Assembly: GCA_964545575.1 (NCBI GenBank)
Contig: CAZJFL010000002.1
Coordinates: forward strand, 59,564 to 123,563
DNA: 64,000 bases
Source of the DNA: an uncultured Planctomycetales bacterium
Lineage (GTDB): Bacteria; Omnitrophota; Gorgyraeia; Gygaellales; Profunditerraquicolaceae
Direction of reading: 5' to 3'
Program-made: the position numbers and the translations under genes
Notes under the pieces: generated by a model
What the model saw: only the letters and a program-made list of their open reading frames with translations
Told to the model about the DNA's origin: nothing
Databases searched by the model: none
Shown: positions 1 to 64,000 of the stretch, piece after piece
How positions within the stretch are numbered: position 1 is the stretch's first letter
Layout: each line of letters starts with the position of its first letter

Positions 1-1084
1 GCTCTTTAGCTGCTTCTGCCATCTCTGGAATGCTATTGCCGCCGTCAGACCAGCGAGAATGCGCATGCAAGTCCCCTCTTATGTCCCTTAACTCTATTAA
101 ATCAGGGAGCTTATTTATTTGCGCCAGCTCTATTTCTCCGGTATCTTCCCTTAATTCCGGCGGCACATAGGACATGCCTAGCGCCTTAAAAACTTCTTCC
201 TCGCTGCGCCCGGCGATAGATTTTGTTCCTTTAAATATTCCGTATTCGTTTAATTTTAAGCCCCTTCTGATCCCGAGCTGTCTTAATTTTATATTGAAAT
301 TTTTTGAGCCGGTAAAGTATATCAAGGCCGCACCGAAAGATTTGGCTTCTACTACCCGGCAGTCTACCTGCACGTTATCCTTGGTGCGCAGGGAAGATTT
401 GGTTTCTCCGTGAGCAAGGACTTCTTTTACCGGAGGAAGCCTGAGGAAGGTATCCATTATTTTTTTGGGTTTATCCGAAATCGCCAAAATATCTATATCT
501 CTGACGGTTTCTTTTTTCCGGCGCAGGCTCCCGGCAACGGAGATCTTTTTGACCTCGGGTATTTTTTCTAAAGGCTTCAAGAATTCATCCGCCGCCAACA
601 TCGCTTCTTCCAGGGTCATCCTTTCCTTGCCCTTTTTAACTATCGCGATGCCCTTGGCGATATTTTCTATGGTTTTTTCTTTGATGCCAAAGATACCTTT
701 TAGCTTACTTTTGGCAATAGCTTTTTCTAAATCAGAGATGCTCTTTATTTTTAATTTTTCGTAAAGGAGTTTGGCGGTTTTGGGGCCGACAGAAGGGATA
801 TTCAGCAGGTCCAGCAGCCCGGCAGGGATGCTTTTCTTTAAGTCTTGAAAAAGTTTGATTTTTCCGTTTTTAGCGAACTCTTTTATTCTTTCGGAGAGGT
901 CCTTGCCGATGCCGGAGATTTCTTCGAGGCGGTCCTCTTTGATAAAATCTTCGATATCCTGCGAAAGGCTTTCGATATTCTGCGCTGCCCGCTGATAGGC
1001 GCGCACGCGAAACACATTCTCACCTTTTATCTCTAAAATATTGGCAATATCGCGGAATATATTGGCTATTTCCAGATTCTTCAT
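1..1084 (-). CDS. polX: DNA polymerase/3'-5' exonuclease PolX family, N-terminal part; the gene continues past the window start and is not reported in the ORF track
   Basis: Reverse-strand translation from the ATG at 1082-1084 gives MKNLEIANIFRDIANILEIKGENVFRVRAYQRAAQNIESL...GSLRRKKETVRDIDIL...HAHSRWSDG. This is the Pol-beta-like N-terminus with helix-hairpin-helix motifs plus the start of a PHP domain. The reading frame stays open to position 1. Confidence 0.8.
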   Translation of the reverse strand, partial: MKNLEIANIFRDIANILEIKGENVFRVRAYQRAAQNIESLSQDIEDFIKEDRLEEISGIGKDLSERIKEFAKNGKIKLFQDLKKSIPAGLLDLLNIPSVGPKTAKLLYEKLKIKSISDLEKAIAKSKLKGIFGIKEKTIENIAKGIAIVKKGKERMTLEEAMLAADEFLKPLEKIPEVKKISVAGSLRRKKETVRDIDILAISDKPKKIMDTFLRLPPVKEVLAHGETKSSLRTKDNVQVDCRVVEAKSFGAALIYFTGSKNFNIKLRQLGIRRGLKLNEYGIFKGTKSIAGRSEEEVFKALGMSYVPPELREDTGEIELAQINKLPDLIELRDIRGDLHAHSRWSDGGNSIPEMAEAAKE

Positions 1085-1094
1085 ATTAATAGTT

Positions 1095-1166
1095 GTGTCA
1101 AGGTATCAGGTGTCAAGGTATCAGACGTTACTTACTTTGACACTTTGATACTTGACACTTTGATAC
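1095..1166. repeat. Family A palindromic element built from GTGTCAAGGTATCA / TGATACnnTGACAC units
   Basis: GTGTCAAGGTATCAGGTGTCAAGGTATCAG-loop-TTTGACACTTTGATACTTGACACTTTGATAC, upstream of polX. Confidence 0.8.
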
Positions 1167-1173
1167 CCTTCAA

Positions 1174-2100
1174 TTATACAGCCAAATTATAACTTGCTTC
1201 GATGGTCTTAATTAAATTAGTCAGCAGCGAGTTGACGGGTGTGGCGATGCCGAGTTCCTGCCCCTGCCGCACGATCACCCCGTTAATAAAATCTATTTCC
1301 GTGCGCTTCTTTCTCAACACATCCTGCAGCATTGAGGATATGTTTGTTGCCGTGGCTTCACAGACCGCTTCTACTTTTGCCAACGGGTCATCGTAGATTA
1401 ATTTGATGCGTTTGCGCTTGGCAATTTTGGTTGCTTCGCTGACCGCTTCCCTTAAAATCTTACCTGTTCCCTCGTATTCAATAATTTTTCCGTTAGGCAG
1501 GCGCGTTATCGCAGTAAGCGCGTTTATCCCGGCATTAATAATCAGTTTTGACCAGAGTAAGCCTTTGATATCGCGCGAGATCTTGGTTTCCATGTCGGAT
1601 TGGTTAAAGATTTCGCGGATAGAGCGTAGCTTGGGCGTGATTTTACCGTCCAGCCTTCCGATAATGGTTTCGCCGCGCCCTGCATGCCGCACGCTTCCCA
1701 CATCCGCCAGCGTCGCCCCCTGGTTAGTTACGCCTGCGATAACTTTTTCCGGGCCTACCATTTCGCTGATAATTTCTAAATTACCGATACCGTTTTGCAG
1801 TGTAAGCACGGTCGTGGCTTCGCCGATTAAGGGCTTGGCATGTTTTATCGCCTCTTTTGTATCGTAAGACTTAACGCTGATGATGACTAAGTCCGCTATG
1901 CCTATATTCCCGGGGTCAACGGTTATTTTAACATCGGCCTGCCAGCTGCCGGATAGGCCTTCGGCAATTATACCCTGTTTGCTGATTCTCTCGGCTCTTT
2001 CCCGGCGTTTATCTAAAAGCCATAATTCCTGTTTTGACCGGTGTAAAAGGGCGGCGGATAAACAACCCATTGCCCCGGGGCCCACGATAACTATTTTCAT
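1174..2100 (-). CDS. panE: 2-dehydropantoate 2-reductase (ketopantoate reductase)
   Basis: 308 aa with N-terminal MKIVIVGPGAMG Rossmann motif and the overall KPR/ApbA family pattern. Confidence 0.72.
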   Translation of the reverse strand: MKIVIVGPGAMGCLSAALLHRSKQELWLLDKRRERAERISKQGIIAEGLSGSWQADVKITVDPGNIGIADLVIISVKSYDTKEAIKHAKPLIGEATTVLTLQNGIGNLEIISEMVGPEKVIAGVTNQGATLADVGSVRHAGRGETIIGRLDGKITPKLRSIREIFNQSDMETKISRDIKGLLWSKLIINAGINALTAITRLPNGKIIEYEGTGKILREAVSEATKIAKRKRIKLIYDDPLAKVEAVCEATATNISSMLQDVLRKKRTEIDFINGVIVRQGQELGIATPVNSLLTNLIKTIEASYNLAV

Positions 2101-2114
2101 AAGTTTCCTGCCTC

Positions 2115-2882
2115 CTATTTCGCCAGAGCCAGAGCGCCATCCATCTTACTGAGCACCTTCTCGGATTTAAGGTCTTTTTCCAGATGGAACTTAAGGAACG
2201 AGTTTAAGACCAGCTCCAGCTCTTTTTTAATCTGGGGGTTCATCCCCAGCGTCAGCGCATCCTTAAAATTATTTTTTTCGATATGCAGTATCGACGCTAC
2301 CGTTCCCCTAAAAATTGAGCGGGCGGCAGCGTCTTTAGCGTAGCACTTGGCGCAAAGTAACCCTCCCTGCTTTAGGCTAAACTTAGATTCACCCAGTATT
2401 TTTCCGGCGCAGGAAACACAGGAATCAAGATGCGGCTTAAATCCCGAAAGTGCCAAGGCCTTGATTTTAAAAATGCTGATGACTTTATCGGGAGAGTAAC
2501 TTCTCTCTAGCTCATTAAGGCTATCGAGGGCAAGATTAAAAATTTCTTCATTCTTATCTTCCAGGGGCATGAGAATGTCTAGCATTTCGGCAATCACCAT
2601 CGCTGCCCCTATCTTGGGGATAGTCTGCCTGATGGCGCCGAAGTTATTGATGCTGTCGCATTGGCTGACCAGGTGCAGGGAAGAATTCCTTTTTTTATAA
2701 AAGATGATTTCGTTATGCGAAAAATGCTCTAATGTGCTGGCGAATTTAGCGGGATCCTCTTTTATCCCTTTGAGCAGGCCGCTTATCCTGCCGAAATCGC
2801 GGGTGTAGAAATTGGCGATTACCGAGGTCTCGCGAAAGTCGTATTTATTCAGGACTATGGCTTCGGTTTTATGGATAGGCAT
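2115..2882 (-). CDS. recO: DNA repair protein RecO
   Basis: 255 aa with RecO N-terminal OB-fold pattern (EAIVLNKYDFRETSVIANFYTRDFGRISGLLKG) and a C-terminal CxxC...CxxC zinc motif. Sits next to ybeY. Confidence 0.8.
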   Translation of the reverse strand: MPIHKTEAIVLNKYDFRETSVIANFYTRDFGRISGLLKGIKEDPAKFASTLEHFSHNEIIFYKKRNSSLHLVSQCDSINNFGAIRQTIPKIGAAMVIAEMLDILMPLEDKNEEIFNLALDSLNELERSYSPDKVISIFKIKALALSGFKPHLDSCVSCAGKILGESKFSLKQGGLLCAKCYAKDAAARSIFRGTVASILHIEKNNFKDALTLGMNPQIKKELELVLNSFLKFHLEKDLKSEKVLSKMDGALALAK

Positions 2883-3283
2883 ATATTTTGCGCCCTTTTC
2901 TGCATCAAATCTCTTTTTTTTTGGGTATTGTCATCGTATCCTAACAAATGCAGGGCGCCGTGGACTACATATAGATAAAGTTCGCCTGCCGGGGTAGTTT
3001 TAAAAATCCTGGCATTGCGCAGGGCGGCGTCAACAGATACGACTATGTCGCCCACTAATTCTTTCTTGGTATCGACAATATGAAAAGAGATTACGTCTGT
3101 AGCAGAGTATTCCCCGAGGTACAAAAGGTTTAGCTTTCGTATCTCTTCGTCGCTGGTAAAGCAGACAGTTATTTCACCCAGTTTTTTTATTCCTTCGGAC
3201 GAGAAGGCCTTAAGAACTGCTTTCTTTATCCTTTTCGGATAGATGGGGATTTTCTTTTGGAGATTTATTATGATTACTTTCAC
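2855..3283 (-). CDS. ybeY: rRNA maturation endoribonuclease YbeY
   Basis: 142 aa carrying the HGALHLLGYDD metal-binding motif. Part of the conserved phoH-7TM_HD-ybeY operon context. Confidence 0.85.
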   Translation of the reverse strand: MKVIIINLQKKIPIYPKRIKKAVLKAFSSEGIKKLGEITVCFTSDEEIRKLNLLYLGEYSATDVISFHIVDTKKELVGDIVVSVDAALRNARIFKTTPAGELYLYVVHGALHLLGYDDNTQKKRDLMQKRAQNICLSIKPKP

Positions 3284-4595
3284 TTTTTATATCTTTTTCA
3301 GGATAGGCGATCCGGCTGTGGTAGATGCCGTTTAAGATACGGATAAATACCGCCGCTATAGTCTCAAGGTTCTTCAAGGTTAAATCGCATTCGTCAAGCT
3401 GGCCGTCGATAAACTTGTTATTGATTATTTTATGCACCAGCTCTTCTATTTTTACCGGCGCAGGTTCTCTAAGCGTGCGGCATGCCGCCTCCACCGAATC
3501 CGCCAGTAATACGACTGCGCTTTCTTTGCTGTCCGGTTTAGGCCCCGGGTATCTAAACCCCTCTTCTTTTATCTCCTGATCGTCCTCTAAGCTTTCCAGG
3601 GCCCGGCGGTAAAAATAATAAACCAGGCTCTTACCGTGATGCTGGGCGATAAAATCTATAATGCGCTGGTTAAGTTTATATTTGCGCGCTAATTCCATTC
3701 CATCTTTTACGTGGTTCATGATCACCATCTTGCTCATCGTCGGGACGAGCCTTTCGTGTTTGCTTTGTTCTTCGTTCTGGTTTTCGCTGAAATACTCTGC
3801 CTTTTCGACTTTTCCTATATCGTGGTAATATGCCCCGATCCGGGCCAGCAGCGCATTAGCGCCTACCGCCCTGCAGGCAGCCTCCGATAAATTACCCACT
3901 ACCAGGCTATGGTAATAGGTCCCCGGCGCCTCCAGGATCATGCGTTGCAGCAGCGGATGGTTAAAATCTGCCAGCTCCAGGAGGCTGATGTTGGTGGTGG
4001 TTTTAAAGAGCATTTCAAATATCGGCAATGTCCCCAGCACAATAAAGCTTGAGACAACACCGTTTAACGTAAGCATGAGATATCGCAAAGGGTAATAAAC
4101 TTTAAGTCTATCCATCAGGAATAAAGTTATTGCCTCCAGGATCCCGACAATCAGCCCCGCCCTTATGATATCCAGGCGCCTGCGCGCGTTCAGCACGAGC
4201 AGGCTTGCGGCAATCCCGCCTACCAGGAAGGAAACTAGCAGATAAAAATTACCGCCTCTGATCATCGCCACAGAAACGGCAGCGGCCAGAGAAAGCGCAA
4301 GCGATATTTCTAGCTCTCCGAAAAGTATAGTCGCCAGCATCGGTATCAGGGAAAAAAGCAGGTAGACGGTAGACATTCCCTGCCCGATAATAAAATAGCT
4401 GCTGACAAAAACAATCACAAAAAGAAAAATGAGGTTTAAGAGGCTGTAATTTAACTTACTTAATTTAAGGTATATAAATAGGCAGAGCAATACCAGCGGG
4501 ATAATTAAACTGACCCCCAGAGCCCCGGCGGTTAAAAAAACCGATGCCGCCCCGATTATAAGTTTAATCTTATTTATCATGCGTAACCTTCTCAT
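3210..4595 (-). CDS. 7TM receptor with intracellular HD hydrolase domain (7TM-HD, YqfF-like)
   Basis: 461 aa with multiple N-terminal transmembrane helices and a C-terminal HD domain (YYHDIGK motif). Located between phoH and ybeY as in many bacteria. Confidence 0.75.
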   Translation of the reverse strand: MRRLRMINKIKLIIGAASVFLTAGALGVSLIIPLVLLCLFIYLKLSKLNYSLLNLIFLFVIVFVSSYFIIGQGMSTVYLLFSLIPMLATILFGELEISLALSLAAAVSVAMIRGGNFYLLVSFLVGGIAASLLVLNARRRLDIIRAGLIVGILEAITLFLMDRLKVYYPLRYLMLTLNGVVSSFIVLGTLPIFEMLFKTTTNISLLELADFNHPLLQRMILEAPGTYYHSLVVGNLSEAACRAVGANALLARIGAYYHDIGKVEKAEYFSENQNEEQSKHERLVPTMSKMVIMNHVKDGMELARKYKLNQRIIDFIAQHHGKSLVYYFYRRALESLEDDQEIKEEGFRYPGPKPDSKESAVVLLADSVEAACRTLREPAPVKIEELVHKIINNKFIDGQLDECDLTLKNLETIAAVFIRILNGIYHSRIAYPEKDIKSESNHNKSPKENPHLSEKDKESSS

Positions 4596-5532
4596 AGGCC
4601 TCGATTATCCTCTGCACTAAGGCATGCCTCACTACGTCAAAGCCGGTAAAATAGACGAACTTTATTCCCTCGATGTTTTTTAGGATATCCTGAGCCTGAA
4701 GCAGGCCGATAGGTTTTCCGTCCGGCAAATCGCTCTGGGTAATATCTCCGGTGATCACGGCTTTGGAATCAAACCCCAGGCGCGTGAGGAACATCTTCAT
4801 CTGCTCTGCCGTGCAGTTCTGGGCCTCATCGAGCACGATAAAAGCATCGTTTAAGGTCCTTCCGCGCATATAGGCCAGCGGCGCCACTTCAATAATCCCG
4901 GTTTCCAGGTATTTTTCTATGCGTTCGGCATCCACCATATCGTAAAGAGCGTCGTATAGCGGCCGCAAATAAGGGGATATTTTCTCCTGCATATCCCCGG
5001 GCAGGAATCCCAAAGATTCGCCGGCTTCTACTGCCGGGCGGGTAAGGATAATCCTGCGGACTTCCTGCTTTTTTAAAGCTTCTACTGCGGAGGCCATGGC
5101 CAGATACGTCTTGCCGGTGCCCGCAGGCCCGATACCAAACACAATATCGTGTTTTTTGATCGCCTCTACGTACTCAGACTGGCCTTTAGTTTTCGGGCCG
5201 ATGCCTTTGCCCCGGGAAGCCTGCTGCGCTACAATCATTTCTGGTAATCTATCCGGCGCTTCCAGAGCCTTCTTCTGTTTGAAACTCTTTACCAGGTAAT
5301 GCAGGTCTTCTTTACCTATTGCGGTCCGGTTTGTGCGGACGGCATTTAAGAGGTATTCCAGTAAACTAGAGCACTTACGGACATTGCTGCTTAAGCCGTT
5401 GATTTTAAGGAGTTCTCCGCGCAAGTTTATTTTGACCCGGAACTCCTTTTCTATCAGTTTGAGGTTATGGTCGTGGGAGCCGAAAAGCGCTTGCGCTTCT
5501 TCTTTGGTCTCTACCCTGATCACTTCTTCCAT
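4570..5532 (-). CDS. phoH: PhoH-like ATPase (YbeZ)
   Basis: 320 aa with Walker A motif GPAGTGKTYLA and PhoH family conservation. Followed by the 7TM-HD and ybeY genes. Confidence 0.9.
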   Translation of the reverse strand: MEEVIRVETKEEAQALFGSHDHNLKLIEKEFRVKINLRGELLKINGLSSNVRKCSSLLEYLLNAVRTNRTAIGKEDLHYLVKSFKQKKALEAPDRLPEMIVAQQASRGKGIGPKTKGQSEYVEAIKKHDIVFGIGPAGTGKTYLAMASAVEALKKQEVRRIILTRPAVEAGESLGFLPGDMQEKISPYLRPLYDALYDMVDAERIEKYLETGIIEVAPLAYMRGRTLNDAFIVLDEAQNCTAEQMKMFLTRLGFDSKAVITGDITQSDLPDGKPIGLLQAQDILKNIEGIKFVYFTGFDVVRHALVQRIIEAYEKVTHDK

Positions 5533-5537
5533 GCAGT

Positions 5538-6083
5538 TTATTTTAAGTTTTGCGCGGGTTCGCTAATCTTGGTTAAAGGCTCGACGGGGATGTTGATTAT
5601 CTGGCCTGGACGAAGCTGATCCGGCCCCTTTAAGCTGTCTTTATTAGCCCGGTAGATCTTATTCCATTTCTTGGTGGTCCCGTAGAACTTTTTGGAGATC
5701 TTCTGGAGGGTATCGCCTTTGGCGACCTTATATTTCTCCACATTTACTACGGCTTTGGTAGCGACAGTAGTTATATGCTCTGTAGCATAGCTTTCCTCGA
5801 ATACAGGTTCTTCTCTTTTAAGGAGCGGTTCGGCAGCGGTAGTTTTTTTAACTTTTGCGGCAGAACCCATCTCTATTTCCAGCACATGGACTGTACGCGT
5901 TGATTTCCTTTGCGGCTCTTCGTACTGCGCCGGCTGGCCCATCAGATATCCCCGGTTGCCGCCGCTGATTAGGTCTTGGTCGACTCTGTCTTTAGTAAGA
6001 GAATAGTTCCTGACAGCGCAACCGGCCATGGCCAAAGATAAAATTGCAATCCCTATTAACAAAATGCCGTTTAATTTTTTCAT
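5538..6083 (-). CDS. LysM domain lipoprotein
   Basis: Signal peptide with lipobox ([10 protein letters not shown]). C-terminal LysM motif ([18 protein letters not shown]...[10 protein letters not shown]). Confidence 0.6.
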
Positions 6084-7477
6084 TCCTTTCTCCTTTCTTT
6101 TTTGACCGCTATGTTTAATTCTTTTAGCTGTTTTTCGTCCACATCCGCAGGCGCATCGGTTAAGGGACAGTATGCCTTCTGGGTCTTAGGAAAAGTAATT
6201 ACTTCCCGGATACTATCAACCCCCGCTAGTATTGCCAGCAGCCTATCCAGCCCGAAAGCAATGCCGCCGTGAGGGGGTGCGCCGAACTTAAAAGCCTCCA
6301 GGAGAAACCCGAATCTTTTATAGGCCTCATCCTTATTGATGCCGATAATTCTGAATACCTTCTCTTGCAACTGCTGGTTATGTATTCTAATCGATCCGGA
6401 GCCGATCTCATTGCCGTTTAAGACCAAATCATAAGAGCGCGATTTTACCTTATCCGGGCTTTTTTCTAATATATCCAGGTCCTCTTTGCGCGGCGAGGTA
6501 AAGGGATGGTGTTCGCTTTCCCAGCGTTTTTCTTCCGCGTTGTATTTAAAGAGCGGAAAATCCGTGACCCAGGCAAAAGCAAACTCGCTGTTTAATTCTT
6601 TTCTTAGGTCCGGCTTATCGCTGTTATATTTGCTTTGGGCTGCAGTGTAACTCAGGCGCGGGAAAGGAATTTTTAAATCGGCGCCTTTTAATTCTTTCAA
6701 GACCAGCTGCATCAACTTTTCTGATAAGGCAAAGATGTCTTCTTCGTCGATAAAAGACATCTCTAAATCAAGCTGGGTGAATTCCGGCTGGCGGTCGGCA
6801 CGCAGGTCTTCATCACGGAAGCACTTGGCGATCTGGTAATACCTTTCTATGCCTGAGACCATCAGGATCTGTTTAAATAGCTGCGGCGACTGCGGCAGGG
6901 CATAAAACTGCCCCGGATTAAGCCGCGAAGGAACCAGATAGTCGCGGGCGCCTTCCGGCGTAGATTTAGTCAGGATCGGGGTTTCGGATTCAATAAAGCC
7001 CTGCCGGCTGAGGTAATTGCGGATTATTTTATAAAGGTTGTCTCTCAGGATAAAGTTATTAAAGACTTTTTTTCTTCTTAAATCAAGATAGCGGTATTTA
7101 AGGCGCATCTCTTCGGTGACGTCCAGATTATCTTCGATTTCAAAAGGCGGGGTAATGCTCGGGTTTAAGATTTCCATGTCGAAGGCCTTTACCTCCACTT
7201 CCCCGGTGGGCAATTTGGGGTTTAGCGTGCCGGCCGGGCGGCTCTCTACTTTCCCGGAAACTTTGATCACAAATTCATTTCTTAGCTCCTGGGCTAATTT
7301 ATAAGCCTCTCCCGATTCTTTGGGAATAAAAACCACCTGCGTCAGGCCGTCGCGGTCGCGGATGTCAATAAAAACGAGTTTTCCGTGGTCGCGGCGGCTG
7401 GCTACCCATCCGCAGAGAGTCACTTCTTTACCGATATCGCCTGCCTTAAGTTCACCGCAGGTGTGGGTTCTTAGCAT
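6080..7477 (-). CDS. aspS: Aspartate--tRNA ligase, bacterial-type but lacking the GAD insertion domain
   Basis: N-terminal OB anticodon-binding domain, class II motif 2 [23 protein letters not shown] and motif 3 [10 protein letters not shown]. Only about 20 residues separate SDKPDLR from WVTDFPLF, where bacterial AspRS normally carries a ~130 aa GAD domain. Confidence 0.85.
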
Positions 7478-8712
7478 TTTAGTTCTTTAATTAAGTCTTC
7501 GGCTTTTAGCTCTCTTTGTGCCCCCGATTCCATATCCTTTAAGGTTACTACGCCTTTCTTAAGTTCATCCTCTCCTATAATCAGAACGTATCTGGCGCCT
7601 AAATCATTGGCCTGGCGCAGCGCACCTTTGAGGGATTTACCGGTATAATCGGTATCCGCAGGGATTCCAGCCTTACGCAGCAGATTTAATAATTTTAGGC
7701 CCTCTGCCTTGGCTTCTTCCCCCAAAGATATCAGGTAAACTAACTTGGGGCTTGGAGCTTGGAGCTTGGAGTCAGAAACCAAGAACAGCCTTTCTATGCC
7801 AAAGGCAAAACCCATGGCGCCGGTATCCGGGCCGCCTAATTCCTTAACCAGATTATCATATCTGCCGCCTGCGCCCAGGGCATCCTGAGCGCCTAATCTA
7901 TCGTGTATAATTTCAAAGACGGTGCTGGTATAATAATCCAGGCCGCGCACCAGGCGGGGATTTACGGCATACTTAATTCCTAAAGCATCCAGGCCTTTTT
8001 TCACCCCTTTGAAATGCCCGGCGCAGTCGGCGCAGAGATGTGCGTCGCCAAGCTTCAATGTTTTAATCACCTCAATACAGGCTTCATTTTTACAGTCCAG
8101 GACCCTTAAGATATTGGTTTCAAGCCTCCTGCGACAATCAGCGCAGAGCTTTGCGGTTTTATCTTTCAGGGATTTACCTAACACAGCTACTAACTTTGCT
8201 TTATCTTTGGTGCAGCCCAAGCTGTTAATTTCTATTTTATAATCGGTTATGGAAAAAGCTGCCAGCAGAGCGTCGGCCAGCGCAATCACCTCTGTATCCA
8301 CAGCGGCATCGTGGCCGCCAATGACTTCTACGCCTAAATGATGGAACTGGCGTAATCTTCCTTTTTGCGGCCGCTCCATGCGGAACATCGGCCCCAGGTA
8401 ATAGAGTTTTAAGAAGCCTTTAGTTTTATCCAGGCTATTTTCAAGATAGGCGCGTACCACCGAAGCCGTGCCTTCGGGCCGCAGGGCATATGTGTCGCGC
8501 TCCTTTTTAATCAGAAACATTTGTTTGCGCACGATTTCGGTGGATTCGCCGAGGGAACGGTTGAATAATGCCGCCTCCTCGATTAAAGGCGGGCGGATCT
8601 CCAGGTAATTATAAACAGAGAGTATGCTGCGGGCCGTATTCTCTATGGCCTGCCACCAGGATACTTCTTCGGGCAGTATATCTTTTGTTCCGGTTATTCT
8701 TTTAATCATCAA
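7471..8712 (-). CDS. hisS: Histidine--tRNA ligase
   Basis: 413 aa with N-terminal GTKDILPEE motif, class II core and C-terminal anticodon-binding domain. Contains an in-frame heptamer x3 repeat. Confidence 0.9.
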
Positions 8713-8758
8713 TATTTAGGCAGCGTCGATAAGATTAGCAGATAAGACGGGGTAAGAT

Positions 8759-9031
8759 TTATTTAACCTTTTTCTTCATATCCAGGCCTGGCTTAAAGAC
8801 CACTACTTTTCGAGGCGGGACAGGGACTACTTCGCCGGTACGAGGGTTTCTGCCGGTGCGGCTCTTCCTCTGTTTGATCTTAAAAACACCGAAGTTGCGC
8901 AGCTCTATTTTTTCCCCTCTTATCAGCGCCTCAACAATGCAATCAAAGGTTTTCTGCACGACGCGCTTTACGTCGGTCTGTTTTAAGTTCGTAGCATCGG
9001 AAACCTTCAGGATAATATCTTTCTTGGTCAT
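8759..9031 (-). CDS. hup: HU/IHF family DNA-binding protein
   Basis: The track ORF was trimmed to the internal Met (MTKKDIILKVSD...), which has an AAGGAGGG Shine-Dalgarno 5 nt upstream. Contains the HU signature GFGxFxxxxRxxRxGRNPxTGE. The longer track ORF start lies inside a repeat element. Confidence 0.85.
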   Translation of the reverse strand: MTKKDIILKVSDATNLKQTDVKRVVQKTFDCIVEALIRGEKIELRNFGVFKIKQRKSRTGRNPRTGEVVPVPPRKVVVFKPGLDMKKKVK

Positions 9032-9085
9032 CTTGACCCTCCTTAAGCGAGCAGGGGTTAACCCCGCCTTTGGCAGGGTAAGTTC

Positions 9086-9141
9086 GCGCATATAAGTTAT
9101 GTCGATTAACTAAGTAATAGCTATCTCCATAACTTATGCGC
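9086..9141. repeat. Family C hairpin element (GCGC/GGCC-ATATAAGTTATG ... CATAACTTAT-GCGC/GGCC)
   Basis: GCGCATATAAGTTATG-26 nt loop-CATAACTTATGCGC, between hup and dnaE. Confidence 0.8.
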
Positions 9142-9189
9142 TTACTTAACTATAATAACAGCAAAAACTTACGATGTCAAGAGGAAACT

Positions 9190-12100
9190 CTATATCACTA
9201 AAGATAATTTATCTTCGCCGAGAAGGTTTTCGATATCTTCGATTAATTTCTCCGAAGGAGCAACGTAAAACCCTTCCCCTACCACCAACTGGACGCGGGA
9301 TTTAGCCGGAGTATCCAGGTGCAAATAGATGGGCACGTTCCCGCGCGAAGTAGCTAGTAATCCTTTTAGGCTCTCAAAAAGGTTTTCTCTGGCGCCGGAT
9401 AGATTAATATTCAGGGCAGTGATTAATTTATAGACGTCCTCGACAGGGATTAAGTCATTGACGATGATTTTAGGGGTGTCTTCGCGTAAGGAAAGCCTGC
9501 CCCTGACCAGGACTACGGTATTAGGCTGGATATAGTGGGAGACTTTTTGAAACGCCGCTGGAAAGACGAGAAGTTCTACTATCCCCTCCAGGTCCTCTAA
9601 TTTTAAAATCGCCATTTTTTCCTGTTTTACGCGGGTCAGGGTCTGTTTGATTTTTGAGATCATCCCCACTATTTTTATTTCTTCTGCGTCGGTATGCTGG
9701 CTGAGTTTTGCGATTGAGGTAGAGGCAAAGCGTTTTAAGTGTTGGGCGTAGCGCGCCAAAGGGTGGCCGCTGACGTAAAAGCCGAGCATTTCTTTTTCAA
9801 AAGCGAGCAACTGCGGTTCAGGCCACTCTTTTATTTTGGTAAAACTTTCTTTTAAGCTTTGCTGGAATCCGTTCTGCTTTAATGCCTGATCAAAGAAAGA
9901 TAACTGCCCTTTAGACTGCTCTTTCTGCCTTTTGGAGGAAAGTTCTAATAACCTATCCAGGTTAACCGCCATCTGAGCCCGGGGCATAGTAAAGAAATCC
10001 AGGGCCCCGCATTTAATCAGGCTTTCCAGCACTTTCTTGTTCACTAATCTTAAGTCAATGCGCTGGCAGAGGTCTTCTAATGAGGCAAAGTGCCCCTTTG
10101 TTCTAGCCTGAATTATAGACTCCGCAGCTCCTCTGCCGACATTTTTTATTGCCAGGAGCCCGAAACGGATCTGTTTTTCATCCGCCGCCTTAAACAAGGC
10201 ATCGCTTTCGTTGATATCCGGAGGCAGCACCTGTATGCCCATGTGCGCGGCTTCATTTACGTATTCTACGATTTTGTCGGTATCGTTGCGTTCCGAGGTT
10301 AAGAGCGCGGTCATAAACTCTACAGGGAAATTAGCCTTTAGATATGCAGTGCGGTAAGAAATCAGGGCGTAGGCGGCGCTGTGTGATTTATTGAAGCCGT
10401 ACCCGCAGAAGTGTTCTATGAAATCGAAGGTTTTATTGGCGACGGATTCGCTGATGGCGCCTTTTACGCAGCCTAAGACAAAGTTTTTTCTTTGCTGCTC
10501 CATAACTTCCGGGATTTTCTTGCTCATTGCCCGGCGCAACAAATCTGCCTGGGTGAGGCTAAAACCGGCTAAGGAAGACGCAATCTGCATGACCTGTTCC
10601 TGATAGACCATGATGCCGTAAGTCTCCTTTAAAATCCCCTCGAGTTTTTTGTGGTCGTATCTAATCGGGGTGCGGCCGTGTTTACGCTGGATAAAATCAT
10701 CAAGCATGCCTGAGCCGATGGGCCCGGGGCGGTATAAAGCCAAAAGCGCGATCAGGTCTTCAAACCTCTCCGGCTCCAGTTTTTTCAGCAAATCGCGCAT
10801 CCCGGAACTCTCCACCTGAAATACTCCGCTGGTCTGGGCAGAGGCCAGGAGTTTATAGGTCTTGGGGTCATCCAGGGGAATGTCTTCAATATCAATGGTT
10901 TTGCCCCGCCTCTGCTTTACTATCTTTAAAGTCTGGTCTATCACGGTCAGGGTTCTTAAGCCCAGGAAATCAACTTTCAGCAGCCCGGTTTTTTCCAGCA
11001 TCGTCATGCTGTAACCGGTGGTGATCTGGTCGTCCTGAGTCTTAAATAAAGGCATATAATTATCCAGCGGCTTGTCCGCGATGACCACCCCTGCCGCATG
11101 CACCGAGGCGTGGCGGTTTAAGCCCTCCAGGGATAAAGCCGTATCAATCAGTTGTTTTATCTGCGGGTCGTTTTTATAGAGGCTCTTTAATTCCGCCTCG
11201 CTCTCTAAAGCATCTCTTAAGGTTATGCCCGGGTCAGGGGGGATCATTTTGGCAATCCGGTCCACATCGGCATAGCTTATCCCCATCACTCTTCCGACGT
11301 CCCTGACTACCGCGCGCGCCTGCATCGTCCCGAAAGTGATAATTTGCGCGACATTTTCCTGCCCGTATTTCTTAGTTACGTAATCGATGACCTCCTGCCT
11401 TCTTTCGTAACAGAAATCAATATCTATATCCGGCAGCCCCTGCCTCTGTGGATTCAGGAAGCGCTCGAATAATAAACCATAATTCAAAGGGTTGATATCG
11501 GTAATTCCTAAGAGGTAACTGACCAGGCTTCCCGCAGCCGAGCCCCGGCCGGGCCCCACCGGTATATTCTGGCTCTTAGCGTAATGGATAAAATCCCAGA
11601 CAATTAAAAAATAACTGGTAAAACCCATCTTCTGGATAGTTTCTAATTCGTGTTCCAGGCGCTGGGTGATCTCCGTGCTTAGTGTTTTGAAGCGTTCCTT
11701 TAATCCTTTTTCGCAAAGTTCCCGCAGGAACTCGTCTTTAGTTTTACCTACCGGGGCTTCGTATTTAGGCAGGTGCACTAAAGAGAAATCCAGCTCCAGG
11801 TTGCAGCGCTTAGCTACCTCTTGGGTATTAGCGATGGCTTCGGGAATCTCCTTAAAAAGTTCTTTCATCTCCTGAGGCGACTTAAAATAAAACTCATCGG
11901 TCTGAAAACGCATGCGGTTGGGGTCATCAAGGGTGGTCTGGGTCTGAATGCAGAGCAATGCCTCGTGGCTCCTGGCGTGCTCTTTTAAAAGATAGTGCAC
12001 GTCATTGGTGGCGATCAGGGGAATATTTAATTCTTTGGAGATTTTGATTAACCCCGCATTTACGGCCTTCTGTTCGGGGATTAAATTCTCCTGTACTTCT

Positions 12101-12627
12101 AAATAGAAATTATCTTTACCGAGAATATTCAGGAATTCGTCGGCTGCCTTAAGGGCGTCGTTAAAACGCCTCTCCTTAAGCAGCACCGGGATTTCCCCTT
12201 TAAGGCAAGCGCTCAGGGCAATCAAGCCTTTGGCGTACCGGGAAAGGATCTCTTTATCAATGCGCGGCCGGTAATAAAAACCTTCCAGATACCCGGCTGA
12301 AACCAGCTTCATCAGGTTTTGATAGCCGGTTTCATCCTTGGCTAAAAGGATCAAATGGTAAGAGGCTTCGTCAATCCCGCCCAGTTTTTTTTCCAGGCGG
12401 CTTCCCGGCGCAATGTATACTTCAGAGCCGATAATCGGTTTTATCCCGGCCTTCTGCGCCTCCAGATAAAAATCCATCGCCCCGAACATATTGCCGTGGT
12501 CGGTAATCGCCAGGGAATCCATTTTATAAGCTTGAGCCAGCTTAAGCAGGTCAGGTATGCGGCAGGCGCCGTCTAATAGGCTATATTGGGTGTGCAGGTG
12601 AAGGTGGATAAAATCGGAATGCGGCAT
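9190..12627 (-). CDS. dnaE: DNA polymerase III subunit alpha
   Basis: 1145 aa with N-terminal PHP domain (HLHLHTQYSLLDGA) and the polymerase core; length typical for DnaE. Confidence 0.95.
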   Translation of the reverse strand: MPHSDFIHLHLHTQYSLLDGACRIPDLLKLAQAYKMDSLAITDHGNMFGAMDFYLEAQKAGIKPIIGSEVYIAPGSRLEKKLGGIDEASYHLILLAKDETGYQNLMKLVSAGYLEGFYYRPRIDKEILSRYAKGLIALSACLKGEIPVLLKERRFNDALKAADEFLNILGKDNFYLEVQENLIPEQKAVNAGLIKISKELNIPLIATNDVHYLLKEHARSHEALLCIQTQTTLDDPNRMRFQTDEFYFKSPQEMKELFKEIPEAIANTQEVAKRCNLELDFSLVHLPKYEAPVGKTKDEFLRELCEKGLKERFKTLSTEITQRLEHELETIQKMGFTSYFLIVWDFIHYAKSQNIPVGPGRGSAAGSLVSYLLGITDINPLNYGLLFERFLNPQRQGLPDIDIDFCYERRQEVIDYVTKKYGQENVAQIITFGTMQARAVVRDVGRVMGISYADVDRIAKMIPPDPGITLRDALESEAELKSLYKNDPQIKQLIDTALSLEGLNRHASVHAAGVVIADKPLDNYMPLFKTQDDQITTGYSMTMLEKTGLLKVDFLGLRTLTVIDQTLKIVKQRRGKTIDIEDIPLDDPKTYKLLASAQTSGVFQVESSGMRDLLKKLEPERFEDLIALLALYRPGPIGSGMLDDFIQRKHGRTPIRYDHKKLEGILKETYGIMVYQEQVMQIASSLAGFSLTQADLLRRAMSKKIPEVMEQQRKNFVLGCVKGAISESVANKTFDFIEHFCGYGFNKSHSAAYALISYRTAYLKANFPVEFMTALLTSERNDTDKIVEYVNEAAHMGIQVLPPDINESDALFKAADEKQIRFGLLAIKNVGRGAAESIIQARTKGHFASLEDLCQRIDLRLVNKKVLESLIKCGALDFFTMPRAQMAVNLDRLLELSSKRQKEQSKGQLSFFDQALKQNGFQQSLKESFTKIKEWPEPQLLAFEKEMLGFYVSGHPLARYAQHLKRFASTSIAKLSQHTDAEEIKIVGMISKIKQTLTRVKQEKMAILKLEDLEGIVELLVFPAAFQKVSHYIQPNTVVLVRGRLSLREDTPKIIVNDLIPVEDVYKLITALNINLSGARENLFESLKGLLATSRGNVPIYLHLDTPAKSRVQLVVGEGFYVAPSEKLIEDIENLLGEDKLSLVI

Positions 12628-12632
12628 TTTGG

Positions 12633-12696
12633 CTTATCGCTTATCGCTTATCGCTTATCGTAGAACGATGTGCGATTTGCGATATGCGCTATGCGA
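12633..12696. repeat. Family B palindromic element, intergenic copy between dnaE and guaA
   Basis: GGCTTATCGCTTATCGCTTATCGCTTATCG-TAGAA-CGATGTGCGATTTGCGATATGCGCTATGCG. Confidence 0.85.
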
Positions 12697-12698
12697 GT

Positions 12699-14240
12699 TT
12701 ACTCCCATTCAATCGTTGCGGGCGGTTTTGAGGAGATATCGTAGACTACGCGATTTACGCCTTTGACTTCGTTAATCACGCGGTTAGCAATCTTCTCGAG
12801 GACTTCATAGGGGAGTTTTACCCAGTCGGCAGTCATGCCGTCGAGGCTGGAAACGCAGCGCAAGGCCGCCACATTTTCATAAGTACGTTCATCCCCCATC
12901 ACCCCCACACTTTTTATGGGCAGGAGTATGGCAAAAGATTGCCAGACCTGTTCGTAGAGCCCGGCGCCCCTGATTTCTTCGATCACGCGCTGATCTACTT
13001 CGCGCAGGATATTCAGGTATGGTTGTGTTACCTCTCCGATAATCCTGATCGCTAATCCCGGACCGGGAAACGGCTGGCGGCTGATGATCTGGTCCGGTAG
13101 GCCGAGCTCTCTGCCGATCTGGCGCACTTCGTCTTTGAATAATTCCCGTAAAGGTTCGACGAGTTTTAATTTCATCTGCGCCGGTAGGCCGCCTACATTA
13201 TGGTGGCTTTTGATGCGGCTGGAGGGCGCGCCGCTGGGAGAAAAAGATTCGATGACATCCGGATAAAGAGTCCCCTGCCCGAGGTATTTTACGCCTTTTA
13301 CTTTCTTGGCCTCTTCTTCAAATACCTTGATAAACTCTTCCCCGATAATTTTTCTCTTGTCTTCGGGGTCAGTGATGCCTTCCAGCCGGGTGAGGAATCG
13401 CTTGCTCCTGTCTACGTAATCCAGGTTTAAATGGAAATTATTACGGAAGACATTTTTTACCTGCTGCGGTTCATCTTTACGCAGCAGCCCGTTATCCACA
13501 AAGATGCACCTTAAGTTCCTGCCGATCGCTTTATGGATTAAGATTGCCGCGACCGAAGAATCAACCCCGCCGCTTAAGCCTAAGACCACCTTGTCGCGGC
13601 CGATAGTTTTTTTTAATCCGGCAATGGTTTCTTTGACAAAAGATTCCATGGTCCAGCGGCTGGTGCAGCCGCAGATTTTAAATAAAAAATTAGTTAAGAT
13701 CTGATTGCCTTTTTCCGTATGCGTTACTTCCGGATGGAATTGAACCGCATAAATCTTGCGCTGGCGGTTGCTGATCGCCATAATCGGGGTATTCAGCGTA
13801 TGGGCGGTGGTGCGAAAGCCGGGCGGAAGTTTGTTCACCAGGTCACCGTGGCTGGCCCAACAGGTAAAGTTACCCGGGATGTGGCCGAATAAATCGCGGT
13901 TATCGTCTAAAAATAACTCTACTTTGCCGTACTCGCGCTCTTTGGTGTGCTTGACTTTGCCGCCGAGCATTTCGGTGATTACCTGCATACCGTAACAGAT
14001 ACCCAAGACCGGTACGCCTAATTTAAATATGCCTTTATCGGGATACGGGCTTTTCTTTTCAGTTACCGATGCCGGCCCGCCGGAGAGAATTAACCCTTTG
14101 GGTGACATCGCGGCGATCTCTTTTGCCGGCATATTATAAGGTATGATTCTGGAGAACACTTTACTTACCCTGACGCGCCGGGCAATAAGCTGCGTATACT
14201 GCGAGCCGAAATCTAAAATAAGTATGGTTTGTCTGGTCAT
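12699..14240 (-). CDS. guaA: GMP synthase (glutamine-hydrolysing)
   Basis: 513 aa with a GATase1 domain, the ATP-PPase SGGVDSS motif and a C-terminal dimerisation domain ending in IEWE. Confidence 0.95.
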
Positions 14241-15397
14241 GTCCCCATCCCTACCCTCTGGCTAACCTGAAAAATTTTGCCTTCTGTTTGGATGGAAGGC
14301 GCGATAATAATTTCTACGTCATGCATTTCTTTAAGGTTAGAGGCGCCCAGCGACCCCATGGATGTTTTAAGCGCTCCCATCAGATTCTGCGAACCGTCAT
14401 CGACTTTTGCCGGGCCAAAGAGTATTTCTTTTAAAGAGCCGGTAGTGCCGACATAAATGCGCGTCCCGCGCGGAAGGTTAACGTGTGAAGTCGCCATGCC
14501 CCAGTGATAACCGCGGCCGGGCGCTTCTTTTGCCCGGGCAAAGCTTGAGCCGATCATTACCGCGTCTGCTCCGCAGGCAAAGGCCCTGCAGATATCTCCG
14601 CCGCGGTTCATCCCGCCGTCAGTAATAACGGATACGTATTTACCCGTCCTCTTGTAATAAAAATCGCGCGCCGAGGCCGCATCAACGGTTGCGGTTACCT
14701 GCGGCACCCCGATGCCTAATACTCCGCGGGTGGTGCAGGCAGCTCCCGGGCCTACGCCGATCAATAATCCCGCTGCCCCGGTTTCCATAAGTTCCGCGGT
14801 GGTTTCATAGGTGACGCAGTTACCCAGGATTACCGGTATTTTTGTGCTCTTGCAGAACCTGAATAAATCCAGGCTTTTGTATTCTTTGGCCAGGTGTCTG
14901 GTGGTAGTGACCGTAGACTGCACTACGAATATATCGGCACCCGAAGAAATCGCAATTTTAGAAAACTTTTCCGCATGGGCCGGGATACAGCTGACTACGG
15001 CTATGGCTTTTTTCTTTTTTATCTCTGCTACTCTTTTGGCGATCAGTTTTTCCTTAATTGGTGTCTTATAAATGGACTGGATTAATTCCGTGGCTTTTTG
15101 CGGGCTGGCTTTAGCGATCTGCTCTAAGACCGTATCGGGATTTGCGTAGCGGGTCTGCACGCCGTCTAAGTTTAAAACCGCAATTCCGCCGAGGGCCGAC
15201 ATCTCGATAGCGAATTTTACATCCACTACCCCGTCCATAGCCGCGGCAAGTATAGGGATTTTGAATTTCTTCCCGGCGAAGCTAAAGGTGGTATCTGTTT
15301 CATTAGGGTTAACCGTCTGCGCTCCGGGAACCAGCGCAATCTCATCAAAACCATAACAGCGGCGTGCGCGCCTGCCTATGCCTATCCACTCTGCCAT
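14237..15397 (-). CDS. guaB: IMP dehydrogenase/GMP reductase family protein lacking a CBS subdomain
   Basis: 386 aa TIM-barrel IMPDH family with GIGPGSIC-like and catalytic loop regions. No CBS pair insert. Overlaps the guaA start, which suggests an operon. Confidence 0.65.
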
Positions 15398-15529
15398 CTG
15401 CGTTCTCCTCTTCTTAAGTTATTATTTTTCAATGAGTTAAGGATTTTTACTCCAATTTTCGAGTTTACTGATAAAAGGATAGGCAATTTTACAATAAGAT
15501 TAGCCCTTTGTCAATAGCTATTTTAATGA

Positions 15530-15670
15530 GCACATAACTTACGGAAGCACTGGAAGTGCGACGTAAGTTATAAGTGCGAACTTACCCCGCACCGTAAAGG
15601 TGCGGGGTAAGTTCGGCCAAATAAGTTATGTCGCTGATATATTTAATATACAGCTCCATAACTTATGGCC
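15530..15670. repeat. Composite of three consecutive hairpins that include a Family C element
   Basis: Hairpin 1: GCACATAACTTACG...CGTAAGTTATAAGTGC. Hairpin 2: a perfect 16 bp hairpin, GAACTTACCCCGCACC-GTAAA-GGTGCGGGGTAAGTTC. Hairpin 3: GGCCAAATAAGTTATG-loop-CATAACTTATGGCC. All in the 347 bp guaB-groEL spacer. Confidence 0.8.
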
Positions 15671-15683
15671 TCACTTAAACAAA

Positions 15684-15716
15684 GAGGGGCGGGATTTTTC
15701 TCCCGCCCCTTTTTTA
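15684..15716 (-). terminator. Rho-independent terminator downstream of groEL
   Basis: Perfect GC-rich hairpin AGGGGCGGGA-loop-TCCCGCCCCT with T/A runs on both sides. Located immediately 3' of the groEL stop. Confidence 0.7.
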
Positions 15717-15744
15717 CTATGAACCCTGAACTCTAAAACCCTGT

Positions 15745-17382
15745 TTAATACATTCCTCCCATGCCCCCCATCCCGCCTCCCGGAGGCATCGCCGGCATTC
15801 TGTCTTCCTTTTCCGGTTTATCCGCGATGACTGTTTCGGTGGTAAGCAGAAGCGCTGCGATACTGGCAGCGTTCTGTAGAGCAGAGCGGGTGACCTTAGT
15901 GGGGTCAATTACGCCCGCTTCGATCATGTCCACATAGGCATCCTGATTGACATCGTAACCTACGTTAGTTTTTTCCTGCTTGATACGCTGCGCAACTACC
16001 GAACCCTCTAAGCCGGCGTTTTCCACAATCTGCCTTAAGGGCTCTTCAATCGCCCTTTTAACGATAATCACGCCTATTTTTTCGTCGCCTTCGAGCTTAA
16101 GCTTATCCAGGGCAGCCAGGGTCCTTACCAGCGCTACTCCGCCGCCGGGAACAATGCCTTCCTGGGAAGCTGCGCGGGTAGCATGCAACGCATCTTCTAC
16201 TCTGGCTTTCTTTTCTTTCATTTCTGTTTCGGTAGCCGCCCCGACATTGATTACCGCTACTCCGCCGGCAAGCTTTGCCAGCCTTTCCTGCAGTTTTTCT
16301 TTGTCGTAATCGGAATCGGTATCGTCTATCTGCTTCTTGATCTGGGCGATCCGGGCATTAATCGCCTGGCTCTTGCCTGCGCCTTCCACGATGGTCGTAT
16401 TTTCCTTATCCACTTTGACCCTTTTTGCGCGGCCCAAATCTTCGATATCGATATTTTCTAACTTTAAGCCCAAATCTTCGGTGATCGCCTTGCCGCTGGT
16501 AAGAACAGCAATATCATCAAGCATGGCTTTGCGTCTATCGCCGTAACCGGGAGCTTTTACTGCGCAGGCAACAAAGGTGCCGCGGAGTTTATTTACTACT
16601 AACGTCGCTAACGCTTCTCCCTCGACCTCTTCGGCAACAATCAAAAGCGACTTTCCGGTGCGGGCGATCTTCTCTAGTAACGGCAGGATATCTTTAATCG
16701 AAGATATTTTTTTCTCGTAAATCAGAATATAGGGTTCCTCTAAAAGAACCTCCATCCTTTCGGCGTCGGTGACAAAATAAGGGGATAGATACCCCTGGTC
16801 AAATTGCATCCCCTCTACGACATCCAGGGTAGTAGCAGTTGATTTTGCTTCTTCTACGGTGATTACGCCGTCCTTGCCCACCTTATCCATCGCTTCGGCG
16901 ATTAACTCTCCGATAGCGGTATCGGAATTTGCCGCGATAGAGGCGACCTGGGCTATCTCTTTTTTGTCTTTGATCGGGGTGGAAAGCTTGCTTAACTCTT
17001 CAATGACCTTAGCTACTGCTTTTTCGATCCCGCGCTTTAAAGCCATGGGATTGGCTCCGGCAGTGACGTTTTTCAAGCCTTCGCGGTAAATCGCCTCAGC
17101 CAGAATCGTGGCGGTGGTTGTTCCGTCGCCGGCGATATCAGAGGTTTTTTCCGCTACTTCTTTGACCATCTGCGCCCCCATATTCTCAAAAGGGTCCTCC
17201 AGGTCGATTTCTTTGGCTACGGTCACTCCGTCTTTAGTAATGGTTGGCGAACCGAACTTCTTATCTATTACTACGTTACGCCCCTTGGGCCCGAGAGTCA
17301 CCTTTACTGCTGCGGCGAGCTGCTCTACTCCGCTTAAGATCTTGCGGCGCGCCTCATCACTGTATAATAGTTGCTTTGCCAT
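15745..17382 (-). CDS. groL: Chaperonin GroEL
   Basis: 545 aa, canonical GroEL sequence with the C-terminal GGM repeat tail. Confidence 0.97.
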
Positions 17383-17408
17383 TCTTTCGCCTCCTTATTA
17401 GCTATGTT

Positions 17409-17477
17409 TGTGTCAAAGTGTCAGAGTATCAGGTATCAAAGTGCCATGACACCTTGACACTTTGATACTTTGACACC
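17409..17477. repeat. Family A palindromic element between groES and groEL
   Basis: GTGTCAAAGTGTCAGAGTATCAGGTATCAAAGTG...CACCTTGACACTTTGATACTTTGACAC. Confidence 0.8.
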
Positions 17478-17481
17478 GTTG

Positions 17482-17772
17482 TCACTTAATTATCGCCAAG
17501 ATATCTTCTTCGCGCATAATCAGTAATTCTTCGCCATCTTTGGTAGTGATTTCGTTCCCGGAATATTTTCCGTATAATACCTTATCCCCGACTTTTACTT
17601 CCGGAGCCTGGGTTGTTCCGTTATCCAAAACTTTTCCTTTTCCTACTGCGACAACTTTGCCCTCCTGCGGTTTTTCCTTGGCTGTATCCGGCAGCACTAT
17701 CCCGCCCTTGGTTTTTGCTTCTGCTTCCAAAGGCTTGACGACTACGCGGTCTCCTAATGGTTTGATCTCCAT
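17482..17772 (-). CDS. groS: Co-chaperonin GroES
   Basis: 96 aa, canonical GroES ([11 protein letters not shown]...). Confidence 0.95.
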
Positions 17773-17800
17773 AACTCACCCCCTCTAATAAATAGATTAA

Positions 17801-17827
17801 TTAGCACTCTTGATTTCAGAGTGCCAA
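17801..17827 (-). promoter_or_regulatory. CIRCE inverted repeat (HrcA operator) in the groES leader
   Basis: TTAGCACTC-N9-GAGTGCCAA matches the CIRCE consensus TTAGCACTC-N9-GAGTGCTAA. Lies between the predicted -10 box and the groES start. Confidence 0.85.
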
Positions 17828-17854
17828 TTATAAAGCAAAAAAAAATCTTGTCAA
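17827..17854 (-). promoter_or_regulatory. Sigma70-like promoter upstream of groES
   Basis: On the minus strand: TTGACA, 16 nt spacer, TATAAT, directly upstream of CIRCE. Confidence 0.6.
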
Positions 17855-17892
17855 GAGTTTTTTATAAAAAATTAGAGGCGGGTGCTAAAACC

Positions 17893-18393
17893 TTACCAGC
17901 TTAAAAGACTGACTTTAAAGCCCTGATCAGGTTTCTTGACCTGATACGCCGGTTCTATTAATGGCTTATCATACGGAGGCAGAGTAAAGGTCGCCATATC
18001 CACCACTCCGGATGCACCGCGCACTAAGCCTGTCACTATCCCTTCCCCTAATCCTACGGTAGCCCCTACTAAAGGATTGTGCTTTTGCGATACCGCGTTG
18101 ATCTGCTTGGGTATCTCTGCCCAGGAGGTAGCAGCATTTAGCGCGCCCAGGCCTATTTTATTTGCCGGAGAATTAGACGCCATATCAGCAGTAGCTATGG
18201 TTTTTGTATTGACTGATGCTAAAAAGACGGTCGGGAGCATCTGTGTGTTTTTATCCGGCTGCAGGAGTCCTAGATGGTAACTACTTGGAGCAATTATGGT
18301 TGAGGGTGAGATTACCGGGTCTTGAGCCGGCTGGGAATAAAGATTTACTGCCAGGGATACTATGACGCAGGTAAAGAATAAAACCTTTTTCAT
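17893..18393 (-). CDS. Hypothetical secreted protein
   Basis: 166 aa with an N-terminal signal peptide and no recognisable domain. GGAGGT RBS and a stable 5' hairpin upstream. Confidence 0.4.
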   Translation of the reverse strand: MKKVLFFTCVIVSLAVNLYSQPAQDPVISPSTIIAPSSYHLGLLQPDKNTQMLPTVFLASVNTKTIATADMASNSPANKIGLGALNAATSWAEIPKQINAVSQKHNPLVGATVGLGEGIVTGLVRGASGVVDMATFTLPPYDKPLIEPAYQVKKPDQGFKVSLLSW

Positions 18394-18541
18394 CTGGCTA
18401 CCTCCGCTTTGCCTTTATCAGTTAGGTAAACCCAGCTCCTGCGTGCAGGGGCTGGGTAAATTGCTAAATTGTCAAAATATCACTTGCCATTAAAAATATA
18501 ACATATACCTATATTATTGTCAAAGCGGGAAGGCGTATTTT

Positions 18542-19291
18542 TTAGGCAGCAGTGTTCCTGTTGCAGATTAAAGCTAAACCCTTGAGGGTCAAATCCGGGT
18601 CTATTTTATCGATTTTACGGCAGTAATTAACCATTAAGCCGATATTTCCGCCGGTGCCGATAACCAAGGCCTTTTGTCCGATTTTCTTTTTTATCCGGAT
18701 GACTAAATCGTCGGTAAGGGCGGCAAACCCGTAGACTATGCCGCTAAGCATGCTGGCGCGGGTATCTCTTCCGATAAACTCTTTTGGCTGGGCTAATTTT
18801 ATTTTCGGCAAAAGCGCGGTCTTCTCACTCAACGCCTCCAAAGAAATACCCAAACCCGGTACAATCATGCCCCCGAGGTATTCTTTATGCCTGGAGATGA
18901 CATCAAAGGTAACGGCTGTTCCGAAATCCACCACGATTGCAGGAACCCCATAAAGTGTCGCGGCAACATAAGCATTAACCAGCCTGTCCTGCCCTACTTG
19001 TGCGGGCCTGCGGTAAAGATTCTTAATCGGAGGCAAGATGTGCTTACCTATGATTAGAGGATTTTTGCCGAGCAATTTCTTCAGGTCCCCTGTTAAAACG
19101 GCGGTGCTTTGGGGGACTACGCTGGAGATAACAATTTCTTGGATTGACTTCCTTCTGCCCCCCAAGAGCTTGTTCAGGCAGGGATAGTATTTTTTCTTTC
19201 TGGTGGGTATGGCATATTTTTTAAGCAGGCGCCTGCCGCTAAATAATCCGAGGTTAATATTAGTATTACCTATATCTATGGCTAGAAGCAT
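18542..19291 (-). CDS. coaX: Type III pantothenate kinase
   Basis: Start trimmed to the internal Met (MLLAIDIGNTNINLGLF, ASKHA fold). The longer ORF start overlaps a repeat element. Confidence 0.8.
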   Translation of the reverse strand: MLLAIDIGNTNINLGLFSGRRLLKKYAIPTRKKKYYPCLNKLLGGRRKSIQEIVISSVVPQSTAVLTGDLKKLLGKNPLIIGKHILPPIKNLYRRPAQVGQDRLVNAYVAATLYGVPAIVVDFGTAVTFDVISRHKEYLGGMIVPGLGISLEALSEKTALLPKIKLAQPKEFIGRDTRASMLSGIVYGFAALTDDLVIRIKKKIGQKALVIGTGGNIGLMVNYCRKIDKIDPDLTLKGLALICNRNTAA

Positions 19292-19304
19292 AAGATTAAG
19301 GAAT

Positions 19305-19340
19305 GATAGTATCAAGGTATCAGGTGTCAAAGTATCATAG
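19305..19340. repeat. Family A element, partial or single-arm copy upstream of coaX
   Basis: TGATAGTATCAAGGTATCAGGTGTCAAAGTATCATA. Confidence 0.6.
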
Positions 19341-19345
19341 CCACA

Positions 19346-20425
19346 TTACAATACTTTTTTTAATACCTTGACAAATCTTTCGTTCTCTTTTTTGGTTCCG
19401 ACAGTAACGCGGATGAAGTTTTTCAGGCCGTACTGCTGCATCTCCCGCACGATGACGCCGTACCTTAGCAGCGCATTAAATACCAATAAGCCGTCTTTTT
19501 CCACATCCAGCAGGATAAAATTAGCCACAGAGGGAACATAGGTTATACCCACTTTATTCAGCGCGTCATAAATATAATTTTTACCCTCCAAAACGGCAAC
19601 TTTCGTCTTACGCAAGAATACCCGATCATCTAAAGCTGCTAATGCCGCTATTTGGGCTAAGGAATTAACGTTAAAGGGCTGTCTGGAACTTTCCATATAG
19701 GAAGTCAGCTCCGCATTACCCAGGGCATAACCTATCCTTAAGCCCGCCAGGCCATAGGCCTTAGAAAATGTTTTTAGCACCAGGATATTTATTTTCTTAA
19801 GATAATTCAGGGTACTGGGGTAGTCATCCACGTCAATAAAGGTATCATAAGCCTCGTCCATCACCAGGATCAGGTTTTCCGGTAGCCCAGAAATAAAATC
19901 TTCCAGCTCGTATTTAGTCACATAGGTGCCGGTGGGGTTATTGGGATTGGCGATAAAGATAACTTTGGTCTTTTTATCTATCCTCTTTTTAATCGCCTCT
20001 AAATCGTATTTAAAATATTTTAAAGGCACGCTGATCAGGGCGCGGTTGTTGACCTTAGAGATTATCTGGTATTCGAGGAACGTCGTCTCGGCAGTGATAA
20101 TGTTCTCATCCTCCGCCACAAAGGTCTTGATAATTATATCGATCAGCTCATCCGAACCGTTGCCTAAAACGACATTTGCCGCCCCGAGATTATGATATCT
20201 GGCAAGTTTTTTGCGTAAATAGAAACCGCTGCTGTCGGGATAGCGGTTGATTTGCCCAAGGTTCTTTTTTATCGCCTCCACGGCTTTCGGGGACGGCCCC
20301 AGAGGGTTCTCGTTAGAGGCCAGCTTGATCACATCCTTTAAGCCGAGCTCTCTTTTGGTCTCCTCTATAGGTTTACCCGCTATATAGGGGGTAAGGTTCA
20401 GTATATTTTTTCTTACCAAACTCAT
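19346..20425 (-). CDS. hisC: Histidinol-phosphate aminotransferase
   Basis: 359 aa class II aminotransferase with LASNENPLGPSP motif and a PLP lysine region. Confidence 0.88.
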   Translation of the reverse strand: MSLVRKNILNLTPYIAGKPIEETKRELGLKDVIKLASNENPLGPSPKAVEAIKKNLGQINRYPDSSGFYLRKKLARYHNLGAANVVLGNGSDELIDIIIKTFVAEDENIITAETTFLEYQIISKVNNRALISVPLKYFKYDLEAIKKRIDKKTKVIFIANPNNPTGTYVTKYELEDFISGLPENLILVMDEAYDTFIDVDDYPSTLNYLKKINILVLKTFSKAYGLAGLRIGYALGNAELTSYMESSRQPFNVNSLAQIAALAALDDRVFLRKTKVAVLEGKNYIYDALNKVGITYVPSVANFILLDVEKDGLLVFNALLRYGVIVREMQQYGLKNFIRVTVGTKKENERFVKVLKKVL

Positions 20426-20443
20426 CTTCTCTCCTTAAAGTAA

Positions 20444-21505
20444 TTATTCTCCTACCGGATAGGAACCCAGTATTTTAATAAACTTGCAGTGATTCTCCAA
20501 TTCCAGAAGCGCTCTTTTAACCCGCGGCTCATCGCGGTGCCCGGCTAAATCCAGGAAAAAGTAATAATCCCAGGCTTTTTTCTTGGAAGGCCGCGATTCT
20601 ATCTTGGTCAGGTTTATTTTATGCCTTTTAAAAGGCATAAGCATCTCATGCAAAGCCCCGACCTTATCTTTAATCGAGAACACGAGCGAAGTTTTATCCT
20701 GGCCGGTGGCCGGCACGTCTGTTTTGCCGATGACTAAAAAACGGGTGACGTTATGCGGGGAATCTTCTATATCCCGGGCAATAACCTTCAATTTATAAAC
20801 TTTAGCTGCCAGCAAAGAGGCGATACAGGCACTGTTTTTTTCTCTGGCGGCAATCTGGGCTGCGCGCGTAGTGCTGGATACTTCGCTCTGCTCTGCGGCG
20901 GGAAGGTTTTCCTGCAACCAGATGCGGCATTGCCCGAATACGTTGGGGTTAGAGTAAATGCGCCTGATTCTATCTTTGGCGCATTTTCCCAGAAGGTTAT
21001 GCGACACCTCCAGAATAACCTGGGCGCAGATTTTTAAGTCGGAATCTACCAGCATATCCAGAGTATGGCTTACCGCACCTTCAATGCTGTTTTCAATAGG
21101 CACGACGCCGTAATCGGCAGTACCTCTTTCTACCTCTAGAAATACATCGGCTATGCTGTCACAGGCAAAATAATCCACCTGAGAGCCGAATCTTTTTAAA
21201 GCCGCTAGATTTGAGAAGCTCGCCGGCGGGCCCATATAAGCTATTCTTAGCGGCCCTCCCGCAGATAGTCCGCAGGACATAATCTCGCGGTAGACTGCCT
21301 CAAGGGCAGAGCCGCTAAGGGGGCCTTTATTAGCCAGTTTTATTTTTGTCAAAATTTCCCTTTCGCGTTCGGGAGAATATGCTGTTTTTCCCGTCCGGCG
21401 CTTTAGGCGAGAAATATCCGTAGCAAGTTTTGCGCGCAGGTTTAAAAAACGCACTATCTCATAATCGATTGCGTCGATTTTTTTACGCAGGTTTTGTAGC
21501 TGCAT
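20444..21505 (-). CDS. pheA: Bifunctional chorismate mutase / prephenate dehydratase
   Basis: N-terminal CM_2 domain, central PDT domain, C-terminal ACT domain. Confidence 0.88.
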   Translation of the reverse strand: MQLQNLRKKIDAIDYEIVRFLNLRAKLATDISRLKRRTGKTAYSPEREREILTKIKLANKGPLSGSALEAVYREIMSCGLSAGGPLRIAYMGPPASFSNLAALKRFGSQVDYFACDSIADVFLEVERGTADYGVVPIENSIEGAVSHTLDMLVDSDLKICAQVILEVSHNLLGKCAKDRIRRIYSNPNVFGQCRIWLQENLPAAEQSEVSSTTRAAQIAAREKNSACIASLLAAKVYKLKVIARDIEDSPHNVTRFLVIGKTDVPATGQDKTSLVFSIKDKVGALHEMLMPFKRHKINLTKIESRPSKKKAWDYYFFLDLAGHRDEPRVKRALLELENHCKFIKILGSYPVGE

Positions 21506-22070
21506 TTTGCATCTCCTCTTTTGGGGGCGTCTCTTCTTTTTTTTCTTTCGGCATGGTTAAGCCGCCGATTTTAGGCAGGTCCTCCAGGGACTTTAATCCG
21601 AAATATTCCAGGAATTGCCGGGTTGTCCCGTATACCTTAGGTCTACCCGGAGCTTTTTTTCTCCCGGCGACGCGGATAATATCTTTCTCCAAAAGGTTCT
21701 GCATTAAACCGTCCACATTTACGTTCCTGATAGATTCGATTTCCAGTTTAGTCACCGGTTGCTTATAGGCGATGATGGCCAGGGTCTCTAAGGCCGGCCG
21801 GGATAATCTTTCTACGCGGCGCTGTTTGTATAATTTTTTTAAGAAAGGTGCCAGGGCTGCCGCGGTGCTCATCCGGAAGCCCTCCGCTACCTCCGTAATC
21901 CTGATCCCGCGGTTTGTAGTTTCGCATTCTGACTGCATTTCCGACAGCACGCGGCGCACCTCGCCCGTATCGAGGCTCTCTAAGACATTCTTTATCTGTT
22001 CCAGGGTCAGCGGTTTTTCGCTGGCAAATAAAAGCGCTTCGATTACCGCCTTAATATTATCGTAGCTCAT
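21483..22070 (-). CDS. scpB: Segregation and condensation protein B
   Basis: 195 aa with ScpB winged-helix repeats (EALLFASEKPLTLEQI). Confidence 0.85.
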   Translation of the reverse strand: MSYDNIKAVIEALLFASEKPLTLEQIKNVLESLDTGEVRRVLSEMQSECETTNRGIRITEVAEGFRMSTAAALAPFLKKLYKQRRVERLSRPALETLAIIAYKQPVTKLEIESIRNVNVDGLMQNLLEKDIIRVAGRKKAPGRPKVYGTTRQFLEYFGLKSLEDLPKIGGLTMPKEKKEETPPKEEMQNAATKPA

Positions 22071-22697
22071 CTACTTTTGCTTCCTCTGTTTATACACTTC
22101 GTTTAATAGCTCTTCGGTAGTTTTTATATCGCCGGCTCTCTGGAGCGCTTTTTCGATCATCTGCAGGGCTTCCGATTTTTTATACTCTAGCTGCATCAAG
22201 ACTGCCATCGCCTCATCTTTGATACTCTTTGATTTTAATTCATGCTCTCCTGCCCGGCCATCTTTTATCAGGCCGAATTTTCCCACTTTATTCTGTAACT
22301 TAGCAATGATTTCCCTGGCCCGCTGCGGCCCGATGCCCGGAAGAGACCTTAAGAACTCTACATCCGCTGCGTCTATCGCCCGCACGATTAAAGAGATGGG
22401 TTTATTCAGGGCTTTTAAAGCCGCGCGCGGCCCGATTCCGGAGACGGTAATAAAGACCTCAAAGAACTCTTTTTCTATTTCGTTTAAAAACCCCACTAAT
22501 ACCGGCGTGCTCTTGGAGGGCTCGACCTGTAAATAATGGTAAGTGATCAGGCTGATTTTACCTTCGCTGTTTATATTCTCATCGATGCGCGGCAGGAGCG
22601 TTGCCGGAAGAAAGACCTGATAAGATATCCCGCCTAGATCAAGAATGAGGTAATTTGCGCTCTTTTGAGTTACTTTGCCCAAGATGCGTGCGATCAT
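22071..22697 (-). CDS. ruvA: Holliday junction branch migration protein RuvA
   Basis: 208 aa with RuvA domains I-III. Sits upstream of ruvC and yebC. Confidence 0.9.
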   Translation of the reverse strand: MIARILGKVTQKSANYLILDLGGISYQVFLPATLLPRIDENINSEGKISLITYHYLQVEPSKSTPVLVGFLNEIEKEFFEVFITVSGIGPRAALKALNKPISLIVRAIDAADVEFLRSLPGIGPQRAREIIAKLQNKVGKFGLIKDGRAGEHELKSKSIKDEAMAVLMQLEYKKSEALQMIEKALQRAGDIKTTEELLNEVYKQRKQK

Positions 22698-23176
22698 GAT
22701 TTATATTTGACTGTGTGGCTGTGGGCGATGGCTAATGCCAGCGCATCAGTCACGTCGGTATATTTGGGCAGCTGCTCTAGGCGGAGCATACTTACCACTA
22801 CCCTTTGTACTTGATATTTAGAAGCCAGGCCCTTTCCTACCACCGCTTTTTTTACTCTTGTCGCCGCATATTCTACCAGCGGTAATTTTTCCAAGGCACA
22901 GGCGAGGCAAATGACTCCGCGGGCCTGGCCTAAAACATACGCCGTGGTCGGATGACGGTAGTGCGCGTATAATTTCTCTAAAACCAATACGTCGGGCTTG
23001 GTGTCTCTGATTAATTGCCTGACCAAGCGGTGTATCTTGCCGAGACGCGCGGAAACTTCTTGCTTGGGGGAAGTGGCAATGATACCCGCTTCTATCAAAG
23101 AGAGCTTATTTCTGGTAAAATCAATTACGCCGTAGCCGGTAACAGAAAGCGCCGGATCTATCCCTAAAATAATCAT
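22694..23176 (-). CDS. ruvC: Crossover junction endodeoxyribonuclease RuvC
   Basis: 160 aa, MIILGIDPALSVTGYGV RNase H-like fold. Confidence 0.92.
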   Translation of the reverse strand: MIILGIDPALSVTGYGVIDFTRNKLSLIEAGIIATSPKQEVSARLGKIHRLVRQLIRDTKPDVLVLEKLYAHYRHPTTAYVLGQARGVICLACALEKLPLVEYAATRVKKAVVGKGLASKYQVQRVVVSMLRLEQLPKYTDVTDALALAIAHSHTVKYKS

Positions 23177-23931
23177 TATTCTCCGGAAGCCGCCTGCTCT
23201 AAGATTTCGTCGGGTATATCGAAGTTAGCGTAGACGCTCTGGACATCATCATGCTCTTCCAGGGCTTCCACTAAAGCTAATACCTGTTTTGCGTCTCCCC
23301 CGGCGACCTTAATCGTAGAGGAGGGAATCATGGTGACTTCCGCAATCTGAAATTTTATTCCTTTTTGTTCCAATACCTGCTTTACTTTTTCTAAGTCCGC
23401 AGGGGCAGTGGTAATCTCATAATTTTTATCATCGTATTTCATATCCTCAGCCCCCGCCTCCAGTACGATATCCATCAATTCTTCTTCTTTAGCTTGGGTC
23501 CTATCGATCAGGATGTAACCTTTTTTGGTAAACATCCAGCTTACTGAGCCGGCGCCGGCCATATTTCCGTTCTTTTTAGACAGGATATTACGTAACTCCG
23601 CGGTGGTGCGGTTCTTATTATCCGTAAGGGCTTCGACCATAATCGCCACCCCTCCCGGTGCGTAGGCTTCATAGGTGACGGTCTCATAAATTACGCCCGG
23701 AAGCTCTCCTGTGCCGCGCTTAATTGCCATCTTAACGTTATCCGAAGGCATGTTTGCTTCTTTGGCCTTGGCCATAATCGCGCGAAGCTTGGAATTATTA
23801 TCGGGATTACCGCCGCCTTCGCGGGCGATAACGGTGATTTCCTTGATCAGCTTGGTATAAGTAGCTCCTTTTTTGGCATCCGCCAAATTTTTCTTGCCTT
23901 TATTCGTTTTCCATTTTGAATGACCAGACAT
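23176..23931 (-). CDS. yebC: YebC/PmpR family transcriptional regulator
   Basis: 251 aa, MSGHSKWKTNKGKKNLADAKKG signature. Confidence 0.92.
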   Translation of the reverse strand: MSGHSKWKTNKGKKNLADAKKGATYTKLIKEITVIAREGGGNPDNNSKLRAIMAKAKEANMPSDNVKMAIKRGTGELPGVIYETVTYEAYAPGGVAIMVEALTDNKNRTTAELRNILSKKNGNMAGAGSVSWMFTKKGYILIDRTQAKEEELMDIVLEAGAEDMKYDDKNYEITTAPADLEKVKQVLEQKGIKFQIAEVTMIPSSTIKVAGGDAKQVLALVEALEEHDDVQSVYANFDIPDEILEQAASGE

Positions 23932-23959
23932 TTTCTCCCTCCTTAAAAATTATTACTTA

Positions 23960-24026
23960 ATATCAAGGTATCAATGTGTCAATGTATCAAAAAACTTTGA
24001 TACTTTGATACATGACACTCTGATAC
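23960..24026. repeat. Family A palindromic element between yebC and rnpB
   Basis: ATATCAAGGTATCAATGTGTCAATGTATCAAAAAACTTTGATACTTTGATACATGACACTCTGATAC. Confidence 0.8.
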
Positions 24027-24036
24027 TTTTTTAAAA

Positions 24037-24433
24037 GGGGCAGGTAGAATAAGCCGAGTCTTGTCCGGAAACGATTATCCGTTGCCTGGTGATCATTCCT
24101 CTAAGTCCCCGATATTACCATCAGGGCTCAAGCAGCCTACCCGAGATTAGTGACGGGGCGGACAAGCCCCTCATCTCCTATTTGGCCTTGCTCGGCGTAG
24201 AGATTACCTCGTTTCACGTTGCCGCAAAAACGCAAAACGTCGGTAAAACGCAAAAATATTTTGCGCTTTTGCGTAAAAATTTTGCGTTTTTGCGGTTGCT
24301 CGTCTCTGTGGCTCTAAATCCTCTCCGGTTATGCGCCGGAGGGCGGGTATTACCCGCTACGCCTGTCCTCCTGAGCTCGGACTTTCCTCCCGCCATTGAT
24401 TCAGTGGCGGGCGACCACCTTCTACCTGCCCAG
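24037..24433 (-). ncRNA. rnpB: RNase P RNA (bacterial type A-like) with an expanded AT-rich P12-like helix
   Basis: The reverse strand contains GGAGGAAAGTCCGAGCTC and GGCCAAATAGG...GGGTAGGCTGCTTGAGCC...ACAAGACTCGGCTTAT. A P1 pairing of GGGCAGGTAGAA at the 5' end with TTCTACCTGCCC at the 3' end closes the molecule. Confidence 0.85.
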
Positions 24434-24445
24434 ATTATCAAAAAA

Positions 24446-24856
24446 CTATTTTCTTCTCTGCGCTTCTTTTATTGCCTTATTTGCTAATTTATCCGCGCCG
24501 CGGTTATTTTCGCGGGGGATATGCTTCAAAGATACGCTCTTAAAAGCAGACATCAGATGCGTCGCCTGATTGTATAAGCCGACAATATTCGGGCTTTTTA
24601 TTTTATAATCTTTGTTTAATTGCCGGTAAAGTAGCTGGCTATCGGTATTAATTTTAATGCTTTCTGCCCCTAGGATCAGGCCTTCCTGCAGGCCGTAAAT
24701 TAAAGCCGTATATTCGGCTACATTATTTGTAGCCCTGCCGATGAAACTCGCTATATTCTTAATCGTTTCGCCTTTAGCGCAGACTACCACCCCGATGCTG
24801 GAGGGGCCGGGGTTGCCTTTAGAGGCACCGTCGATATAAATCTCAATTTCTTTCAT
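24446..24856 (-). CDS. rnhA: Ribonuclease HI
   Basis: 136 aa, DGASKGNPGPSSIG...TNNVAEYTALIYGLQ...ADKLA catalytic pattern of the RNase H type 1 family. Confidence 0.85.
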   Translation of the reverse strand: MKEIEIYIDGASKGNPGPSSIGVVVCAKGETIKNIASFIGRATNNVAEYTALIYGLQEGLILGAESIKINTDSQLLYRQLNKDYKIKSPNIVGLYNQATHLMSAFKSVSLKHIPRENNRGADKLANKAIKEAQRRK

Positions 24857-25571
24857 CCTTAATATATAACATCCGGTTACAAACTTCGCAGGTAATTATT
24901 CTTTCGTACATCTTGATCAGGTTGATCACCTGCGCAGGCACAAACATATTACAGCCCTGACAGGAATTACCTTTTACGCTCACAATAGCTAATCCGTCGC
25001 GGTTATTGAGTATCCTCTCGTATTGCGTCAGGATTTTTCTGTCTATGCCCGGCATGACCTGATTTCTCTGCCCTTGCAATTGAGCTAAGCGGTCATCTAT
25101 TTCTTTGATCCTCTCCTGGATTTTCTTTTTCTCTTGGTTAAATTTCTTTTCCTCCTCTTGCAGGGCCTGTTTTTCCTTATCAGTATCAGCCTTTACCCGG
25201 TCTAGCTGATCCATTAAAGCTAAAATCTCGTCTTCGATGACCGAACTGTCTGCTTTAGCGTCATTGATCTGCTGCAGCATGGTCTGGTATTCTTTATTGG
25301 TTTTTAAGGAATAAAGCTGAGCCTGGAGTTTCTTGGCCCCTTCTTCTTTACTGGCCAGCTCCAATTCCCGGTCTTTCTTCTGTTTCTGGGTATCCAGCGA
25401 TTTTTTCTCTAAGTCTGCCAGCCCCTGTTTTTTTGCCTGGAAGGCATCATCTAAGGCTTTGGTTTCCTGCGGCTTGGCTTGTTTTTCTGCCTCCAGATTA
25501 TAAATTTCGGTATCAATCGTCTGCAACTCCAGGAGGTTACGCAGTTGTTCTTTTAAATCAAGCCCCGACAT
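24843..25571 (-). CDS. Coiled-coil protein with C-terminal C4 zinc ribbon (COG1579-like)
   Basis: 242 aa, long coiled-coil region, C-terminal CQGCNMF...CEVCNRMLY zinc ribbon. AAGGAG RBS upstream. Confidence 0.65.
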   Translation of the reverse strand: MSGLDLKEQLRNLLELQTIDTEIYNLEAEKQAKPQETKALDDAFQAKKQGLADLEKKSLDTQKQKKDRELELASKEEGAKKLQAQLYSLKTNKEYQTMLQQINDAKADSSVIEDEILALMDQLDRVKADTDKEKQALQEEEKKFNQEKKKIQERIKEIDDRLAQLQGQRNQVMPGIDRKILTQYERILNNRDGLAIVSVKGNSCQGCNMFVPAQVINLIKMYERIITCEVCNRMLYIKDERN

Positions 25572-25662
25572 CCTTCTCCTTTTCCCGCTAGATTAGTGTA
25601 AGTATCGCCTGCGGGATCCCGCCCGCTAAGGCATAGCTTAGCGGGAATTTTCTGACATAAAA

Positions 25663-25736
25663 TGGGCGTAATAGGACTTGAACCTATGACCTCTACAATG
25701 TGAGTGTAGCGCTCTAACCAGCTGAGCTATACGCCC
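25663..25736 (-). tRNA. tRNA-Val (anticodon CAC)
   Basis: Manual cloverleaf fold: GGGCGTA acceptor, GCTC/GAGC D-stem, anticodon loop CTCACAT, T-loop TTCAAGT. CCA is not encoded. Confidence 0.85.
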
Positions 25737-25742
25737 TGTATT

Positions 25743-25807
25743 CGCTTATCGCTTAGCGCATATTGCTTATCGTCCAAACGATATGCGATTAGCCATATGC
25801 GATATGC
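25743..25807. repeat. Family B palindromic element, intergenic copy between two tRNA genes
   Basis: CGCTTATCGCTTAGCGCATATTGCTTATCG-TCCAAA-CGATATGCGATTAGCCATATGCGATATGC. Confidence 0.8.
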
Positions 25808-25814
25808 TAAACTC

Positions 25815-25887
25815 TGGGCCCGCAGGGATTTGAACCCCGGACCAAGTGATTATGAGTCACCTGCTCTGACCACTGAGCTACGGGCCC
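25815..25887 (-). tRNA. tRNA with CAT anticodon (elongator Met or Ile2/lysidine)
   Basis: Manual fold: GGGCCCG acceptor, anticodon loop CTCATAA, T-loop TTCAAAT. No initiator signatures. Confidence 0.8.
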
Positions 25888-25958
25888 CGAACAGCTTACA
25901 ATTATAGAACTATATGATACTATTCTAAAGAGTTTTTGGCAAGATAAAAATTGGGGAA

Positions 25959-26291
25959 TTAATTTATAGCCGGGTGCCGGGCAGAGGTAAGAGTGATATT
26001 CAGGGAATGCAGGTAAGCAATAAGGTACAGCTTCTTTTCGCAGATCACATACACGCTTCCTTTAAGTTTACAGAAGAATCTTTCCGCCTGCTTGAAACTG
26101 TTATGCTCCCTGGCCACATACAGCTGCGGCAGGGGCTTGGCGGCTTTTGTATCCGGGACTTCCTTAACCAGGCAGATAAAATGGCGCTGGATTACGCTCT
26201 GCACTCCTTTCTTGTTCATGATTTCAGAGCTCGCCAAAACCCTTCTCTTTTTATCCTGGGAAGTTAAGTTTTTAAAGACTAGGTCGCGCAT
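25959..26291 (-). CDS. Hypothetical protein (orphan ORF)
   Basis: 110 aa ORF on the dominant coding strand with no recognisable domain. Preceded by three direct CACAGATT repeats. Confidence 0.3.
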   Translation of the reverse strand: MRDLVFKNLTSQDKKRRVLASSEIMNKKGVQSVIQRHFICLVKEVPDTKAAKPLPQLYVAREHNSFKQAERFFCKLKGSVYVICEKKLYLIAYLHSLNITLTSARHPAIN

Positions 26292-26306
26292 AATTGAGAA
26301 CCCTTT

Positions 26307-26346
26307 AATCTGTGAAATCCGCTTTTTAAAATCTGTGTAATCTGTG
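26307..26346 (-). promoter_or_regulatory. Three direct repeats of CACAGATT upstream of the orphan ORF (candidate operator)
   Basis: AATCTGTG occurs on the plus strand at 26307, 26330 and 26339, immediately upstream of the ORF start. Confidence 0.35.
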
Positions 26347-26553
26347 TTAATGAAAGAGCCGGGTTACTGTAATGTAAGATTCCTCCTCCTTTTTGTCGGT
26401 AACCCGGCTATCCCCTAACCTTCCTCTTGTGCCTGCCTGCCGGCAGGCAGGGCTGGTGGGGATTAATGCAGAAAAAGTATAACATCATAAGATAAGTGTT
26501 TTCAAGGGAATATGGGGGTTTTAAGAAAGCGGTTTCTTTCGGGTTTCCAGAGG

Positions 26554-27189
26554 CTAGGCGGGTTTCTTGAAACTGATGCGGGGTTCCTTGCCCTGAAAGA
26601 CCCTACGGAGGTTTCCGCGGTGGCGCAGGATGATGAAAATAGCCAGCAATACGCCTGCCAGAATCAAGGTCAGGGGTTCTTTAAAGATGAACATATAGAC
26701 CGGTATGGCTACGGCGCTCAATATCGAAGCCAGAGAGACCATGCGCGTAATCGTAAAAACAAAAGCCCAGGTTAAAATTACCAGGGCAAAGATTAATCTT
26801 AAGCCCTCTATTTTAAAAGCTAAACCCAGCAATACGCCAAAGGTAGTGGCTACTCCTTTGCCCCCCCTAAACTTAAGAAATACCGTCCAATTATGGCCCA
26901 AGATACAAGCCAGGCCCAGAATAACGCTGATGGCAGTATCGGTCATGCCTGTTCTCGGGGCGAATATATCCGGCAAAAATAATACCGCTATAGCCCCTTT
27001 AGCCATATCTAAAAGCAACACCGTTATTCCGGGGCCTTTACCTAACACGCGCAAGGCATTAGTTGCTCCGACATTGCCGGAACCGAACTTTCGGATGTCT
27101 ATACCTTTGAGGAACCGCCCAAAGAGGTAAGCGGTAGGGATAGAGCCGACGAGATAACTAATGATGATTGCGGGAATTATCCAGAGCAT
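26554..27189 (-). CDS. plsY: Glycerol-3-phosphate acyltransferase PlsY
   Basis: 211 aa membrane protein, GSGNVGATNALRVLG motif. Confidence 0.9.
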   Translation of the reverse strand: MLWIIPAIIISYLVGSIPTAYLFGRFLKGIDIRKFGSGNVGATNALRVLGKGPGITVLLLDMAKGAIAVLFLPDIFAPRTGMTDTAISVILGLACILGHNWTVFLKFRGGKGVATTFGVLLGLAFKIEGLRLIFALVILTWAFVFTITRMVSLASILSAVAIPVYMFIFKEPLTLILAGVLLAIFIILRHRGNLRRVFQGKEPRISFKKPA

Positions 27190-27724
27190 AGAGTATTTTA
27201 AACCCTCTCTTTACATAATCGATCCCTGAGACGACGGTAAAAAACACCGCTATCCACCAGAAAATAAAGGAAAACCCGACTTGCATCAGTATGGCGATCA
27301 CCGAAAGCATCTGAAAAATAGTGCTTAATTTTCCCCATTTGGTAGGGAAGATTTCAATATTTTGCCTGACCATGAAAATAACTACTGTCCCTAAAATAAT
27401 GATGGTGTCCCGGCTGATGACGATAAAAGTAACCCAGAGCGGAAACCTTAAAGTAAACTCTTTTAAGAAGGACAGGCAGATGAATGCGCTCATCAGCAGC
27501 AGTTTATCTCCCAGGGGGTCTAAAATCAGGCCGGCCTTAGACTGCTGTTTTGTTTTACGGGCAATATAGCCGTCAGCGGCATCAGAGACGACACCCAGGA
27601 TAAAAATAATCAGCGCTATATAGCGCAGGTATTCTCTTTCCGGAAGACGGTAATAGATCAGGCTAGCCACAAAAAAAGGCACGGTTAAGATCCTGAAAGT
27701 AGAGATTTTATTGGCAAAGTTCAT
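27158..27724 (-). CDS. pgsA: CDP-alcohol phosphatidyltransferase (probable phosphatidylglycerophosphate synthase)
   Basis: 188 aa membrane protein with the DAADGYIAR...GLILDPLGDK CDP-OH transferase motif. Confidence 0.8.
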   Translation of the reverse strand: MNFANKISTFRILTVPFFVASLIYYRLPEREYLRYIALIIFILGVVSDAADGYIARKTKQQSKAGLILDPLGDKLLLMSAFICLSFLKEFTLRFPLWVTFIVISRDTIIILGTVVIFMVRQNIEIFPTKWGKLSTIFQMLSVIAILMQVGFSFIFWWIAVFFTVVSGIDYVKRGFKILYALDNSRNHH

Positions 27725-28296
27725 TTTATCATCCTAATGCGCTGGGGCGGCCAGTAAATCAATATTGCATTGCCGAGAATATTTTTATGCGGGACAAAAC
27801 CCCAGTAACGGCTATCCTGGGAAGAAGCGGAATTATCTCCCATCATAAAAAAACTATCCTGCGGTACGATTATTTTTTCCCCTTCTGCTGCGAATTCTCC
27901 GCGGTTGTAGTAATAGATACTGCTAAACATCGGGTCTAAAAGCGCTTTATCATTGATGTAGACCGTGCCGTTTTTAATCTCTACTCTTTCACCCGGCAGG
28001 CCGATCAGGCGCTTAATAAAATCCTTTTTGGGGTTTTCCGGATATATAAAAACTACGACGTCCCCTCTACGGGGCTGCCTGACTGCCGGCAATCTAGAAT
28101 CGGTAAAAGGGATTTTTGGCCCGTAAATAAACTTATTGACCAAAAGTATATCGCCTTCTAAGAGGGTAGGCCGCATAGAGCCGGTAGGGATTTTAAACGC
28201 CTGCACTACAAAAGCACGGATTACCATCGCCAGAATAAAGGCAATGATGATGGATTCGGCCCAGTCGCGCACTACGGATTTTTTCTTAGGGTTCAT
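27721..28296 (-). CDS. lepB: Signal peptidase I
   Basis: 191 aa, GSMRPTL box B and GDNSASSQDSRYWGFVP box E. Confidence 0.9.
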   Translation of the reverse strand: MNPKKKSVVRDWAESIIIAFILAMVIRAFVVQAFKIPTGSMRPTLLEGDILLVNKFIYGPKIPFTDSRLPAVRQPRRGDVVVFIYPENPKKDFIKRLIGLPGERVEIKNGTVYINDKALLDPMFSSIYYYNRGEFAAEGEKIIVPQDSFFMMGDNSASSQDSRYWGFVPHKNILGNAILIYWPPQRIRMIK

Positions 28297-30089
28297 ATTT
28301 TTAATACCTCCAGAAATGCCTCCTGTGGGATCTCTACCCTGCCGAATTGCTTCAGGCGTTTTTTCCCTTCGCTCTGCTTTTCCCAGAGTTTTCGTTTACG
28401 GGTGATATCTCCGCCATAACACTTAGCGGTGACGTGTTTTGCCAGCGCCCGGATTTTTTCGGAAGCGATTATTTGCGAACCTATTTTGGCCTGTATGGCT
28501 ATTTCAAATACCTGTCGCGGTATCAATTCTTTTAATTTGCCGACTAAGGCATGCGCTTTGTGTGCCGCCTTGTCTTTAAAGATCAGCGAAGAAAAAGCGT
28601 CACAGACGACGCCGTTAAGCATGATCTCTAATTTTACTATATCTGTGGAGGAATAACCTTGGAATTCGTAATCTATTGAACCGTAACCGCGGGTCAGAGA
28701 TTTCACCAGGTCATAAAAGTCTACGATGATCTCTGAGAGCGGCAGATCAAAGATTAATTTTATCCGGTCTTCGCCGAGATGCTCTTTGGAGGAGAATGTG
28801 CCGCGGCGGGATTTGGCCAGTTCGCAAACCGGCTCGATAGTATCCACGGGCACGATCATCAGCAGCTTAACATAGGGCTCTTCTGTTTCGGCAATATCGG
28901 ACGCAGGCGGAAGTTTCGCCGGAATATCCACATCTAGTATGCTGCCGTCCTTTTTTTTGATTCTGTAGACTACGTTAGGGACGGTCAGGATAAGGTTTAA
29001 ATTATATTCTCTCTCCAGGCGCTCCTGGACTATCTCCATATGTAAAAGGCCGAGAAACCCACAGCGGAAACCCGCTCCGAAAGACTGCGAGTTTTCCGGG
29101 CCAAAAACAAAAGAGGCGTCGGATAATTTTAGCTTATCAATGGCGTCGCGCAATTTAGTAAAATCTCCCGGATTCACCGGGTATACGCCGCAGAAAACCA
29201 GAGGTTGAATCGTGCGGTAACCGGGCAACGGATCGCGGCAGGGATCTTTATTATCGGTAAGCGTATCGCCGATAATGATCTCCCGGGGGTCGCGCATATT
29301 TGCGGTAAAATAACCTACCTCTCCGCAGGTCAGGGTATTGACCCGGGAATATTTCAGGTCTTCAAATACTCCCAGCTCTTCTATTTTATAATTTTTCCCG
29401 GAGTGCATCATTTTCAGTTGCGTTAGAGGATCGATTTTTCCCTCCACTACCTTAATAAAGACTACTACGCCCTTAAAAACATCAAAGCGGCAGTCAAAGA
29501 CCAGGGCCTTTAACTGGTGGTTGATCTCACCTTTTGGATAAGGTATCACTTCTACCACTCTCTCTAATATTTCTTCTATGCCTAATCCTTCTTTAGCGGA
29601 GGCGTACAATATTTCTTCTTTTTTGAAACCTAGAACACTGGTGATTTGCCTCTCGGTACGTTCTATATCTGCAGAGTTTAAATCAATTTTATTGATTACC
29701 GGGATGATTTTAAGTTTATTATCTTGGGCTAAATAATAATTGGCTACGGTCTGGGCTTCAATGCCCTGCCCGGCATCTACTAACAGGATCGCTCCTTCGC
29801 AGGCAGCCAGGGATTTAGAGACTTCGTAGGTAAAATCCACGTGGCCGGGGGTATCTATTAAATTTAAAACATAATCTTTGCCGTCATGCGCATGGTAAGA
29901 TAACCTGACCATAGAAGCCTTAATGGTTATGCCGCGCTCCCGCTCTAAATCCATATCGTCGAGCAGCTGGTCTTTAGAGTGCCTTTTATCTACCGCGCCG
30001 GTTAATTCCAGTATTCTGTCCGCAAGGGTGGATTTACCGTGGTCGATATGGGCAATAATAGAAAAGTTGCGGATTAAAGTTTTATCCAT
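28293..30089 (-). CDS. lepA: Elongation factor 4 (LepA)
   Basis: 598 aa translational GTPase (AHIDHGKSTLADR) with the LepA-specific C-terminal domain. Confidence 0.95.
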   Translation of the reverse strand: MDKTLIRNFSIIAHIDHGKSTLADRILELTGAVDKRHSKDQLLDDMDLERERGITIKASMVRLSYHAHDGKDYVLNLIDTPGHVDFTYEVSKSLAACEGAILLVDAGQGIEAQTVANYYLAQDNKLKIIPVINKIDLNSADIERTERQITSVLGFKKEEILYASAKEGLGIEEILERVVEVIPYPKGEINHQLKALVFDCRFDVFKGVVVFIKVVEGKIDPLTQLKMMHSGKNYKIEELGVFEDLKYSRVNTLTCGEVGYFTANMRDPREIIIGDTLTDNKDPCRDPLPGYRTIQPLVFCGVYPVNPGDFTKLRDAIDKLKLSDASFVFGPENSQSFGAGFRCGFLGLLHMEIVQERLEREYNLNLILTVPNVVYRIKKKDGSILDVDIPAKLPPASDIAETEEPYVKLLMIVPVDTIEPVCELAKSRRGTFSSKEHLGEDRIKLIFDLPLSEIIVDFYDLVKSLTRGYGSIDYEFQGYSSTDIVKLEIMLNGVVCDAFSSLIFKDKAAHKAHALVGKLKELIPRQVFEIAIQAKIGSQIIASEKIRALAKHVTAKCYGGDITRKRKLWEKQSEGKKRLKQFGRVEIPQEAFLEVLKI

Positions 30090-30744
30090 TTTGACGAATA
30101 CGGCTAAGTACCTCTTTTACCACTTCTTCTATAGTCATGTTAGTAGTATCTATATAAATAGCGTCGTCGGCTTTCTTTAAAGGCGCGAATTCCCGGGTGG
30201 AATCGATAGTGTCACGGTTTTTTATGTCTTTGGCCACTTCTTCCGGGTTTATTTCCTGCCCCAGCTCTTTTAATTCTTTATGGCGGCGGCGGGTGCGCTC
30301 TTCGGGGTGGGCATCGATGTAAAACTTCCGATCCGCATCGGGAAAAACCACCGTCCCGATATCCCTGCCGTCTAAAACGCTGTCTCTGAGTTTACCGAGC
30401 TTACGTTGTAAACCCAGCATCACCTCGCGCACGCCTTTTATTTTGGCGATATCCGAGACCAGTTTAGTGATGCGCGGCTGACGGATAAGCGCTGAGACGT
30501 CCCTGCCATCAAGAAAGATTTCTAAAGACCCGCCGGCGTCATTTTTTAAATCAATGGCCGAATGGCGCGCCAACTCAATCAGCCCGGCAGCATCTTGGGC
30601 GTCTACTTTCTCTTCAATCGCTTTTAAAGTGAGGGCGCGATACATCGCTCCGGTATCAATATAAAGAAAACCGAGCTCGCCCGCCACGATTTTGGCAATC
30701 GTGCTTTTACCGGCTCCGGCAGGACCGTCGATGGCAATAATCAT
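30082..30744 (-). CDS. cmk: Cytidylate kinase
   Basis: 220 aa, IAIDGPAGAGKSTIAK P-loop and the CMP kinase family pattern. Confidence 0.92.
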   Translation of the reverse strand: MIIAIDGPAGAGKSTIAKIVAGELGFLYIDTGAMYRALTLKAIEEKVDAQDAAGLIELARHSAIDLKNDAGGSLEIFLDGRDVSALIRQPRITKLVSDIAKIKGVREVMLGLQRKLGKLRDSVLDGRDIGTVVFPDADRKFYIDAHPEERTRRRHKELKELGQEINPEEVAKDIKNRDTIDSTREFAPLKKADDAIYIDTTNMTIEEVVKEVLSRIRQNG

Positions 30745-31571
30745 CCTAAGAGTTCTCTTTTAGTTTTTGCTTTTTTTAGGATTCCCAGTAACGACTTTTT
30801 GTCTTTCCTGGCTACTGCGGATTTTATTCCGGCGAGCTCCTGCTGGAAGGCAGCTATTGCTTTTAGTATATTCCTGCGATTGCTTAAGAATATATCCGCC
30901 CAGAGCCCGGCATCGGAATAGGCGATGCGGGTAGTATCCTTCAAGCCGCCAGAGGCCAACTTTAAATGCTGCCGGGGTACTGCGCCGATTAAAGAAAAAG
31001 CAGCTATATGCGGCAGGTGGCTGATAAAGGATAATATTCTGTCGTGCTTATCCGGGGCTAAGTTTACCGTCCTGGCGCCTACCGCCTGCCAGAATCTTTT
31101 TATTTTATTTAAAACTGCCGACCGGGTAGCGCGCGTAGGAGTGAGAATACATAAAGAATTATTAAACATCTTGGCGCAGGCGTTGACCACGCCTTTCTTC
31201 TCTGAACCGGCTAAGGGGTGACTCCCCAGATAATGCGGAAAAACCTTTTCTAATTTAGAGACGATTTCGCCCTTGGTGCTGCCGACATCGGTGACCAGAC
31301 AATCTTCTCTGGCGATTTTAGCAATCTTGAGCGCCAGGGCAATGATGGTATCTACGGGGGCAGCCAGGATAATCAGGTCTGCGTCTTTGACTATTCCGAT
31401 ATCCTGCGAAGCGATATCTATCGCCCTGTTCCTTAATGCCGCGCGCAAAGTTTTTCTCTGCCTGCTCACTCCGATTACCTGATGCGCCAGGCCTTTCTTC
31501 TTGATCGCCAGGCCTAAAGACCCTCCGATCAAACCTACCCCGACAATCGCTATTTTATTGAATAGTTTCAT
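30741..31571 (-). CDS. tyrA: Prephenate/arogenate dehydrogenase
   Basis: 276 aa, N-terminal Rossmann IAIVGVGLIGGSLG and the PDH family core. Confidence 0.85.
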   Translation of the reverse strand: MKLFNKIAIVGVGLIGGSLGLAIKKKGLAHQVIGVSRQRKTLRAALRNRAIDIASQDIGIVKDADLIILAAPVDTIIALALKIAKIAREDCLVTDVGSTKGEIVSKLEKVFPHYLGSHPLAGSEKKGVVNACAKMFNNSLCILTPTRATRSAVLNKIKRFWQAVGARTVNLAPDKHDRILSFISHLPHIAAFSLIGAVPRQHLKLASGGLKDTTRIAYSDAGLWADIFLSNRRNILKAIAAFQQELAGIKSAVARKDKKSLLGILKKAKTKRELLG

Positions 31572-31583
31572 CTTTTGCCTTTC

Positions 31584-32600
31584 TTAGATTTCTCTTCCTT
31601 CAATTTTAGCCAGTCCTTTCAATTCGCTCATCAGCTGGGCGAAATTATCCGGCAGTAACGACTGTGAGCCGTCAGAGAGAGCTTCTTCCGGGTGAGTATG
31701 CACTTCGATAATCAAACCGTCGGCACCGCAGGCAATAGCGGCTTTGGATAACGGCGCAACTAAACCCCACTTACCCGCGGCGTGACTAGGGTCAACTATT
31801 ATCGGCAGGTGGGAAAGTTGTTTCACTACCGGTACGGCGCTGATATCCAGGGTGTTGCGGGTGGAGTCTTCATAAGTCCTGATGCCCCGCTCGCAGAGGA
31901 TCACGCTAAAATTACCCCCTGCCAGTATATACTCCGCAGACATCAGCAGCTCTTTTACGGTCGAGGACATCCCGCGCTTTAACAGGACCGGCTTCTTGGT
32001 CAGGCCTACTTCTTTGAGCAGGTTAAAGTTCTGCATATTGCGCGCGCCGATCTGAAAGATATCCACATACTTATCTACCAGGCCTACGTCGCGCGGATCC
32101 ATTACTTCTGTTACGGTAACCAGGCCTAAATCACGGCCTACTTCATTTAAATACTTCAATCCCTCTTCACCTAACCCTTGAAAGCTGTAGGGTGAGGTGC
32201 GCGGTTTAAAGGCACCGCCCCTTAAAACGCAAGCCCCGGCCTTTTTTACTTCTTTGGCGATTTCACGCAGGGTATCTATATTTTCTACGGCGCAAGGCCC
32301 GGCCATAACTATTATTCTCTTGCCGCCGATTTTTACCCCCTTGCCCAAATCAATTACCGAAGCCTCTGGTTTAAACTCTCGGGAGACCAGCTTATAGGGG
32401 GCTAAGACCGGCATTACTTTTTCTACGCCGGGAAAAACCTCCAGGGGCGTCACCTGCAATATGTCTTCCGGCCCGATCACCCCGATAATGGTGCGCTCCG
32501 TGCCTTTGGAGATATGCGGGGTAAGGCCGAGTTTTTTTACTTTTTCGATGATATGGTTTACTTGTTCTTCCGTGGCATCGCGTTTTAAAACAATAATCAT
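31584..32600 (-). CDS. aroF: 3-deoxy-7-phosphoheptulonate (DAHP) synthase, type I-beta, with an N-terminal ferredoxin-like regulatory domain
   Basis: 338 aa, KDO8PS/DAHPS-I-beta core (GPCAVEN...[11 protein letters not shown]). An N-terminal ~70 aa regulatory domain resembles the Thermotoga-type enzyme. Confidence 0.85.
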
Positions 32601-32609
32601 AAAATCCTC

Positions 32610-34580
32610 CTACTTAAAATTAGGGCTTAACTCTTTTATCTTGTCTCTTAACGCCGCGGCTTTTTCAAACTGGAGGTTCCTGGCCGCTAGCTCCATCTCG
32701 TATTCTAATTCTGCGATATATTTGTTTAATTCGTATTCTTCTTTATTTTGTCCGGTTAAACCGATAATAAACTCATCAACTTCCTGCAAGTCTTCAATCC
32801 CCTGCCGGATCGCTTTTTGAATTGAACGGGGAGTGATCGAGTTTTTACGGTTAAACTCTAATTGTATTGACCTGCGCCGGTTGCTTTCGGCAATGGCTTT
32901 TTTCATTGAGCCGGTTACGGTATCGGCGTACATGATTACCGTGCCGTTCTGGTTACGCGCGGCGCGGCCGGATACCTGAATCAAAGAAGTCGCGGAGCGC
33001 AAAAACCCCTCTTTATCCGCGTCTAAAATCGCCACTAACGATACTTCCGGTAGGTCCAAACCCTCCCTTAAGAGGTTTATACCCACCAGGCAATCAAAAT
33101 CTTTTTTTCTTAAGCTCCGGAGTATCTGGGAGCGTTCTATGGTCTGGATTTCAGAATGGAGATATTTTACCCTTAATCCTTTCTCTTGTAAATAGTTAGT
33201 TAGGTCCTCGGCCATCCTTTTGGTTAAGGTGGTCACTAAGACCCTTTCGTTATTTTTACTGCGCATTTTTATTTGTTCTATTAAATCTTCGATTTGGCCT
33301 GCGCTAGGCTTTAAAATTATCTCATGGTCCAGGAGTCCCGTCGGCCGGATAATCTGCTCAATCGCTACACCCTTACTTTGCTTGATTTCGTATTCATTGG
33401 GGGTAGCCGAGACAAAAACCACCTGTTTCACCAGCTGATCGAATTCCTCGAACTTCAAAGGCCGGTTATCCAGGCAGGAAGGGAGCCGGAAGCCGTAATC
33501 TACCAGAATTTCTTTTCTGGCGCGGTCGCCTTCGTACATCCCTCTTATCTGGGGGGTGGTTACGTGGGATTCGTCAATAATAGTGAGGAAGTCGCCGGAA
33601 AAATAATCAATCAAACAATAAGGCCTTGACCCCGCGGGCCTGCCGGAGATATGGCGCGCATAGTTTTCAATGCCGTGGCAATATCCGATCTCTTTGAGCA
33701 TCTCCATGTCGTATTTGGTGCGGGATTCCAGGCGCTGCGCTTCCAGCAGTTTATTTTTACTCCTTAAGAGGCTAAGCTGCTCTTTTAATTCGCGCTCAAT
33801 GGAACTGATCGCATTGGCAGTCTTGTCTCCGGAGACGATAAAATGCTTTGCCGGGTAGATGGCTATTTTTTCCAGGTTGTTTAAAGTTTCTCCGGAGACG
33901 GGATTTATTTCGGAGATCTTGGCTATTTTATCCCCGCATAATTCAATACGTACTGCCTTCTCTTCATAGGAGGGGAAAACTTCTATGCAGTCTCCCCTGA
34001 CGCGTAGCCGGCCCCGGGTAAACTCGTAATCATTTCTTTCGTATTGGATATCGATAAACTCTGAAATTATCTTGTCGCGGCTCCTCTCTTTATCCTTTTC
34101 TATAAAAACGAGCATCTCCTGATAATCTTGCGGGCTTCCCAGATTATAAATGCATGATACGGAAGCTACGATCAACACGTCGCGGCGGCTCATCAATGAC
34201 GTGGTTGCCGAAAGCCGCAGGCGGTCTAAGCGGTCATTGATCGAAGCATCTTTTTCTATATAGGTATCTGTGGAGGGGATGTAGGCTTCCGGCTGATAAT
34301 AATCGTAGTAGCTAACAAAATATTCTACGGCATTGTGCGGAAAAAACTCTTTGAATTCGGAATATAACTGCGCGGCTAAGGTCTTATTATGCGAAATTAC
34401 CAGGGTCGGCAGGTTAATCTTAGCGACAACATTGGCTAAGGTAAAAGTTTTTCCTGAGCCGGTCACTCCCAGGAGCGTCTGGTAGCGTTTTTTTGCTTCC
34501 AGAGAACCAACCAGTTCTTTGATCGCCCTGGGCTGGTCGCCGCAGGGCTTGTATTTTGAGACAAGCTTAAACCCGGACAA
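32610..34580 (-). CDS. uvrB: Excinuclease ABC subunit B
   Basis: 656 aa, helicase motifs, beta-hairpin region, C-terminal UVR domain. Confidence 0.95.
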   Translation of the reverse strand: MSGFKLVSKYKPCGDQPRAIKELVGSLEAKKRYQTLLGVTGSGKTFTLANVVAKINLPTLVISHNKTLAAQLYSEFKEFFPHNAVEYFVSYYDYYQPEAYIPSTDTYIEKDASINDRLDRLRLSATTSLMSRRDVLIVASVSCIYNLGSPQDYQEMLVFIEKDKERSRDKIISEFIDIQYERNDYEFTRGRLRVRGDCIEVFPSYEEKAVRIELCGDKIAKISEINPVSGETLNNLEKIAIYPAKHFIVSGDKTANAISSIERELKEQLSLLRSKNKLLEAQRLESRTKYDMEMLKEIGYCHGIENYARHISGRPAGSRPYCLIDYFSGDFLTIIDESHVTTPQIRGMYEGDRARKEILVDYGFRLPSCLDNRPLKFEEFDQLVKQVVFVSATPNEYEIKQSKGVAIEQIIRPTGLLDHEIILKPSAGQIEDLIEQIKMRSKNNERVLVTTLTKRMAEDLTNYLQEKGLRVKYLHSEIQTIERSQILRSLRKKDFDCLVGINLLREGLDLPEVSLVAILDADKEGFLRSATSLIQVSGRAARNQNGTVIMYADTVTGSMKKAIAESNRRRSIQLEFNRKNSITPRSIQKAIRQGIEDLQEVDEFIIGLTGQNKEEYELNKYIAELEYEMELAARNLQFEKAAALRDKIKELSPNFK

Positions 34581-34581
34581 T

Positions 34582-35463
34582 TTAGATGACCTCTAAGCTT
34601 AAATCTACCGACTCCAGGGAATGGGTTAATTCGCCGATAGAAATAATATCTACCCCGCAGGAGGCGATTTTACGCACACTCTTTAAATCTACGCCGCCGG
34701 AGGTTTCTAGTTTAGTCCGAGGGTGGTGGCTGTTAAAGACAGTGTTATTTCTGATTTTTACCGCTTTTTTAATCTCGGCTAGGTCCATATTATCCAGCAT
34801 AATCACATCGGGTTTAAACCTGAGGGCATGCCTGAACTCATCGAGATTCTGTACTTCTATCTCTATTTTAAACCCTTTGGGCACGCTGGGCAGCCGGTCA
34901 TAACCTGCGGTGACTTTAATATGATTGTCCTTAATCAGAATCATCTCGTCTAAACCCATACGGTGATTGTATCCCCCGCCGATTCTTACGGCGTATTTCT
35001 GCAGTTCGCGCAGGCCAGGCATAGTTTTTCTGGTGTCGGTGATTTTTGTCTTATAGGGCTCTATCTTTCTGACGTATTCGCGGGTCTTAGTAGCCACTCC
35101 CGACATCATCGATATAAGATTAAGCGCTACTCTTTCTGCGGTTAAGATACTCCTGGCTTTTCCGGAAAGTTCGGTGATGATCTTGCCTTTTTGGGCAGGC
35201 TTGCCGTCTTTACTTAAGGGTTTAAAAGAAATGTCCTTATCTACCGCCTTAAACACGGCTTCGGCAACCTCCAGGCCGCAAATTATACAGTCTTCTCTGA
35301 CTAAAATTACGGCCTTAATCTCTTTATCTTCGGGAATAGTGAGCCGGGTAGTGATATCTCCTTTGCCGATATCCTCGATCAGCGCCTTGCGCACGATTAC
35401 TTCCAGCCTTGATTTTTCTATATGGGGAGCCGCATCCGAGAGAAAATATTTATCTAAAGCCAT
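34582..35463 (-). CDS. nadC: Nicotinate-nucleotide pyrophosphorylase (carboxylating)
   Basis: 293 aa, type II PRTase family pattern. Confidence 0.9.
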   Translation of the reverse strand: MALDKYFLSDAAPHIEKSRLEVIVRKALIEDIGKGDITTRLTIPEDKEIKAVILVREDCIICGLEVAEAVFKAVDKDISFKPLSKDGKPAQKGKIITELSGKARSILTAERVALNLISMMSGVATKTREYVRKIEPYKTKITDTRKTMPGLRELQKYAVRIGGGYNHRMGLDEMILIKDNHIKVTAGYDRLPSVPKGFKIEIEVQNLDEFRHALRFKPDVIMLDNMDLAEIKKAVKIRNNTVFNSHHPRTKLETSGGVDLKSVRKIASCGVDIISIGELTHSLESVDLSLEVI

Positions 35464-38299
35464 CTCTTGCCGCCTTTACTTTTTTTAAAGCTTCTTTTAG
35501 CTCCTCTAGTTTAGAGCTTTCTTTTGCTACGATCTCTTCCGGCGCCTTCTTTACAAACTCCTTATTCGCCAAAGTTTTTTCTTTGGCTTTTATTTCTGCT
35601 TCTACTTTAGCGATCCTGTCTTCTAGCTTAGCCTTTTCTTTTTCTATATCGATAACACCTTCTAGGGGAAGAGTGATATGCATGTCTTTGACAATAGCGC
35701 TGATACTGGATTTTATATGGGTATATTTTTGTTCTATATCGAGGCGGCTTAACTTAGCCAGTTTTTTGATCTGGGCAGACAGCCCGGAAACCAGTTCTCT
35801 TGTTTCCTTTGCTGCGCTTGAAATGATGGCGTTTATTTCCTCGTCCTGCGGGATATCCAGCTCCTGGCGCATATTTCTTATAGTGGTGATTGTCTCTAAA
35901 ATCAAGCTCATCCTCTCTTCTAATTTCTTATCGATTATTTGCTCCTGGATGTGCGGCGAGGGCTGAATGCTGATGGATTTCCCTTGATGAGGAAGCGCCT
36001 GCCAGACCTCTTCGCTAATAAAGGGCATAAAAGGATGGATTGCGCGCAGGAACTTTTCCAGCACCTTGTACATGACTACTTGGATTTGCGGATTTTTAAT
36101 ATCTGATTTAATCATCTCCAGGTACCAGTCGCAGAACTCATGCCAGAAGAAGCCGTATAAAAGGTTTGCCGCTTCGTTAAAACGGTAAGCCGCCAAATTA
36201 TTATTTACTTGCTTAAGCGTAGAATAAAATCTGCTTAAAATCCAGCGGTTAACTAAGCCAAATCCTTTATAAGGGGCTGTCCCCGCAGAAGGCGGGGCAC
36301 CAAACCATTCCCGCAAAGGCGGGACACCGACGCATCCTTTAGCGTCGGGTGCAGGTTTGGGTGCCTCCGTAATACCAAGATTCATCAGGATAAACCGGGA
36401 GGCGTTCCAGATTTTGTTGGCAAAGTTCCTTCCCTGTTCAAATCTTTCTTTGGAAAGATGCACATCCTGGCCCTGGGCCGTGATTGCAATCAGGCTGAAA
36501 CGCAGAGCATCGGCGCCGTATTCATTAATAATGTCCAGCGGGTCAATGATATTGCCCAGCGACTTGGACATCTTTTTGCCTTCGATATCGCGCACTGTGC
36601 CGTGGATATAGACATCCTTAAAGGGTATCTCTTTCATGAATTCCAGGCCCGCCATGATCATGCGCGCCACCCAGAAGAAAATGATTTCCGGAGCAGTAAC
36701 CAGAACCGAGGTAGGGTAAAAATAAGCTAAATCTTTTTGCTTATCGCTTATCGCTAATCGCTTATCGTCTTGCACGATATGCGATATGCGATATGCGCTA
36801 TGCTCGAATGGCCAGTAAAAGACCGCAAACGGCCACAGCCAGGAAGAAAACCAGGTATCCAGCACGTCTTCGTCCTGATAGATATCAGTCGAGCCGCAAT
36901 GTGGACACTTGTCGGGTTTAATTCTGGAAACTATAACTCCCTCCTGCTTATCGCTTATCGCTAATCGCTTATTGGCCTTTTGCGATATGCGATATGCGAT
37001 ATGCGATATGCAGTTCTTACAATAATAAACCGGCAACCTGTGCCCCCACCAGATCTGGCGCGAGATGCACCATTCTTGAATATTCTCCATCCAGTCCAAA
37101 TATACCTTAGTCCAGCGCTGCGGATAGAATTTAATTTTACCCTTTTTAACTGCCTCTATCGCCGGTTTTGCCAGCGACTGCATCTTCACAAACCATTGTT
37201 TGGATAAATACGGCTCAATAATGGTGTGGCAACGGTAACAATGGCCTGCGGATAACGGATGAGGTTCGACTTTTTCTAGCAATCCTTTTTCCTTTAAATC
37301 CTCCAGAATTACTTCCCGCGCCTGGAATCTATCCATATCTTTATAATCACCGGCAAACTCATTCATGCGTCCGTCAGGATGCATCACGTTGATAAACTCC
37401 AGCTTATGTTTCTTTCCTAAAAGATAGTCATTAGGATCGTGCGCCGGAGTTACCTTAACCGCACCTGTGCCAAATTTCATATCCACCAGGCTATCGGCAA
37501 TGATTTTTATCTGCCGGTTGATCAATGGTAAAATCAGGATTTTACCGACGAGTTTTTTATAGCGTTTATCTTTGGGGTTGACCGCAACGGCTGTATCTCC
37601 GAGCATGGTTTCCGGACGTGTAGTCGCTACTACGACATGATCAGGGACAGTCCCCTTCAGGGACAGTCCCTGTGCTTCCTTTAGCGGATACCTCAAGTAA
37701 TATAAATTTCCCTGCAATTCGTGGTGTGGCGCCTCTTCGTCAGAAAGGGCAGTCTGGCAGCGCGGGCACCAGTTGATGATGTAGCTGCCTCTATAAATCA
37801 GGCCCTTCTCGTATAATCTGACAAAAACTTCAATCACAGCTTGAGAGTATTCTTCATCCATGGTAAAGCGCGTACGCGACCAGTCGCAGGAAACACCTAG
37901 CTTCTTTAACTGATGAATTATAGTTACACCGTATTGCTCCTTCCATTGCCAGACCCGCGCAATGAATTTTTCCCGGCCTAAGTCCTGACGCTTCAGTCCT
38001 TCTTTGGCGATCGCCTTTTCTACCACATTTTGCGTAGCGATTCCGGCGTGGTCAGTTCCCGGCATCCAGAGGGATTCTTCGCCTTGCATGCGGTGATAAC
38101 GGATAAGGATATCCTGAATAGTGTTATTCAGGGCGTGTCCCATATGCAGAATCCCGGTAACATTTGGCGGCGGGATGACTATAGAGAAAGGCTTTTTTGC
38201 AGGGTCTGCTTTTGCGGCAAAAAGATTATTCTCTTCCCAGAATTTGTACCACTTCTCTTCGGTTTCCTTAGGGCTATATCGAGTAGGTATTTCATTCAT
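35450..38299 (-). CDS. valS: Valine--tRNA ligase carrying two in-frame palindromic-repeat insertions
   Basis: 949 aa class I aaRS with HIGH (ILHMGHALN), WCISRQ, the zinc knuckle CKNC...CPHCGS and KMSKS. Two ~66 bp repeat copies encode the extra peptides ...SHIAYRISQKANKRLAISDKQEG... and ...HSAYRISHIVQDDKRLAISDKQKD... Confidence 0.95.
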   Translation of the reverse strand: MNEIPTRYSPKETEEKWYKFWEENNLFAAKADPAKKPFSIVIPPPNVTGILHMGHALNNTIQDILIRYHRMQGEESLWMPGTDHAGIATQNVVEKAIAKEGLKRQDLGREKFIARVWQWKEQYGVTIIHQLKKLGVSCDWSRTRFTMDEEYSQAVIEVFVRLYEKGLIYRGSYIINWCPRCQTALSDEEAPHHELQGNLYYLRYPLKEAQGLSLKGTVPDHVVVATTRPETMLGDTAVAVNPKDKRYKKLVGKILILPLINRQIKIIADSLVDMKFGTGAVKVTPAHDPNDYLLGKKHKLEFINVMHPDGRMNEFAGDYKDMDRFQAREVILEDLKEKGLLEKVEPHPLSAGHCYRCHTIIEPYLSKQWFVKMQSLAKPAIEAVKKGKIKFYPQRWTKVYLDWMENIQEWCISRQIWWGHRLPVYYCKNCISHIAYRISQKANKRLAISDKQEGVIVSRIKPDKCPHCGSTDIYQDEDVLDTWFSSWLWPFAVFYWPFEHSAYRISHIVQDDKRLAISDKQKDLAYFYPTSVLVTAPEIIFFWVARMIMAGLEFMKEIPFKDVYIHGTVRDIEGKKMSKSLGNIIDPLDIINEYGADALRFSLIAITAQGQDVHLSKERFEQGRNFANKIWNASRFILMNLGITEAPKPAPDAKGCVGVPPLREWFGAPPSAGTAPYKGFGLVNRWILSRFYSTLKQVNNNLAAYRFNEAANLLYGFFWHEFCDWYLEMIKSDIKNPQIQVVMYKVLEKFLRAIHPFMPFISEEVWQALPHQGKSISIQPSPHIQEQIIDKKLEERMSLILETITTIRNMRQELDIPQDEEINAIISSAAKETRELVSGLSAQIKKLAKLSRLDIEQKYTHIKSSISAIVKDMHITLPLEGVIDIEKEKAKLEDRIAKVEAEIKAKEKTLANKEFVKKAPEEIVAKESSKLEELKEALKKVKAARDGFR
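36740..36804. repeat. Family B palindromic element (CTTATCG)n-loop-(CGATATG)n, copy inside valS
   Basis: GCTTATCGCTTATCGCTAATCGCTTATCG-TCTTGCA-CGATATGCGATATGCGATATGCGCTATGC. In frame in valS. Confidence 0.9.
36948..37012. repeat. Family B palindromic element, second copy inside valS
   Basis: GCTTATCGCTTATCGCTAATCGCTTATTGGCCTTTTGCGATATGCGATATGCGATATGCGATATGC. In frame in valS. Confidence 0.9.
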
Positions 38300-38304
38300 A
38301 AAAG

Positions 38305-38445
38305 TTAATGGGTATTAAGTATTTTTGTATCGATTTTTTCAAGATCCTTTTTATAACCTAATTTATATCCAGCGACAAGCAAAAATATCATTAAAAGAAC
38401 AGCTATAAGCATGGTAATTTTAAGTAAGTATCGTTTTTTAATCAT
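38305..38445 (-). CDS. Small hypothetical membrane protein (47 aa) in an AT-rich insertion; not in the ORF track
   Basis: Manual translation gives MIKKRYLLKITMLIAVLLMIFLLVAGYKLGYKKDLEKIDTKILNTH. Contains a degenerate copy of the cimA 3'-terminal sequence. Confidence 0.3.
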   Translation of the reverse strand: MIKKRYLLKITMLIAVLLMIFLLVAGYKLGYKKDLEKIDTKILNTH

Positions 38446-38451
38446 TTTGGT

Positions 38452-38652
38452 TTAAATCTTTCCTGCGCGGAATTTATCCTGAAGTTCAACAATTCTTTTT
38501 GGAAGCCTCTTCCTTACTATATACCAAAAATCCCACATTTGCTCTAAGCATTTAAGTCGTTGATACGGTGTTGTATTTTTTACCGCATCCTCAAGATGCT
38601 CAAAAGGCTCTATATCATGAATTTTTAAATTATTTTCTTTTATTTTGTTCAC
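38452..38652 (-). CDS. Hypothetical protein (66 aa) in an AT-rich insertion
   Basis: ORF overlapping the end of the upstream nucleotidyltransferase-fold gene by 23 bp. No recognisable domain. Confidence 0.35.
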   Translation of the reverse strand: MNKIKENNLKIHDIEPFEHLEDAVKNTTPYQRLKCLEQMWDFWYIVRKRLPKRIVELQDKFRAGKI

Positions 38653-39139
38653 TTCTTAACCTCTCGATTTCTTCCAAGTTTCTGACGTCTATGAAATCTT
38701 TCGCTCTTTTAGCCAGTAATTTCAATTTTTTAAGGTGGGCTATGCAAACTACGGGAAAAACCAGGCCTTTTATACTTATTTTCTCTATTCTTTTTTCTAT
38801 ATCGTTAAACTTTATCGGTTCAGTTATAAATGCGTCTACTAATTTTAAATGGTCTTTAAGATGGAAAAATGAAAATACTACCATACCTTTTTTCTGTATC
38901 CACTCTTGGCGCTTTTGTTTATTTTTAAAATCTTCTTTTGTAACCGGAATTTTTGGCCTGTATCCTAAATTATAGAGCGCATCAAAAAACTTATCTAGGT
39001 TCCTTTCGCTTAATTCAACAATTAAATCTAAATCCACGGTTAATCTTGTATAACCATATAAAACAACTGCTACCCCCCCAGCAATTGCATATTTAACTTT
39101 ATTTTTATTTAAAGCTCTAATTACTTCGTTATAATACAT
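38630..39139 (-). CDS. Pol-beta-superfamily nucleotidyltransferase-fold protein (possible toxin-antitoxin or defence component)
   Basis: 169 aa. AIAGGVAVVLYGYTRLTVDLDLIV fits the hG[GS]-x9-13-Dh[DE]h minimal nucleotidyltransferase signature. Embedded in a ~27% GC region. Confidence 0.5.
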   Translation of the reverse strand: MYYNEVIRALNKNKVKYAIAGGVAVVLYGYTRLTVDLDLIVELSERNLDKFFDALYNLGYRPKIPVTKEDFKNKQKRQEWIQKKGMVVFSFFHLKDHLKLVDAFITEPIKFNDIEKRIEKISIKGLVFPVVCIAHLKKLKLLAKRAKDFIDVRNLEEIERLRSEQNKRK

Positions 39140-39208
39140 CTATTGCACCCTATCCTTTAATAATTTATACTCTACGCTATCCACTAAGGCCTGTCCTTCG
39201 ACTTTGCT

Positions 39209-40783
39209 TTAGGACTGCGCTTTTTGATCCTTCAATAATTTATATTCTACACTATCGACCAAAGCTTGCCAGCTGGCTTCGATGATGTTTTCCGAAACAC
39301 CGATGGTGCTCCAGGTATCTTTTTCATCCTGCGATTGGATCAAAACGCGCACCTTAGCGGCAGTGCCTGCTTTTTCATCCAATACGCGCACCTTAAAATC
39401 CGAAAGGTGCATTTTAGAGAGCGCAGGATAAAATTCTTTTAAGGCTTTGCGCAGGGCATTATCCAACGCATTTACCGGGCCGTCTCCATCAGCGGCAGTA
39501 TGCTCCTTGGTACCCCTGACTTTTAGCTTCATGATTGCTTCGGAAGTAATTTTTTTATTTGCTTGTTTTTCCACCACTACGCGGAACCCTTCCAATTCAA
39601 AGAATTTTTTATAAATTTTGAACGCCTTCTTCATCAACAGCTCAAAAGAAGCCTCTGCTGCTTCAAAGTGATAACCCTGGTGTTCGAGTTTCTGAATCAG
39701 CTTAAGGATCCTTTTGGTCTTAGGATCATCTTTGCTGAGATCTAATTTGATATCTTTGGCGCGTAGCAAGATTCCGGTTTTACCCGCCAGTTCCGACATC
39801 AGGACCCGGCGCCTATTTCCTACGAGATCCGGCTCGATATGCTCATAAGTCTTAGGGTTTTTCATCACCGCGTTAATATGCACCCCGCCTTTATGCGCAA
39901 AAGCCGAAGCTCCGGTATAGGGCTGGTCGCTCCTCTGTTTCATATTACTGATTTCGCTGACAAAATGTGATACCTTAGTCAATTCCCTCAATTTATCGTC
40001 TGAAATACAATGCATGCCCAACTTTAATTTAAGGTTGGCGATGATCGGGATTAAATCCGCATTACCGCAGCGCTCTCCATATCCGTTAATCGTCCCCTGC
40101 ACCATATCTGCTCCTGCCTCTACCGCGGCAATAGAATTTGCTACGGCTAAATCCGCATCATTGTGGCAATGAATCCCTAACCAAACCTTAATTTTTGGCC
40201 GGGCCTCCCGGACTACCTTTGAAATTTCAGAAGTCAGGGTTCCGCCGTTAGTATCGCATAAAACTACCGCTCTTGCGCCCGCTTCCTGCGCCGTCATTAG
40301 GCATCTTAAAGAATATCCTGGATTTGCCGCGTAAGCATCAAAAAAATGTTCGGCATCATAAAATACCGTCAGGCCCTTGGAAACTAAAAAGGCAACCGTA
40401 TCTTTAATCATGCTTAAATTTTCTTCCAGGGTCGTCTTTAAAACATCGGTAATATGTAAATCCCAGGTTTTGCCGAAAATTGTAATTACCTGAGCCTGCG
40501 ATTTTACCAACGCCTTAAGGTTAGCGTCATCTAAAGGCTTGGTATGCGGCCTTCTGGTTGAGCCAAAAGCCACGAGCTCCGCATTTTTCAGCCGGGATTT
40601 ACCCATCTTCAGAAAAAACTCCATATCTTTAGGATTTGACCCCGGCCAGCCGCCTTCAATATAATGGACGCCCAGCCTATCCAGTTCGCGGGCAATGGCG
40701 ATCTTATCCATGACCGAATAAGAGATGCCTTCCCCTTGCGCGCCGTCGCGTAAAGTCGTATCGTATAATTTTACCTTGGACAT
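39209..40783 (-). CDS. cimA: (R)-citramalate synthase / 2-isopropylmalate synthase family
   Basis: 524 aa. N-terminus LYDTTLRDGAQGEGISYSVMDKIAIARELDRLGVHYIEGGWPGSNPKDMEFF matches the CimA-type DRE-TIM enzymes. C-terminal LeuA-dimer-like regulatory domain. Confidence 0.8.
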   Translation of the reverse strand: MSKVKLYDTTLRDGAQGEGISYSVMDKIAIARELDRLGVHYIEGGWPGSNPKDMEFFLKMGKSRLKNAELVAFGSTRRPHTKPLDDANLKALVKSQAQVITIFGKTWDLHITDVLKTTLEENLSMIKDTVAFLVSKGLTVFYDAEHFFDAYAANPGYSLRCLMTAQEAGARAVVLCDTNGGTLTSEISKVVREARPKIKVWLGIHCHNDADLAVANSIAAVEAGADMVQGTINGYGERCGNADLIPIIANLKLKLGMHCISDDKLRELTKVSHFVSEISNMKQRSDQPYTGASAFAHKGGVHINAVMKNPKTYEHIEPDLVGNRRRVLMSELAGKTGILLRAKDIKLDLSKDDPKTKRILKLIQKLEHQGYHFEAAEASFELLMKKAFKIYKKFFELEGFRVVVEKQANKKITSEAIMKLKVRGTKEHTAADGDGPVNALDNALRKALKEFYPALSKMHLSDFKVRVLDEKAGTAAKVRVLIQSQDEKDTWSTIGVSENIIEASWQALVDSVEYKLLKDQKAQS

Positions 40784-40791
40784 TTTTTACC

Positions 40792-42015
40792 TCAACTTTT
40801 TTTCAGACCAAACTTTTCATGCAGCGCCCTGACTGCGATTTCCCCGAATTTCTTCTGTATAATACAAGATATACTGATATCGGAAGTAGAGATCATTTCT
40901 ATATTGATTTTATTCCTGGCTAAAGCGTCAAACATAGTAGCCGCTACTCCGGAATGCGATTTCATGCCTACGCCGACTATAGAAACTCTGGAGATAGCCT
41001 GATCTTCTAAGACGTCGCCCGCGCCGATATTTTTGGCGATTCTTTTGGCGACCTTTAATGTTTTTAAGGCATTGGCTTTATTGACGGTAAAAGATATGTC
41101 GGTCTTACGCGTATGACTGACGTTTTGCACGATCATATCCACGCTGATACCGCCTTCGGAGAGTTTCTTAAAAATCTTGGCCGCAATTCCCGGACGGTCA
41201 GGTACATCGCAAACAGTCACCTTAACTTCGTTTTTATTCAGCGTTACGCCTGTTACGACTACGTCTTCCATGCGTTTAGCCTCCTTAATAATCCTAGTTC
41301 CGGTACTTTTAGAAAATGACGAACGCACGTGTATCGGCACGTCAAACTTTTTTGCCACTTCAATGGAGCGCGCCTGCATTACCTGAGCGCCGAGGGATGC
41401 CATTTCCAGCATTTCGTCATAAGTAATCTGGTTTATTTTTCTGGCTCTTTGCTCTATGCGCGGATCGGTAGTATACACCCCTTCTACGTCGGTATAGATT
41501 TCGCATTCCTCTGCGGCTAGTTCTTTTGCCAGGGCTACGGCAGTTAAATCCGAACCGCCTCTGCCTAAGGTAGTGATATCCTGATTCAAGGTAACCCCCT
41601 GAAATCCGGCGACAATCACAATTTTACCTTTTCCAAGCTCCTCTTTTATCTTATCGGCGTTTATTTTGATGATCCGCGCGCGGGTGTGGCTGGCGTCAGT
41701 AATGATACCTACCTGCGCCCCGGTAAAGGAGATTGCCTGATACCCTAATTTATCTATGGCCATGGCCAGAAGCGCTACCGATATCTGTTCTCCCGTAGAC
41801 AAAAGCATGTCCATTTCGCGCTCAGGCGGTTCCAACGTAATTTTACTAGCCAACTCAATCAGCTCGTCGGTAGTGTCGCCGAGGGCTGAAACCACCACTA
41901 CCAGATCATAACCTCTCTTGCGATAGTTCACTACTCTTTTGGCTACATTCTGTATACACTGCGCATTAGCCACAGATGAGCCGCCGAATTTTTGCACAAT
42001 TAACCTCTTAGGCAT
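40792..42015 (-). CDS. lysC: Aspartate kinase
   Basis: 407 aa, amino-acid kinase fold (KFGGSSV) plus two C-terminal ACT domains. Confidence 0.92.
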   Translation of the reverse strand: MPKRLIVQKFGGSSVANAQCIQNVAKRVVNYRKRGYDLVVVVSALGDTTDELIELASKITLEPPEREMDMLLSTGEQISVALLAMAIDKLGYQAISFTGAQVGIITDASHTRARIIKINADKIKEELGKGKIVIVAGFQGVTLNQDITTLGRGGSDLTAVALAKELAAEECEIYTDVEGVYTTDPRIEQRARKINQITYDEMLEMASLGAQVMQARSIEVAKKFDVPIHVRSSFSKSTGTRIIKEAKRMEDVVVTGVTLNKNEVKVTVCDVPDRPGIAAKIFKKLSEGGISVDMIVQNVSHTRKTDISFTVNKANALKTLKVAKRIAKNIGAGDVLEDQAISRVSIVGVGMKSHSGVAATMFDALARNKINIEMISTSDISISCIIQKKFGEIAVRALHEKFGLKKS

Positions 42016-43588
42016 ATTTTCTCCTTAATGCAATTATTACTTCGTAGACCATAAATCCGGCCAAGACGATTAAAATTCCGCATACAACCAGAAGCACTAT
42101 GTCTTTCTGGCCGAAATATCTGATTGTCTGTAACACTAATGACGCCAGCGTCGTAATCAGCATAAAAAAAGCCGGGATAAGCACCATCTTCGCCGGTTTC
42201 TTCTTCGCTAATAACCAACAGCTGAGTACAAATAAAGCTAAGGCCGCAACCAGCTGATTGGAGGCCCCGAATGCCGGCCAGATCTTCTGCCACCGGCCGC
42301 TAAAAGCAAGGCCGGCGCTTAAAATCAAAATAAATAAAGTAGATAGATAGCGGTTTTTTATTCCGAATAATTCCTCGGTCAAATAACGCGATATTCTCGT
42401 CGCCGTATCCAACGTAGTCAAGATAAAAGCATTAAGTATGGTAATGGCGATAAAGGGCCCGTAATTCGCCAAGATTCCGCTGGTAATCCGGCCGTAGCCT
42501 TTGGCAAAGATGCCTATAGGCCCGCTTGTTTTTAAGGCCGCTGCAAGCCCTTCCTTATCGCTAAAGAGAATGGCTGCCGCAATTATCGCCAGCACTGCCA
42601 CCAGGCCTTCTGTAATCATTGCGCCGTAGCCGATTCTTTTAGCATAGCGTTCGTTGGCAATCTGTTTTGAAGAGGTGCCGCTGGAAATCAAAGCGTGGAA
42701 TCCCGAAACCGCACCGCAGGCAACGGTGACAAATAATGCCGGCCAGAGGTACCCTTCGCTTGTCCCCCATTTATGATAAGCAGGCATCTGTATTTGCGGA
42801 CGCGATAATATTATCCCTAAGTAACCGACGCCTGCGCCAAAAAATAATAAAAAACTGCAAAGGTAATCCCGCGGCTGTAAAAGCAAGTTAACCGGTAAAA
42901 CCGAGGCAAAATAACAATAGGTCAATAAAATTGCCAGCCATACAATCAATCCGCCTTTAATAGGTAAAGCATTGCCTAAAAATATTAAAGCTACTAAGCT
43001 GGTTAATCCGAAAACCGTAGCTAACACCATATTTATTCTTATATTATATAAAAAATATCCCACCAGCATTGCCAAGGGAATAAGGCCTAGGGACGGCAGC
43101 ACTATTTTAGGTTCCTTAACAAAGGTATCTGCGCACAGGTAGGCAAAGACAGCAATAACTAAGATCAAAGCCAGCCAGACGAATAAACAAAAAATCAGCT
43201 TTGCCCGGCGGGAGATTACGTGTTCTGCGATATCGGCAACCGAAGAGCCGCCTTCCCTTACCGAAGTAATCAAGGCGCCGAAATCATGTACTCCGCCGAT
43301 AAAAATCGAACCTAAGATGACCCAGACTAAAGCCGGCAGCCAACCCCAAAGCATTACCGCAATTACCGGCCCGATGATCGGCCCGGCCCCGGCAATCGAA
43401 GAAAAATGATGCCCGAATAAAACCAGCCAGTTTTTCGCCGGGATATAGTCTACGCTGTCATATTTAGAATAGGCCGGCGTTGACCTTTTAGGGTCGATCG
43501 CCCAAAGCGCTACCACTTTTGCGGCATAAAATTTATATGCCCAAAAAAATAAAATTCCAGAAATAGCTACAATGATTAAAGAGTTCAT
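42008..43588 (-). CDS. cstA: Carbon starvation protein A family transporter
   Basis: 526 aa polytopic membrane protein with CstA N-terminal conservation (LFGHHFSSIAGAGPIIGPV). Confidence 0.88.
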   Translation of the reverse strand: MNSLIIVAISGILFFWAYKFYAAKVVALWAIDPKRSTPAYSKYDSVDYIPAKNWLVLFGHHFSSIAGAGPIIGPVIAVMLWGWLPALVWVILGSIFIGGVHDFGALITSVREGGSSVADIAEHVISRRAKLIFCLFVWLALILVIAVFAYLCADTFVKEPKIVLPSLGLIPLAMLVGYFLYNIRINMVLATVFGLTSLVALIFLGNALPIKGGLIVWLAILLTYCYFASVLPVNLLLQPRDYLCSFLLFFGAGVGYLGIILSRPQIQMPAYHKWGTSEGYLWPALFVTVACGAVSGFHALISSGTSSKQIANERYAKRIGYGAMITEGLVAVLAIIAAAILFSDKEGLAAALKTSGPIGIFAKGYGRITSGILANYGPFIAITILNAFILTTLDTATRISRYLTEELFGIKNRYLSTLFILILSAGLAFSGRWQKIWPAFGASNQLVAALALFVLSCWLLAKKKPAKMVLIPAFFMLITTLASLVLQTIRYFGQKDIVLLVVCGILIVLAGFMVYEVIIALRRKYA

Positions 43589-44787
43589 GCCTCCCCTTTA
43601 ATAAAATAATCCATTAACTCATGGCCTTTATCAAAATAAAGGCTGGACTTTTCTGATTCTTTCTCGCAGTATTTAGCGAAATTACCCGCGGCTACCCCCT
43701 GCCCATAGATACCGAAAAGTACGGCGTCCGCAACATGGGTGCGCACGGAAACAGGCGTGGCATGGTCAGGCATGACTAAAATCCGGAAATTATGGTTGCG
43801 CTTGGAACCTTCTAATATCGTACCCACTACCAGCTGATCGAATCTTTCAATAGCGGTAATTTTTTCCCTCAGATCTCCGTTATGCCCGGCTTCATCCGGA
43901 GCTTCCACATGCACGAAAACAAAATCTTTGCTCTTCAGCGATTTTAAAGCGGCCTTGGCTTTGGCTTCGTAATCCGTATCATAATAACCGGTAGCCCCCG
44001 GGACATTGATTACCTCCAACCCCAATATCCTACCCAGCCCTTTAATTAAATCCACCGCTGAAATAACGCTACCGGTCAGGCCGTATTTATCGATGAACCT
44101 CTGCATCGCCGGCCTCTTGCCCTGTCCCCAGAGCCAGATCATATTCGCCGGATTCTCTTTTAAATCTATTCTGACTAGATTTATCTCGTGATTCTCCAGG
44201 ACCCCGCAGGACCGCTGCATTAAATCAATCAAAATATCCGCATTTTCTCCCCGGGGTAAGTTTTTATTGACTTCCTGACCGGAAATATCATGCGGCGCCT
44301 TGCACTGTACGCTTTCTAATCCCTGTCCGGCTCCCCCTTTGAATAAAGCTAGATGCCGGTAGCTGACGCCGGGATAAAACTTAATCCTCTCTGTACCTAA
44401 ACTTTTATCTATGGACTCAATCAGGATGCCGGCTTCCTCGGAGCTGATATGGCCAGAGCTATAATCTAACAGCTTACCTTGAGAAACTGTGACCAGGTTG
44501 CAGCGGAAGGCAACATCACCTTCTTTTAATTCTATTCCCAGATTCGCCGCCTCAAGCGGGCCTCTGCCGGTATAAACCTCTTTAGGGTTATAGCCGAAAA
44601 TAGAAACATTGGCAACGTCGGAACCGGGAGTCATTTTATCGGGAATTGTCTTTACGCGGCCGAGGGTACCGTGGCTGGCAATAAAATCCATATTGGGAGT
44701 GCGCGCTACCTCAAGAGGCGTTCTGCCATCCAGCTCTTTAATAGGGTAATCCGCCATGCCGTCACCGACTAAGACTATATATTTCAT
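43585..44787 (-). CDS. apgM: Cofactor-independent phosphoglycerate mutase, archaeal type (ApgM family); candidate homoserine kinase analogue
   Basis: 400 aa with metalloenzyme superfamily motifs (VLVGDGMADYP ... FRCNLVTV ... HVEAPDEAGHNGD). Lies in the hom-thrC cluster, which lacks a GHMP-type thrB. Confidence 0.8.
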   Translation of the reverse strand: MKYIVLVGDGMADYPIKELDGRTPLEVARTPNMDFIASHGTLGRVKTIPDKMTPGSDVANVSIFGYNPKEVYTGRGPLEAANLGIELKEGDVAFRCNLVTVSQGKLLDYSSGHISSEEAGILIESIDKSLGTERIKFYPGVSYRHLALFKGGAGQGLESVQCKAPHDISGQEVNKNLPRGENADILIDLMQRSCGVLENHEINLVRIDLKENPANMIWLWGQGKRPAMQRFIDKYGLTGSVISAVDLIKGLGRILGLEVINVPGATGYYDTDYEAKAKAALKSLKSKDFVFVHVEAPDEAGHNGDLREKITAIERFDQLVVGTILEGSKRNHNFRILVMPDHATPVSVRTHVADAVLFGIYGQGVAAGNFAKYCEKESEKSSLYFDKGHELMDYFIKGEA

Positions 44788-44804
44788 TTTAAGTAACTAG
44801 TAAA

Positions 44805-45434
44805 TTAGTAACTGGTAACTAGTAATTTTATTAAACGACCTGCTAATTCTTTTTTATTCTTTACCTTAATAATGCCGGATCCCCTGCCGATAATAAATGC
44901 CCGATAAGGATTAATCCTGTTTGCTACCACCACTTCGGCTTTTAGTTTCTGGCGCGCTAATTTTGCCCTTTGTATCAAAGCTTTATCGATGACCTGCGGC
45001 TCTAGCTTAAAGATGACTAATTTTGCCTTAGGGCTTGCTGCCCTGATTTCTCTGGCAATCTTAGGCAAAGGGGTTAACTTTAAAGTATGGCTTCTAAGGG
45101 AGGAAATCTTTCCCCCGGATCTCCTGACCGGTTTAAAATCAGAAACCGCGGCATTGTGCACGATAATATCGTATTTATTTATACGCAGCTCTTGTTTTAG
45201 CCGGTTTCTTAATTCATCAAAGAACTTAAAATTTACTAACCTGATGCGCTTATCTATAGAGCAAGAACTTACCGGGCCTAAGAATAAAGTTACGCGCGCG
45301 CCAAGTCTGGTTAATTTTTCCGCCAGTAAAATCCCGGTTTGGCCGCTTGCTATATTACTGATTACCCTGACGCTGTCTATCGGAACCCAAGTGGGGCCGG
45401 CGGTTATCAGAATCCTTTTATTTTTAAAACTCAT
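44805..45434 (-). CDS. coaB: Phosphopantothenate--cysteine ligase (stand-alone CoaB domain)
   Basis: 209 aa, ILITAGPTWVPIDSVRVISNIASGQTG matches the CoaB signature. No CoaC flavoprotein domain. Confidence 0.75.
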   Translation of the reverse strand: MSFKNKRILITAGPTWVPIDSVRVISNIASGQTGILLAEKLTRLGARVTLFLGPVSSCSIDKRIRLVNFKFFDELRNRLKQELRINKYDIIVHNAAVSDFKPVRRSGGKISSLRSHTLKLTPLPKIAREIRAASPKAKLVIFKLEPQVIDKALIQRAKLARQKLKAEVVVANRINPYRAFIIGRGSGIIKVKNKKELAGRLIKLLVTSY

Positions 45435-45437
45435 GTA

Positions 45438-46505
45438 CTAATAACCAATTTCTTTCAATACTGCTTTTAATTCTGGTTTCACAACTTTCGGCTCTTCGAT
45501 GCTCTTGATCGCCCTGTCCGGATCTTTCAGCCCGTGGCCGGTCAAGATGCAGACGACTTTTGCCGGCTGCTTAAAATACCCTTGTTTTACCAACTTCAAT
45601 AATCCCGCGACTGAAGCAGCCGAGGCCGGTTCTACAAAAATCCCTTCTTTTGCCGCTAACAGTTTATAGGCATCTAATATTTCCTCGTCGGAAACCATCT
45701 CAATTAACCCGCCGGATTCATCGCGCGCTGCTTCTGCCTGTTTCCAGCTGGCCGGATTTCCGATGCGTATAGCGCTAGCTATAGTCTTTGGTTCTTTAAC
45801 CGGGTGGCCGCGCACAATGGGTGCGGCTCCCTCTGCCTGGAATCCCAGCATTTTAGGCAGGCTTTTGATTTTACCTTCGGCCTGATATTCTTTATACCCC
45901 TTCCAGTAAGCGGTGATATTTCCGGCATTACCCACCGGCATTGCTTGAAAATCCGGCGGCTCGCCCAGAAAATCACAAATTTCAAAGCTGGCTGTTTTTT
46001 GCCCCTCAATACGGAAAGGATTCAGAGAGTTAACCAGGGTAATCGGATATTTTTTAGTAATCTCTCTGGCCAGTTCAAGCGCGTCGTCAAAATTACCTTC
46101 GACTGCCAAAACCTTAGCGCCATGGATAAGCGCCTGGCTTAATTTTCCTAAGGCAATGGCACCGCTGGGAATAAGCACGATGCACTTAATTCCGGCGGCT
46201 GCCGCATAGGCTGCGGCGGAAGCTGAAGTATTTCCGGTAGAGGCGCACATCACTGCCTTTGCCCCTTCTTCGCAGGCCTTTGAAATTGCCATGGTCATAC
46301 CCCTATCCTTAAAGGAACCGGTGGGGTTTAACCCTTCATACTTTAAATAAACCCTAAAGCCCTTCCCCATTAATCCGCTCAAATGCGCGGCCTCTAACAG
46401 CGGGGTATTCCCTTCCTGTAAACTGATCACCGGGGTTTTGTCTGTTACGGGCAGATATTTGCGGTATCTGGCAATTACTCCTAGGTATTTTTTGTTTTCT
46501 ATCAT
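45438..46505 (-). CDS. thrC: Threonine synthase
   Basis: 355 aa PLP fold-type II enzyme, GNTPLLEA...SFKDRGMT motif. Confidence 0.92.
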
Positions 46506-47797
46506 AGTTCTTCCATCCTTATCGCTACCGACTTCTGCTTAATCACTTCCAGACGGTTAATGATGGAGAGCGCATCGCGCAAATCCTTCTCCTTTGCCTG
46601 ATGGATGATCATCACTATCGGCACGATGTCGCCTTTATTCCTTTCCTTCTGGGTCACCGAAGCGATACTAATCCCGTATTTGGCCAGGACCCCGGATATT
46701 TTAGCTAATACGCCGGGCTTATCCTGAGCCATAAAACGGATATAATAACGGCTTTCGGATTCGTGGATACGCCGCAGTTTCTTGATAGATTTATCCACGG
46801 TGATGTTTAGCGTCGGCCTGAATAATCCCGCGGTGATCCCCTGAGCCAATCCCACTAAATCCGAGACTACGCCTGAGGCGGCCGAAAGCTGCCCTGCCCC
46901 GGGGCCGTAGAATAACAAATCTCCGGCCAGATCGCTTGATACATAGATAGCATTAAATACGCCGCCTACGGATGATAAAAGATGGCCTTTGGCTATCAGC
47001 GTGGGATGGACCCTGACCTCTAATTCACTGCCTTCTTTTTTGGCTATCGCTAGCAGTTTGATTTCAAAACCCAATTCTTTGGCGTAATTAACGTCTGCCA
47101 GAGAAATCTGCGCTATCCCCTCAATAAATATATCGTCCAGGGCCACTAACCTTCCGAAACACAAATAAGTAAGCAGGATCAATTTATGCGCCGAATCTAT
47201 ACCCTCGATGTCTAAAGTCGGATCTTTTTCCGCAAAGCCCTTCTTCTGCGCCTGACGCAGGGCATCGCCAAAGGTGTAATTCTTGGCGGACATCTCGGAT
47301 AAAACAAAATTAGAAGTGCCGTTTACTATGCCGAAGATACTATAAAAATTATTAGCGACCAAGCCTTCGCGCAAAGACTTGATAATCGGGATGCCTGCTG
47401 CGACGGAGGCTTCAAAATAAATACTCTTGCCCCGGTCCCGAGCAAGCGCAAACAGCTCGGCGCCCTTCTCTGCCAGGAGCGCTTTATTGGCGGTGACGAC
47501 GCTTTTACCCTTTTTTAATGCCTCGGCTATATATTCTCTGGCCGGATGTATCCCGCCGATCAACTCCACGATAATATCTATCTGCGGGTCGTTGATCACT
47601 ACCCCCGCATCCTTAGTCAGCAGGCTTTTATCAACGGCCACATTCCTCTTAGAACTTAAATCCTGGTCACAGATCTTCTTTACAACTATCTCTAAGCCCG
47701 TCTTTTCGCTTAAAACAGCTTTTTTCTCCCGCAATATCCTGACTACGCCGGAACCGACATTGCCGAACCCGATCAAGCCAATGTTGATCTTTCTCAT
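46502..47797 (-). CDS. hom: Homoserine dehydrogenase
   Basis: 431 aa, N-terminal NAD-binding [12 protein letters not shown], catalytic domain, C-terminal ACT domain. Confidence 0.92.
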
Positions 47798-47800
47798 AAA

Positions 47801-48154
47801 TTATCCTTTCTTCAGATAATACTCTATGGTATCGGTCATTACTTTTCTATGGTTTTCATCTACCGCTAAAAACTGCAGCCGGGTGTCATAAATCAGGGCT
47901 TTGGTGATTTCGCGCGAGTCGACGACCCTGCCGATGACCATAATCGGATGCGGGTCAAAGGGAAGCCGTATTTCTAAGGCCAGGTTCGTTCCCGGGCTAA
48001 ACTGCTTATTTGTGGTCAGGAGCATGCCGCCTAAACTTAAGTTTTTGGTCTGCGAGATGTCGATACTGTTATTTTCTTCCAGCATCCGGTAGGAAACGAT
48101 AAAACGGGCAGATATCCGCGGATGTTTTCTTCTTTCCAGCCCTGAGTAACCCAT
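47801..48154 (-). CDS. PilZ domain protein (c-di-GMP receptor family)
   Basis: 117 aa, RRKHPR and DISQTKNLSLGG motifs (RxxxR ... DxSxxG). Confidence 0.8.
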   Translation of the reverse strand: MGYSGLERRKHPRISARFIVSYRMLEENNSIDISQTKNLSLGGMLLTTNKQFSPGTNLALEIRLPFDPHPIMVIGRVVDSREITKALIYDTRLQFLAVDENHRKVMTDTIEYYLKKG

Positions 48155-48197
48155 CTCGACCTCCTTTTTATAGCCTCTTTAAATTCAATTTATCACA

Positions 48198-48268
48198 AGC
48201 GAGCGATCGGAATCGAACCGACATATATAGCTTGGAAGGCTATTGTTCTACCATTGAACTACGCTCGC
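48198..48268 (-). tRNA. tRNA-Gly (anticodon TCC)
   Basis: Manual fold: GCGAGCG acceptor, anticodon loop CTTCCAA, T-loop TTCGATT. Confidence 0.85.
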
Positions 48269-48287
48269 ATCGTTGCTTGAATCCCGT

Positions 48288-49277
48288 TTACTCCTCTTTC
48301 TTCCGGCGCGTCATTAAATCTTTCACTACTTTTTCCGGAGATTTATTTTTATAGAGAACGCCGTAGACTTCCCTGGTAATAGGCATTTCTACTTTATATT
48401 TTAAACTTAACCTATAGGCTGATTGCGTAGTAGGTACCCCCTCTGCTACCATCTGCATATTTCTTTTGACCCCGGCCAAAGATTTACCCTTGCCAATCTG
48501 TTCTCCTACAAACCTGTTTCTGCTATAAGGGCTGATGCAAGTAGTAACTAAATCTCCCAACCCGCTAATGCCGCTAAAGGTGCTGACTTTAGCCCCCATC
48601 GCCCTGCCGAGCCGGGAAATCTCCGCCAGGCCCCTGGATAAGAGAGCGGCTTTAGTGTTGGTGCCGAAACCAAAACCGTCGGATATCCCGCAGGCGATAG
48701 CAATAATATTTTTCAGGCTGCCGCCTAACTCTACCCCGATTACATCATCATTGGTATAAATCCTGAACCTTTCAGTCATAAAAATATCCTGCAGTATTTT
48801 TCTGGTTGCTTTATCATGAGCAGCAACCACGGCGGTAGTAGGTATGCCTTTGGCTACTTCATGGGCTATAGTGGGCCCGGAAAGCACGGCGAATCTTACC
48901 TGTCCTAACTCGCTGTGTATAACCTCGGACATCCTCTTTAAAGTTCCCATCTCGATGCCCTTAGTAACGCTTAAGTATATCGCTCCTTTGGGATACCCGA
49001 GTCTCTTTATCTTTCTTAAGACGCCGCGCATATGTTGCGAAGGCGCGGCAAGAATGACGAGGTCTCTTCCGTCTAATACTTCTTTTAACTTATGGGTAAT
49101 TTTTATCTCTTTGGGTATTTTAATCCCGGGTAAAAACCTGATGTTAATCCTTTTTTTATCGAGATACCCGGCGTAACCGCCGAAAGCCCCCCAGAGCGCG
49201 ACCGGAAAACCCTTATTACTTAAAAGTATTGCCAGGGCCGTGCCCCAACCCCCGTCGCCTAAAACAGCTATTTTCAT
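48288..49277 (-). CDS. gpsA: NAD(P)H-dependent glycerol-3-phosphate dehydrogenase
   Basis: Start trimmed to the internal Met (MKIAVLGDGGWGTALA). The longer track ORF adds a K/R-rich extension that overlaps the upstream gene in another frame. Confidence 0.9.
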   Translation of the reverse strand: MKIAVLGDGGWGTALAILLSNKGFPVALWGAFGGYAGYLDKKRINIRFLPGIKIPKEIKITHKLKEVLDGRDLVILAAPSQHMRGVLRKIKRLGYPKGAIYLSVTKGIEMGTLKRMSEVIHSELGQVRFAVLSGPTIAHEVAKGIPTTAVVAAHDKATRKILQDIFMTERFRIYTNDDVIGVELGGSLKNIIAIACGISDGFGFGTNTKAALLSRGLAEISRLGRAMGAKVSTFSGISGLGDLVTTCISPYSRNRFVGEQIGKGKSLAGVKRNMQMVAEGVPTTQSAYRLSLKYKVEMPITREVYGVLYKNKSPEKVVKDLMTRRKKEE

Positions 49278-49281
49278 CAGC

Positions 49282-49791
49282 TTAAGCCTCTTCCTCTTCT
49301 TCTTCTTTTTCTGCTGCGCTTTCTTCCGGAGCCTCACCCGCCTCCAATTCTCCCTGCGGCTCCTCCTCTTGTTCCTCTTCTGGCTCCAGGCTTTCATTTT
49401 CCATTTTAAGGAAATGTATTTTAGGGTAAATATGCGTCAGGTTCTTTTCTTCGCGGGTCAAAAACTGGATGCCGGCATCGTAACTACCGTCTGCCTTATG
49501 CTCGCTCCTGACCACTTTCCCGATGATTCCGCTTTGATAGATGAAACTTCTTTTTTCCAGGCCCTCGCAGATCAATAACGTTGCCCGGTCAAAGGAAAGC
49601 CAGACTATCTCGCCTTTCTTAGGCTTATATTTTATGTTGCAGAGCAATCCCGCTTCGCTGATGTCAGCGGTGTAGCCTTTCAGGAGTTTAGAAAGAGTTT
49701 TTTTCTTGCATACTTTATAAGCCAGGGGCGTCACATAATCTAACCTGACGAACTTGCGGCGCTCCGACCCTTTGTAAACGGTTTTTTTCAT
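49282..49791 (-). CDS. PilZ domain protein with acidic poly-Glu C-terminal tail
   Basis: 169 aa, SERRKFVR and DISEAGL PilZ motifs. The C-terminus is EEEQEEEPQGELEAGEAPEESAAEKEEEEEEA. Confidence 0.75.
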   Translation of the reverse strand: MKKTVYKGSERRKFVRLDYVTPLAYKVCKKKTLSKLLKGYTADISEAGLLCNIKYKPKKGEIVWLSFDRATLLICEGLEKRSFIYQSGIIGKVVRSEHKADGSYDAGIQFLTREEKNLTHIYPKIHFLKMENESLEPEEEQEEEPQGELEAGEAPEESAAEKEEEEEEA

Positions 49792-49795
49792 CTCT

Positions 49796-50545
49796 TCATC
49801 CTATTCTGATGTTGGGTTTATTAGTCCTAATTTTAGCCAGATCCCAGCTGTAATCATAAAGGTGTAAACCTTTGCTTACGGCGATAATTTCTCCGTCCCC
49901 GACCCCTATCTCATCTGCCATATATTGTTTGACTAATTGCAGCCCGCCCAAATTAGAAGGGAAACCGCCCCAGAGGTCCCAAGAACGAAAGTACAAAATA
50001 AAATGCAACTTACCATAACGCACTCTTGTATCTATGATTCTTAGGCACGGCGGATCGGCCAAAGTAATATCCGAAGGCATGCCGATCTCCATAATCGCTT
50101 GGTTTGTCCCGGACCCCTTCTCTTTGTAAATCTTGATTACTTCTTCTATCTGGTTTACCTCCAAAGGCATCTCCTTGACCATCTCTTTGCCTTGCGCCTT
50201 GTGTTTTATTCTTACTTTCGGGTCTACCAGCCTTTCTCCGTAAGTATAATCTTCGGTTTCCGTTTTTGCCCCGGTCAGGAGATAACTTAAATAACCCTGG
50301 ATATAATTCATATCCGTCGGCGCCGGGATACTCATTCCTTCCGGAATAATAGGAATAATCTGATGCGCGGGCTTTTTTACCCGCACCACGGCAAAATCGA
50401 ATTCCAGGCGCTTCTGCCCTTCGTAGCTGCCGCGGGTTATGGTATAGACGTAGCCTTTTTCCAGTATTCCACAGAGGCACTGAAACCAGGCATCGTCCAG
50501 ATCAAAGGCGTCAATAAAAACAGGTTCTAAAAATTCTCTTTCCAA
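49796..50545 (-). CDS. thyA: Thymidylate synthase family protein (short, divergent ThyA-like)
   Basis: 249 aa. Aligns to the ThyA core: PPCLRIIDTRV / LHFILYFRSWDLWGGFPSNLGGLQLVKQYMA matches PPCHxxFQFYV / LSCQLYQRSxDxFLGVPFNIASYALLxHMxA. Confidence 0.6.
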   Translation of the reverse strand: MEREFLEPVFIDAFDLDDAWFQCLCGILEKGYVYTITRGSYEGQKRLEFDFAVVRVKKPAHQIIPIIPEGMSIPAPTDMNYIQGYLSYLLTGAKTETEDYTYGERLVDPKVRIKHKAQGKEMVKEMPLEVNQIEEVIKIYKEKGSGTNQAIMEIGMPSDITLADPPCLRIIDTRVRYGKLHFILYFRSWDLWGGFPSNLGGLQLVKQYMADEIGVGDGEIIAVSKGLHLYDYSWDLAKIRTNKPNIRIG

Positions 50546-50565
50546 TAAAATCTCCTAAAATTAAG

Positions 50566-50643
50566 TGGTCGGGGAGGTGGGACTTGAACCCACGGCCTTT
50601 TGAACCCCATTCAAACGCGCTAGCCAAACTGCGCTACTCCCCG
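50566..50643 (-). tRNA. tRNA-Pro (anticodon GGG), CCA encoded
   Basis: Manual fold: CGGGGAG acceptor, anticodon loop ATGGGGT, T-loop TTCAAGT, 3' CCA. Confidence 0.78.
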
Positions 50644-50791
50644 GGAAACAATTTATCAAATGTGGTATGCACTCCGCTTAATTCTCCCGCTCTAACTTGT
50701 CGGAGAATTACACCGTGCGAAGCACGGTGCTGCGAAGATGCTTATTTATGTTGCCCCGAGCGAGAGATTAACCTAAAAACATATTCGCTCG

Positions 50792-50856
50792 GTGTAAATT
50801 CGGCCATATAACTTACGTCGCCGCGGCTTGCTACATCGGCTCCGTAAGTTATGGCC
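50792..50856. repeat. Family C hairpin element between tRNA-Pro and tRNA-Tyr
   Basis: GGCCATATAACTTACG-loop-CGTAAGTTATGGCC with the same flanks (TTCGGCC ... CTCAtTTA) as the other copies. Confidence 0.8.
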
Positions 50857-50863
50857 TCATTTA

Positions 50864-50946
50864 TGGGCAGGAGAGGATTCGAACCTCTGAAGCACAAGTG
50901 CAGCAGATTTACAGTCTGCCCCCTTTGGCCACTTGGGTACCTGCCC
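50864..50946 (-). tRNA. tRNA-Tyr (anticodon GTA)
   Basis: Manual fold: GGGCAGG acceptor, GCAGACTGTAAATCTGC anticodon arm, long variable arm, T-loop TTCGAAT. Closely parallels E. coli tRNA-Tyr. Confidence 0.85.
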
Positions 50947-51044
50947 GTTAAGATATCAAAAATCAAAATGCAAATATCAAAGATTATCCCGTGCACTGCA
51001 TGGGATGAATTTAAGCCCAAACGCCAGAGGCGGGCTTAAATTCA

Positions 51045-51117
51045 AGCCGGCGAGAGGAATCGAACCCCCGACCATCTGTTTACAAAACAGACGCTCTACC
51101 AACTGAGCTACGCCGGC
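51045..51117 (-). tRNA. tRNA-Thr (anticodon TGT)
   Basis: Manual fold: GCCGGCG acceptor, anticodon loop TTTGTAA, T-loop TTCGATT. The T-stem has two G-U pairs. Confidence 0.75.
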
Positions 51118-51118
51118 A

Positions 51119-51982
51119 CTAACTACATTTCTTTATCGCCTCTGGGATTTTAGCAATAATATCCGAGGCAATCAAGGAAATTTGCGTCTTCTCTTTAGCT
51201 GCTAAATCGCCGGCTAAACCGTGCAGATAAACCGCATATTTTGCCGCAGCAAACGCAGCCAAGCCCTGCCCTAAAAATGCGGCAATCATTCCGGTTAAAA
51301 CATCTCCGCTTCCTGCCGTGCTCATCCCGGGATTACCGGTCTTATTTATATATAATTTATTTTTATAATCGCTGACTACGGTATGATGCCCTTTCAGGAT
51401 AACGGTTAATTTATAATCCCGAGCAAATTTTTTGGTTATTTTATTTCTGGCGCCCTGAATCTTGGCTATGTTTGTCCCTAACAGCCTTGCCATCTCACCC
51501 GGGTGCGGGGTCAATACAGTTGACAGTTGACAATTGACAATTGACGCTAAGATATCCAAATGGCCGACTAAGGCATTCAATGCGTCAGCATCGATGACTA
51601 ACGGCTTGGCTATTTGCGATATAACCCTGCGTACTAACCCCTGCGTTTGCCGGTTCTGAGAAAGGCCGGGGCCGATTGCCAGAACATCAATATTTTTTGC
51701 AAAGTCTTTTATTCTTTGATAAGCGCCCGGCGCCAATGTCGCTTCTTTTGTCTCGGGAAGCGGCAACGTCATTACCTCCCGAGGCTTAATTCTCATTATC
51801 GCGGTATTCAAACTCTTAGGAATCCCCAACGTCACCAAACCTGCGCCCGTTCGCATAGCTGCCTCTGCGCATAAAACCGCGGCGCCCGAAAAGCGAGCGC
51901 AACCCGCTAAAATAAAAATGTGGCCGAAATCGCCTTTATGGGCGCCGGCTTTTCGGCGTAACAATCGCGAAGGCAGTCGCAT
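51119..51982 (-). CDS. nnrD: ADP-dependent NAD(P)H-hydrate dehydratase (YjeF C-terminal domain family)
   Basis: 287 aa, HKGDFGHIFILAGCARFSGAAVLCAEAAMRTGAGLVT carbohydrate-kinase-like pattern. Confidence 0.85.
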   Translation of the reverse strand: MRLPSRLLRRKAGAHKGDFGHIFILAGCARFSGAAVLCAEAAMRTGAGLVTLGIPKSLNTAIMRIKPREVMTLPLPETKEATLAPGAYQRIKDFAKNIDVLAIGPGLSQNRQTQGLVRRVISQIAKPLVIDADALNALVGHLDILASIVNCQLSTVLTPHPGEMARLLGTNIAKIQGARNKITKKFARDYKLTVILKGHHTVVSDYKNKLYINKTGNPGMSTAGSGDVLTGMIAAFLGQGLAAFAAAKYAVYLHGLAGDLAAKEKTQISLIASDIIAKIPEAIKKCS

Positions 51983-52301
51983 AATTTTTTACGTGAGAAA
52001 TAGAGATATGCACCTCTATTTTTTTACCCCTGCCGTTTAAAATACTGCACCAGGGCTTCCCCTCTTTATCGTTAAGGATCTCGACATCCCTCCAGGACAA
52101 ATCTTTATCTCCCATTGCCTTAAACACCGCCTCTTTTGCGGCAAACCTTCCGGCAAGGTGCTGGTAAAAACTACCGCGGGTTTTTGCGTTCTTAAGTTCT
52201 CCTTCGGTAAAGACGCGCTTGGTGAAACTCTCCCCCCATTTCTCTATTGCCTGCTTCAGGCGCCTGACTTCTGTGATGTCTACACCCGTTCCGATAATCA
52301 T
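51936..52301 (-). CDS. acpS: Holo-[acyl-carrier-protein] synthase
   Basis: 121 aa, IGTGVDITEV...FAAKEA pattern. Confidence 0.9.
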   Translation of the reverse strand: MIIGTGVDITEVRRLKQAIEKWGESFTKRVFTEGELKNAKTRGSFYQHLAGRFAAKEAVFKAMGDKDLSWRDVEILNDKEGKPWCSILNGRGKKIEVHISISHVKNYATAFAIVTPKSRRP

Positions 52302-52302
52302 T

Positions 52303-53016
52303 TTAGGCGATCAGCATTTTCATCTCGTTCACCGCGCGCGCCAACCCCACAAAAAGCGCACGGCAAACTATGGAATATCCGATGTTTAACTCTGTTATGT
52401 TTTTTATTTTGGCGATTCTGGATACGTTGTAATAATTTAAGCCATGCCCGGCGTTTACCGCCAACCCCGCTGCCTTGGCGTATCTGGCAGCGCTCTCTAT
52501 CTCTTTAAAATATTTATTCTCTTCCCCGGCGTTCTTAGCCTCGGCGTAACGCCCGGTATGCAGCTCTATGACCCTGGCGCCTGATTTCTTGGCGGCATCA
52601 ATTTGCTTTTTATCCGGGTCGATAAATAAACTCACCGCAATACCGGAAATTTCTAACTTTCCCACCGTTCTTTTTATTTTAGAGAGATGCCTTGCGACAT
52701 CTAATCCGCCTTCGGTAGTTAGCTCCCGCCTTTTTTCCGGCACTAAAGTTGCCTGGTCCGGCTTAACTTTGCAGGCAATCCCGACGATCTCAGGATGAAC
52801 AGACATCTCCAGGTTTAACCGGGTCCTTACTGCTTTCCTTAGGAGATAAAGGTCGCGCTCTTTAATATGGCGGCGGTCTTCTCTTAAATGGGCAACGATG
52901 CTGTCGGCGCCGCTTTTCTCACAGATCAAAGCGGCAAATACCGGCTGCGGTTCAATTCCCTTGCGCGCCTCTCTTAATGTAGCTACGTGGTCGATATTGA
53001 CGCCTAATTTAGGCAT
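52303..53016 (-). CDS. pdxJ: Pyridoxine 5'-phosphate synthase
   Basis: 237 aa, LGVNIDHVATLR...HLREDRRHI. Confidence 0.93.
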   Translation of the reverse strand: MPKLGVNIDHVATLREARKGIEPQPVFAALICEKSGADSIVAHLREDRRHIKERDLYLLRKAVRTRLNLEMSVHPEIVGIACKVKPDQATLVPEKRRELTTEGGLDVARHLSKIKRTVGKLEISGIAVSLFIDPDKKQIDAAKKSGARVIELHTGRYAEAKNAGEENKYFKEIESAARYAKAAGLAVNAGHGLNYYNVSRIAKIKNITELNIGYSIVCRALFVGLARAVNEMKMLIA

Positions 53017-53040
53017 ATTACAGGATTTCAGCGATTATGC

Positions 53041-54249
53041 TCATGATTTATTTATCTGCTCCGCTACTCTTAACGCCTGTCGTACCGCTTTGACGTCATG
53101 GACCCTGACGATATGCGCTCCGTTTTGCGCCGCTAATACGCAGGCAGAAACCGTGCCGAAAACCCGCTCCTTTGGCGGAGCATTTAAAATCTTGCCGATA
53201 AAGGATTTTCTCGACGGGCCGACCAGTATCGGCATGCCTAAGGCCTTAAAGGCTTTAAGCTTCTTTAATATTTCCAGGTTCTGTTCCGGTAATTTTCCGA
53301 AGCCTATGCCCGGGTCGAGAATGATTTTTGCCTTATCTATGCCGGCAGAAACCGCCTTGCTTATCGCCTGATGGAAATATTCTATAATTTCATCGATTAA
53401 AGATTTATAAACCGGGTTTCTCTGCATGGTGCGCGGATTGCCCTTCATATGCATGATCACTATACCTGCCCTATACTTGGCAACGAGCCTGGTCATGGCA
53501 TTATTTCTTAATCCGGAAATATCGTTCACCATCACTGCCCCGCTATCTAAAGCCTGTTTGGCAACTTCGGGTTTATAGGTGTCTACTGAGATAGGCGCTT
53601 TTATTCTTTTAGACAATAGCTTTATTACGGGCACCACCCTGCTTATCTCTTCTTTTACGCCCACTGCTTTTGCCTGCGGGCGGCTGGATTCGCCTCCTAC
53701 GTCGATAATATCGGCACCGTCTTTAATTAATTGCCCCGCATACTCCAGAATATTAGCCTGGAGCCCGAAGCCCGAAGCCCGAAGTAAACCGTCTCCGCTA
53801 AAAGAATCGGGAGTAATATTCATCACCCCCATAATAGCGGTGCGCTTTGGATTTAAGTTCAACTTGTATCTACCTAAATCAATTCTGAAATTAGCTTTCT
53901 CGTAATTCTCTATTGCGGCTCCCAGCTCTTGAGCCAAAAGGCTCAAACCAAACGGCTGACGGTATAATTTCTGATTCAGGCGGTTAAACTGGGAAAGATT
54001 CCCCATTAACAGGCAGTCTGTTTTTTTGGCCCTGCCGGTCAGGGTATCGCGCGAAACTGCCGCATCAGCCCCCAGAGAAAGCATCTCCTGCTTTAAGATA
54101 TTGGCGGCAATACAGGATAAAGAACCGACTCTTATCAAATGCGTAATCGCCTTAGGGGCCATGATCTTAATGCCGTAAGAGTCGACCCTGATCTGGCGCA
54201 TGATTTGTCTTATCTCTTTAGAATCCGATATGGGTAGGATAGAGAGCAT
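53041..54249 (-). CDS. folP: Dihydropteroate synthase with a ~130 aa N-terminal extension domain
   Basis: C-terminal 270 aa is a pterin-binding DHPS (GVMNITPDSFSGDG...DIIDVGGESSRP). The N-terminal 130 aa is of unassigned function. Confidence 0.85.
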   Translation of the reverse strand: MLSILPISDSKEIRQIMRQIRVDSYGIKIMAPKAITHLIRVGSLSCIAANILKQEMLSLGADAAVSRDTLTGRAKKTDCLLMGNLSQFNRLNQKLYRQPFGLSLLAQELGAAIENYEKANFRIDLGRYKLNLNPKRTAIMGVMNITPDSFSGDGLLRASGFGLQANILEYAGQLIKDGADIIDVGGESSRPQAKAVGVKEEISRVVPVIKLLSKRIKAPISVDTYKPEVAKQALDSGAVMVNDISGLRNNAMTRLVAKYRAGIVIMHMKGNPRTMQRNPVYKSLIDEIIEYFHQAISKAVSAGIDKAKIILDPGIGFGKLPEQNLEILKKLKAFKALGMPILVGPSRKSFIGKILNAPPKERVFGTVSACVLAAQNGAHIVRVHDVKAVRQALRVAEQINKS

Positions 54250-54258
54250 GCTTTATTT

Positions 54259-56130
54259 TTAAGCGGGGTTCCCTTTTTCCAAACCGAGCATCCTCTTTAC
54301 TTCTTCGCCGCTTAAAACTTCCTTCTCCAGCAGCGCATCCGCCAGAATTTTTAATTTTTCCAGGTTTTCCTGGACCAGTTTCCTTGCCCGCTGGTAGCAC
54401 TCGTCAACCATGCGTTTTATTTCTTCGTCGATAATCCTGGCTGTTTCATCGCTGTAATTTCTTTCCTCAATCAGGTCGCGACCTAAAAACACCGGGCCGT
54501 GGCTCCTGCCTAAGGTGATATTGCCTAAACGCTCGCTCATCCCGAAATCACAGACCATCTGCCTGGCCAATGATGTCGCGGTTTCTAAGTCATGCCCTGC
54601 GCCGGTAGTAATATCGCCGAAGTTTAATTCTTCCGACACCCTCCCTCCCAGCAAGACCGAGATATTACCCAAGAGTTCTCTCTTGGCATGGTATTTTTTA
54701 TCTTCCCGCGGAGGAGTAAGGGTATAACCACCTGCCATGCCGCGGGGAATAATGGAAACTTTCGTCACCGGGTCAACCTCCGGAATTAATAATGAGAGTA
54801 TGGCGTGGCCCGCTTCATGGAATGCGGTTAATTCCTTTTCGCGCTTGGTCATGACCTTGCTTTTCTTCTCGGGGCCCATGATGACCCGTTCAATAGCCGC
54901 CTCCAGATCCGATTGTTCAACCGACTCTTTATTGCGCCGGGCAGCCAGAAGCGCGGCTTCGTTGCAGAGGTTTGCTAAATCGGCTCCGGAGAACATCGAG
55001 GTATGCTGGGCAATGATTTTTAAGTTGACGTCAGGGGCTAACTTTATTTTCCGGGTGTGCACTTTCAGTATCGCCTCCCGTCCGGTAATATCGGGAAGAT
55101 TAACCACAATCACCCGGTCAAATCTTCCGGGACGCAAAAGCGCCGGATCCAGTGTATCCGGCCGGTTAGTCGCGGCAATCAGAATCAGGCCCTGCTCGGT
55201 GCCAAACCCGTCCATCTCCACCAGCAGCTGATTCAGTGTCTGTTCACGTTCATCGTGCCCTCCGCCGATACCTGAAAAACGCAGGCGGCCGACGGCGTCT
55301 ATTTCGTCTATAAATATTATCGCACCCTTACCAGAAACTCTGGCGGCCTTGCGGCCCTGCTCAAATAAATCCCGCACGCGCGAGGCGCCGACACCAACGA
55401 ACATTTCCACAAAGTCAGAACCGGAAATGCTGAAAAAAGGAACCCCTGCCTCTCCGGCTACGGCCTTGGCAACCAAGGTCTTACCGCAGCCCGGAGGCCC
55501 GACTAAAAGCACGCCTTTGGGGATCTTCCCCCCGAGCCTTTGAAACCGCTTGGGGTCCTTTAAAAACTCAATTACTTCCTGTAGCTCTTCCTGGGCTTCG
55601 TCTACGCCGGCCACGTCTTGGTGGAAAGTAACTTTTTCCGCTTGCTTATCGCTGTGTATTTTAGGCTGTATCTTGCCGAACCCCATCACCTTGTTTCCTA
55701 ATTGCTCTCCGCGCGCAGCCATCATCCACCAGAAGAAGATTAAAAGTATAACCGGCCCTAAGTTAAATAACAGGTTCGCCCAGAGGGTGCGCGGCGGTTT
55801 AACCTCAAAGCTTTTTAAATTTTTGCGCATCAGGTTAAGCAATTCCTGGTCATTATCCGGGATATTCAAAAAGAACTTGGAATGGTCGATATACTCTCCC
55901 TGCAGGACAGTCTCGATTTTAGTGACGGATTGTATCTTATCGGGGGCGTCCTTAAGTGTCGAGTAAAACTCGCTGTAAGATATTTCTTTAGGGACGCCGG
56001 TTACGGATAGATTAAGCATGCTGAACAAAAAGTAAAAAATAATAATTGCGAATATCCATCCGAAAGGAAACCGCTTAAATATATTGTTTTTTTTCAGGTT
56101 AGGGTTATTTTTGCCGGGCATTTTTACCAT
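54259..56130 (-). CDS. ftsH: ATP-dependent zinc metalloprotease FtsH
   Basis: 623 aa with TM anchor, AAA+ domain (GPPGCGKT) and HEAGHA zinc protease motif. Confidence 0.95.
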
Positions 56131-56193
56131 CCTTTATTAGCTATTTTTAGAAATTTTATTATAGCTTTAAATAGTTATAAAATCAAGTGTTTC

Positions 56194-57165
56194 TTAGGGT
56201 TTCCTGCGATAAAAAGAGAGGCTATTTTTACGCTTTACTACCGAGATGCCTTTAGGCAGGTCTACTACGGAGTTTACCGGCCGGCCGGAAACCAGATCTT
56301 CTATTTCCCTGATATGCTGCAGGTTTATGGCGCGGGTATCCCCTTTTAAGCGCCTGATCGCCAGGCGTAAAATCATCCTTTGTATGGCAGGGTGCAATGC
56401 GGAGAATCTCTTCAAATTGATCTTACCCCCTCTGCCTCTTATGTTTCTGGCAGCGAGCTGATTCAGACAGGCATAATCCTGCCCTGCTGTTTCGGCCATA
56501 TTGGCTAAGACTTCTTTCATCTTTTTATTATATCCCTTCTCCAGAAAGGGGATTAATCTATTCCTGATTTTATTTCTGAAATATAAATCTTCTTTGTTGG
56601 AAGCATCCCGGCGCGGCGAAATCCTCTTTTTCTTCAAAAAGGCCTCGATCTGGCGGCGCCTTACTGCCAGCAACGGCCGGATAATTTGATAGCCGTAGAT
56701 ATCCCGCTTAGGCAGCATACCGGACAGGCCGTATAAGCCGGTCCCCCGCAAAATCCGCATCAGCACAGTTTCTGCCTGATCGTCCAGATTATGCCCCAGG
56801 GCAATTTTATCGGCCTTGATTTCCCGGGCGACCCTGAATAAGAAACTCAAGCGCGCATTGCGGGCTATCTCTTCCAGAGACCCGTATTTTACCAACGCCT
56901 TCAGGTTAACCTGCGCAGTGCTGACCGGCAACTTCAATCTTGCGGCTAAACTCTCTACAAAGGCCATATCCCCGAAGGAATCTTTCCTTAACATATGGTC
57001 AAGATGGGCAATGTGCAGCTTAAGCTTCCATTCTTTTTTCAAGCTGTTTAACAAATAAAGCAGGGCTAGGGAATCCGGGCCGCCTGAGACGCCGACAACG
57101 ACGCTCTCGCCCTTCTTAAGAAGCCGGTGTTTCTTAATATACTGGCTTACCTGCTGGAGGATCAT
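56194..57165 (-). CDS. tilS: tRNA(Ile)-lysidine synthetase
   Basis: 323 aa, PP-loop SGGPDS motif. Conserved tilS-ftsH linkage. Confidence 0.9.
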   Translation of the reverse strand: MILQQVSQYIKKHRLLKKGESVVVGVSGGPDSLALLYLLNSLKKEWKLKLHIAHLDHMLRKDSFGDMAFVESLAARLKLPVSTAQVNLKALVKYGSLEEIARNARLSFLFRVAREIKADKIALGHNLDDQAETVLMRILRGTGLYGLSGMLPKRDIYGYQIIRPLLAVRRRQIEAFLKKKRISPRRDASNKEDLYFRNKIRNRLIPFLEKGYNKKMKEVLANMAETAGQDYACLNQLAARNIRGRGGKINLKRFSALHPAIQRMILRLAIRRLKGDTRAINLQHIREIEDLVSGRPVNSVVDLPKGISVVKRKNSLSFYRRKP

Positions 57166-57191
57166 TCTATTTTTTGGCTTAAGCTGTTTTT

Positions 57192-57542
57192 TTACGGGAG
57201 AGTATGCGTGGCCTTATATATATCAACTTGCCTGCTGGTAAAGTTTGCCATCTCATCCTGTTGCCTTTTCAGGTCTTGCTGTTGTCTTCTAAAATCATCA
57301 AAATCTCTTTTTAAGTCCTGCTGCTGCCGGCTGATATCTTCCTGCTTTATCCGGAGCTCTTCATTTTGCCGGTTAAAATCTTGCCGCGGTATTAGAGGCG
57401 CTTGCTGTTGCCTGCTTAGCTCTCCTGCCTGAGGCTGCCACAGGGAATAGCCTTTTGGTTTTACGGTCTTAAAATAAAAGAGCAAAACAAATACTGCGAT
57501 AATAATCAGGTAATAGGTAATTACATATTTTTTTGTATCCAT
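57192..57542 (-). CDS. Membrane-anchored coiled-coil protein (possibly FtsB/DivIC-like)
   Basis: 116 aa with one N-terminal TM helix followed by a Q/R-rich coiled-coil. Position upstream of tilS-ftsH resembles divIC context in Firmicutes. Confidence 0.4.
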   Translation of the reverse strand: MDTKKYVITYYLIIIAVFVLLFYFKTVKPKGYSLWQPQAGELSRQQQAPLIPRQDFNRQNEELRIKQEDISRQQQDLKRDFDDFRRQQQDLKRQQDEMANFTSRQVDIYKATHTLP

Positions 57543-57767
57543 CTTGCGAAAATTTGGTGGCGACGAGTATGCACTCCTGAACTAGAATCACAGAGTGCCA
57601 CTCGCATGGGCAATTTTGCCGATTACTTAAAATGCAAGCGAAATTGGTGGCGGCGGGTGGATCCCCGCTATATCATCTTAGTTCCGCTAGCGGGGTCCCG
57701 CTCTCATTTTAAATCGCTTAGCGGGAAAACCACCTCGGTGGACGCTCCCACCCGATGCTAATAAAAA

Positions 57768-57841
57768 TGGCGGCGGGTGGATTTAAACCACCGACTTATC
57801 GGGTATGAGCCGACTACTCTATCGGGCTGAGTTACGCCGCC
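57768..57841 (-). tRNA. tRNA with CAT anticodon (Met or Ile2)
   Basis: Manual fold: GGCGGCG acceptor, anticodon loop CTCATAC, T-loop TTTAAAT. Followed downstream by partial duplicates of its 3' end. Confidence 0.75.
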
Positions 57842-57860
57842 ATTTCAAAATATTATAATA

Positions 57861-58649
57861 CTATCTTTTACGGTAGGCGTCAAGATAGGAATCGCAATAT
57901 ATTTGCTTATTCAGGATCAATTCTGCGGTAATCGCGGCATCCATCAATTGCGCATCTTTAGGGTCCAGTATCGCCGCATCTAATCCAAAGGTGATGGCCA
58001 TGGTCAGGAATGTGCGGTTAATGAGATTACGCACGCAGGCGCCCTGCGAAACATTGCTTAATCCGACGATGGTTTTGGGGCTGGGGTCGGAAATAATCTT
58101 AAACTCATGAATCACCTCTAAAATATCGCGCATCTGGGCCTGCGCGACATTAACCGGCATCACTATCGGGTCAAGGTAAAGGTCATCTATCGGAAATCCC
58201 TGATCCGAGCAGCAAGCTACGATTGTGGCGGCCAACTCCAGCCTCTGGTCCTTATTCTGCGGTATGCCTTTGGTGCTGATAGTGAGCCCGATTAGTTTAG
58301 CATGATATTTTTTGGCTAAAGGCACCAGCACTTCCAGTTTTTCCGGGTCGGCGGTGGTAGAATTGATGATGGCTTTATTTTTTATAACCTTTAATCCGGA
58401 TTCGATGACCTCGGGCTTGCTGGAATCTATGGCTAAAGGGCTATCTGTGACTTCCTGTATGGTTTGCGCCAACCACTGAATATCCGAGATCGGCTCGCGC
58501 GAAGCCGGGCCGCAATTGATATCCAAGGCATCTGCCCCGCATTTAATCTGCTCCATAGCGCATTTCTGGATAGTCACCTTATCTTTCTCTTTTATCGCCC
58601 TGCCGATATCTTTATACATCCCGTTAATTAGTTCACCAATAATAAACAT
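57861..58649 (-). CDS. acsE: Methyltetrahydrofolate:corrinoid/iron-sulfur protein Co-methyltransferase
   Basis: 262 aa pterin-binding TIM barrel. Closely parallels Moorella AcsE along its whole length (IIGE.INGM...ALD.N.GP...INST...DP...GLSNVSQ...NRTFL). Confidence 0.93.
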   Translation of the reverse strand: MFIIGELINGMYKDIGRAIKEKDKVTIQKCAMEQIKCGADALDINCGPASREPISDIQWLAQTIQEVTDSPLAIDSSKPEVIESGLKVIKNKAIINSTTADPEKLEVLVPLAKKYHAKLIGLTISTKGIPQNKDQRLELAATIVACCSDQGFPIDDLYLDPIVMPVNVAQAQMRDILEVIHEFKIISDPSPKTIVGLSNVSQGACVRNLINRTFLTMAITFGLDAAILDPKDAQLMDAAITAELILNKQIYCDSYLDAYRKR

Positions 58650-58665
58650 AAGTACACTCCTAATT

Positions 58666-58788
58666 TTAAACTCTAAACCCTAAACACTAAATCCTAAACA
58701 AATCCAAAACCCAAAATACAAAACGTTTTGAGTTTTTTAGTTTTGAATTTTGAGTTTGTTTAGAGTTTAGGATTTCGGATTTAGGATT
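58666..58788. repeat. Long imperfect palindrome (~60 nt arms) made of AAACCCTAAA / TTTAGG(G/A)TTT-like units, centred on AAAACGTTTT
   Basis: Intergenic between acsE and acsD. The left arm is rich in CTAAA(C/T)CC units and the right arm carries the mirror TTTAGGATTT units. Confidence 0.8.
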
Positions 58789-59716
58789 TATATAAATCTC
58801 CTATGTATTTGTTTACTTTTTCTATAGCCAAGGGATGCCGCATTACTAAAATATCCGCGCCGGCCTGAATTAAAGCCGTGGCAGTAATCACTTCCCACAT
58901 TATCCCCTGCTCTGCTTCTGCCTTAGCTTCTTTTGCCCGCCAGGATTCCTGCCCCGCAAAACAAATAAAAGGACTGGCTACGGTTTTATCACCGGCTAAG
59001 GCAGCTAAACGCGCCCGCTCCATAATCGAATAGGCGTATTCCAAACCGTAACCTAAAGCGCCGATGGTAGGATTAATCACGATCCGTTCCAGCGGCAGGC
59101 TCATATCGGAAATCAGAATATTCAGTTGTTTGGCAATATTTATGTCTATGGGCGACTCCGCGATAAGATTATGCCCGTCGGCTAACACTGCCGCCGCCAG
59201 AGTCTTATAATTATCCTGCGCGGCGCAACCGACAAGGCAACGCTCTCCTTTTGCCGCTTCGCAGACCGCCGGTAATACCAGATTGTCTTTTTCGTCATCG
59301 CCGCATCCGACGATGATCAAAGGCACTCCTACCTTTTTTAATAATTGCCTGACGAGATCCGCTTCTGCCTCAGGGGTCTTATTGCCGAAATCCGGATGCG
59401 CGCCTTGAAGCCTCAAACATAGAAGCCCTGTCCTATGCTTTTCTACGCACATTTGCGCCCAGGTAAGCGGGTCTTTTAAACTATCGCCGTAAGCGCCTGC
59501 CAATTCCTGCGGCCAATCACCAGGGATAACATCCCAGATTTCGGAAGCGATTACCGGCGGGTAAGGCAAATTGCCTTCGGCGAATAAAAACGGCAGGGCT
59601 CTCTGTCCCCCGACCCCGATGGTTCCCTGGCGGCTGCCGCCTTCGGCTTTCTGGGAGCCGATAGTCACTACTGCCACTTCCCCGGACCACTTTTCCATAA
59701 TCGATTCTAATGCCAT
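58781..59716 (-). CDS. acsD: Corrinoid iron-sulfur protein small subunit (CODH/ACS delta subunit)
   Basis: 311 aa. Aligns along its length with Moorella AcsD (GG..ALPF...VVGCGD.EKD..VL..V...NIIA.SP.DIN..KQLNIL...LP...IV.DP..G.LGYG.EY..SIMER.RL.AL.GDK). Confidence 0.93.
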   Translation of the reverse strand: MALESIMEKWSGEVAVVTIGSQKAEGGSRQGTIGVGGQRALPFLFAEGNLPYPPVIASEIWDVIPGDWPQELAGAYGDSLKDPLTWAQMCVEKHRTGLLCLRLQGAHPDFGNKTPEAEADLVRQLLKKVGVPLIIVGCGDDEKDNLVLPAVCEAAKGERCLVGCAAQDNYKTLAAAVLADGHNLIAESPIDINIAKQLNILISDMSLPLERIVINPTIGALGYGLEYAYSIMERARLAALAGDKTVASPFICFAGQESWRAKEAKAEAEQGIMWEVITATALIQAGADILVMRHPLAIEKVNKYIGDLYKS

Positions 59717-60453
59717 ATCTTTTCTCCTAATTTACGCAAGAGCTCTAAGCTTGGCGCGTTACCTTTTAGCTTAAGCAAAGAATTGCCGTTTAGGCTGATT
59801 TTGCTGATTTGCTTATCTTCAGGAATATGCCCGATATACTCCAGGTCTATTCCTTTTAGTTTTTCCTTTTCGATATCACAGGCGTAGCGGTTAACCAACA
59901 AAAGATTTTTCTTTGTCTTGATATCCAGCTCTTTGACTAAATCCCTGATTCTTTTTACCGCCCTCAGGCCTACCGGTGTCGCGTCGGAAACCGCCAATAA
60001 TACGTCCGCAGCGCGCGTAGTCCGGCGGGAAAGGTGCTCTAAACCAGCCTCATTATCAATAACGATATAGTCATAGTCGGTAATCAGCCGAGACATGACA
60101 TTACGCAACACATTATTGACGTAACAATAACAACCCGGGCCTTCCGGCTTACCCATGGTTAATAAATCAAACCCCTCTGCTTCCTCTATCGCCATCTGCA
60201 CCTGGTAATCAATAAACCTCTCCTTTGACATGCCTTCGGGCACACTCTCGGGATTAGCGGCAATGGCGTCGAGAATTGAGCCGATACTCTTTTTTACCTC
60301 TAGGCCTAAGGCCTCACCGAGGTTACTGTTCGGGTCGGCATCTATGGCTAAAACAGAGCCCTTTTTGTGCATCTTTAAGGCTCTGACCAAAAGCGCAGCC
60401 ACGGTAGTTTTACCTGTGCCGCCCTTGCCTGCGATTGCGATCACGTAGCCCAT
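59707..60453 (-). CDS. cooC: CODH/ACS nickel-insertion accessory ATPase CooC/AcsF
   Basis: 248 aa MinD/ParA-type ATPase with deviant Walker A AGKGGTGKTT. Confidence 0.88.
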   Translation of the reverse strand: MGYVIAIAGKGGTGKTTVAALLVRALKMHKKGSVLAIDADPNSNLGEALGLEVKKSIGSILDAIAANPESVPEGMSKERFIDYQVQMAIEEAEGFDLLTMGKPEGPGCYCYVNNVLRNVMSRLITDYDYIVIDNEAGLEHLSRRTTRAADVLLAVSDATPVGLRAVKRIRDLVKELDIKTKKNLLLVNRYACDIEKEKLKGIDLEYIGHIPEDKQISKISLNGNSLLKLKGNAPSLELLRKLGEKIWH

Positions 60454-62379
60454 CTATATTTTTACGCTAGGGAATCTTCTTAAATCCGTATGCGGAAAGA
60501 AAAGCGCCGCCATATATTCATCCATATAATCCGGGTCCACCGATAATTCAAAATAAGTCACTTTTTTGGCGATGGCATCGGCTTTTCTTCTGGCCTCTTC
60601 CGACAAGAGCATCTGCCGGGCGCCGGCTAAAGAACTGTTACCCACAAAGATAAAACGGGATTTTTCCAAATCCGGAAGCAATCCTATGGCAATGGCATTA
60701 GGAACGTCTATCGATGTTCCGAATGCGCCGGCAATGAAAAACTTCTTTACCTGCGCGAAATCCAGACGCATATGCCTGATTAAACTGGCAGTGGCAGAAT
60801 AAATCGCAGCCTTGGCGCGTTTAAGATTATCGATATCGGCCTCGGTAATCACTATATCAACAGCGGTATCAGTTTCTTCTTTGAATGCGATTACAAATTC
60901 TCTGCCGGCTTCGCTATTTCTCACCCGTTTATTCTGGATGGGCTTAATCTTGCCGTCTTTATCTAAGATGCCTACACGCAGCATTTCTGCGATAATCTCA
61001 ATGTAGCCTGAGCCGCAGATGCCGCGCGGCTTAGCGCCTCCGATAGTGGTATAATTAACCTTAAAATCTTGGGGGTTTATTTTTGCCTTCTGTATAGCTG
61101 CCCGTCCGGCGCGCATGCCGCTTGATACTCCGCTCCCTTCAAAAGCCGGCCCCGCAGAGGCAGCGCAGGCAATAAAAAACTCTTTGTTGCCCAAGGCGAT
61201 TTCGCCGTTAGTGCCGATATCAATTAAAACGCACAAATCTTCTTCCCGCTCTAATCCGCAGGACAAAATCCCGGCGGTAATATCGCCGCCGACGTAACTG
61301 GCTACTCCCGGAACGCAAGTAAGCAGGCCTTTGGGATTAATCTTTATCCCTGCTTCAGAGGCCCGGATTGCGGGAATAAAGTTTGCCGTGGGCACATACG
61401 GCTCTTTGCGGATATAAGTAGGGTCAATACAGAGCAAAAGATGGATCATCGTGGTATTTCCGGCGCACAAGACGCAGGTTACATCATTTAAATCAATATG
61501 GTGTTCCTTAACCAGCTCATGAATTATCTGTTCTATACAGTCTGCTACCGCCAGATGCAGATCTTCCAGGCCCTCCTGCTCTTTGGCATAGATAATCCGC
61601 GTAATCACGTCGCTGCCAAAAGCAATCTGTTTGTTATAGGTGGCCTTGGTGCCTAAGGTTTCCCCGGAGTTTAAATCGACTAATTGGCCGGTGATGGTGG
61701 TGGTCCCGATATCAAAACAGAAACCGAAATTTTTTAGAGAGGTATTCCCCGGCTCGATAAGCAATATTTCTGACATCGCGTCCTTATCGCCTACGGTTAC
61801 AGTGACCTTCCATTCGCAGGAACGCAACAATTCGCTTAACTCCCGGACATTGGTTAATCCCGTATGTATCCGGGGCATCTCTTTAACCCGCTTTATCTGA
61901 CGGACCAGCCTCTCTAAATCGCTGATTTTATCGTCGAGGTTTGGCTGGGGTATCTCTAAATATAATTTTATGGTCAGCGGTGCCTGCTTAAAGATACCGG
62001 ATACGATAGCCTTCTCTGCCTCTACCTCCTCTGATTCGCCGTAAATCCCCTTTGCCTTCTGATGGATTTCTTCCGGAGTCAATCCCTCTAAGCTTAACCT
62101 AGATTCAGGCGGAATTTCTACTTCCAAGTCGCTGTGGACGGTGGTCAGGCAGGCAAGATATATTCCTTTCTTGCGTTCATCCAAACTGATGATTCCCGTA
62201 GGCTGGGTCAAAACCTTGCCTTTTTTAACAATTACTTTGCATCTGCCACAAACGCCGTCTCCGCCGCAGACAGAATTAATATAGGCCCCGGCCGTAATCG
62301 CCGCCGCTAAAATCGTCGTATCCTTGGCGACTTCTACAGACTTATTATCGGGCCAGAATGTAACGCGGAATTTTTCCAT
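60454..62379 (-). CDS. Reductive activator of corrinoid iron-sulfur protein (RACo): [2Fe-2S] ferredoxin domain plus ASKHA ATPase domain
   Basis: 641 aa. N-terminal plant-type 2Fe-2S Cys pattern (CGGDGVCGRCKV), C-terminal ASKHA domain. Same position as orf7/RACo in the Moorella acs operon. Confidence 0.8.
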   Translation of the reverse strand: MEKFRVTFWPDNKSVEVAKDTTILAAAITAGAYINSVCGGDGVCGRCKVIVKKGKVLTQPTGIISLDERKKGIYLACLTTVHSDLEVEIPPESRLSLEGLTPEEIHQKAKGIYGESEEVEAEKAIVSGIFKQAPLTIKLYLEIPQPNLDDKISDLERLVRQIKRVKEMPRIHTGLTNVRELSELLRSCEWKVTVTVGDKDAMSEILLIEPGNTSLKNFGFCFDIGTTTITGQLVDLNSGETLGTKATYNKQIAFGSDVITRIIYAKEQEGLEDLHLAVADCIEQIIHELVKEHHIDLNDVTCVLCAGNTTMIHLLLCIDPTYIRKEPYVPTANFIPAIRASEAGIKINPKGLLTCVPGVASYVGGDITAGILSCGLEREEDLCVLIDIGTNGEIALGNKEFFIACAASAGPAFEGSGVSSGMRAGRAAIQKAKINPQDFKVNYTTIGGAKPRGICGSGYIEIIAEMLRVGILDKDGKIKPIQNKRVRNSEAGREFVIAFKEETDTAVDIVITEADIDNLKRAKAAIYSATASLIRHMRLDFAQVKKFFIAGAFGTSIDVPNAIAIGLLPDLEKSRFIFVGNSSLAGARQMLLSEEARRKADAIAKKVTYFELSVDPDYMDEYMAALFFPHTDLRRFPSVKI

Positions 62380-62405
62380 TTCTAAGTAAATATATTATTT
62401 TTTTT

Positions 62406-62471
62406 TTGCGGGTGACGCGGGGATGCCTCGAGCCAAATTTGGCGAGAGGCGCCCCGCGGCAGGACCCGCAA
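62406..62471. other. GC-rich 66 nt imperfect hairpin preceded by a T11 run, between acsC and the RACo gene
   Basis: TTGCGGGTGACGCGGGGATGCCTCG...CGAGAGGCGCCCCGCGGCAGGACCCGCAA. The outer 8 bp and inner 6 bp arms are exactly complementary. Confidence 0.7.
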
Positions 62472-62473
62472 AA

Positions 62474-63802
62474 CTATAAGTTTTTCAAAAATGAGGGGAT
62501 TCCGGCGGCTTCTTTGGGGCCGACGACGATCTTCCAGCCGGCCTGCTCTTCCAGATCCCCGCTCATCACCGCCACATAGCCGGGTATGATCAGGCGATTA
62601 TGCTTAACTGCGTCTTGAACCGAAAACTTATTTAACGATTCCGAGATCTTCTCAGGCGTAAACTTCTCTGCTGCCCAGGCAGTCAGCACTGACATCCCTT
62701 CCGTATCCACGCTTAAAATATAGGATGGGATCTTGCTTGCCTCCACTTCTCCTAATACCGTGTAATAAGTAAGTGAGAAGTTGGTGGTGACCAGAACCGG
62801 CGATTTGTCATTCGCCTGGCCTACGGCATAAAGCTTAGGCTCAATCTGCAAAGGCTTTTGCGGGTCAGTGTAAATATTCTGCCGCAAGGTCAAAAGCGCT
62901 AATATTTCCCAGGCTTCGATGCCTCCAAGTAATACAATACCGGCATATTTGGCAATAAAAGTGGCTGCCTCCATTGCTTCCAGGTAAGGATCGGCTTTAT
63001 CGACGATGGCCAAAACCGGAAACCCAAGGCTACGGTTAGATTTTTTAAGCGCCTGGCGCCTGATTTGCGTTAAATCCCAGATTTTTTCTGAAATTGATTT
63101 TAGGCCGGTATCTAAAACTAAATCCGCTACTGCCTGTTTATTTAATTCCTGGGTTAAAGTAGTGAGTTCATCCAGGCTATTTGCCGAAACTACCAACGGC
63201 ACTTTAAACTCCTGCGCCAGCTTGGAAATTTCTGCCAGATTTTCTCCTGTAGCATGATAAACTAACGGCTTCTTATCTTTTGAAATCTCTAAAGCCTGCC
63301 TTAAGGCGGTTAAATCATCGCTCATTAAGACTAAACCAAGCTTGGTATTATTTAAGACGAGCTTGACTGCTTCGGTAAATCTTTCTTTATTTCTTATCTG
63401 TTTTATGGCGACTAAATTGACCTCTAACGCCTGGCCCACCCGCTCAAAGGACAGCTTGTTGATACGCTCTAATTTCTCTTTTATTTCGCTATCCGCCAAG
63501 CCGTCCTCGATGATAAACCCGATTCCCGCTGGATGGTGAAACTTTTCTTCGTGGCGGAATAAGACGGCCTCATTGCCAACCTCTAATTTATTATCACCGG
63601 CGCCGATAGTGATTAATTTTATTGGCGGCTGAGCAGAGGCCTCCAGGATCTTCTTTGACTCTACGGTTACATAAGGGCACTTTTCCAGGGCAATCGCTTT
63701 TTTAGCTAACTGCATGGCAAAGGCGAGACAAGTGGCAAACCCGCATTCGCGGCAATTGGTTTTGGGTAATAATTTGTAGATATCCAGTCCCGAGAGGGCC
63801 AT
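62474..63802 (-). CDS. acsC: Corrinoid iron-sulfur protein large subunit (CODH/ACS gamma subunit)
   Basis: 442 aa. N-terminal 4Fe-4S Cys motif CRECGFATCLAFAM. Closely parallels Moorella AcsC throughout (NFSLTYY.V.GE.E..KIPSY.LSVDT.G.SVLTA). AAGGAG RBS upstream. Confidence 0.93.
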   Translation of the reverse strand: MALSGLDIYKLLPKTNCRECGFATCLAFAMQLAKKAIALEKCPYVTVESKKILEASAQPPIKLITIGAGDNKLEVGNEAVLFRHEEKFHHPAGIGFIIEDGLADSEIKEKLERINKLSFERVGQALEVNLVAIKQIRNKERFTEAVKLVLNNTKLGLVLMSDDLTALRQALEISKDKKPLVYHATGENLAEISKLAQEFKVPLVVSANSLDELTTLTQELNKQAVADLVLDTGLKSISEKIWDLTQIRRQALKKSNRSLGFPVLAIVDKADPYLEAMEAATFIAKYAGIVLLGGIEAWEILALLTLRQNIYTDPQKPLQIEPKLYAVGQANDKSPVLVTTNFSLTYYTVLGEVEASKIPSYILSVDTEGMSVLTAWAAEKFTPEKISESLNKFSVQDAVKHNRLIIPGYVAVMSGDLEEQAGWKIVVGPKEAAGIPSFLKNL

Positions 63803-63816
63803 TACTTCGCGCTCCT

Positions 63817-64000
63817 TAAACCAAATTAAATAATTTTAGCGGGTTGGTTTTGTATAAAATTTTAGCGAATACCTCTGAATCATGATGCCCTTTTAGGCCG
63901 TCTAATTTTTGCATCAGGCTTTCTTTTAAGGAAATATTTAATTTTTTATTATTTTCTAAATTACAGAATAAAATCCTGACCTGCCCGGATTCTTTTTTCT
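63817..64000 (-). CDS. 3' end of an upstream gene running off the window; by operon synteny possibly acetyl-CoA synthase acsB
   Basis: The open frame to the window edge ends with ...GHHDSEVFAKILYKTNPLKLFNLV* 12 nt before the acsC RBS. The assignment rests only on the conserved acsA-acsB-acsC-orf7-acsF-acsD-acsE order. Confidence 0.35.

What the first reader, a model, noticed from the sequence alone, without database searches (positions are those of the whole stretch)
36740..37012. Two palindromic repeat elements inserted in-frame inside valS, as Rickettsia RPEs are
Two ~66 bp copies of the (CTTATCG)n-loop-(CGATATG)n element lie inside the valS reading frame, at 36740-36804 and 36948-37012. 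Both read through without stops and add two similar ~22 aa peptides to the enzyme: SHIAYRISQKANKRLAISDKQEG and HSAYRISHIVQDDKRLAISDKQKD.

One copy sits in the zinc-knuckle loop, between CKNC and CPHCGS. The other sits just before the conserved FYPTSVLVTAPEIIFFW segment. Both are surface loops of the class I catalytic domain, so the enzyme probably tolerates them.

Copies of the same element occur in intergenic DNA at 12633-12696 and 25743-25807, so the repeat is the inserted party rather than native valS sequence. In-frame colonisation of essential genes by a selfish palindromic repeat is known almost only from Rickettsia RPEs. Here it would be a new instance in an unrelated lineage.
Basis: seen in the sequence. 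Interest (0 to 1): 0.85.

Follow-up and report, generated by a model that had tools for sequence, protein, structure and literature searches.

The report
In-frame heptamer-hairpin repeats inside valS
An essential enzyme gene (valyl-tRNA synthetase) of an uncultured Omnitrophota bacterium carries two copies of a small dispersed hairpin repeat that are read through as extra peptide loops, and the same protein positions hold such repeats in many genomes of the phylum, which makes this a second, differently built counterpart of the Rickettsia palindromic elements.

Summary
Two ~65-nt elements, each 4x GCTTATC, a loop, then 4x GCGATAT, lie in-frame in an intact 949-aa valS. Two more copies are intergenic.

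The organism is Candidatus Omnitrophota. Against T. thermophilus ValRS and about 200 orthologues, both peptides are insertions. One lies between the two Cys pairs of the zinc knuckle and the other just before the conserved FYP block.

- These sites, and a third, are hotspots across the phylum, filled by hairpins or one-armed arrays of different 7-8-nt units.
- Period-7 arrays far outnumber every other period.
- nadC, a threonine-synthase-like gene, tgt, hisS, folP and probably the RNase P RNA are also hosts.

The elements are translated. In 9 of 9 valS copies of this family, the one TAA that would fall in frame is changed to TTA or TTG. Two of the three intergenic copies keep all four units canonical.

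Arms are at least 95% identical between genomes whose valS synonymous sites are saturated. Loops all differ.

A sister-sample assembly lacks one unit, which frameshifts valS and points to slippage.

How the repeats spread is unknown; a REPIN-like route is favoured. I found no prior report. It is a new variant of a known kind.

The parts
35450..38299 (-). valS, valyl-tRNA synthetase, intact 949-aa ORF that hosts the elements
   Evidence: ORF list. 1GAX match at E 7e-211. Pfam tRNA-synt_1, Anticodon_1 and Val_tRNA-synt_C. Identical in the independent assembly L206.
36947..37012 (-). Family A element, valS site 1 (zinc-knuckle loop, residues 431-454). On the coding strand it reads (GCATATC)4, loop CAAAAGGCCAA, then AATAAGC GATTAGC GATAAGC GATAAGC.
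   Evidence: dG -22, z -7.7; the in-frame TAA is changed to TTA.
36740..36804 (-). Family A element, valS site 2 (residues 500-523, before FYPTSVLV). The 5' arm (coding strand) has 4 units here and 3 units in the sister assembly L205.
   Evidence: (dG -20 to -21, z -4.7 and -5.5).
12633..12696 (-). Family A element, intergenic between guaA (12699..14240) and dnaE (9190..12627). It keeps four canonical GATAAGC units, with TAA retained.
25743..25807 (-). Family A element, more diverged, filling the spacer between tRNA-Met (25815-25887) and tRNA-Val (25663-25736).
37643..37670 (-). valS site 0: two copies of the short palindrome GGGACTGTCCCTGA, encoding GLSLKGTVP (residues 211-219). The GQSPxGTVP-type motif recurs at sites 0, 1 and 2 of many orthologues.
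   Evidence: (z -4.6).
36257..36364 (-). valS site 3: a GC-rich, strongly structured 36-aa segment (residues 646-681) found only in this genome. It is a different kind of insert.
   Evidence: dG -32.8, z -5.0; no other copy in the held data.
1095..1166 (-). Family B hairpin with octamer units (GTGTCAAG / TTGACACT), intergenic, just downstream of panE.
17410..17477 (-). Family B octamer-unit hairpin, intergenic, upstream of groEL.
19309..19337 (-). Family B one-armed octamer array at the 5' edge of coaX.
23961..24029 (-). Family B octamer-unit hairpin, 7 nt downstream of the RNase P RNA gene.
58667..58790 (-). Family C long hairpin with arms of TAAACCC-like heptamers, intergenic.
7744..7771 (-). 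One-armed (CTTGGAG)4 array in-frame in hisS, encoding [10 protein letters not shown] between the catalytic and anticodon-binding domains. The same unit forms valS and thrC-like inserts in other genomes.
51516..51545 (-). One-armed (ACAGTTG/ACAATTG)4 array in-frame in the NAD(P)H-hydrate dehydratase gene, encoding ASIVNCQLSTV.
53762..53784 (-). (AGCCCGA)3 array in-frame in folP.
24222..24295 (-). P12 region of the RNase P RNA: a long hairpin whose arms are tandem CGCAAAA(A) units.
   Evidence: dG -38.8, z -4.8.

Best explanation
The two segments are copies of a small, non-autonomous dispersed repeat. Its anatomy is two near-complementary arms, each a tandem array of about four 7-nt units, around a short variable loop.

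Shown: this family (A) is one of many such families in Candidatus Omnitrophota. Copies lie in transcribed intergenic spacers and also in a few permissive positions of housekeeping genes. The valS copies stay part of the mRNA and are translated, adding about 22-aa peptides in the zinc-knuckle loop and before the FYP block. Only copies whose length keeps the frame and whose in-frame TAA has been changed persist. Because 7 and 3 share no factor, each arm encodes one cyclic heptapeptide in every frame: AYRISHI, and DKR*AIS repaired to DKRLAIS. Arm length changes by whole units through replication slippage. This makes the sites unstable and can frameshift the host gene.

Inferred: spread to new sites happens in trans, through a hairpin-forming single-stranded intermediate handled by an enzyme encoded elsewhere in the genome, as proposed for REPINs and RAYT or IS200/IS605-type transposition. 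New copies land preferentially in or beside existing copies. Together with selection, this produces the recurrent hotspots and the cassette-like replacement of one family by another.
For: Dispersed family: there are 4 copies in the window. Further copies sit in valS of L002, L202, L203 and L204, in an intergenic site of L204 and in tgt of L175.

Hairpins: z -3 to -7.7. Inserts of other genomes are hairpins made of other units.

Insertions: gaps against 1GAX. Orthologues are empty or differently filled.

Translation: 9 of 9 valS copies have the phase-0 TAA changed to TTA or TTG, while 15 of the 18 out-of-frame units still carry TAA. L203 site 0 is in another phase and has the change in another unit. 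Two of the three intergenic copies, window 12633 and L204 position 179, keep GATAAGC in all four units.

Class-level signal: 73 period-7 arrays against at most 9 for any other period and 0 in shuffled sequence. Density per 100 kb is 20.2 in valS, 2.0 in other coding DNA and 11.7 in intergenic DNA.

Recurrent sites in other genes: nadC, a threonine-synthase-like gene, hisS, folP.

Spread in trans: arms are 30/30 and 27/28 identical between the window and L202, although valS is 71% identical at nucleotide level with synonymous third positions 0.40 identical. Inserts at different sites of one protein share peptide words in 17/83 pairs against 167/9793 between proteins (p 1e-13).

Turnover and slippage: in L200 versus L201 (96.3% nt identity), the site-1 arms differ by 51 and 36 nt and the site-2 cassette is swapped with sharp edges. 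A one-unit difference separates two assemblies that are otherwise identical over about 5.4 kb.

REPIN parallel: conserved inverted ends, a less conserved spacer, and insertion into or next to existing copies (PMC3116915). All window family A and B copies share one orientation relative to the genes.
Against: - No transposase or RAYT-like gene occurs in the 42 kb of the window that was annotated. None was sought genome-wide.
- No target-site duplication or conserved flank was seen.
- A REPIN-type mechanism does not explain why the arms are tandem 7-nt arrays, why one-armed arrays fill the same sites, or why each unit carries the same single mismatch.
- Loops differ completely even within one genome, which a simple copy-and-paste event would not give.
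- High arm identity between genomes could instead reflect selection on the arm sequence.
- Translation is inferred from sequence only.
- One assembly shows a frameshifted valS.
- valS was the anchor of all reference loci and the coding mask was crude, so the tenfold valS enrichment is approximate.
Confidence: 0.6

Rival explanations
1. Purely local origin. The arrays arise and turn over in place as heptanucleotide simple-sequence repeats, by polymerase slippage followed by fold-back copying that makes the second arm. There is no mobile element. Similar units in different places reflect mutational convergence or short-tract gene conversion.
For: Period 7 dominates, as reported for long simple sequence repeats in many bacteria (PMC4679880 citing Mrazek 2007). 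Unit-number changes are seen directly. One-armed arrays occupy the same sites. Loops are unrelated between copies. (ATCGCNN)n arrays occur in contigs of GC 0.25-0.71.
Against: The same two-arm element, with the same per-unit mismatch and the same unit-2 TTA variant, is found in valS sites 0, 1 and 2, in tgt and in intergenic DNA, and in genomes whose valS is saturated at synonymous sites. Independent local origin of identical 28-nt arms is not credible. Within-protein sharing of families is highly significant.
Confidence: 0.15
2. Functional cis-elements. The heptamer arrays are binding sites or structured RNA/DNA signals for a host factor with a 7-nt register, acting in processing, stability, termination or regulation. 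Selection maintains them, and the peptides in ValRS are a tolerated by-product.
For: Arm sequence is conserved far above the synonymous background while loops drift. Intergenic copies lie in transcribed spacers between tRNA genes, after the RNase P RNA and between operon genes. Heptamer repeats have been proposed as binding sites for post-transcriptional regulators, and CspB binds one protein per heptamer (PMC4679880). One family tends to be shared across sites of a genome, as expected if a factor's specificity sets the unit.
Against: About half of the orthologues lack any insert at site 1, and relatives 92-98% identical differ in presence or family. No conserved function is therefore tied to these valS sites. 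A one-unit change frameshifts an essential gene, which is a heavy cost for a regulatory site. No factor has been identified.
Confidence: 0.15
3. The elements are not translated. They are removed from the mRNA or bypassed by the ribosome, in an intron-like or hop-like way, so frame and stops inside them do not matter.
For: There is a strong hairpin exactly at the insert. An allele with a 7-nt shorter arm exists, and it would be harmless if the hairpin were skipped.
Against: In 9 of 9 copies exactly the in-frame TAA is changed and most out-of-frame TAAs are kept (15 of 18 units). Two of the three intergenic copies retain all four TAA units. All intact orthologues keep the frame through inserts of many lengths. 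Neither would be needed if the segment were skipped.
Confidence: 0.04
4. Assembly artefact or pseudogene. The repeats were mis-assembled into valS, or valS is dead here.
For: The contig of one assembly breaks inside the site-1 element and carries a frameshifting one-unit deletion at site 2.
Against: Two assemblies give the identical intact ORF. Dozens of independent MAGs from other studies have repeat inserts at the same residues in intact genes. The catalytic motifs and all four zinc-knuckle cysteines are conserved.
Confidence: 0.03
5. Native ValRS extensions. The peptides are lineage-specific functional insertions of the enzyme, and the intergenic copies derive from valS.
For: The same peptide family occurs at the same sites in several orthologues.
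Against: The closest orthologue (76-82% identical) has unrelated inserts. Families differ between proteins 88-98% identical. The same DNA element occurs in tgt, in a tRNA spacer and between guaA and dnaE. The peptide sequence is dictated by the 7-nt periodicity of the DNA.
Confidence: 0.03

Closest known systems
Rickettsia palindromic elements (RPEs; Ogata et al. 2000, 2002, as summarised in PMC10969869 and cited in PMC5896051)
   Same: Both are dispersed palindromic repeat families. Both insert in-frame in unrelated housekeeping genes without destroying the ORF, add a conserved peptide, and also occur in non-coding DNA and RNA genes.
   Different: RPEs are about 100-150 bp, without tandem-unit arms, and are confined to Rickettsiales. 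Here the elements are about 65 nt (up to about 240 nt in relatives), with arms of tandem 7-8-nt units. There are many unit families. The same protein sites are occupied again and again in different genomes by different families, and unit-number slippage occurs.
REPINs (REP doublets forming hairpins) mobilised by RAYT transposases (PMC3116915)
   Same: Both have two conserved inverted ends around a less conserved spacer and form a hairpin in single strands. Both have many copies per genome and genome-specific families, lack an own transposase, and form clusters by insertion into or next to existing copies.
   Different: REPINs are extragenic and their ends are not tandem heptamer arrays. A cognate RAYT has not been looked for genome-wide here. 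No GTAG or CGTC end tag is present.
Heptanucleotide long simple sequence repeats: STRR of Calothrix/Nostoc, GGGAATC of Xanthomonas, TAACTGA of Beggiatoaceae and cyanobacteria (PMC4692102, PMC4679880)
   Same: Both show tandem 7-nt units strongly over-represented against other periods. Both are dispersed and mostly intergenic, with occasional inverted pairs and occasional in-ORF arrays that encode cyclic heptapeptides. Slippage has been proposed for both.
   Different: The known cases are mainly one-directional arrays near start codons or at the edges of proteins. Here inverted arrays form hairpins, and they sit inside the catalytic body of essential enzymes at recurrent positions.
STRR heptamers inside the RNase P RNA gene of heterocyst-forming cyanobacteria (Vioque 1997, Nucleic Acids Res 25:3471; seen only as reference B108 of PMC2858038, content recalled from my own knowledge)
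   Same: Heptamer repeats are tolerated inside an essential functional gene at a structurally permissive place. The window's own RNase P RNA has a P12 hairpin built of CGCAAAA units.
   Different: The host there is an RNA gene rather than a protein gene, and the phylum is different. The paper could not be read here.
In-frame MITE insertions elsewhere (Coxiella QMITE1 and QMITE2, intragenic ERIC; PMC5896051, PMC10969869)
   Same: Small non-autonomous repeats occasionally fuse in-frame with ORFs.
   Different: Those are sporadic, mostly at gene ends or in hypothetical proteins, and have classical terminal inverted repeats and direct repeats.

Membership tests
Rickettsia palindromic elements (RPE) | Dispersed multi-copy repeat family able to form a hairpin | tested here: met
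   4 window copies plus copies in 6 other loci. Hairpins at z -3.1 to -7.7.
Rickettsia palindromic elements (RPE) | In-frame insertion in protein-coding genes with the ORF preserved and a family-specific peptide | tested here: met
   valS at sites 0, 1 and 2, and tgt. In-frame TAA removed in 9 of 9 valS copies.
Rickettsia palindromic elements (RPE) | Element of about 100-150 bp belonging to RPE families 1-10 of Rickettsiales | tested here: not met
   The element is about 65 nt with tandem-heptamer arms, and the host is Omnitrophota. Direct sequence comparison with RPE consensus sequences was not done.
Rickettsia palindromic elements (RPE) | Inserted peptide lies on the protein surface, away from the active site | tested here: inconclusive
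   Both sites are gaps in 1GAX and vary in length among orthologues. The AlphaFold model was too poor to place them, with mean pLDDT 62.
REPIN / REP-RAYT system | Two conserved inverted repeats separated by a less conserved spacer, forming a hairpin | tested here: met
   Arms are nearly identical and loops all differ, at 5-19 nt.
REPIN / REP-RAYT system | Extragenic location | tested here: not met
   Two of the four window copies, and most copies in relatives, are inside ORFs.
REPIN / REP-RAYT system | Cognate single-copy RAYT (Y1 transposase) gene in the genome, flanked by the repeats | not testable with these tools
   Only 64 kb of the genome is held. There is no transposase among the 30 proteins annotated in 1-42 kb.
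REPIN / REP-RAYT system | GTAG or CGTC tetranucleotide tag at one end of the REP (PMC3733652) | tested here: not met
   No conserved GTAG or CGTC occurs at the ends of the 16 aligned family A copies.
Heptanucleotide simple sequence repeats (LSSR / STRR type) | Tandem direct repeats of a 7-nt unit, at least 3-4 copies | tested here: met
   TRF reports period 7 with 3.9-4.4 copies in each arm.
Heptanucleotide simple sequence repeats (LSSR / STRR type) | Period 7 over-represented against other periods across the genome | tested here: met
   73 arrays of period 7, at most 9 for any other period from 5 to 12, and 0 in shuffled sequence, over 1.35 Mb.
Heptanucleotide simple sequence repeats (LSSR / STRR type) | Unit-number polymorphism between close relatives (slippage) | tested here: met
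   A one-unit difference between assemblies identical over about 5.4 kb. Differences of 51 and 36 nt between genomes 96.3% identical.
Heptanucleotide simple sequence repeats (LSSR / STRR type) | One-directional array (a simple repeat, not a composite element) | tested here: not met
   Family A is always a two-arm inverted structure with a fixed per-unit mismatch.
Classical MITE | Target-site duplication flanking the element | tested here: not met
   No direct repeat or conserved flank was found around 16 copies.
Classical MITE | Terminal inverted repeats shared with an autonomous insertion sequence of the same genome | not testable with these tools
   The genome beyond the window is not available.

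The most novel reading that the evidence does not exclude
Omnitrophota have a dedicated system, with a trans-acting factor that reads or writes DNA in a 7-nt register. This system installs and replaces heptamer-array hairpin cassettes at defined sites, including inside essential genes. On this reading the recurrent valS, nadC and thrC-like hotspots, the sharp cassette swaps between near-identical genomes and the genome-specific unit sequences reflect targeted rewriting, not random insertion filtered by selection.
Probability: 0.2. Interest if true: 0.9.

Novelty: new variant of a known kind. Interest (0 to 1): 0.7.

Why it matters
For two decades RPEs have been close to the only well-documented case of selfish palindromic DNA living inside essential protein-coding genes. 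This is an independent case, widespread across a phylum, with a different anatomy and hundreds of natural replicates.

- **Permissive sites.** The same three ValRS positions, and positions in NadC, a threonine-synthase-like enzyme and others, are filled over and over by different families. This gives a natural map of where enzymes tolerate 10-80 extra residues.
- **Origin of new peptide segments.** It is a system for studying how new protein segments arise from non-coding repeats.
- **Why seven.** It links two topics usually treated apart: the unexplained excess of heptanucleotide repeats in bacteria, and hairpin-type mobile elements. Because the arrays here form a defined element with many families, the question 'why seven?' may become testable.
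- **Practical consequences.** The repeats break contigs and can produce false or real frameshifts in core marker genes of metagenome-assembled genomes. They also inflate apparent divergence in alignments of aminoacyl-tRNA synthetases used for phylogeny.

Tried and rejected
- **Structure model.** An AlphaFold2 model of the 949-aa protein with a 41-sequence alignment had mean pLDDT 62 and a low-confidence catalytic core. It cannot be used to place the loops. No second job was run, because only close homologues could be supplied.
- **Metagenome scan.** The left-arm 20-mer returned 119+ contigs, but nearly all are unrelated one-directional (ATCGCNN)n arrays in contigs of GC 0.25-0.71. Only about six were hairpins, so a large census of intragenic versus intergenic copies was not possible.
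- **Target-site duplications or common flanking motifs.** None were found.
- **Rfam.** No known RNA family covers the elements.
- **Transposase search.** Limited to window proteins in 1-42 kb; none found. The 42-64 kb part was not annotated beyond three ORFs.
- **Frameshift in L077 valS.** It is not repeat-related.
- **BLAST of the site-3 GC-rich insert.** No other copy in the held data.
- **DNA-level test of within-genome family sharing.** Only 5 pairs in the reference loci, of which 2 shared. The peptide-level test gave the statistics.
- **Telomerase-like end-addition model.** Considered and rejected. It predicts perfectly complementary arms, whereas every family examined has one fixed mismatch per unit and a fixed orientation.
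- **Vioque 1997 and Ogata 2002.** Neither paper was held.


Full report
**1. The observation**

Window 36600-37140 contains two elements on the + strand with the same layout: four GCTTATC units, a short loop, then four GCGATAT units. They lie at 36740-36804 and 36947-37012. A 26-nt probe for the left arm finds these two and a third copy at 12633, against none expected in 100 shuffles. The repeat finders add a more diverged fourth copy at 25743-25807. The four copies align with invariant arms and unrelated loops. Each folds on either strand into a hairpin with one mismatch per heptad, T.T on the + strand and A.A on the - strand. Free energies are -14 to -22 kcal/mol and z-scores -3.1 to -7.7.

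**2. The host gene and organism**

The ORF is valyl-tRNA synthetase. It matches T. thermophilus ValRS (1GAX) at E 7e-211 and has the expected Pfam domains. Its nearest relatives are all Candidatus Omnitrophota, and the best is 76% identical. Eighty reference genomes of that phylum were retrieved with the gene. Gene order is conserved in relatives: leuA-like, valS, nadC, uvrB, and further downstream coaX and groES/groEL. The first 42 kb of the window hold only housekeeping genes.

**3. Are the peptides insertions?**

Yes. Against 1GAX, site 1 (residues 431-454) lies between the two Cys pairs of the zinc knuckle, C427-x2-C430 and C465-x2-C468. All four cysteines are invariant in 41 orthologues. 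Site 2 (residues 500-523) falls in a gap immediately before the conserved FYP...VT block. Many orthologues are minimal at these places, for example 'CQAV' or 'CDGV' at site 1 and 'PKESAD' at site 2.

The simple expectation of two clean gaps is not what the data show:
- Among 121 proteins, 60 have at least 8 extra residues at site 1 and 31 at site 2.
- Among 81 reference genes, the counts are 29 and 27.
- A third site, residues about 207-220 at the start of the editing domain, is equally variable.
- The inserted peptides are internally repetitive and differ from genome to genome.

**4. What the other inserts are**

The DNA under the inserts of L003, L006, L012, L015, L026, L033, L042 and others is again a hairpin whose arms are tandem 7- or 8-nt units. 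The unit sequences differ between genomes, z is -2.8 to -5.1, and there is usually one mismatch per unit. Other inserts are one-armed arrays.

In 1.35 Mb of Omnitrophota DNA a strict detector finds 24 tandem-unit hairpins, and none in 314 kb of shuffled sequence. Tandem arrays of period 7 number 73, against at most 9 for any other period from 5 to 12 and 0 after shuffling. Their density per 100 kb is 20.2 in valS, 2.0 in other coding DNA and 11.7 in intergenic DNA.

Other genes are hit at recurrent positions too:
- nadC, in six genomes (seven arrays) at two sites;
- a threonine-synthase-like PLP enzyme, in four genomes at one site;
- a GltD-like protein;
- tgt, on metagenome contig L175, which carries a complete family A hairpin;
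- in the window itself, hisS (7744-7771), the NAD(P)H-hydrate dehydratase gene (51516-51545) and folP (53762-53784).

The two valS elements are therefore members of a class found across the phylum.

**5. Evidence that the elements are translated**

Because 7 and 3 share no factor, each arm encodes one cyclic heptapeptide whatever the frame. (GCATATC)n gives AYRISHI. (GATAAGC)n gives DKR*AIS, with a TAA once per 21 nt in every frame.

In all nine family A copies inside valS (window, L002, L202, L203, L204), the unit whose TAA would be in phase 0 reads TTA or TTG, while 15 of the 18 out-of-phase units still carry TAA. In L203 site 0 the phase differs, and the altered unit is the one that is in phase there. 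The tgt copy has the same change. Two of the three intergenic copies, window 12633 and L204 position 179, keep four canonical GATAAGC units.

This is the signature of selection against in-frame stops. It argues against splicing or ribosomal bypass. Most coding copies share the change in the same unit, which also suggests that an ORF-compatible sub-lineage is the one that spreads among coding sites. This last step is inference.

**6. Evidence for spread and turnover**

*Arm conservation.* Arms are almost identical between genomes. Window site 2 and L202 site 2 match at 30/30 and 27/28 positions. Yet the surrounding valS is 70-73% identical at nucleotide level, with synonymous third positions only 0.40-0.49 identical. 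The arms therefore cannot be neutrally inherited sequence.

*Loop divergence.* Loops differ in sequence and length (5-19 nt) even between copies of one genome.

*Family sharing within a genome.* Inserts at different sites of the same protein share peptide words in 17 of 83 pairs, against 167 of 9793 pairs between proteins (odds ratio 14.8, p 1.3e-13). This is a tendency and not a rule. L006 and L042 have different families at two sites.

*Turnover between close relatives.* P0072 and P0062 are 97.8% identical outside the hotspots. Their DNA (96.3% identical) shows the site-1 hairpin longer by 51 nt in one arm and 36 nt in the other. At site 2, a 129-nt hairpin is replaced by an unrelated 45-nt array, with sharp edges after TGGCCGTTT and before TTR...TATTTYTATCC. 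Pairs 88-93% identical can differ in family at all three sites.

**7. Instability in the source population**

The exact 949-aa protein is encoded on two public contigs, an NCBI contig of 131,692 nt and ENA ERZ27248937. The ENA contig is identical to the window over 3,850 nt.

A contig from a sister sample, ERZ27248953, is identical to the window over 175 nt upstream and about 5,400 nt downstream, with one exception. It lacks one GCATATC unit in the 5' arm of the site-2 element. This shifts the frame and truncates ValRS. That contig also begins inside the site-1 element.

This is either true unit-number heterogeneity or a consensus error, and only reads can tell. Two assemblies and the orthologue L202, which has the same four-unit arm, support the intact gene.

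**8. Mechanism**

*Shown:*
- a dispersed two-arm element;
- in-frame persistence with removal of in-frame stops;
- unit-number change;
- recurrent sites;
- genome-specific families.

*Inferred:* the copies spread in trans by a route that depends on the hairpin. The best analogue is the REPIN/RAYT system. It has conserved inverted ends, a less conserved spacer, no transposase of its own, and new copies that land in or next to old ones (PMC3116915). The uniform orientation of all family A and B copies relative to the genes fits a strand-specific, single-strand mechanism.

*Not explained:*
- why the arms are heptamer arrays;
- why each unit carries one fixed mismatch;
- why one-armed arrays use the same sites;
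- why loops are so different.

No mobilising gene was found in the part of the window that was annotated, and the rest of the genome is not available.

*Rivals.* They are a purely local slippage origin, selected binding or structure elements, bypass, an artefact, and native enzyme extensions. Each is weighed in the rivals section. The first two remain live as partial contributors.

**9. Comparison with what is known**

RPEs are the recognised extreme of in-frame palindromic insertion, and a 2024 review calls a similar process in other prokaryotes 'conceivable' (PMC10969869). Sporadic in-frame MITE insertions are known in Coxiella and enterobacteria (PMC5896051).

Heptanucleotide repeats are known to be the most abundant class of long simple repeats in many bacteria. 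They are sometimes inverted and sometimes intragenic, the latter mostly at the edges of proteins (PMC4692102, PMC4679880). STRR heptamers inside cyanobacterial rnpB are a reported precedent for such repeats within an essential gene. I saw that only as a cited title and recall the content from my own knowledge.

I found no description of these elements in Omnitrophota. The 421-genome study of the phylum does not mention repeats, palindromes, hairpins or transposases.

The element fails defining features of each family:
- RPE: size, family and host;
- REPIN: extragenic location and end tag;
- simple repeats: it is a composite inverted element;
- MITE: no target-site duplication.

I therefore class it as a new variant of a known kind.

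**10. Limits**

- Translation, surface placement and mobility are all inferred from sequence.
- The structure model was unusable.
- The enrichment of valS over other genes rests on loci chosen through valS and on a crude coding mask.
- The literature search covers open-access text only.

Noticed in passing
window 24222-24295 (- strand), inside the RNase P RNA gene 24036-24429: The P12 region of the RNase P RNA is a long hairpin (dG -38.8, z -4.8) whose arms are tandem CGCAAAA(A) units. The Rfam alignment is poor there. It looks like a repeat hairpin hosted by a structural RNA gene, as reported for STRR heptamers in cyanobacterial rnpB.
   Followed up: partly
window 25743-25807: The diverged family A copy fills almost the whole 78-nt spacer between tRNA-Met and tRNA-Val(CAC), so it must be co-transcribed with them. 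The same family thus sits next to tRNA-Val and inside valS, which may be coincidence.
   Followed up: no
window 23961-24029 and 50955-50981: A family B octamer-unit hairpin starts 7 nt after the 3' end of the RNase P RNA. An (ATCAAAA)n array lies between tRNA-Tyr and tRNA-Thr. Repeats seem to favour spacers of stable-RNA operons.
   Followed up: no
window 36257-36364 (valS residues 646-681): A GC-rich, strongly structured (dG -32.8, z -5.0) 36-aa segment, APKPAPDAKGCVGVPPLREWFGAPPSAGTAPYKGFG, lies between the catalytic and anticodon-binding domains. It is absent from all ~200 orthologues and has no other copy in the held data. It is a different kind of insert, of unknown origin.
   Followed up: partly
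window 37643-37670 and valS orthologues: A short palindrome, GGGACWGTCCC, encoding GQSPxGTVP- or GLSPKGTVP-type peptides, recurs at valS sites 0, 1 and 2 in many genomes. It occurs 21 times in 1.42 Mb, against about 1 expected. It appears to be a second, much shorter in-frame palindromic repeat family.
   Followed up: partly
loci L081-L199 (metagenome contigs): Long one-directional arrays of (ATCGCNN)n heptamers, mixing CGCTTAT, CGCATAT, CGCGTAT and CGCCTAT units, occur in contigs of GC 0.25-0.71 from soil, freshwater and marine samples. This heptamer class is therefore widespread far beyond Omnitrophota.
   Followed up: no
window 38630-39139 (- strand): A 169-aa ORF with no Pfam match lies between the leuA-like gene and valS. 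No gene is called at that position in the syntenic loci L202, L203 and L204.
   Followed up: no
all hairpin families examined (window families A and B; L003, L006, L015): The single mismatch per unit is always an A on the coding strand's 5' arm, opposite A or C in the 3' arm. On the template strand this reads T.T or G.T. This regular asymmetry is unexplained. It could reflect strand-biased mutation or the strand on which the hairpin is used.
   Followed up: no
L077 about 11860-11900: valS of this reference MAG is frameshifted near residue 745, at a place without any heptamer repeat. It is probably an assembly error or a real lesion, unrelated to the elements.
   Followed up: partly
site-1 inserts of L003, L006, L015, L024, L033, L042, L065, L077: Many different-looking site-1 hairpins share a conserved 5' flank, AAACAGGCAAACGAG (KQANE), followed by related units (AGTCGAT, AGTTCAT, AGTCCAC, AGTTAAC, AGTGAAC). 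In each genome the 3' arm is complementary to that genome's own variant. This amounts to co-variation of the two arms within one superfamily.
   Followed up: partly

What the first reader, a model, noticed from the sequence alone, without database searches (positions are those of the whole stretch)
38340..39257. AT-rich ~0.85 kb insertion at the 3' end of cimA, flanked by degenerate direct repeats of the cimA terminus and carrying a nucleotidyltransferase-fold gene
The region between the valS start and the cimA stop (38300-39208) is ~27% GC, against roughly 45% for the flanks. It encodes a pol-beta-type nucleotidyltransferase-fold protein (GG-x13-DLDL) and two small ORFs (66 aa, and a 47 aa membrane peptide).

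The last ~25 bp of cimA (GAATATAAATTATTGAAGGATC..., encoding EYKLLKDQ) recur in two degenerate copies on the same strand. One sits immediately downstream of the cimA stop (39150-39182) and encodes a vestigial ...VEYKLLKDRVQ* that ends 1 nt before the nucleotidyltransferase gene ATG. The other sits at the far side of the island (38343-38374, GGATATAAATTAGGTTATAAAAAGGATC), inside the 47 aa ORF.

This arrangement is the signature of site-specific integration into the 3' end of a gene, with the element restoring the target terminus (attL/attR). No integrase remains. The island is therefore either a decayed integrative element or a compact mobile cassette, possibly a minimal-nucleotidyltransferase toxin-antitoxin or defence module.
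Basis: partly seen in the sequence, partly recalled or inferred. Interest (0 to 1): 0.7.

Follow-up and report, generated by a model that had tools for sequence, protein, structure and literature searches.

The report
Toxin-like gene cassette between cimA and valS
A small AT-rich, toxin–antitoxin-like gene cassette sits between two housekeeping genes in an uncultured Omnitrophota bacterium; it has moved between lineages at this one spot, and the nearby repeat of the cimA gene end looks like a recombination scar, not an attachment-site pair.

Summary
The AT-rich island is real: 31% GC against 46%, the lowest-GC stretch of the 64-kb window. So is the adjacent degenerate copy of the cimA 3' end (42 nt, 83% identical, 0 of 2000 shuffles reach its score). 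The proposed far-side copy is at chance level (43% of shuffles) and lies in a small membrane-protein gene conserved in one other lineage.

The island encodes a 169-aa nucleotidyltransferase. Its confident model best matches the M. tuberculosis tRNA-modifying toxin MenT1, and the catalytic residues are invariant. It also encodes an obligately linked 66-aa helical partner.

Most related Omnitrophota have an empty site, with cimA abutting valS. At least ten lineages carry the cassette at exactly this junction. Cassette similarity is uncorrelated with host similarity, and the gene pair also occurs at other loci.

The att interpretation does not hold in this genome:
- Both real repeats lie on one side of the cassette.
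- The same duplication occurs in a relative without the cassette.
- One relative has the cimA-tail repeat on the cassette's other side, and another duplicates the valS head instead.
- No integrase is nearby.

Recombination anchored in the conserved flanks fits best. It is a new variant of the MenT/AbiE-type modules, of moderate interest.

The parts
39209..40783 (-). cimA (citramalate/2-isopropylmalate synthase family, 524 aa), ending ...ALVDSVEYKLLKDQKAQS*. This 'KD-x-KA-x-S' tail is a native variant also seen in L126, L128, L013 and L119.
   Evidence: Pfam HMGL-like, HCS_D2 and LeuA_dimer; tails compared.
39227..39268 (-). Copy 1 of the repeat: the functional cimA 3' end, codons QALVDSVEYKLLKD.
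   Evidence: the repeat finder family D1.
39191..39208 (-). 18-nt spacer between the cimA stop and the vestigial tail (AGCAAAGTCGAAGGACAG). Its first bases are homologous to the native post-stop sequence of L126/L128. The rest is shared with the spacers of L013 and L119.
   Evidence: Sequence comparisons.
39140..39190 (-). Vestigial cimA tail (ALVDSVEYKLLKDRVQ*). It is a recombination scar and matches the cimA|NT junction of cassette-bearing relatives. Its TAG abuts the NT169 ATG.
   Evidence: Score 28 against shuffle mean 8.4, with 0 of 2000 shuffles reaching it. The junction is identical in form to L091 (KDRV**ATG), L093 and L096. All differences from copy 1 are synonymous third positions.
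38630..39139 (-). NT169: a 169-aa pol-beta-fold nucleotidyltransferase. It is MenT1-like and belongs to the DUF6036/DUF2204/AbiEii-related group. It is the putative toxin.
   Evidence: AF2 pLDDT 94. Foldseek best hits are MenT1 8an5/8an4, TM 0.68-0.69, E 7e-8. A family profile matches 8an4 at E 1e-6. G21 G22 T34 D36 D38 K140 R145 D148 D151 are invariant.
38452..38652 (-). p66: a 66-aa three-helix protein overlapping the NT169 3' end by 23 nt. It is the obligate partner of the nucleotidyltransferase and the putative antitoxin or regulator.
   Evidence: It accompanies the NT at the cimA|valS junction and at other loci (L103, L125). There are 11 homologue clusters with a conserved EPFEHL..NTTPYQR..W..RK..LQDKF motif. 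The model has pLDDT 82. No Pfam, PDB or fold match was found.
38305..38445 (-). p46: a 46-aa single-pass membrane peptide, an optional third gene of the cassette.
   Evidence: A homologue sits in the same position in L108 (50% identity overall, 79% over the C-terminal 19 aa). It is absent from L096, L099, L123 and L121. The repeat similarity is at chance level.
35450..38299 (-). valS (valyl-tRNA synthetase, 949 aa). Its ATG lies 5 nt after the p46 stop. It is the conserved right-hand flank and the likely homologous anchor.
   Evidence: Pfam tRNA-synt_1, Anticodon_1 and Val_tRNA-synt_C; synteny.

Best explanation
The island is a compact two-gene cassette with an optional third gene: NT169, p66 and p46. 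It is of the nucleotidyltransferase toxin-antitoxin kind and sits exactly between the stop codon of a cimA tail and the start of valS, inside the conserved ask-cimA-valS-nadC gene string of an Omnitrophota bacterium.

Inferred function. NT169 is a MenT1-like enzyme. By analogy, it would add nucleotides to tRNA 3' ends and block aminoacylation. The co-translated helical p66 would hold it in check, either by binding over the active site or by inducing auto-phosphorylation of Thr34. This has not been tested.

Shown:
- The cassette is absent from this junction in most relatives.
- It is present at exactly this junction in at least ten lineages.
- Its sequence relationships are decoupled from those of the host genes.
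- The NT-p66 pair also occurs at unrelated loci.
Together these show that the cassette is exchanged horizontally.

Inferred mechanism of exchange. Recombination is anchored in the highly conserved flanks, namely the last ~40 nt of cimA and the first ~100 nt of valS. Often there is one homologous crossover and one illegitimate joint, as in homology-facilitated illegitimate recombination. This leaves occasional short duplications of the cimA tail or the valS head.

The duplicated cimA terminus in the window is such a scar. Foreign DNA beginning inside a donor's cimA 3' end was joined just downstream of the native cimA stop. The scar is shared with L119 and with L013, which lacks the cassette. 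It is therefore not a product of integration of this cassette copy and is not an att site pair.
For: Function:
- The NT169 model has pLDDT 94.3. Its best solved-structure matches are MenT1 8an5/8an4 (TM 0.68-0.69, 22-23% identity, E 7e-8 to 1e-6), ahead of LnuA, TM1012 and ANT(2'')-Ia.
- A family profile hits MenT1 at E 1e-6 and aligns both the RxTxDxD region and the K...RxxDxxD region.
- G21/G22, T34, D36, D38, K140, D148 and D151 are invariant in 63 homologues. They correspond to MenT1 T39, D41, K137, D149 and D152, which are needed for activity or phosphorylation (PMC11375011, PMC10435456).
- p66 always accompanies the NT, with overlapping reading frames. This holds at cimA|valS, in a TA-rich island (L103) and in a Hydrogenedentota MAG, where the pair stands alone behind an inverted repeat (L125).
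- MenA1 is likewise a 68-aa helical antitoxin (PMC10435456).

Mobility:
- Empty sites occur in most relatives.
- The cassette is present at the same junction in the window, L091, L093/95/107, L096, L099, L108, L109, L111, L113, L123 and L119.
- NT GC3 is 0.23-0.26 in hosts whose GC3 is 0.30-0.51.
- Pairwise identities among 10 lineages give rho 0.78 for cimA against ask and 0.65 for cimA against valS. For cimA against NT, rho is about -0.1, with a Mantel permutation p of 0.66.

Scars:
- L013 has the tail duplication without the cassette.
- L119 has the same layout as the window, but its NT has an internal deletion.
- L093/L107 carry a vestigial tail to the right of p66.
- L108 has a duplicated valS head plus a ~14-nt remnant of a donor tail before the NT ATG.
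- Differences between functional and vestigial tails are synonymous third positions. For the window this is 6 of 6 within the 39-nt block (chance 5e-4) or 7 of 7 within the 42-nt repeat (chance 1.3e-4). This indicates origin from a different, functional cimA allele.
- The native tail type is followed directly by valS in L126 and L128.
Against: - No toxicity, tRNA modification or NT-p66 interaction has been measured.
- The window protein itself is below the gathering score of every Pfam family (AbiEii 15.4 bits against 22.5). It has no PADLOC or NCBIfam hit.
- Gene order (enzyme first, small partner second) is the reverse of MenA1-MenT1 (PMC7450476). p66 shows no similarity to any known antitoxin.
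- The cassette has no detectable promoter of its own here. It is embedded in a housekeeping operon with stop-start abutment, which is unusual for an autonomous toxin-antitoxin module.
- Recombination between lineages whose synonymous sites are saturated (third-position identity 0.40-0.54) is hard for RecA-type homologous exchange. Identical runs in the cimA tail are at most about 11 nt.
- The vestigial tail shared by the window, L119 and L013 has only 1-2 changes in 26 first and second codon positions, while 6-10 of 13 third positions differ (P about 5e-6 under neutrality). A one-off old scar does not explain this. It needs repeated overwriting or some unknown constraint.
Confidence: 0.55

Rival explanations
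1. The cassette is a site-specific, integron-cassette-like element that uses the conserved cimA tail as its attachment site. A recombinase acts in trans, and the element supplies a replacement cimA terminus.
For: - The cassette is always at the same nucleotide-level position (cimA stop abutting the NT ATG), even in hosts with only 62-67% CimA identity.
- In L093/L107 the cassette is flanked by direct repeats of the cimA tail.
- The residues after KD co-vary with the adjacent NT allele: RV with MYYNEV in the window and L091, and KVE with MYYD(E/G)V in L093, L119 and L108.
- The vestigial tail is unexpectedly well preserved.
- The 5' ends of the two independent cimA-tail relics, the shared window/L013/L119 relic and the L093/L107 relic, lie within about 6 nt of each other.
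Against: - In the window the far-side repeat is at chance level.
- The duplication exists without the cassette in L013.
- L108 duplicates the valS head, and its left breakpoint is at the KD codons, a different position.
- Six lineages have no repeat at all.
- There is no integrase in the 16-kb context.
- The NT-p66 pair at other loci (L103, L125) has no cimA-like flank.
- A DNA-recognition site should be conserved at third codon positions too, yet those vary freely.
- No viral or plasmid carrier was found.
Confidence: 0.14
2. The three genes are an old, vertically inherited accessory part of the ask-cimA-valS operon in a clade of Omnitrophota. They have been lost many times. Their low GC content reflects protein or expression constraints, not foreign origin.
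For: - The arrangement is conserved in at least ten lineages, with tight stop-start coupling to cimA.
- Nine metagenome contigs from different samples carry an identical island.
- There is no promoter or terminator signal above chance between cimA and valS.
Against: - Cassette identities are uncorrelated with host identities, whereas host genes correlate with each other. For example, L091 has 65% CimA identity but 81% NT identity, while L096 has 83% CimA identity but 72% NT identity.
- NT GC3 stays at 0.23-0.26 regardless of host GC3.
- The pair occurs at unrelated loci and in another phylum.
- Recombination scars surround it.
Confidence: 0.12
3. NT169 is a small-molecule nucleotidyltransferase, for example an aminoglycoside or lincosamide resistance enzyme of the ANT(2'')/LnuA type. 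It is not a toxin, and p66 is an unrelated small gene.
For: - The top Pfam hit for the window protein is Aminoglyc_resit (E 0.004, below threshold), and 49 of 63 family members hit it weakly.
- LnuA and ANT(2'')-Ia are among the fold matches (TM 0.56-0.59).
Against: - MenT1 is the best match by both fold and profile.
- The C-terminal K...RxxDxxD region aligns with the MenT1 (DUF1814-family) C-terminal region that holds K137, D149 and D152 (PMC7450476).
- The strict linkage and frame overlap with p66 across different loci suggest a two-component module.
Confidence: 0.08

Closest known systems
MenA1-MenT1 (Rv0078B-Rv0078A) toxin-antitoxin system of Mycobacterium tuberculosis; DUF1814/AbiEii nucleotidyltransferase toxins
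   Same: - A small single-domain pol-beta-fold nucleotidyltransferase (169 aa against 196 aa). MenT1 is the best structural match (TM 0.69) and the best profile match.
- The equivalents of T39, D41, K137, D149 and D152 are invariant (PMC11375011).
- It is paired with a helical protein of about 66-68 aa encoded by an adjacent, overlapping gene (PMC10435456).
   Different: - Only 22-23% identity, and below the Pfam AbiEii threshold.
- The partner lies downstream, not upstream (PMC7450476), and has no detectable sequence or fold similarity to MenA1 or any other antitoxin.
- It sits inside a housekeeping operon with no promoter of its own detected.
- Some lineages carry an optional third membrane-peptide gene.
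- Activity is untested.
Pfam DUF6036 / DUF2204 (TM1012-like) uncharacterised nucleotidyltransferases
   Same: 58 of 63 family members hit DUF6036 and 39 hit DUF2204. TM1012 structures are among the fold matches. One homologue is named 'DUF6036 family nucleotidyltransferase' by NCBI.
   Different: The window protein itself scores below threshold. These families have no assigned function, and no paper in the searched library mentions DUF6036.
Homology-facilitated illegitimate recombination, as described for naturally transformable bacteria (from my own knowledge, not checked in the library)
   Same: It involves one conserved flank as an anchor and a second joint without extended homology. Foreign DNA is added, and a short stretch next to the joint is duplicated. 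This matches L108, L093 and the window/L119/L013 scar.
   Different: It is inferred only from end products in metagenome assemblies. Donor and recipient are not known, and natural competence of these organisms is unknown. The repeated use of a single junction and the preservation of the scar are not typical.
Integrative elements that target the 3' end of a gene and restore it (attL/attR direct repeats)
   Same: - The insertion lies at a gene's 3' end, and empty sites exist in relatives.
- There is a second copy of the gene terminus that differs only at synonymous sites.
- One lineage (L093/L107) has the repeats on both sides of the cassette.
   Different: - There is no integrase.
- The repeats do not flank the cassette in this genome.
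- The duplication also occurs without the cassette.
- A different scar, of the valS head, occurs in L108.

Membership tests
Integrative element with attL/attR at a gene 3' end | Significant direct repeats of the target terminus on both sides of the inserted DNA | tested here: not met
   Only the two copies at 39152-39193 and 39227-39268 are significant, and both lie on the cimA side. The far-side match at 38343-38374 is reached by 43% of shuffles.
Integrative element with attL/attR at a gene 3' end | A cognate integrase or recombinase in or next to the element | tested here: not met
   The precomputed Pfam lists for all called genes of the identical 16-kb contig L001 show only housekeeping families. 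The three island proteins have no recombinase hit. The rest of the genome could not be searched.
Integrative element with attL/attR at a gene 3' end | An empty target site in related genomes | tested here: met
   cimA stop to valS ATG is between -8 and about 100 nt in most of about 60 Omnitrophota loci. This includes L126 and L128, which have the same tail type as the window.
Integrative element with attL/attR at a gene 3' end | The repeat is produced by the insertion, so it should be absent where the element is absent | tested here: not met
   L013 has the same tail duplication and a homologous spacer, but no cassette.
MenT / AbiEii (DUF1814) nucleotidyltransferase toxins | N-terminal pol-beta motifs I and II (hGG ... 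DxD) | tested here: met
   G21 G22 and T34-x-D36-x-D38 are invariant in 63 homologues. They align to the RFTRDVD segment of MenT1.
MenT / AbiEii (DUF1814) nucleotidyltransferase toxins | C-terminal motifs III and IV (conserved Lys, then R..D..D), the latter unique to DUF1814 (PMC7450476) | tested here: met
   K140, R145, D148 and D151 are invariant. They align to MenT1 ...MKLLA....RRPQDRSD.
MenT / AbiEii (DUF1814) nucleotidyltransferase toxins | Sequence score above the curated family threshold (Pfam PF08843) | tested here: not met
   The window protein scores 15.4 bits against a cut-off of 22.5. 30 of 63 relatives hit at E <= 0.01.
MenT / AbiEii (DUF1814) nucleotidyltransferase toxins | MenT-type fold | tested here: met
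   Foldseek places MenT1 8an5/8an4 as the top hits, with TM 0.68-0.69 and probability 1.00, using a model of pLDDT 94.
MenT / AbiEii (DUF1814) nucleotidyltransferase toxins | Growth inhibition by the enzyme and neutralisation by the adjacent gene product | not testable with these tools
   This needs expression experiments. Only genetic linkage of NT and p66 across loci is shown.
MenT / AbiEii (DUF1814) nucleotidyltransferase toxins | A known antitoxin family as partner (MenA1-like, COG5340 AbiEi, COG4861), encoded upstream | tested here: not met
   p66 is downstream and has no Pfam, NCBIfam, PADLOC, PDB-sequence or fold match.
MNT-HEPN (type VII) toxin-antitoxin pairs | A HEPN-domain partner with an Rx4-6H motif next to the minimal nucleotidyltransferase | tested here: not met
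   p66 has no HEPN hit, and no R-x(4-6)-H is found among its conserved residues (alignment). A genuine MNT-HEPN pair lies elsewhere, in L103.
Pfam DUF6036 | Score above threshold for PF19502 | tested here: inconclusive
   The window protein has no PF19502 hit at E <= 1, but 58 of 63 aligned relatives hit it.

The most novel reading that the evidence does not exclude
The conserved last ~40 nt of cimA, together with the stop-start junction, act as a dedicated docking site for promoterless gene cassettes. These include the MenT1-like pair here and other cargo such as a 3-kb AAA-ATPase gene set in other lineages. The cassettes would be shuttled between deeply diverged Omnitrophota by a recombination system not yet identified. 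The vestigial cimA tail would be kept intact because it is still used as that site. It shows 1-2 changes in 26 first and second codon positions, even though synonymous sites are saturated.
Probability: 0.12. Interest if true: 0.75.

Novelty: new variant of a known kind. Interest (0 to 1): 0.42.

Why it matters
- It extends the MenT/AbiE nucleotidyltransferase toxin family to a minimal, uncharacterised branch (DUF6036-like) in an uncultured phylum. This branch has a new small partner protein and reversed gene order, which gives a concrete pair to test for tRNA-end modification and its control.
- It is a clear natural example of one chromosomal junction between two essential-pathway genes serving repeatedly as the landing place for the same accessory cassette across lineages whose synonymous sites are saturated. 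The scars left behind record how the DNA came in.
- A duplicated gene terminus next to an AT-rich island is not enough to call an att site.

Tried and rejected
1. The far-side 'third copy' as attR was rejected by the shuffle test and by its conservation as part of p46 in L108.
2. A simple local tandem duplication of the cimA end was rejected. The sequence after copy 1 is not similar to the sequence after copy 2, and all differences between the copies are synonymous.
3. Recent gene conversion from copy 1 was considered. It is weak, because the copies within a genome (5-8 differences) are only slightly more alike than copies between genomes (5-11 differences).
4. Translation of the vestigial tail was considered. 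It is in frame behind one TAA in the window, but in the +1 frame in L013 and the -1 frame in L119. No start codon is conserved (read directly from the sequences). Rejected as a general explanation.
5. A promoter inside the tail was considered, but nothing rises above chance.
6. A phage or plasmid vehicle was sought. There is no viral contig hit and no phage hit. Only weak N-terminal matches occur on a few plasmids.
7. PADLOC and NCBIfam gave nothing for the three proteins.
8. The fold search with p66 gave nothing.
9. There are no paralogues of NT169, p66 or p46 in the window.
10. A scan for vestigial cimA tails in all fetched loci found them only in the window and its identical contigs, L013, L119 and L093/L095/L107.


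Full report
**What is in the window**

All genes around the finding are on the minus strand:

| Gene | Coordinates |
|---|---|
| ask | 40792-42015 |
| cimA | 39209-40783 |
| 169-aa ORF (NT169) | 38630-39139 |
| 66-aa ORF (p66), overlapping NT169 by 23 nt | 38452-38652 |
| 46-aa ORF (p46) | 38305-38445 |
| valS, starting 5 nt after the p46 stop | 35450-38299 |
| nadC | 34582-35463 |

The closest CimA relatives are all Candidatus Omnitrophota MAGs.

**Check of the observation**

The stretch 38300-39208 is 31.1% GC. cimA is 45.5%, valS 45.7% and the window 46.6%. The three ORFs form the lowest-GC 835-nt stretch of the whole window, at 0.304 against a mean of 0.467 (sd 0.028).

The repeat of the cimA terminus directly downstream of the cimA stop is real:
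- Window 39152-39193 matches 39227-39268 over 42 nt at 83% identity.
- The local alignment scores 28 against 8.4 ± 1.6 for dinucleotide shuffles, and 0 of 2000 shuffles reach it.
- It reads QALVDSVEYKLLKDRVQ*, and its TAG directly abuts the NT169 ATG.

The proposed far-side copy at 38343-38374 is not supported. Its score is 10 against a shuffle mean of 9.7, and 43% of shuffles reach it. The matching letters are part of a p46 motif (GYKLGYKKD) that is conserved in the p46 homologue of L108, the one other lineage found to carry p46.

The island and one repeat are real. The repeat pair flanking the island is not.

**What the proteins are**

NT169 is below threshold for every Pfam family, with weak hits to Aminoglyc_resit, AbiEii and DUF2204. 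It has at least 173 homologues, mostly from Omnitrophota metagenomes. Of 63 aligned relatives, 58 hit DUF6036, 39 hit DUF2204 and 30 hit AbiEii.

Invariant residues are G21 G22, R32, T34, D36, D38, D102, K140, R145, D148 and D151. The AlphaFold model built on this alignment is confident, with pLDDT 94.3 and pTM 0.88.

Its best solved-structure matches are the M. tuberculosis toxin MenT1, alone and in the MenA1 complex (8an4/8an5; TM 0.68-0.69, 22-23% identity, E 7e-8 to 1e-6). These rank ahead of LnuA, TM1012 and ANT(2'')-Ia. A profile of the family also finds MenT1 as the best PDB sequence (E 1e-6). It aligns both the RxTxDxD segment and the K...RxxDxxD segment.

In MenT1, residues T39, D41, K137 and D152 are the conserved fold residues needed for tRNA 3'-end extension or for antitoxin-induced auto-phosphorylation (PMC10435456, PMC11375011). 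The four-motif definition of the family is given in PMC7450476. NT169 has the equivalents.

p66 is a three-helix protein (pLDDT 82) with a strongly conserved EPFEHL..NTTPYQR..W..RK..LQDKF pattern. It has no match in Pfam, NCBIfam, PADLOC, PDB sequences or PDB folds.

p66 is found only next to NT169-type genes, always downstream with overlapping frames. This holds at cimA|valS, in a TA-rich island of another Omnitrophota genome (L103) and in a Hydrogenedentota MAG (L125). In L125 the pair stands alone behind an 8-nt inverted repeat.

MenA1 is also a 68-aa helical protein, but it is encoded upstream and is unrelated in sequence (PMC7450476, PMC10435456). The pair therefore works like a MenAT1-type module on present evidence. 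Toxicity and neutralisation are inferred, not shown.

p46 is a single-pass membrane peptide present in the window and in L108 only.

**The locus in relatives**

The string ask-cimA-valS-nadC is conserved across Omnitrophota. In most of about 60 loci, cimA ends between -8 and about 100 nt from the valS ATG.

The NT-p66 cassette occupies exactly this junction in at least ten further lineages: L091, L093/95/107, L096/110, L099, L108, L109, L111/116, L113, L123 and L119. Usually the true cimA stop abuts the NT start, as in KDRV**ATG, KDKVE*ATG and KDKIQ*ATG.

Other lineages carry different cargo at the same junction. L019, L022, L028 and L044 have a 3-kb AAA-ATPase gene set, and L048 has a distant NT alone.

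NT GC3 is 0.23-0.26 in hosts whose GC3 ranges from 0.30 to 0.51.

Among ten cassette-bearing lineages, pairwise identities behave as follows:

| Comparison | Spearman rho |
|---|---|
| cimA against ask | 0.78 |
| cimA against valS | 0.65 |
| cimA against NT | about -0.1 (Mantel permutation p 0.66) |

For example, L091 has 65% CimA identity to the window but 81% NT identity. L096 has 83% CimA identity but 72% NT identity. The cassette is therefore exchanged between lineages, yet it lands at the same place.

**What the repeat is**

The vestigial tail plus NT start in the window (KDRVQ*ATG-MYYNEV) has the form of the normal cimA|NT junction of cassette-bearing relatives. L091 is the closest, with KDRV**ATG-MYYNEV.

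The functional tail (KDQKAQS*) is a native variant. L126 (KDTKAKS*) and L128 (KDQKADSPKDK*) have it followed by valS after 10 and 4 nt, with neither relic nor cassette.

L013 has the same tail type, a homologous spacer and a vestigial tail (AAFVDSVEYKLLKDKVSN). That tail abuts valS, with no cassette. L119 has the window's layout, but its NT carries a large internal deletion. The duplication is therefore shared by three lineages and does not depend on the presence of the cassette.

Two other kinds of scar exist:
- In L093/L107 a vestigial tail (MRKPAWVDSIEYKLLKDKVT*) lies immediately to the right of p66.
- In L108 the first ~31 codons of valS are duplicated to the left of the cassette. A ~14-nt remnant of a donor tail (..KVE) precedes the NT ATG.

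Differences between functional and vestigial tails are synonymous third-position changes. In the window this is 6 of 6 within the 39-nt ALVDSVEYKLLKD block, or 7 of 7 within the 42-nt repeat. The chance of that placement is 5e-4 and 1.3e-4 respectively. The vestigial pieces therefore come from other, functional cimA alleles rather than from local duplication.

Breakpoints are variable and homology is one-sided. There is no integrase in the 16-kb context and no viral or plasmid carrier. This fits recombination anchored in the conserved flanks with one illegitimate joint. It does not fit a single att crossover.

**What remains unexplained**

Third-position identity of cimA between the window, L119 and L013 is only 0.45-0.51, so synonymous sites are saturated. 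Yet the vestigial ALVDSVEYKLLKD codons of these three differ at 6-10 of 13 third positions and at only 1-2 of 26 first and second positions. Under neutral decay this has P of about 5e-6.

The stretch just upstream of the relic was read by eye. It looks like decayed cimA codons with a shared deletion.

The relic is in three different frame relations to cimA and has no conserved start codon (my reading). Translation is therefore unlikely.

Two explanations remain. One is repeated overwriting during cassette exchange. The other is use of the tail as a recombination site. I could not decide between them, and this is the basis of the 'novel case'.

**Verdict**

The island is a real, horizontally exchanged, MenT1-like nucleotidyltransferase/partner cassette at a recurrent insertion point. 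The adjacent repeat is a real recombination scar. The attL/attR reading of this locus is not supported.

It is a new variant of a known kind of system: the partner is new, the gene order is reversed, and the cassette is embedded in an operon. Interest is moderate.

Noticed in passing
window 36738-36803 and 36945-37011 (inside valS); also 12631-12694 and 25785-25807: A dispersed element of about 66 nt is built from heptamer repeats, (CGCTTAT)x3-4 followed by (GCGATAT)x3, with the two halves roughly inverted. Two copies lie in frame inside valS. They encode AYRIS..KRLAISDKQ in two loops that are variable and low-complexity in other Omnitrophota ValS proteins.
   Followed up: partly
window 39140-39190; L119 2950-3000; L013 5586-5640: The vestigial cimA tail shows a strong purifying-selection-like pattern across three deeply diverged lineages: 1-2 changes in 26 first and second codon positions against 6-10 of 13 third positions. 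It is not in a conserved reading frame and has no conserved start codon.
   Followed up: partly
L019 7569-10744, L022 7569-10841, L028 9854-12714, L044 7743-10632: In other Omnitrophota the same cimA|valS junction holds a conserved set of about 3 kb and four genes: an AAA+ ATPase of ~515 aa, a 234-aa zinc-ribbon membrane protein, and proteins of ~135 aa and ~68 aa. In L028 it lies behind an additional 681-aa membrane-protein ORF (7587-9632). The junction is a general variable spot.
   Followed up: no
L108 1250-1410 and 2249 onward: The first ~31 codons of valS are duplicated almost identically to the left of the cassette, followed by GC-rich filler. This is direct evidence for an illegitimate joint with a valS anchor.
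   Followed up: yes
L119 3001-3190: This cassette is in decay. NT residues 1-51 are intact, then an internal deletion runs into the p66 region, while the flanking vestigial tail is intact.
   Followed up: partly
L121 206-1847: In the P0008 lineage the NT-p66-valS arrangement is kept. The left neighbour, however, is a 260-aa protein and a bAvd-like gene (an accessory gene of diversity-generating retroelements) rather than cimA.
   Followed up: no
L125 3940-4000: In a Hydrogenedentota MAG the NT-p66 pair stands alone. It is preceded by a perfect inverted repeat, CTCTATAA-N7-TTATAGAG, and a TATAAT, which looks like an operator/promoter of an autonomous module.
   Followed up: no
L103 2984-8633: A more distant NT plus a 55-aa partner lies in an island rich in toxin-antitoxin genes (a PhdYeFM antitoxin, ORF6N, and a genuine MNT-HEPN pair).
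   Followed up: no

Follow-up and report, generated by a model that had tools for sequence, protein, structure and literature searches.

The 400 aa ApgM-like protein encoded at positions 43585 to 44787 on the minus strand of the window, the whole 64 kb stretch of DNA analysed here, is very probably a HomK (ThrB2, TIGR02535) homoserine phosphotransferase that replaces the GHMP-type homoserine kinase ThrB. The basis of this assignment is family membership, residue conservation and synteny, as examined in the present analysis, and the genetic validation of two other members in the literature. The locus belongs to an already published and genetically validated family; it is a routine further member and not a new candidate enzyme, and the current understanding of the HomK family is unchanged by it.

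The literature on this family can be summarised as follows. Mutants of BT2402 of Bacteroides thetaiotaomicron require threonine (PMC7311316), and the distributions of thrB2 and thrB are complementary, 278 of 300 genomes with thrB2 being without thrB (PMC9026213). An E. coli thrB::kan strain was rescued by BT2402 and by DET_RS08350 of Dehalococcoides mccartyi; the rescue was weak, with an OD600 gain of 0.14-0.25 after 47 h (bioRxiv 10.1101/2024.10.14.618325). An earlier attempt to rescue E. coli thrB with BT2402 had failed (PMC7311316).

Gene cluster and its spacing

The gene is found in a tightly packed run on the minus strand, in the order PilZ-hom-thrC-CoaB-like-ApgM-like-cstA-lysC-cimA, with a tRNA gene at the upstream edge of the cluster.

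48198..48268, minus strand: tRNA-Gly(UCC)
47801..48154, minus strand: PilZ-domain protein, first of the run (PF07238, 46.5 bits)
46502..47797, minus strand: hom, homoserine dehydrogenase ending in an ACT domain at the C-terminus (NF004976, 515.9 bits; Pfam PF03447, PF00742, PF01842)
45438..46505, minus strand: thrC, threonine synthase, which consumes O-phosphohomoserine (TIGR00260, 336.2 bits, cutoff 167.1)
44805..45434, minus strand: stand-alone DFP/CoaB-like protein, 209 aa, between thrC and homK (Pfam PF04127, 131.7 bits; under all NCBIfam cutoffs)
43585..44787, minus strand: predicted homoserine phosphotransferase HomK/ThrB2 (TIGR02535), 400 aa, ApgM-like alkaline-phosphatase-superfamily fold (PF10143 and PF01676)
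42008..43588, minus strand: CstA-family transporter, 526 aa (PF02554, 449 bits)
40792..42015, minus strand: lysC, monofunctional aspartate kinase (NF005155, 590.9 bits)
39209..40783, minus strand: cimA, citramalate synthase, last of the run (TIGR00977, 768 bits, cutoff 450)

Along this run the packing varies from an 8 bp overlap, the extreme case, to a 17 bp gap. A spacer of 3 bp separates the PilZ gene from hom downstream of it; hom shares 4 bp (ATGA) with thrC, and the CoaB-like gene follows thrC after 3 bp and precedes the ApgM-like gene by 17 bp. The start codon of cstA lies on the stop codon of homK (4 bp overlap), the end of cstA extends 8 bp into lysC, and cimA begins 8 bp downstream of lysC. 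The gene coordinates and family-model matches bear out the cluster reported in a preliminary description, namely adjacent hom and thrC with a co-directional ApgM-family gene and with lysC downstream of the latter, separated by cstA. Of the spacers given there, the one of about 17 bp between the CoaB-like and ApgM-like genes is correct, but the 3 bp between hom and thrC is in fact the 4 bp overlap and the 17 bp between thrC and the CoaB-like gene is in fact 3 bp. The genes assigned there to 43585-47797 are present, but the run reaches further, to the PilZ gene on one side and through lysC to cimA on the other.

On the basis of this arrangement, homK probably shares a transcript with hom, thrC, lysC and cimA, which would together form an aspartate-family/isoleucine operon. 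When the region 38-50 kb was scanned for promoters and terminators, the counts showed no excess over shuffled controls (22 versus 20.2; 19 versus 15.2), so that the operon is proposed from gene spacing and synteny only. An Rfam scan detected no leader or riboswitch within the cluster, its matches being tRNAs and RNase P RNA only.

Search for a GHMP kinase or another mutase in the window

The preliminary description had pointed out that a GHMP-type homoserine kinase is lacking at this locus, and the same was found for the window as a whole. When the other 53 ORFs that tile the 64 kb (at least 70 aa) were scanned against Pfam, neither a GHMP kinase domain nor a further phosphoglycerate mutase was detected, and the GHMP kinase domains (PF00288 / PF08544) are absent also from the 400 aa protein itself. 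The unassigned gaps in the window are all 409 bp or shorter, and therefore too small for a hidden gene of either kind.

Family assignment

The protein might be an ordinary glycolytic or gluconeogenic ApgM mutase that merely lies within a housekeeping operon, with the homoserine kinase encoded elsewhere in the genome. The names of family models favour this view, because the top match of the protein is NF003242, "cofactor-independent phosphoglycerate mutase" (571.4 bits, cutoff 426), and because it passes also the general apgM model TIGR00306 (531.3 bits), which carries the name phosphoglycerate mutase too. Its homologues are likewise called phosphoglycerate mutase in public sources, and the 64 kb examined encode no second mutase. 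We nevertheless consider this explanation very unlikely, on account of the model scores given below and of the residues and synteny described in the following sections, in addition to the published genetic evidence for two HomK members.

On TIGR02535 ("proposed homoserine kinase"), the window protein scores 558.6 bits and passes the cutoff of 446.3, and this score exceeds that on TIGR00306. It fails both mutase equivalog models, NF003104 (329.4, cutoff 489) and NF003160 (193.3, cutoff 468). The pattern is the reverse of that of the solved archaeal mutases 2zkt and 3kd8, which pass NF003104 and fail TIGR02535 (275-324 bits). Two second paralogues found near homologues of the window gene, at the loci L061 and L066, resemble the solved mutases: they fail TIGR02535 as well (183-324 bits for all four sequences), and that of L066 passes NF003104 and that of L061 passes NF003160. 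NF003242 thus tracks TIGR02535 and the HomK clade, not the solved mutases, in spite of its name. The best solved structure for the window protein is 2zkt (E=4e-65), and a solved homologue at this level means that the fold is already fixed.

Catalytic residues and specificity signature

Two codons of the gene are of particular importance.

44620..44622, minus strand: TCC codon of Ser56, predicted phospho-accepting nucleophile in the motif TPGSDVAN, invariant in the alignments
43903..43905, minus strand: GAA codon of Glu295, the position that separates HomK from mutases, aligned to Lys of 2zkt and 3kd8

The catalytic Ser and the metal ligands (D9, S56, D298, H302, D341, H342 and H351) are invariant across the alignments. 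The numbering of Ser56 is identical to that of the catalytic S56 of BT2402. The window protein and all of the best 80 matches of a genome scan have Glu at position 295, where the second paralogues of L061 and L066 have Lys. The residue separating HomK from mutases in BT2402 is E299 (bioRxiv 10.1101/2024.10.14.618325); its correspondence to Glu295 was assigned by this published description and the alignment to 2zkt and 3kd8.

Other charged residues have changed together with position 295. The Arg residues at 109, 110, 113 and 220 and the His at 143 are present in all four sequences that make up the mutase side of this comparison (2zkt, 3kd8 and the second paralogues of L061 and L066), whereas 78-81 of the 81 HomK-type sequences have an uncharged residue or His there. 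In the window protein, D-Y-S-S-G-H stands in place of the mutase motif D-R-R-A-G-R, with Trp for Arg220 and Tyr for His143. The loss of these four Arg and the Glu at 295 argue against an ordinary mutase, as does the fact that a second paralogue nearby, where one was found, bears the mutase signature.

Homologues and conserved synteny

The homologue set consists of the best 80 matches from a single genome scan, none of them from Bacteroides; they belong mainly to Candidatus Omnitrophota, and additionally to several other bacterial phyla and to methanogen-related archaea. A separate protein search gave matches in close Omnitrophota relatives only. The majority of the 80 adjoin thrC, hom and lysC. 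At the 61 loci with enough sequence, thrC lies upstream of homK on the same strand in 42, which include several phyla, and hom does so in 39. Downstream of homK, lysC was found at 48 of 60 related loci, cimA at 41 and, directly adjoining homK, cstA at 16. This synteny with thrC, hom and lysC, kept across phyla, also counts against a mutase that lies in the operon by chance. Taken together with the TIGR02535 match, the failure of the mutase equivalogs and Glu295, the conserved vicinity of hom and thrC supports the proposal of the preliminary description that the ApgM-family protein is a non-orthologous ThrB.

The slot between thrC and homK is occupied by a CoaB-like gene at 16 of the 61 loci, with an identity of only 34-51%. 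Some relatives (L008, L014 and L022) have inserts of 1.5-4 kb between the CoaB-like gene and homK. When these inserts were checked by sequence for a hidden GHMP kinase, nothing kinase-like was evident; judged by eye, they seem to encode LemA/TPM-like proteins, membrane-bound or secreted, whose tails are rich in glycine.

Comparison with known enzymes

The window protein shares with the HomK type members BT2402 and DET_RS08350 a score above the TIGR02535 cutoff, the same Ser56 and metal ligands, a Glu where mutases have the specificity Lys, and a gene in the vicinity of hom and thrC on the same strand. It differs from them in its host, an uncultured Candidatus Omnitrophota lineage, and in being known here from sequence alone; its operon has two extra genes, the CoaB-like one that separates thrC from homK and the cstA transporter gene that separates homK from lysC. 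ApgM (2zkt of Pyrococcus horikoshii; 3kd8/3idd) has the same PF10143 and PF01676 domains with 32-36% full-length identity, and its nucleophile and metal-binding residues are identical; the difference lies in the Lys295 to Glu replacement and the other substitutions listed above.

ThrB, the ATP-dependent GHMP kinase, performs the same step as HomK and supplies O-phosphohomoserine for ThrC, but the folds of the two are unrelated. Their reactions probably differ too, because the donor for HomK is likely other than ATP and a covalent phospho-enzyme intermediate is likely formed (bioRxiv 10.1101/2024.10.14.618325). A precedent for making O-phosphohomoserine from a non-ATP donor is ThrH, the phosphoserine:homoserine phosphotransferase of Pseudomonas aeruginosa, which has no homology to HomK (bioRxiv 10.1101/2024.10.14.618325).

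Proposed mechanism and phosphate donor

The window protein probably acts as a phosphotransferase with a non-ATP donor and a phospho-serine intermediate, and not as a kinase in the sense of ThrB. By homology to the archaeal cofactor-independent phosphoglycerate mutases, Ser56 would be activated by two metals, bound at D9/S56/D341/H342 and D298/H302/H351, and would accept a phosphoryl group from the donor and hand it on to the gamma-hydroxyl of homoserine. The change from Lys to Glu295 and the lost mutase Arg residues may have converted a pocket for anionic phosphoglycerate into one that fits the amino group of homoserine. The product would be O-phospho-L-homoserine for the threonine synthase encoded by the adjacent thrC.

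As for the donor, 2- or 3-phosphoglycerate is the most obvious one by homology and the catalytic machinery is conserved in full, so that a bifunctional enzyme can be envisaged, which both interconverts phosphoglycerates and transfers the phosphoryl group from phosphoglycerate to homoserine, serving glycolysis and threonine synthesis. This appears highly improbable to us, because five positive or His residues, present throughout the four mutase-type sequences, have been lost, which speaks against tight binding of phosphoglycerate, and because glycerate kinase, which would be needed for recycling glycerate, does not co-occur with HomK, being present in 53% of HomK genomes and 67% of ThrB genomes (bioRxiv 10.1101/2024.10.14.618325). 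The curators of the TIGRFAM model suggested PEP as the phosphate donor (TIGR02535). The recurrent coupling of homK and cstA could be a clue to such a donor (PEP, with pyruvate as the product), or the CoaB-like protein of this clade could be a functional partner and not a passenger, but we regard this idea as an unlikely one.

Phosphorylation of another hydroxy-amino acid, e.g., to L-threonine O-3-phosphate for cobalamin synthesis, a role speculated for Glu-bearing homologues beside cobD (bioRxiv 10.1101/2024.10.14.618325), is scarcely credible here: the Glu at the specificity position is common to these homologues, but their better model is TIGR00306 and that of the window protein is TIGR02535, and the gene of the latter lies between thrC and lysC.

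Implications for annotation

With a HomK function for this protein, judged from its sequence, the Omnitrophota lineage most likely makes threonine by the HomK route, and a lack of thrB would accordingly be no sign of threonine auxotrophy. This point bears on the inference of host dependence in small-celled uncultured bacteria. Since public annotation of the homologues is still phosphoglycerate mutase and NF003242 tracks the HomK clade, many MAGs may have been given a wrongly complete glycolysis and an incomplete threonine synthesis. The charge-reversal signature (Lys295 to Glu and the four lost Arg) offers more positions for mutagenesis in studies of the donor and mechanism of HomK.

Additional observations on the flanking genes

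By its NCBIfam name, CstA of E. coli is a pyruvate/proton symporter, and the pyruvate-consuming cimA is encoded further downstream of the homK-cstA pair. At the other end of the run, a strong Shine-Dalgarno sequence, AAAGGAGG, precedes the ATG of the PilZ gene, and many of the Omnitrophota relatives have a PilZ gene upstream of hom.

Organization of the gene cluster

According to the ORF map and family searches, an unbroken series of same-direction genes occupies the minus strand at 39.2-48.3 kb of the window.

Features of the cluster, in the direction of transcription
48198-48268, tRNA-Gly, upstream boundary of the cluster
47801-48154 (-), PilZ-domain protein (PF07238)
46502-47797 (-), hom, homoserine dehydrogenase (NF004976, 515.9 bits)
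45438-46505 (-), thrC, threonine synthase (TIGR00260, 336.2 bits; cutoff 167.1)
44805-45434 (-), DFP/CoaB-like protein, 209 aa (PF04127; under all NCBIfam cutoffs)
43585-44787 (-), ApgM-family protein, 400 aa (PF10143 and PF01676)
42008-43588 (-), CstA transporter (PF02554)
40792-42015 (-), lysC, aspartate kinase (NF005155, 590.9 bits)
39209-40783 (-), cimA, citramalate synthase (TIGR00977, 768 bits)

The searches agree with the cluster coordinates and gene identities of the preliminary description. The junctions, read from the sequence, are a 3 bp gap for PilZ/hom, a 4 bp overlap for hom/thrC (previously given as a 3 bp spacer), a 3 bp gap for thrC/CoaB-like (previously ~17 bp), a 17 bp gap for CoaB-like/ApgM-like, as had been described, a 4 bp overlap for ApgM-like/cstA, where the stop codon of homK and the start codon of cstA share bases, an 8 bp overlap for cstA/lysC and an 8 bp gap for lysC/cimA. 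Promoter and terminator scans around the cluster (38-50 kb) gave results no better than shuffles, and the Rfam scan detected no regulatory RNAs within the cluster.

The PilZ domain is a c-di-GMP receptor, heading here a threonine/lysine operon; its gene, the first of the amino-acid run, directly precedes hom and keeps this place in many Omnitrophota relatives. A second PilZ-domain protein (49282-49791) lies on the other side of gpsA. The longest gpsA ORF (48288-49397) starts with ~40 additional residues rich in Lys/Arg and runs into the PilZ ORF upstream of it; the same gene is called at 329 aa on the identical ENA contig, so translation probably begins at the internal MKIAVLGDG. At 526 aa, the CstA-family transporter is shorter than E. 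coli CstA (701 aa), and its match to the E. coli-type model is confined to the first half (profile positions 32-385 of 701). The CoaB-like protein stands alone, and the window contains no CoaC flavoprotein domain. Relatives retain it between thrC and homK, yet at 34-51% identity, compared with 70-80% for its neighbours; it is thus evolving much faster than the adjoining genes.

A probable ThrB replacement in the window

The preliminary description held that the cluster lacks a GHMP-type homoserine kinase gene, and this was borne out for the 64 kb window. We covered the window with 61 ORFs, none overlapping and each 70 aa or longer (longest unassigned gap, 409 bp), and ran the 53 non-cluster ORFs against Pfam as concatenates with Gly-Ser linkers; these contained neither a GHMP kinase domain nor a second phosphoglycerate mutase of any type, a result that refers to the window and not to the genome. 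Serglycin matches in the Pfam tables were rejected as products of the artificial linkers.

The proposal that the ApgM-family protein is a non-orthologous ThrB is supported by model scores, residues and context. The protein scores above cutoff with TIGR02535 ("proposed homoserine kinase"; 558.6 bits, cutoff 446.3) and with NF003242 (571.4 bits, cutoff 426), and below it with the archaeal mutase equivalogs NF003104 (329.4 bits, cutoff 489) and NF003160 (193.3 bits, cutoff 468). As controls we used four mutase-type sequences, namely the solved 2zkt and 3kd8 and two paralogues with Lys at position 295 that adjoin HomK-type genes elsewhere: all four pass NF003104 or NF003160 and stay below the cutoffs of TIGR02535 (183-324 bits) and of NF003242 (189-324 bits), showing that NF003242 follows the HomK clade despite its name. 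Among solved structures the nearest is 2zkt, the mutase of Pyrococcus horikoshii (E=4e-65, 36% identity).

This family, put forward by TIGRFAM curators as a substitute for ThrB (summary in PMC7311316), was named ThrB2 by Ashniev et al., who found 278 of 300 ThrB2-carrying gut genomes to be without thrB (PMC9026213). Bacteroides thetaiotaomicron mutants in the gene BT2402 require threonine (PMC7311316), and the GapMind preprint of Price and colleagues (2026 version; bioRxiv 10.1101/2024.10.14.618325) reports rescue of E. coli thrB::kan by BT2402 and by the divergent DET_RS08350, renaming the family HomK. The family is already curated, named and genetically validated, and the window protein is a further member from a new lineage, its membership, residues and synteny being direct observations. 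Judged from its sequence, it has all the sequence and local-context features that serve as criteria in that preprint.

Residues and proposed mechanism

In the alignment, Ser56 (the nucleophile) and the metal-binding residues D9, D298, H302, D341, H342 and H351 do not vary, and position 295 (motif HVEAPDEAGH) is Glu in the window protein vs Lys in 2zkt and 3kd8. Price and colleagues proposed E299 of BT2402, Lys in mutases, as the likely specificity determinant, its carboxylate touching the homoserine amino group in their model (bioRxiv 10.1101/2024.10.14.618325). From the published description, the numbering and the 2zkt/3kd8 alignment, Glu295 appears to correspond to E299, because D9 and S56 are numbered identically in both proteins, the later offset is small (4-5 residues) and this is the sole Glu-vs-Lys position of that segment. 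Glu occupies it in all of the best 80 homologues listed. Five more positions part 81 Glu-type sequences from the small sample of four mutase-type ones: D-Y-S-x-G-H stands in place of the mutase motif D-R-R-A-G-R (positions 109, 110 and 113), Trp in place of Arg220 and Tyr in place of His143. With four mutase-type sequences compared, this loss of positive charge would fit a substrate change from anionic to zwitterionic.

By homology to the archaeal cofactor-independent mutases, we infer that a donor would phosphorylate Ser56 at the two-metal site, and that Ser56 would hand the phosphoryl group on to homoserine positioned by Glu295. As for the donor, the TIGRFAM curators earlier suggested PEP, and the GapMind preprint argues that it is not ATP, offering phosphoserine as speculation (bioRxiv 10.1101/2024.10.14.618325).

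Relatives and conserved synteny

One scan of species-representative genomes provided the best 80 loci (51-72% identity), the majority from Candidatus Omnitrophota and others labelled Nitrospirota/Thermodesulfovibrionales, Elusimicrobia, Ratteibacteria, Auribacterota, Desulfobacterales, Methanosarcinales, Methanocellales and Methanoperedens. Among those with sufficient flanking sequence (61 upstream, 60 downstream), thrC lies within 5 kb upstream of homK on the same strand in 42/61, hom upstream in 39/61 and a CoaB-like gene upstream in 16/61, while lysC, cimA and cstA lie downstream in 48, 41 and 16 of the 60, respectively. Some relatives carry 1.5-4 kb of further genes between the CoaB-like gene and homK; reading the translations by eye, no kinase-like features were evident in these inserts, whose products look like LemA/TPM-type membrane proteins.

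Two loci carry HomK-like and mutase-like paralogues: L061 (3683-4813 and 10001-11209) and L066, from the Methanocellales MAG JASEEV010000003.1 (8929-10002 and 18937-20001). In each, the second paralogue has Lys at position 295, and the Glu-type and Lys-type genes lie <10 kb apart in one genome, which is direct evidence that they coexist as separate functions. That the window protein is a bifunctional enzyme, or one forming threonine phosphate, finds little support. Model scores, residue signature, synteny and the Lys-type paralogues present elsewhere all contradict its being a plain glycolytic mutase.

Other features of the window

The valS ORF (35450-38299, minus strand) contains, at 36738-37025, two copies ~207 bp apart of a short heptamer tandem-repeat element, in which GCTTATC-type heptamers are followed by CGATATG-type ones, near reverse complements of one another. 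Both copies are in frame within valyl-tRNA synthetase, adding the repeated peptide segments AYRIS...KRLAISDKQ, and the element looks like a small hairpin-forming one inserted twice in an essential gene. Bacterial class A RNase P RNA was found at 24036-24429 (167 bits); because it overlaps a 132 aa plus-strand ORF (24089-24487), the latter was rejected as spurious. The ORF at 49796-50545 (249 aa, starting with TTG) matches thymidylate synthase weakly and over part of the profile (PF00303, 38 bits, positions 104-220 of 266) and may encode a divergent ThyA-like protein. Wood-Ljungdahl/acetyl-CoA synthase accessory genes lie at 57861-63802, encoding a pterin-binding methyltransferase, two CdhD-family corrinoid protein subunits, a CooC-like ATPase and a RACo corrinoid activator.
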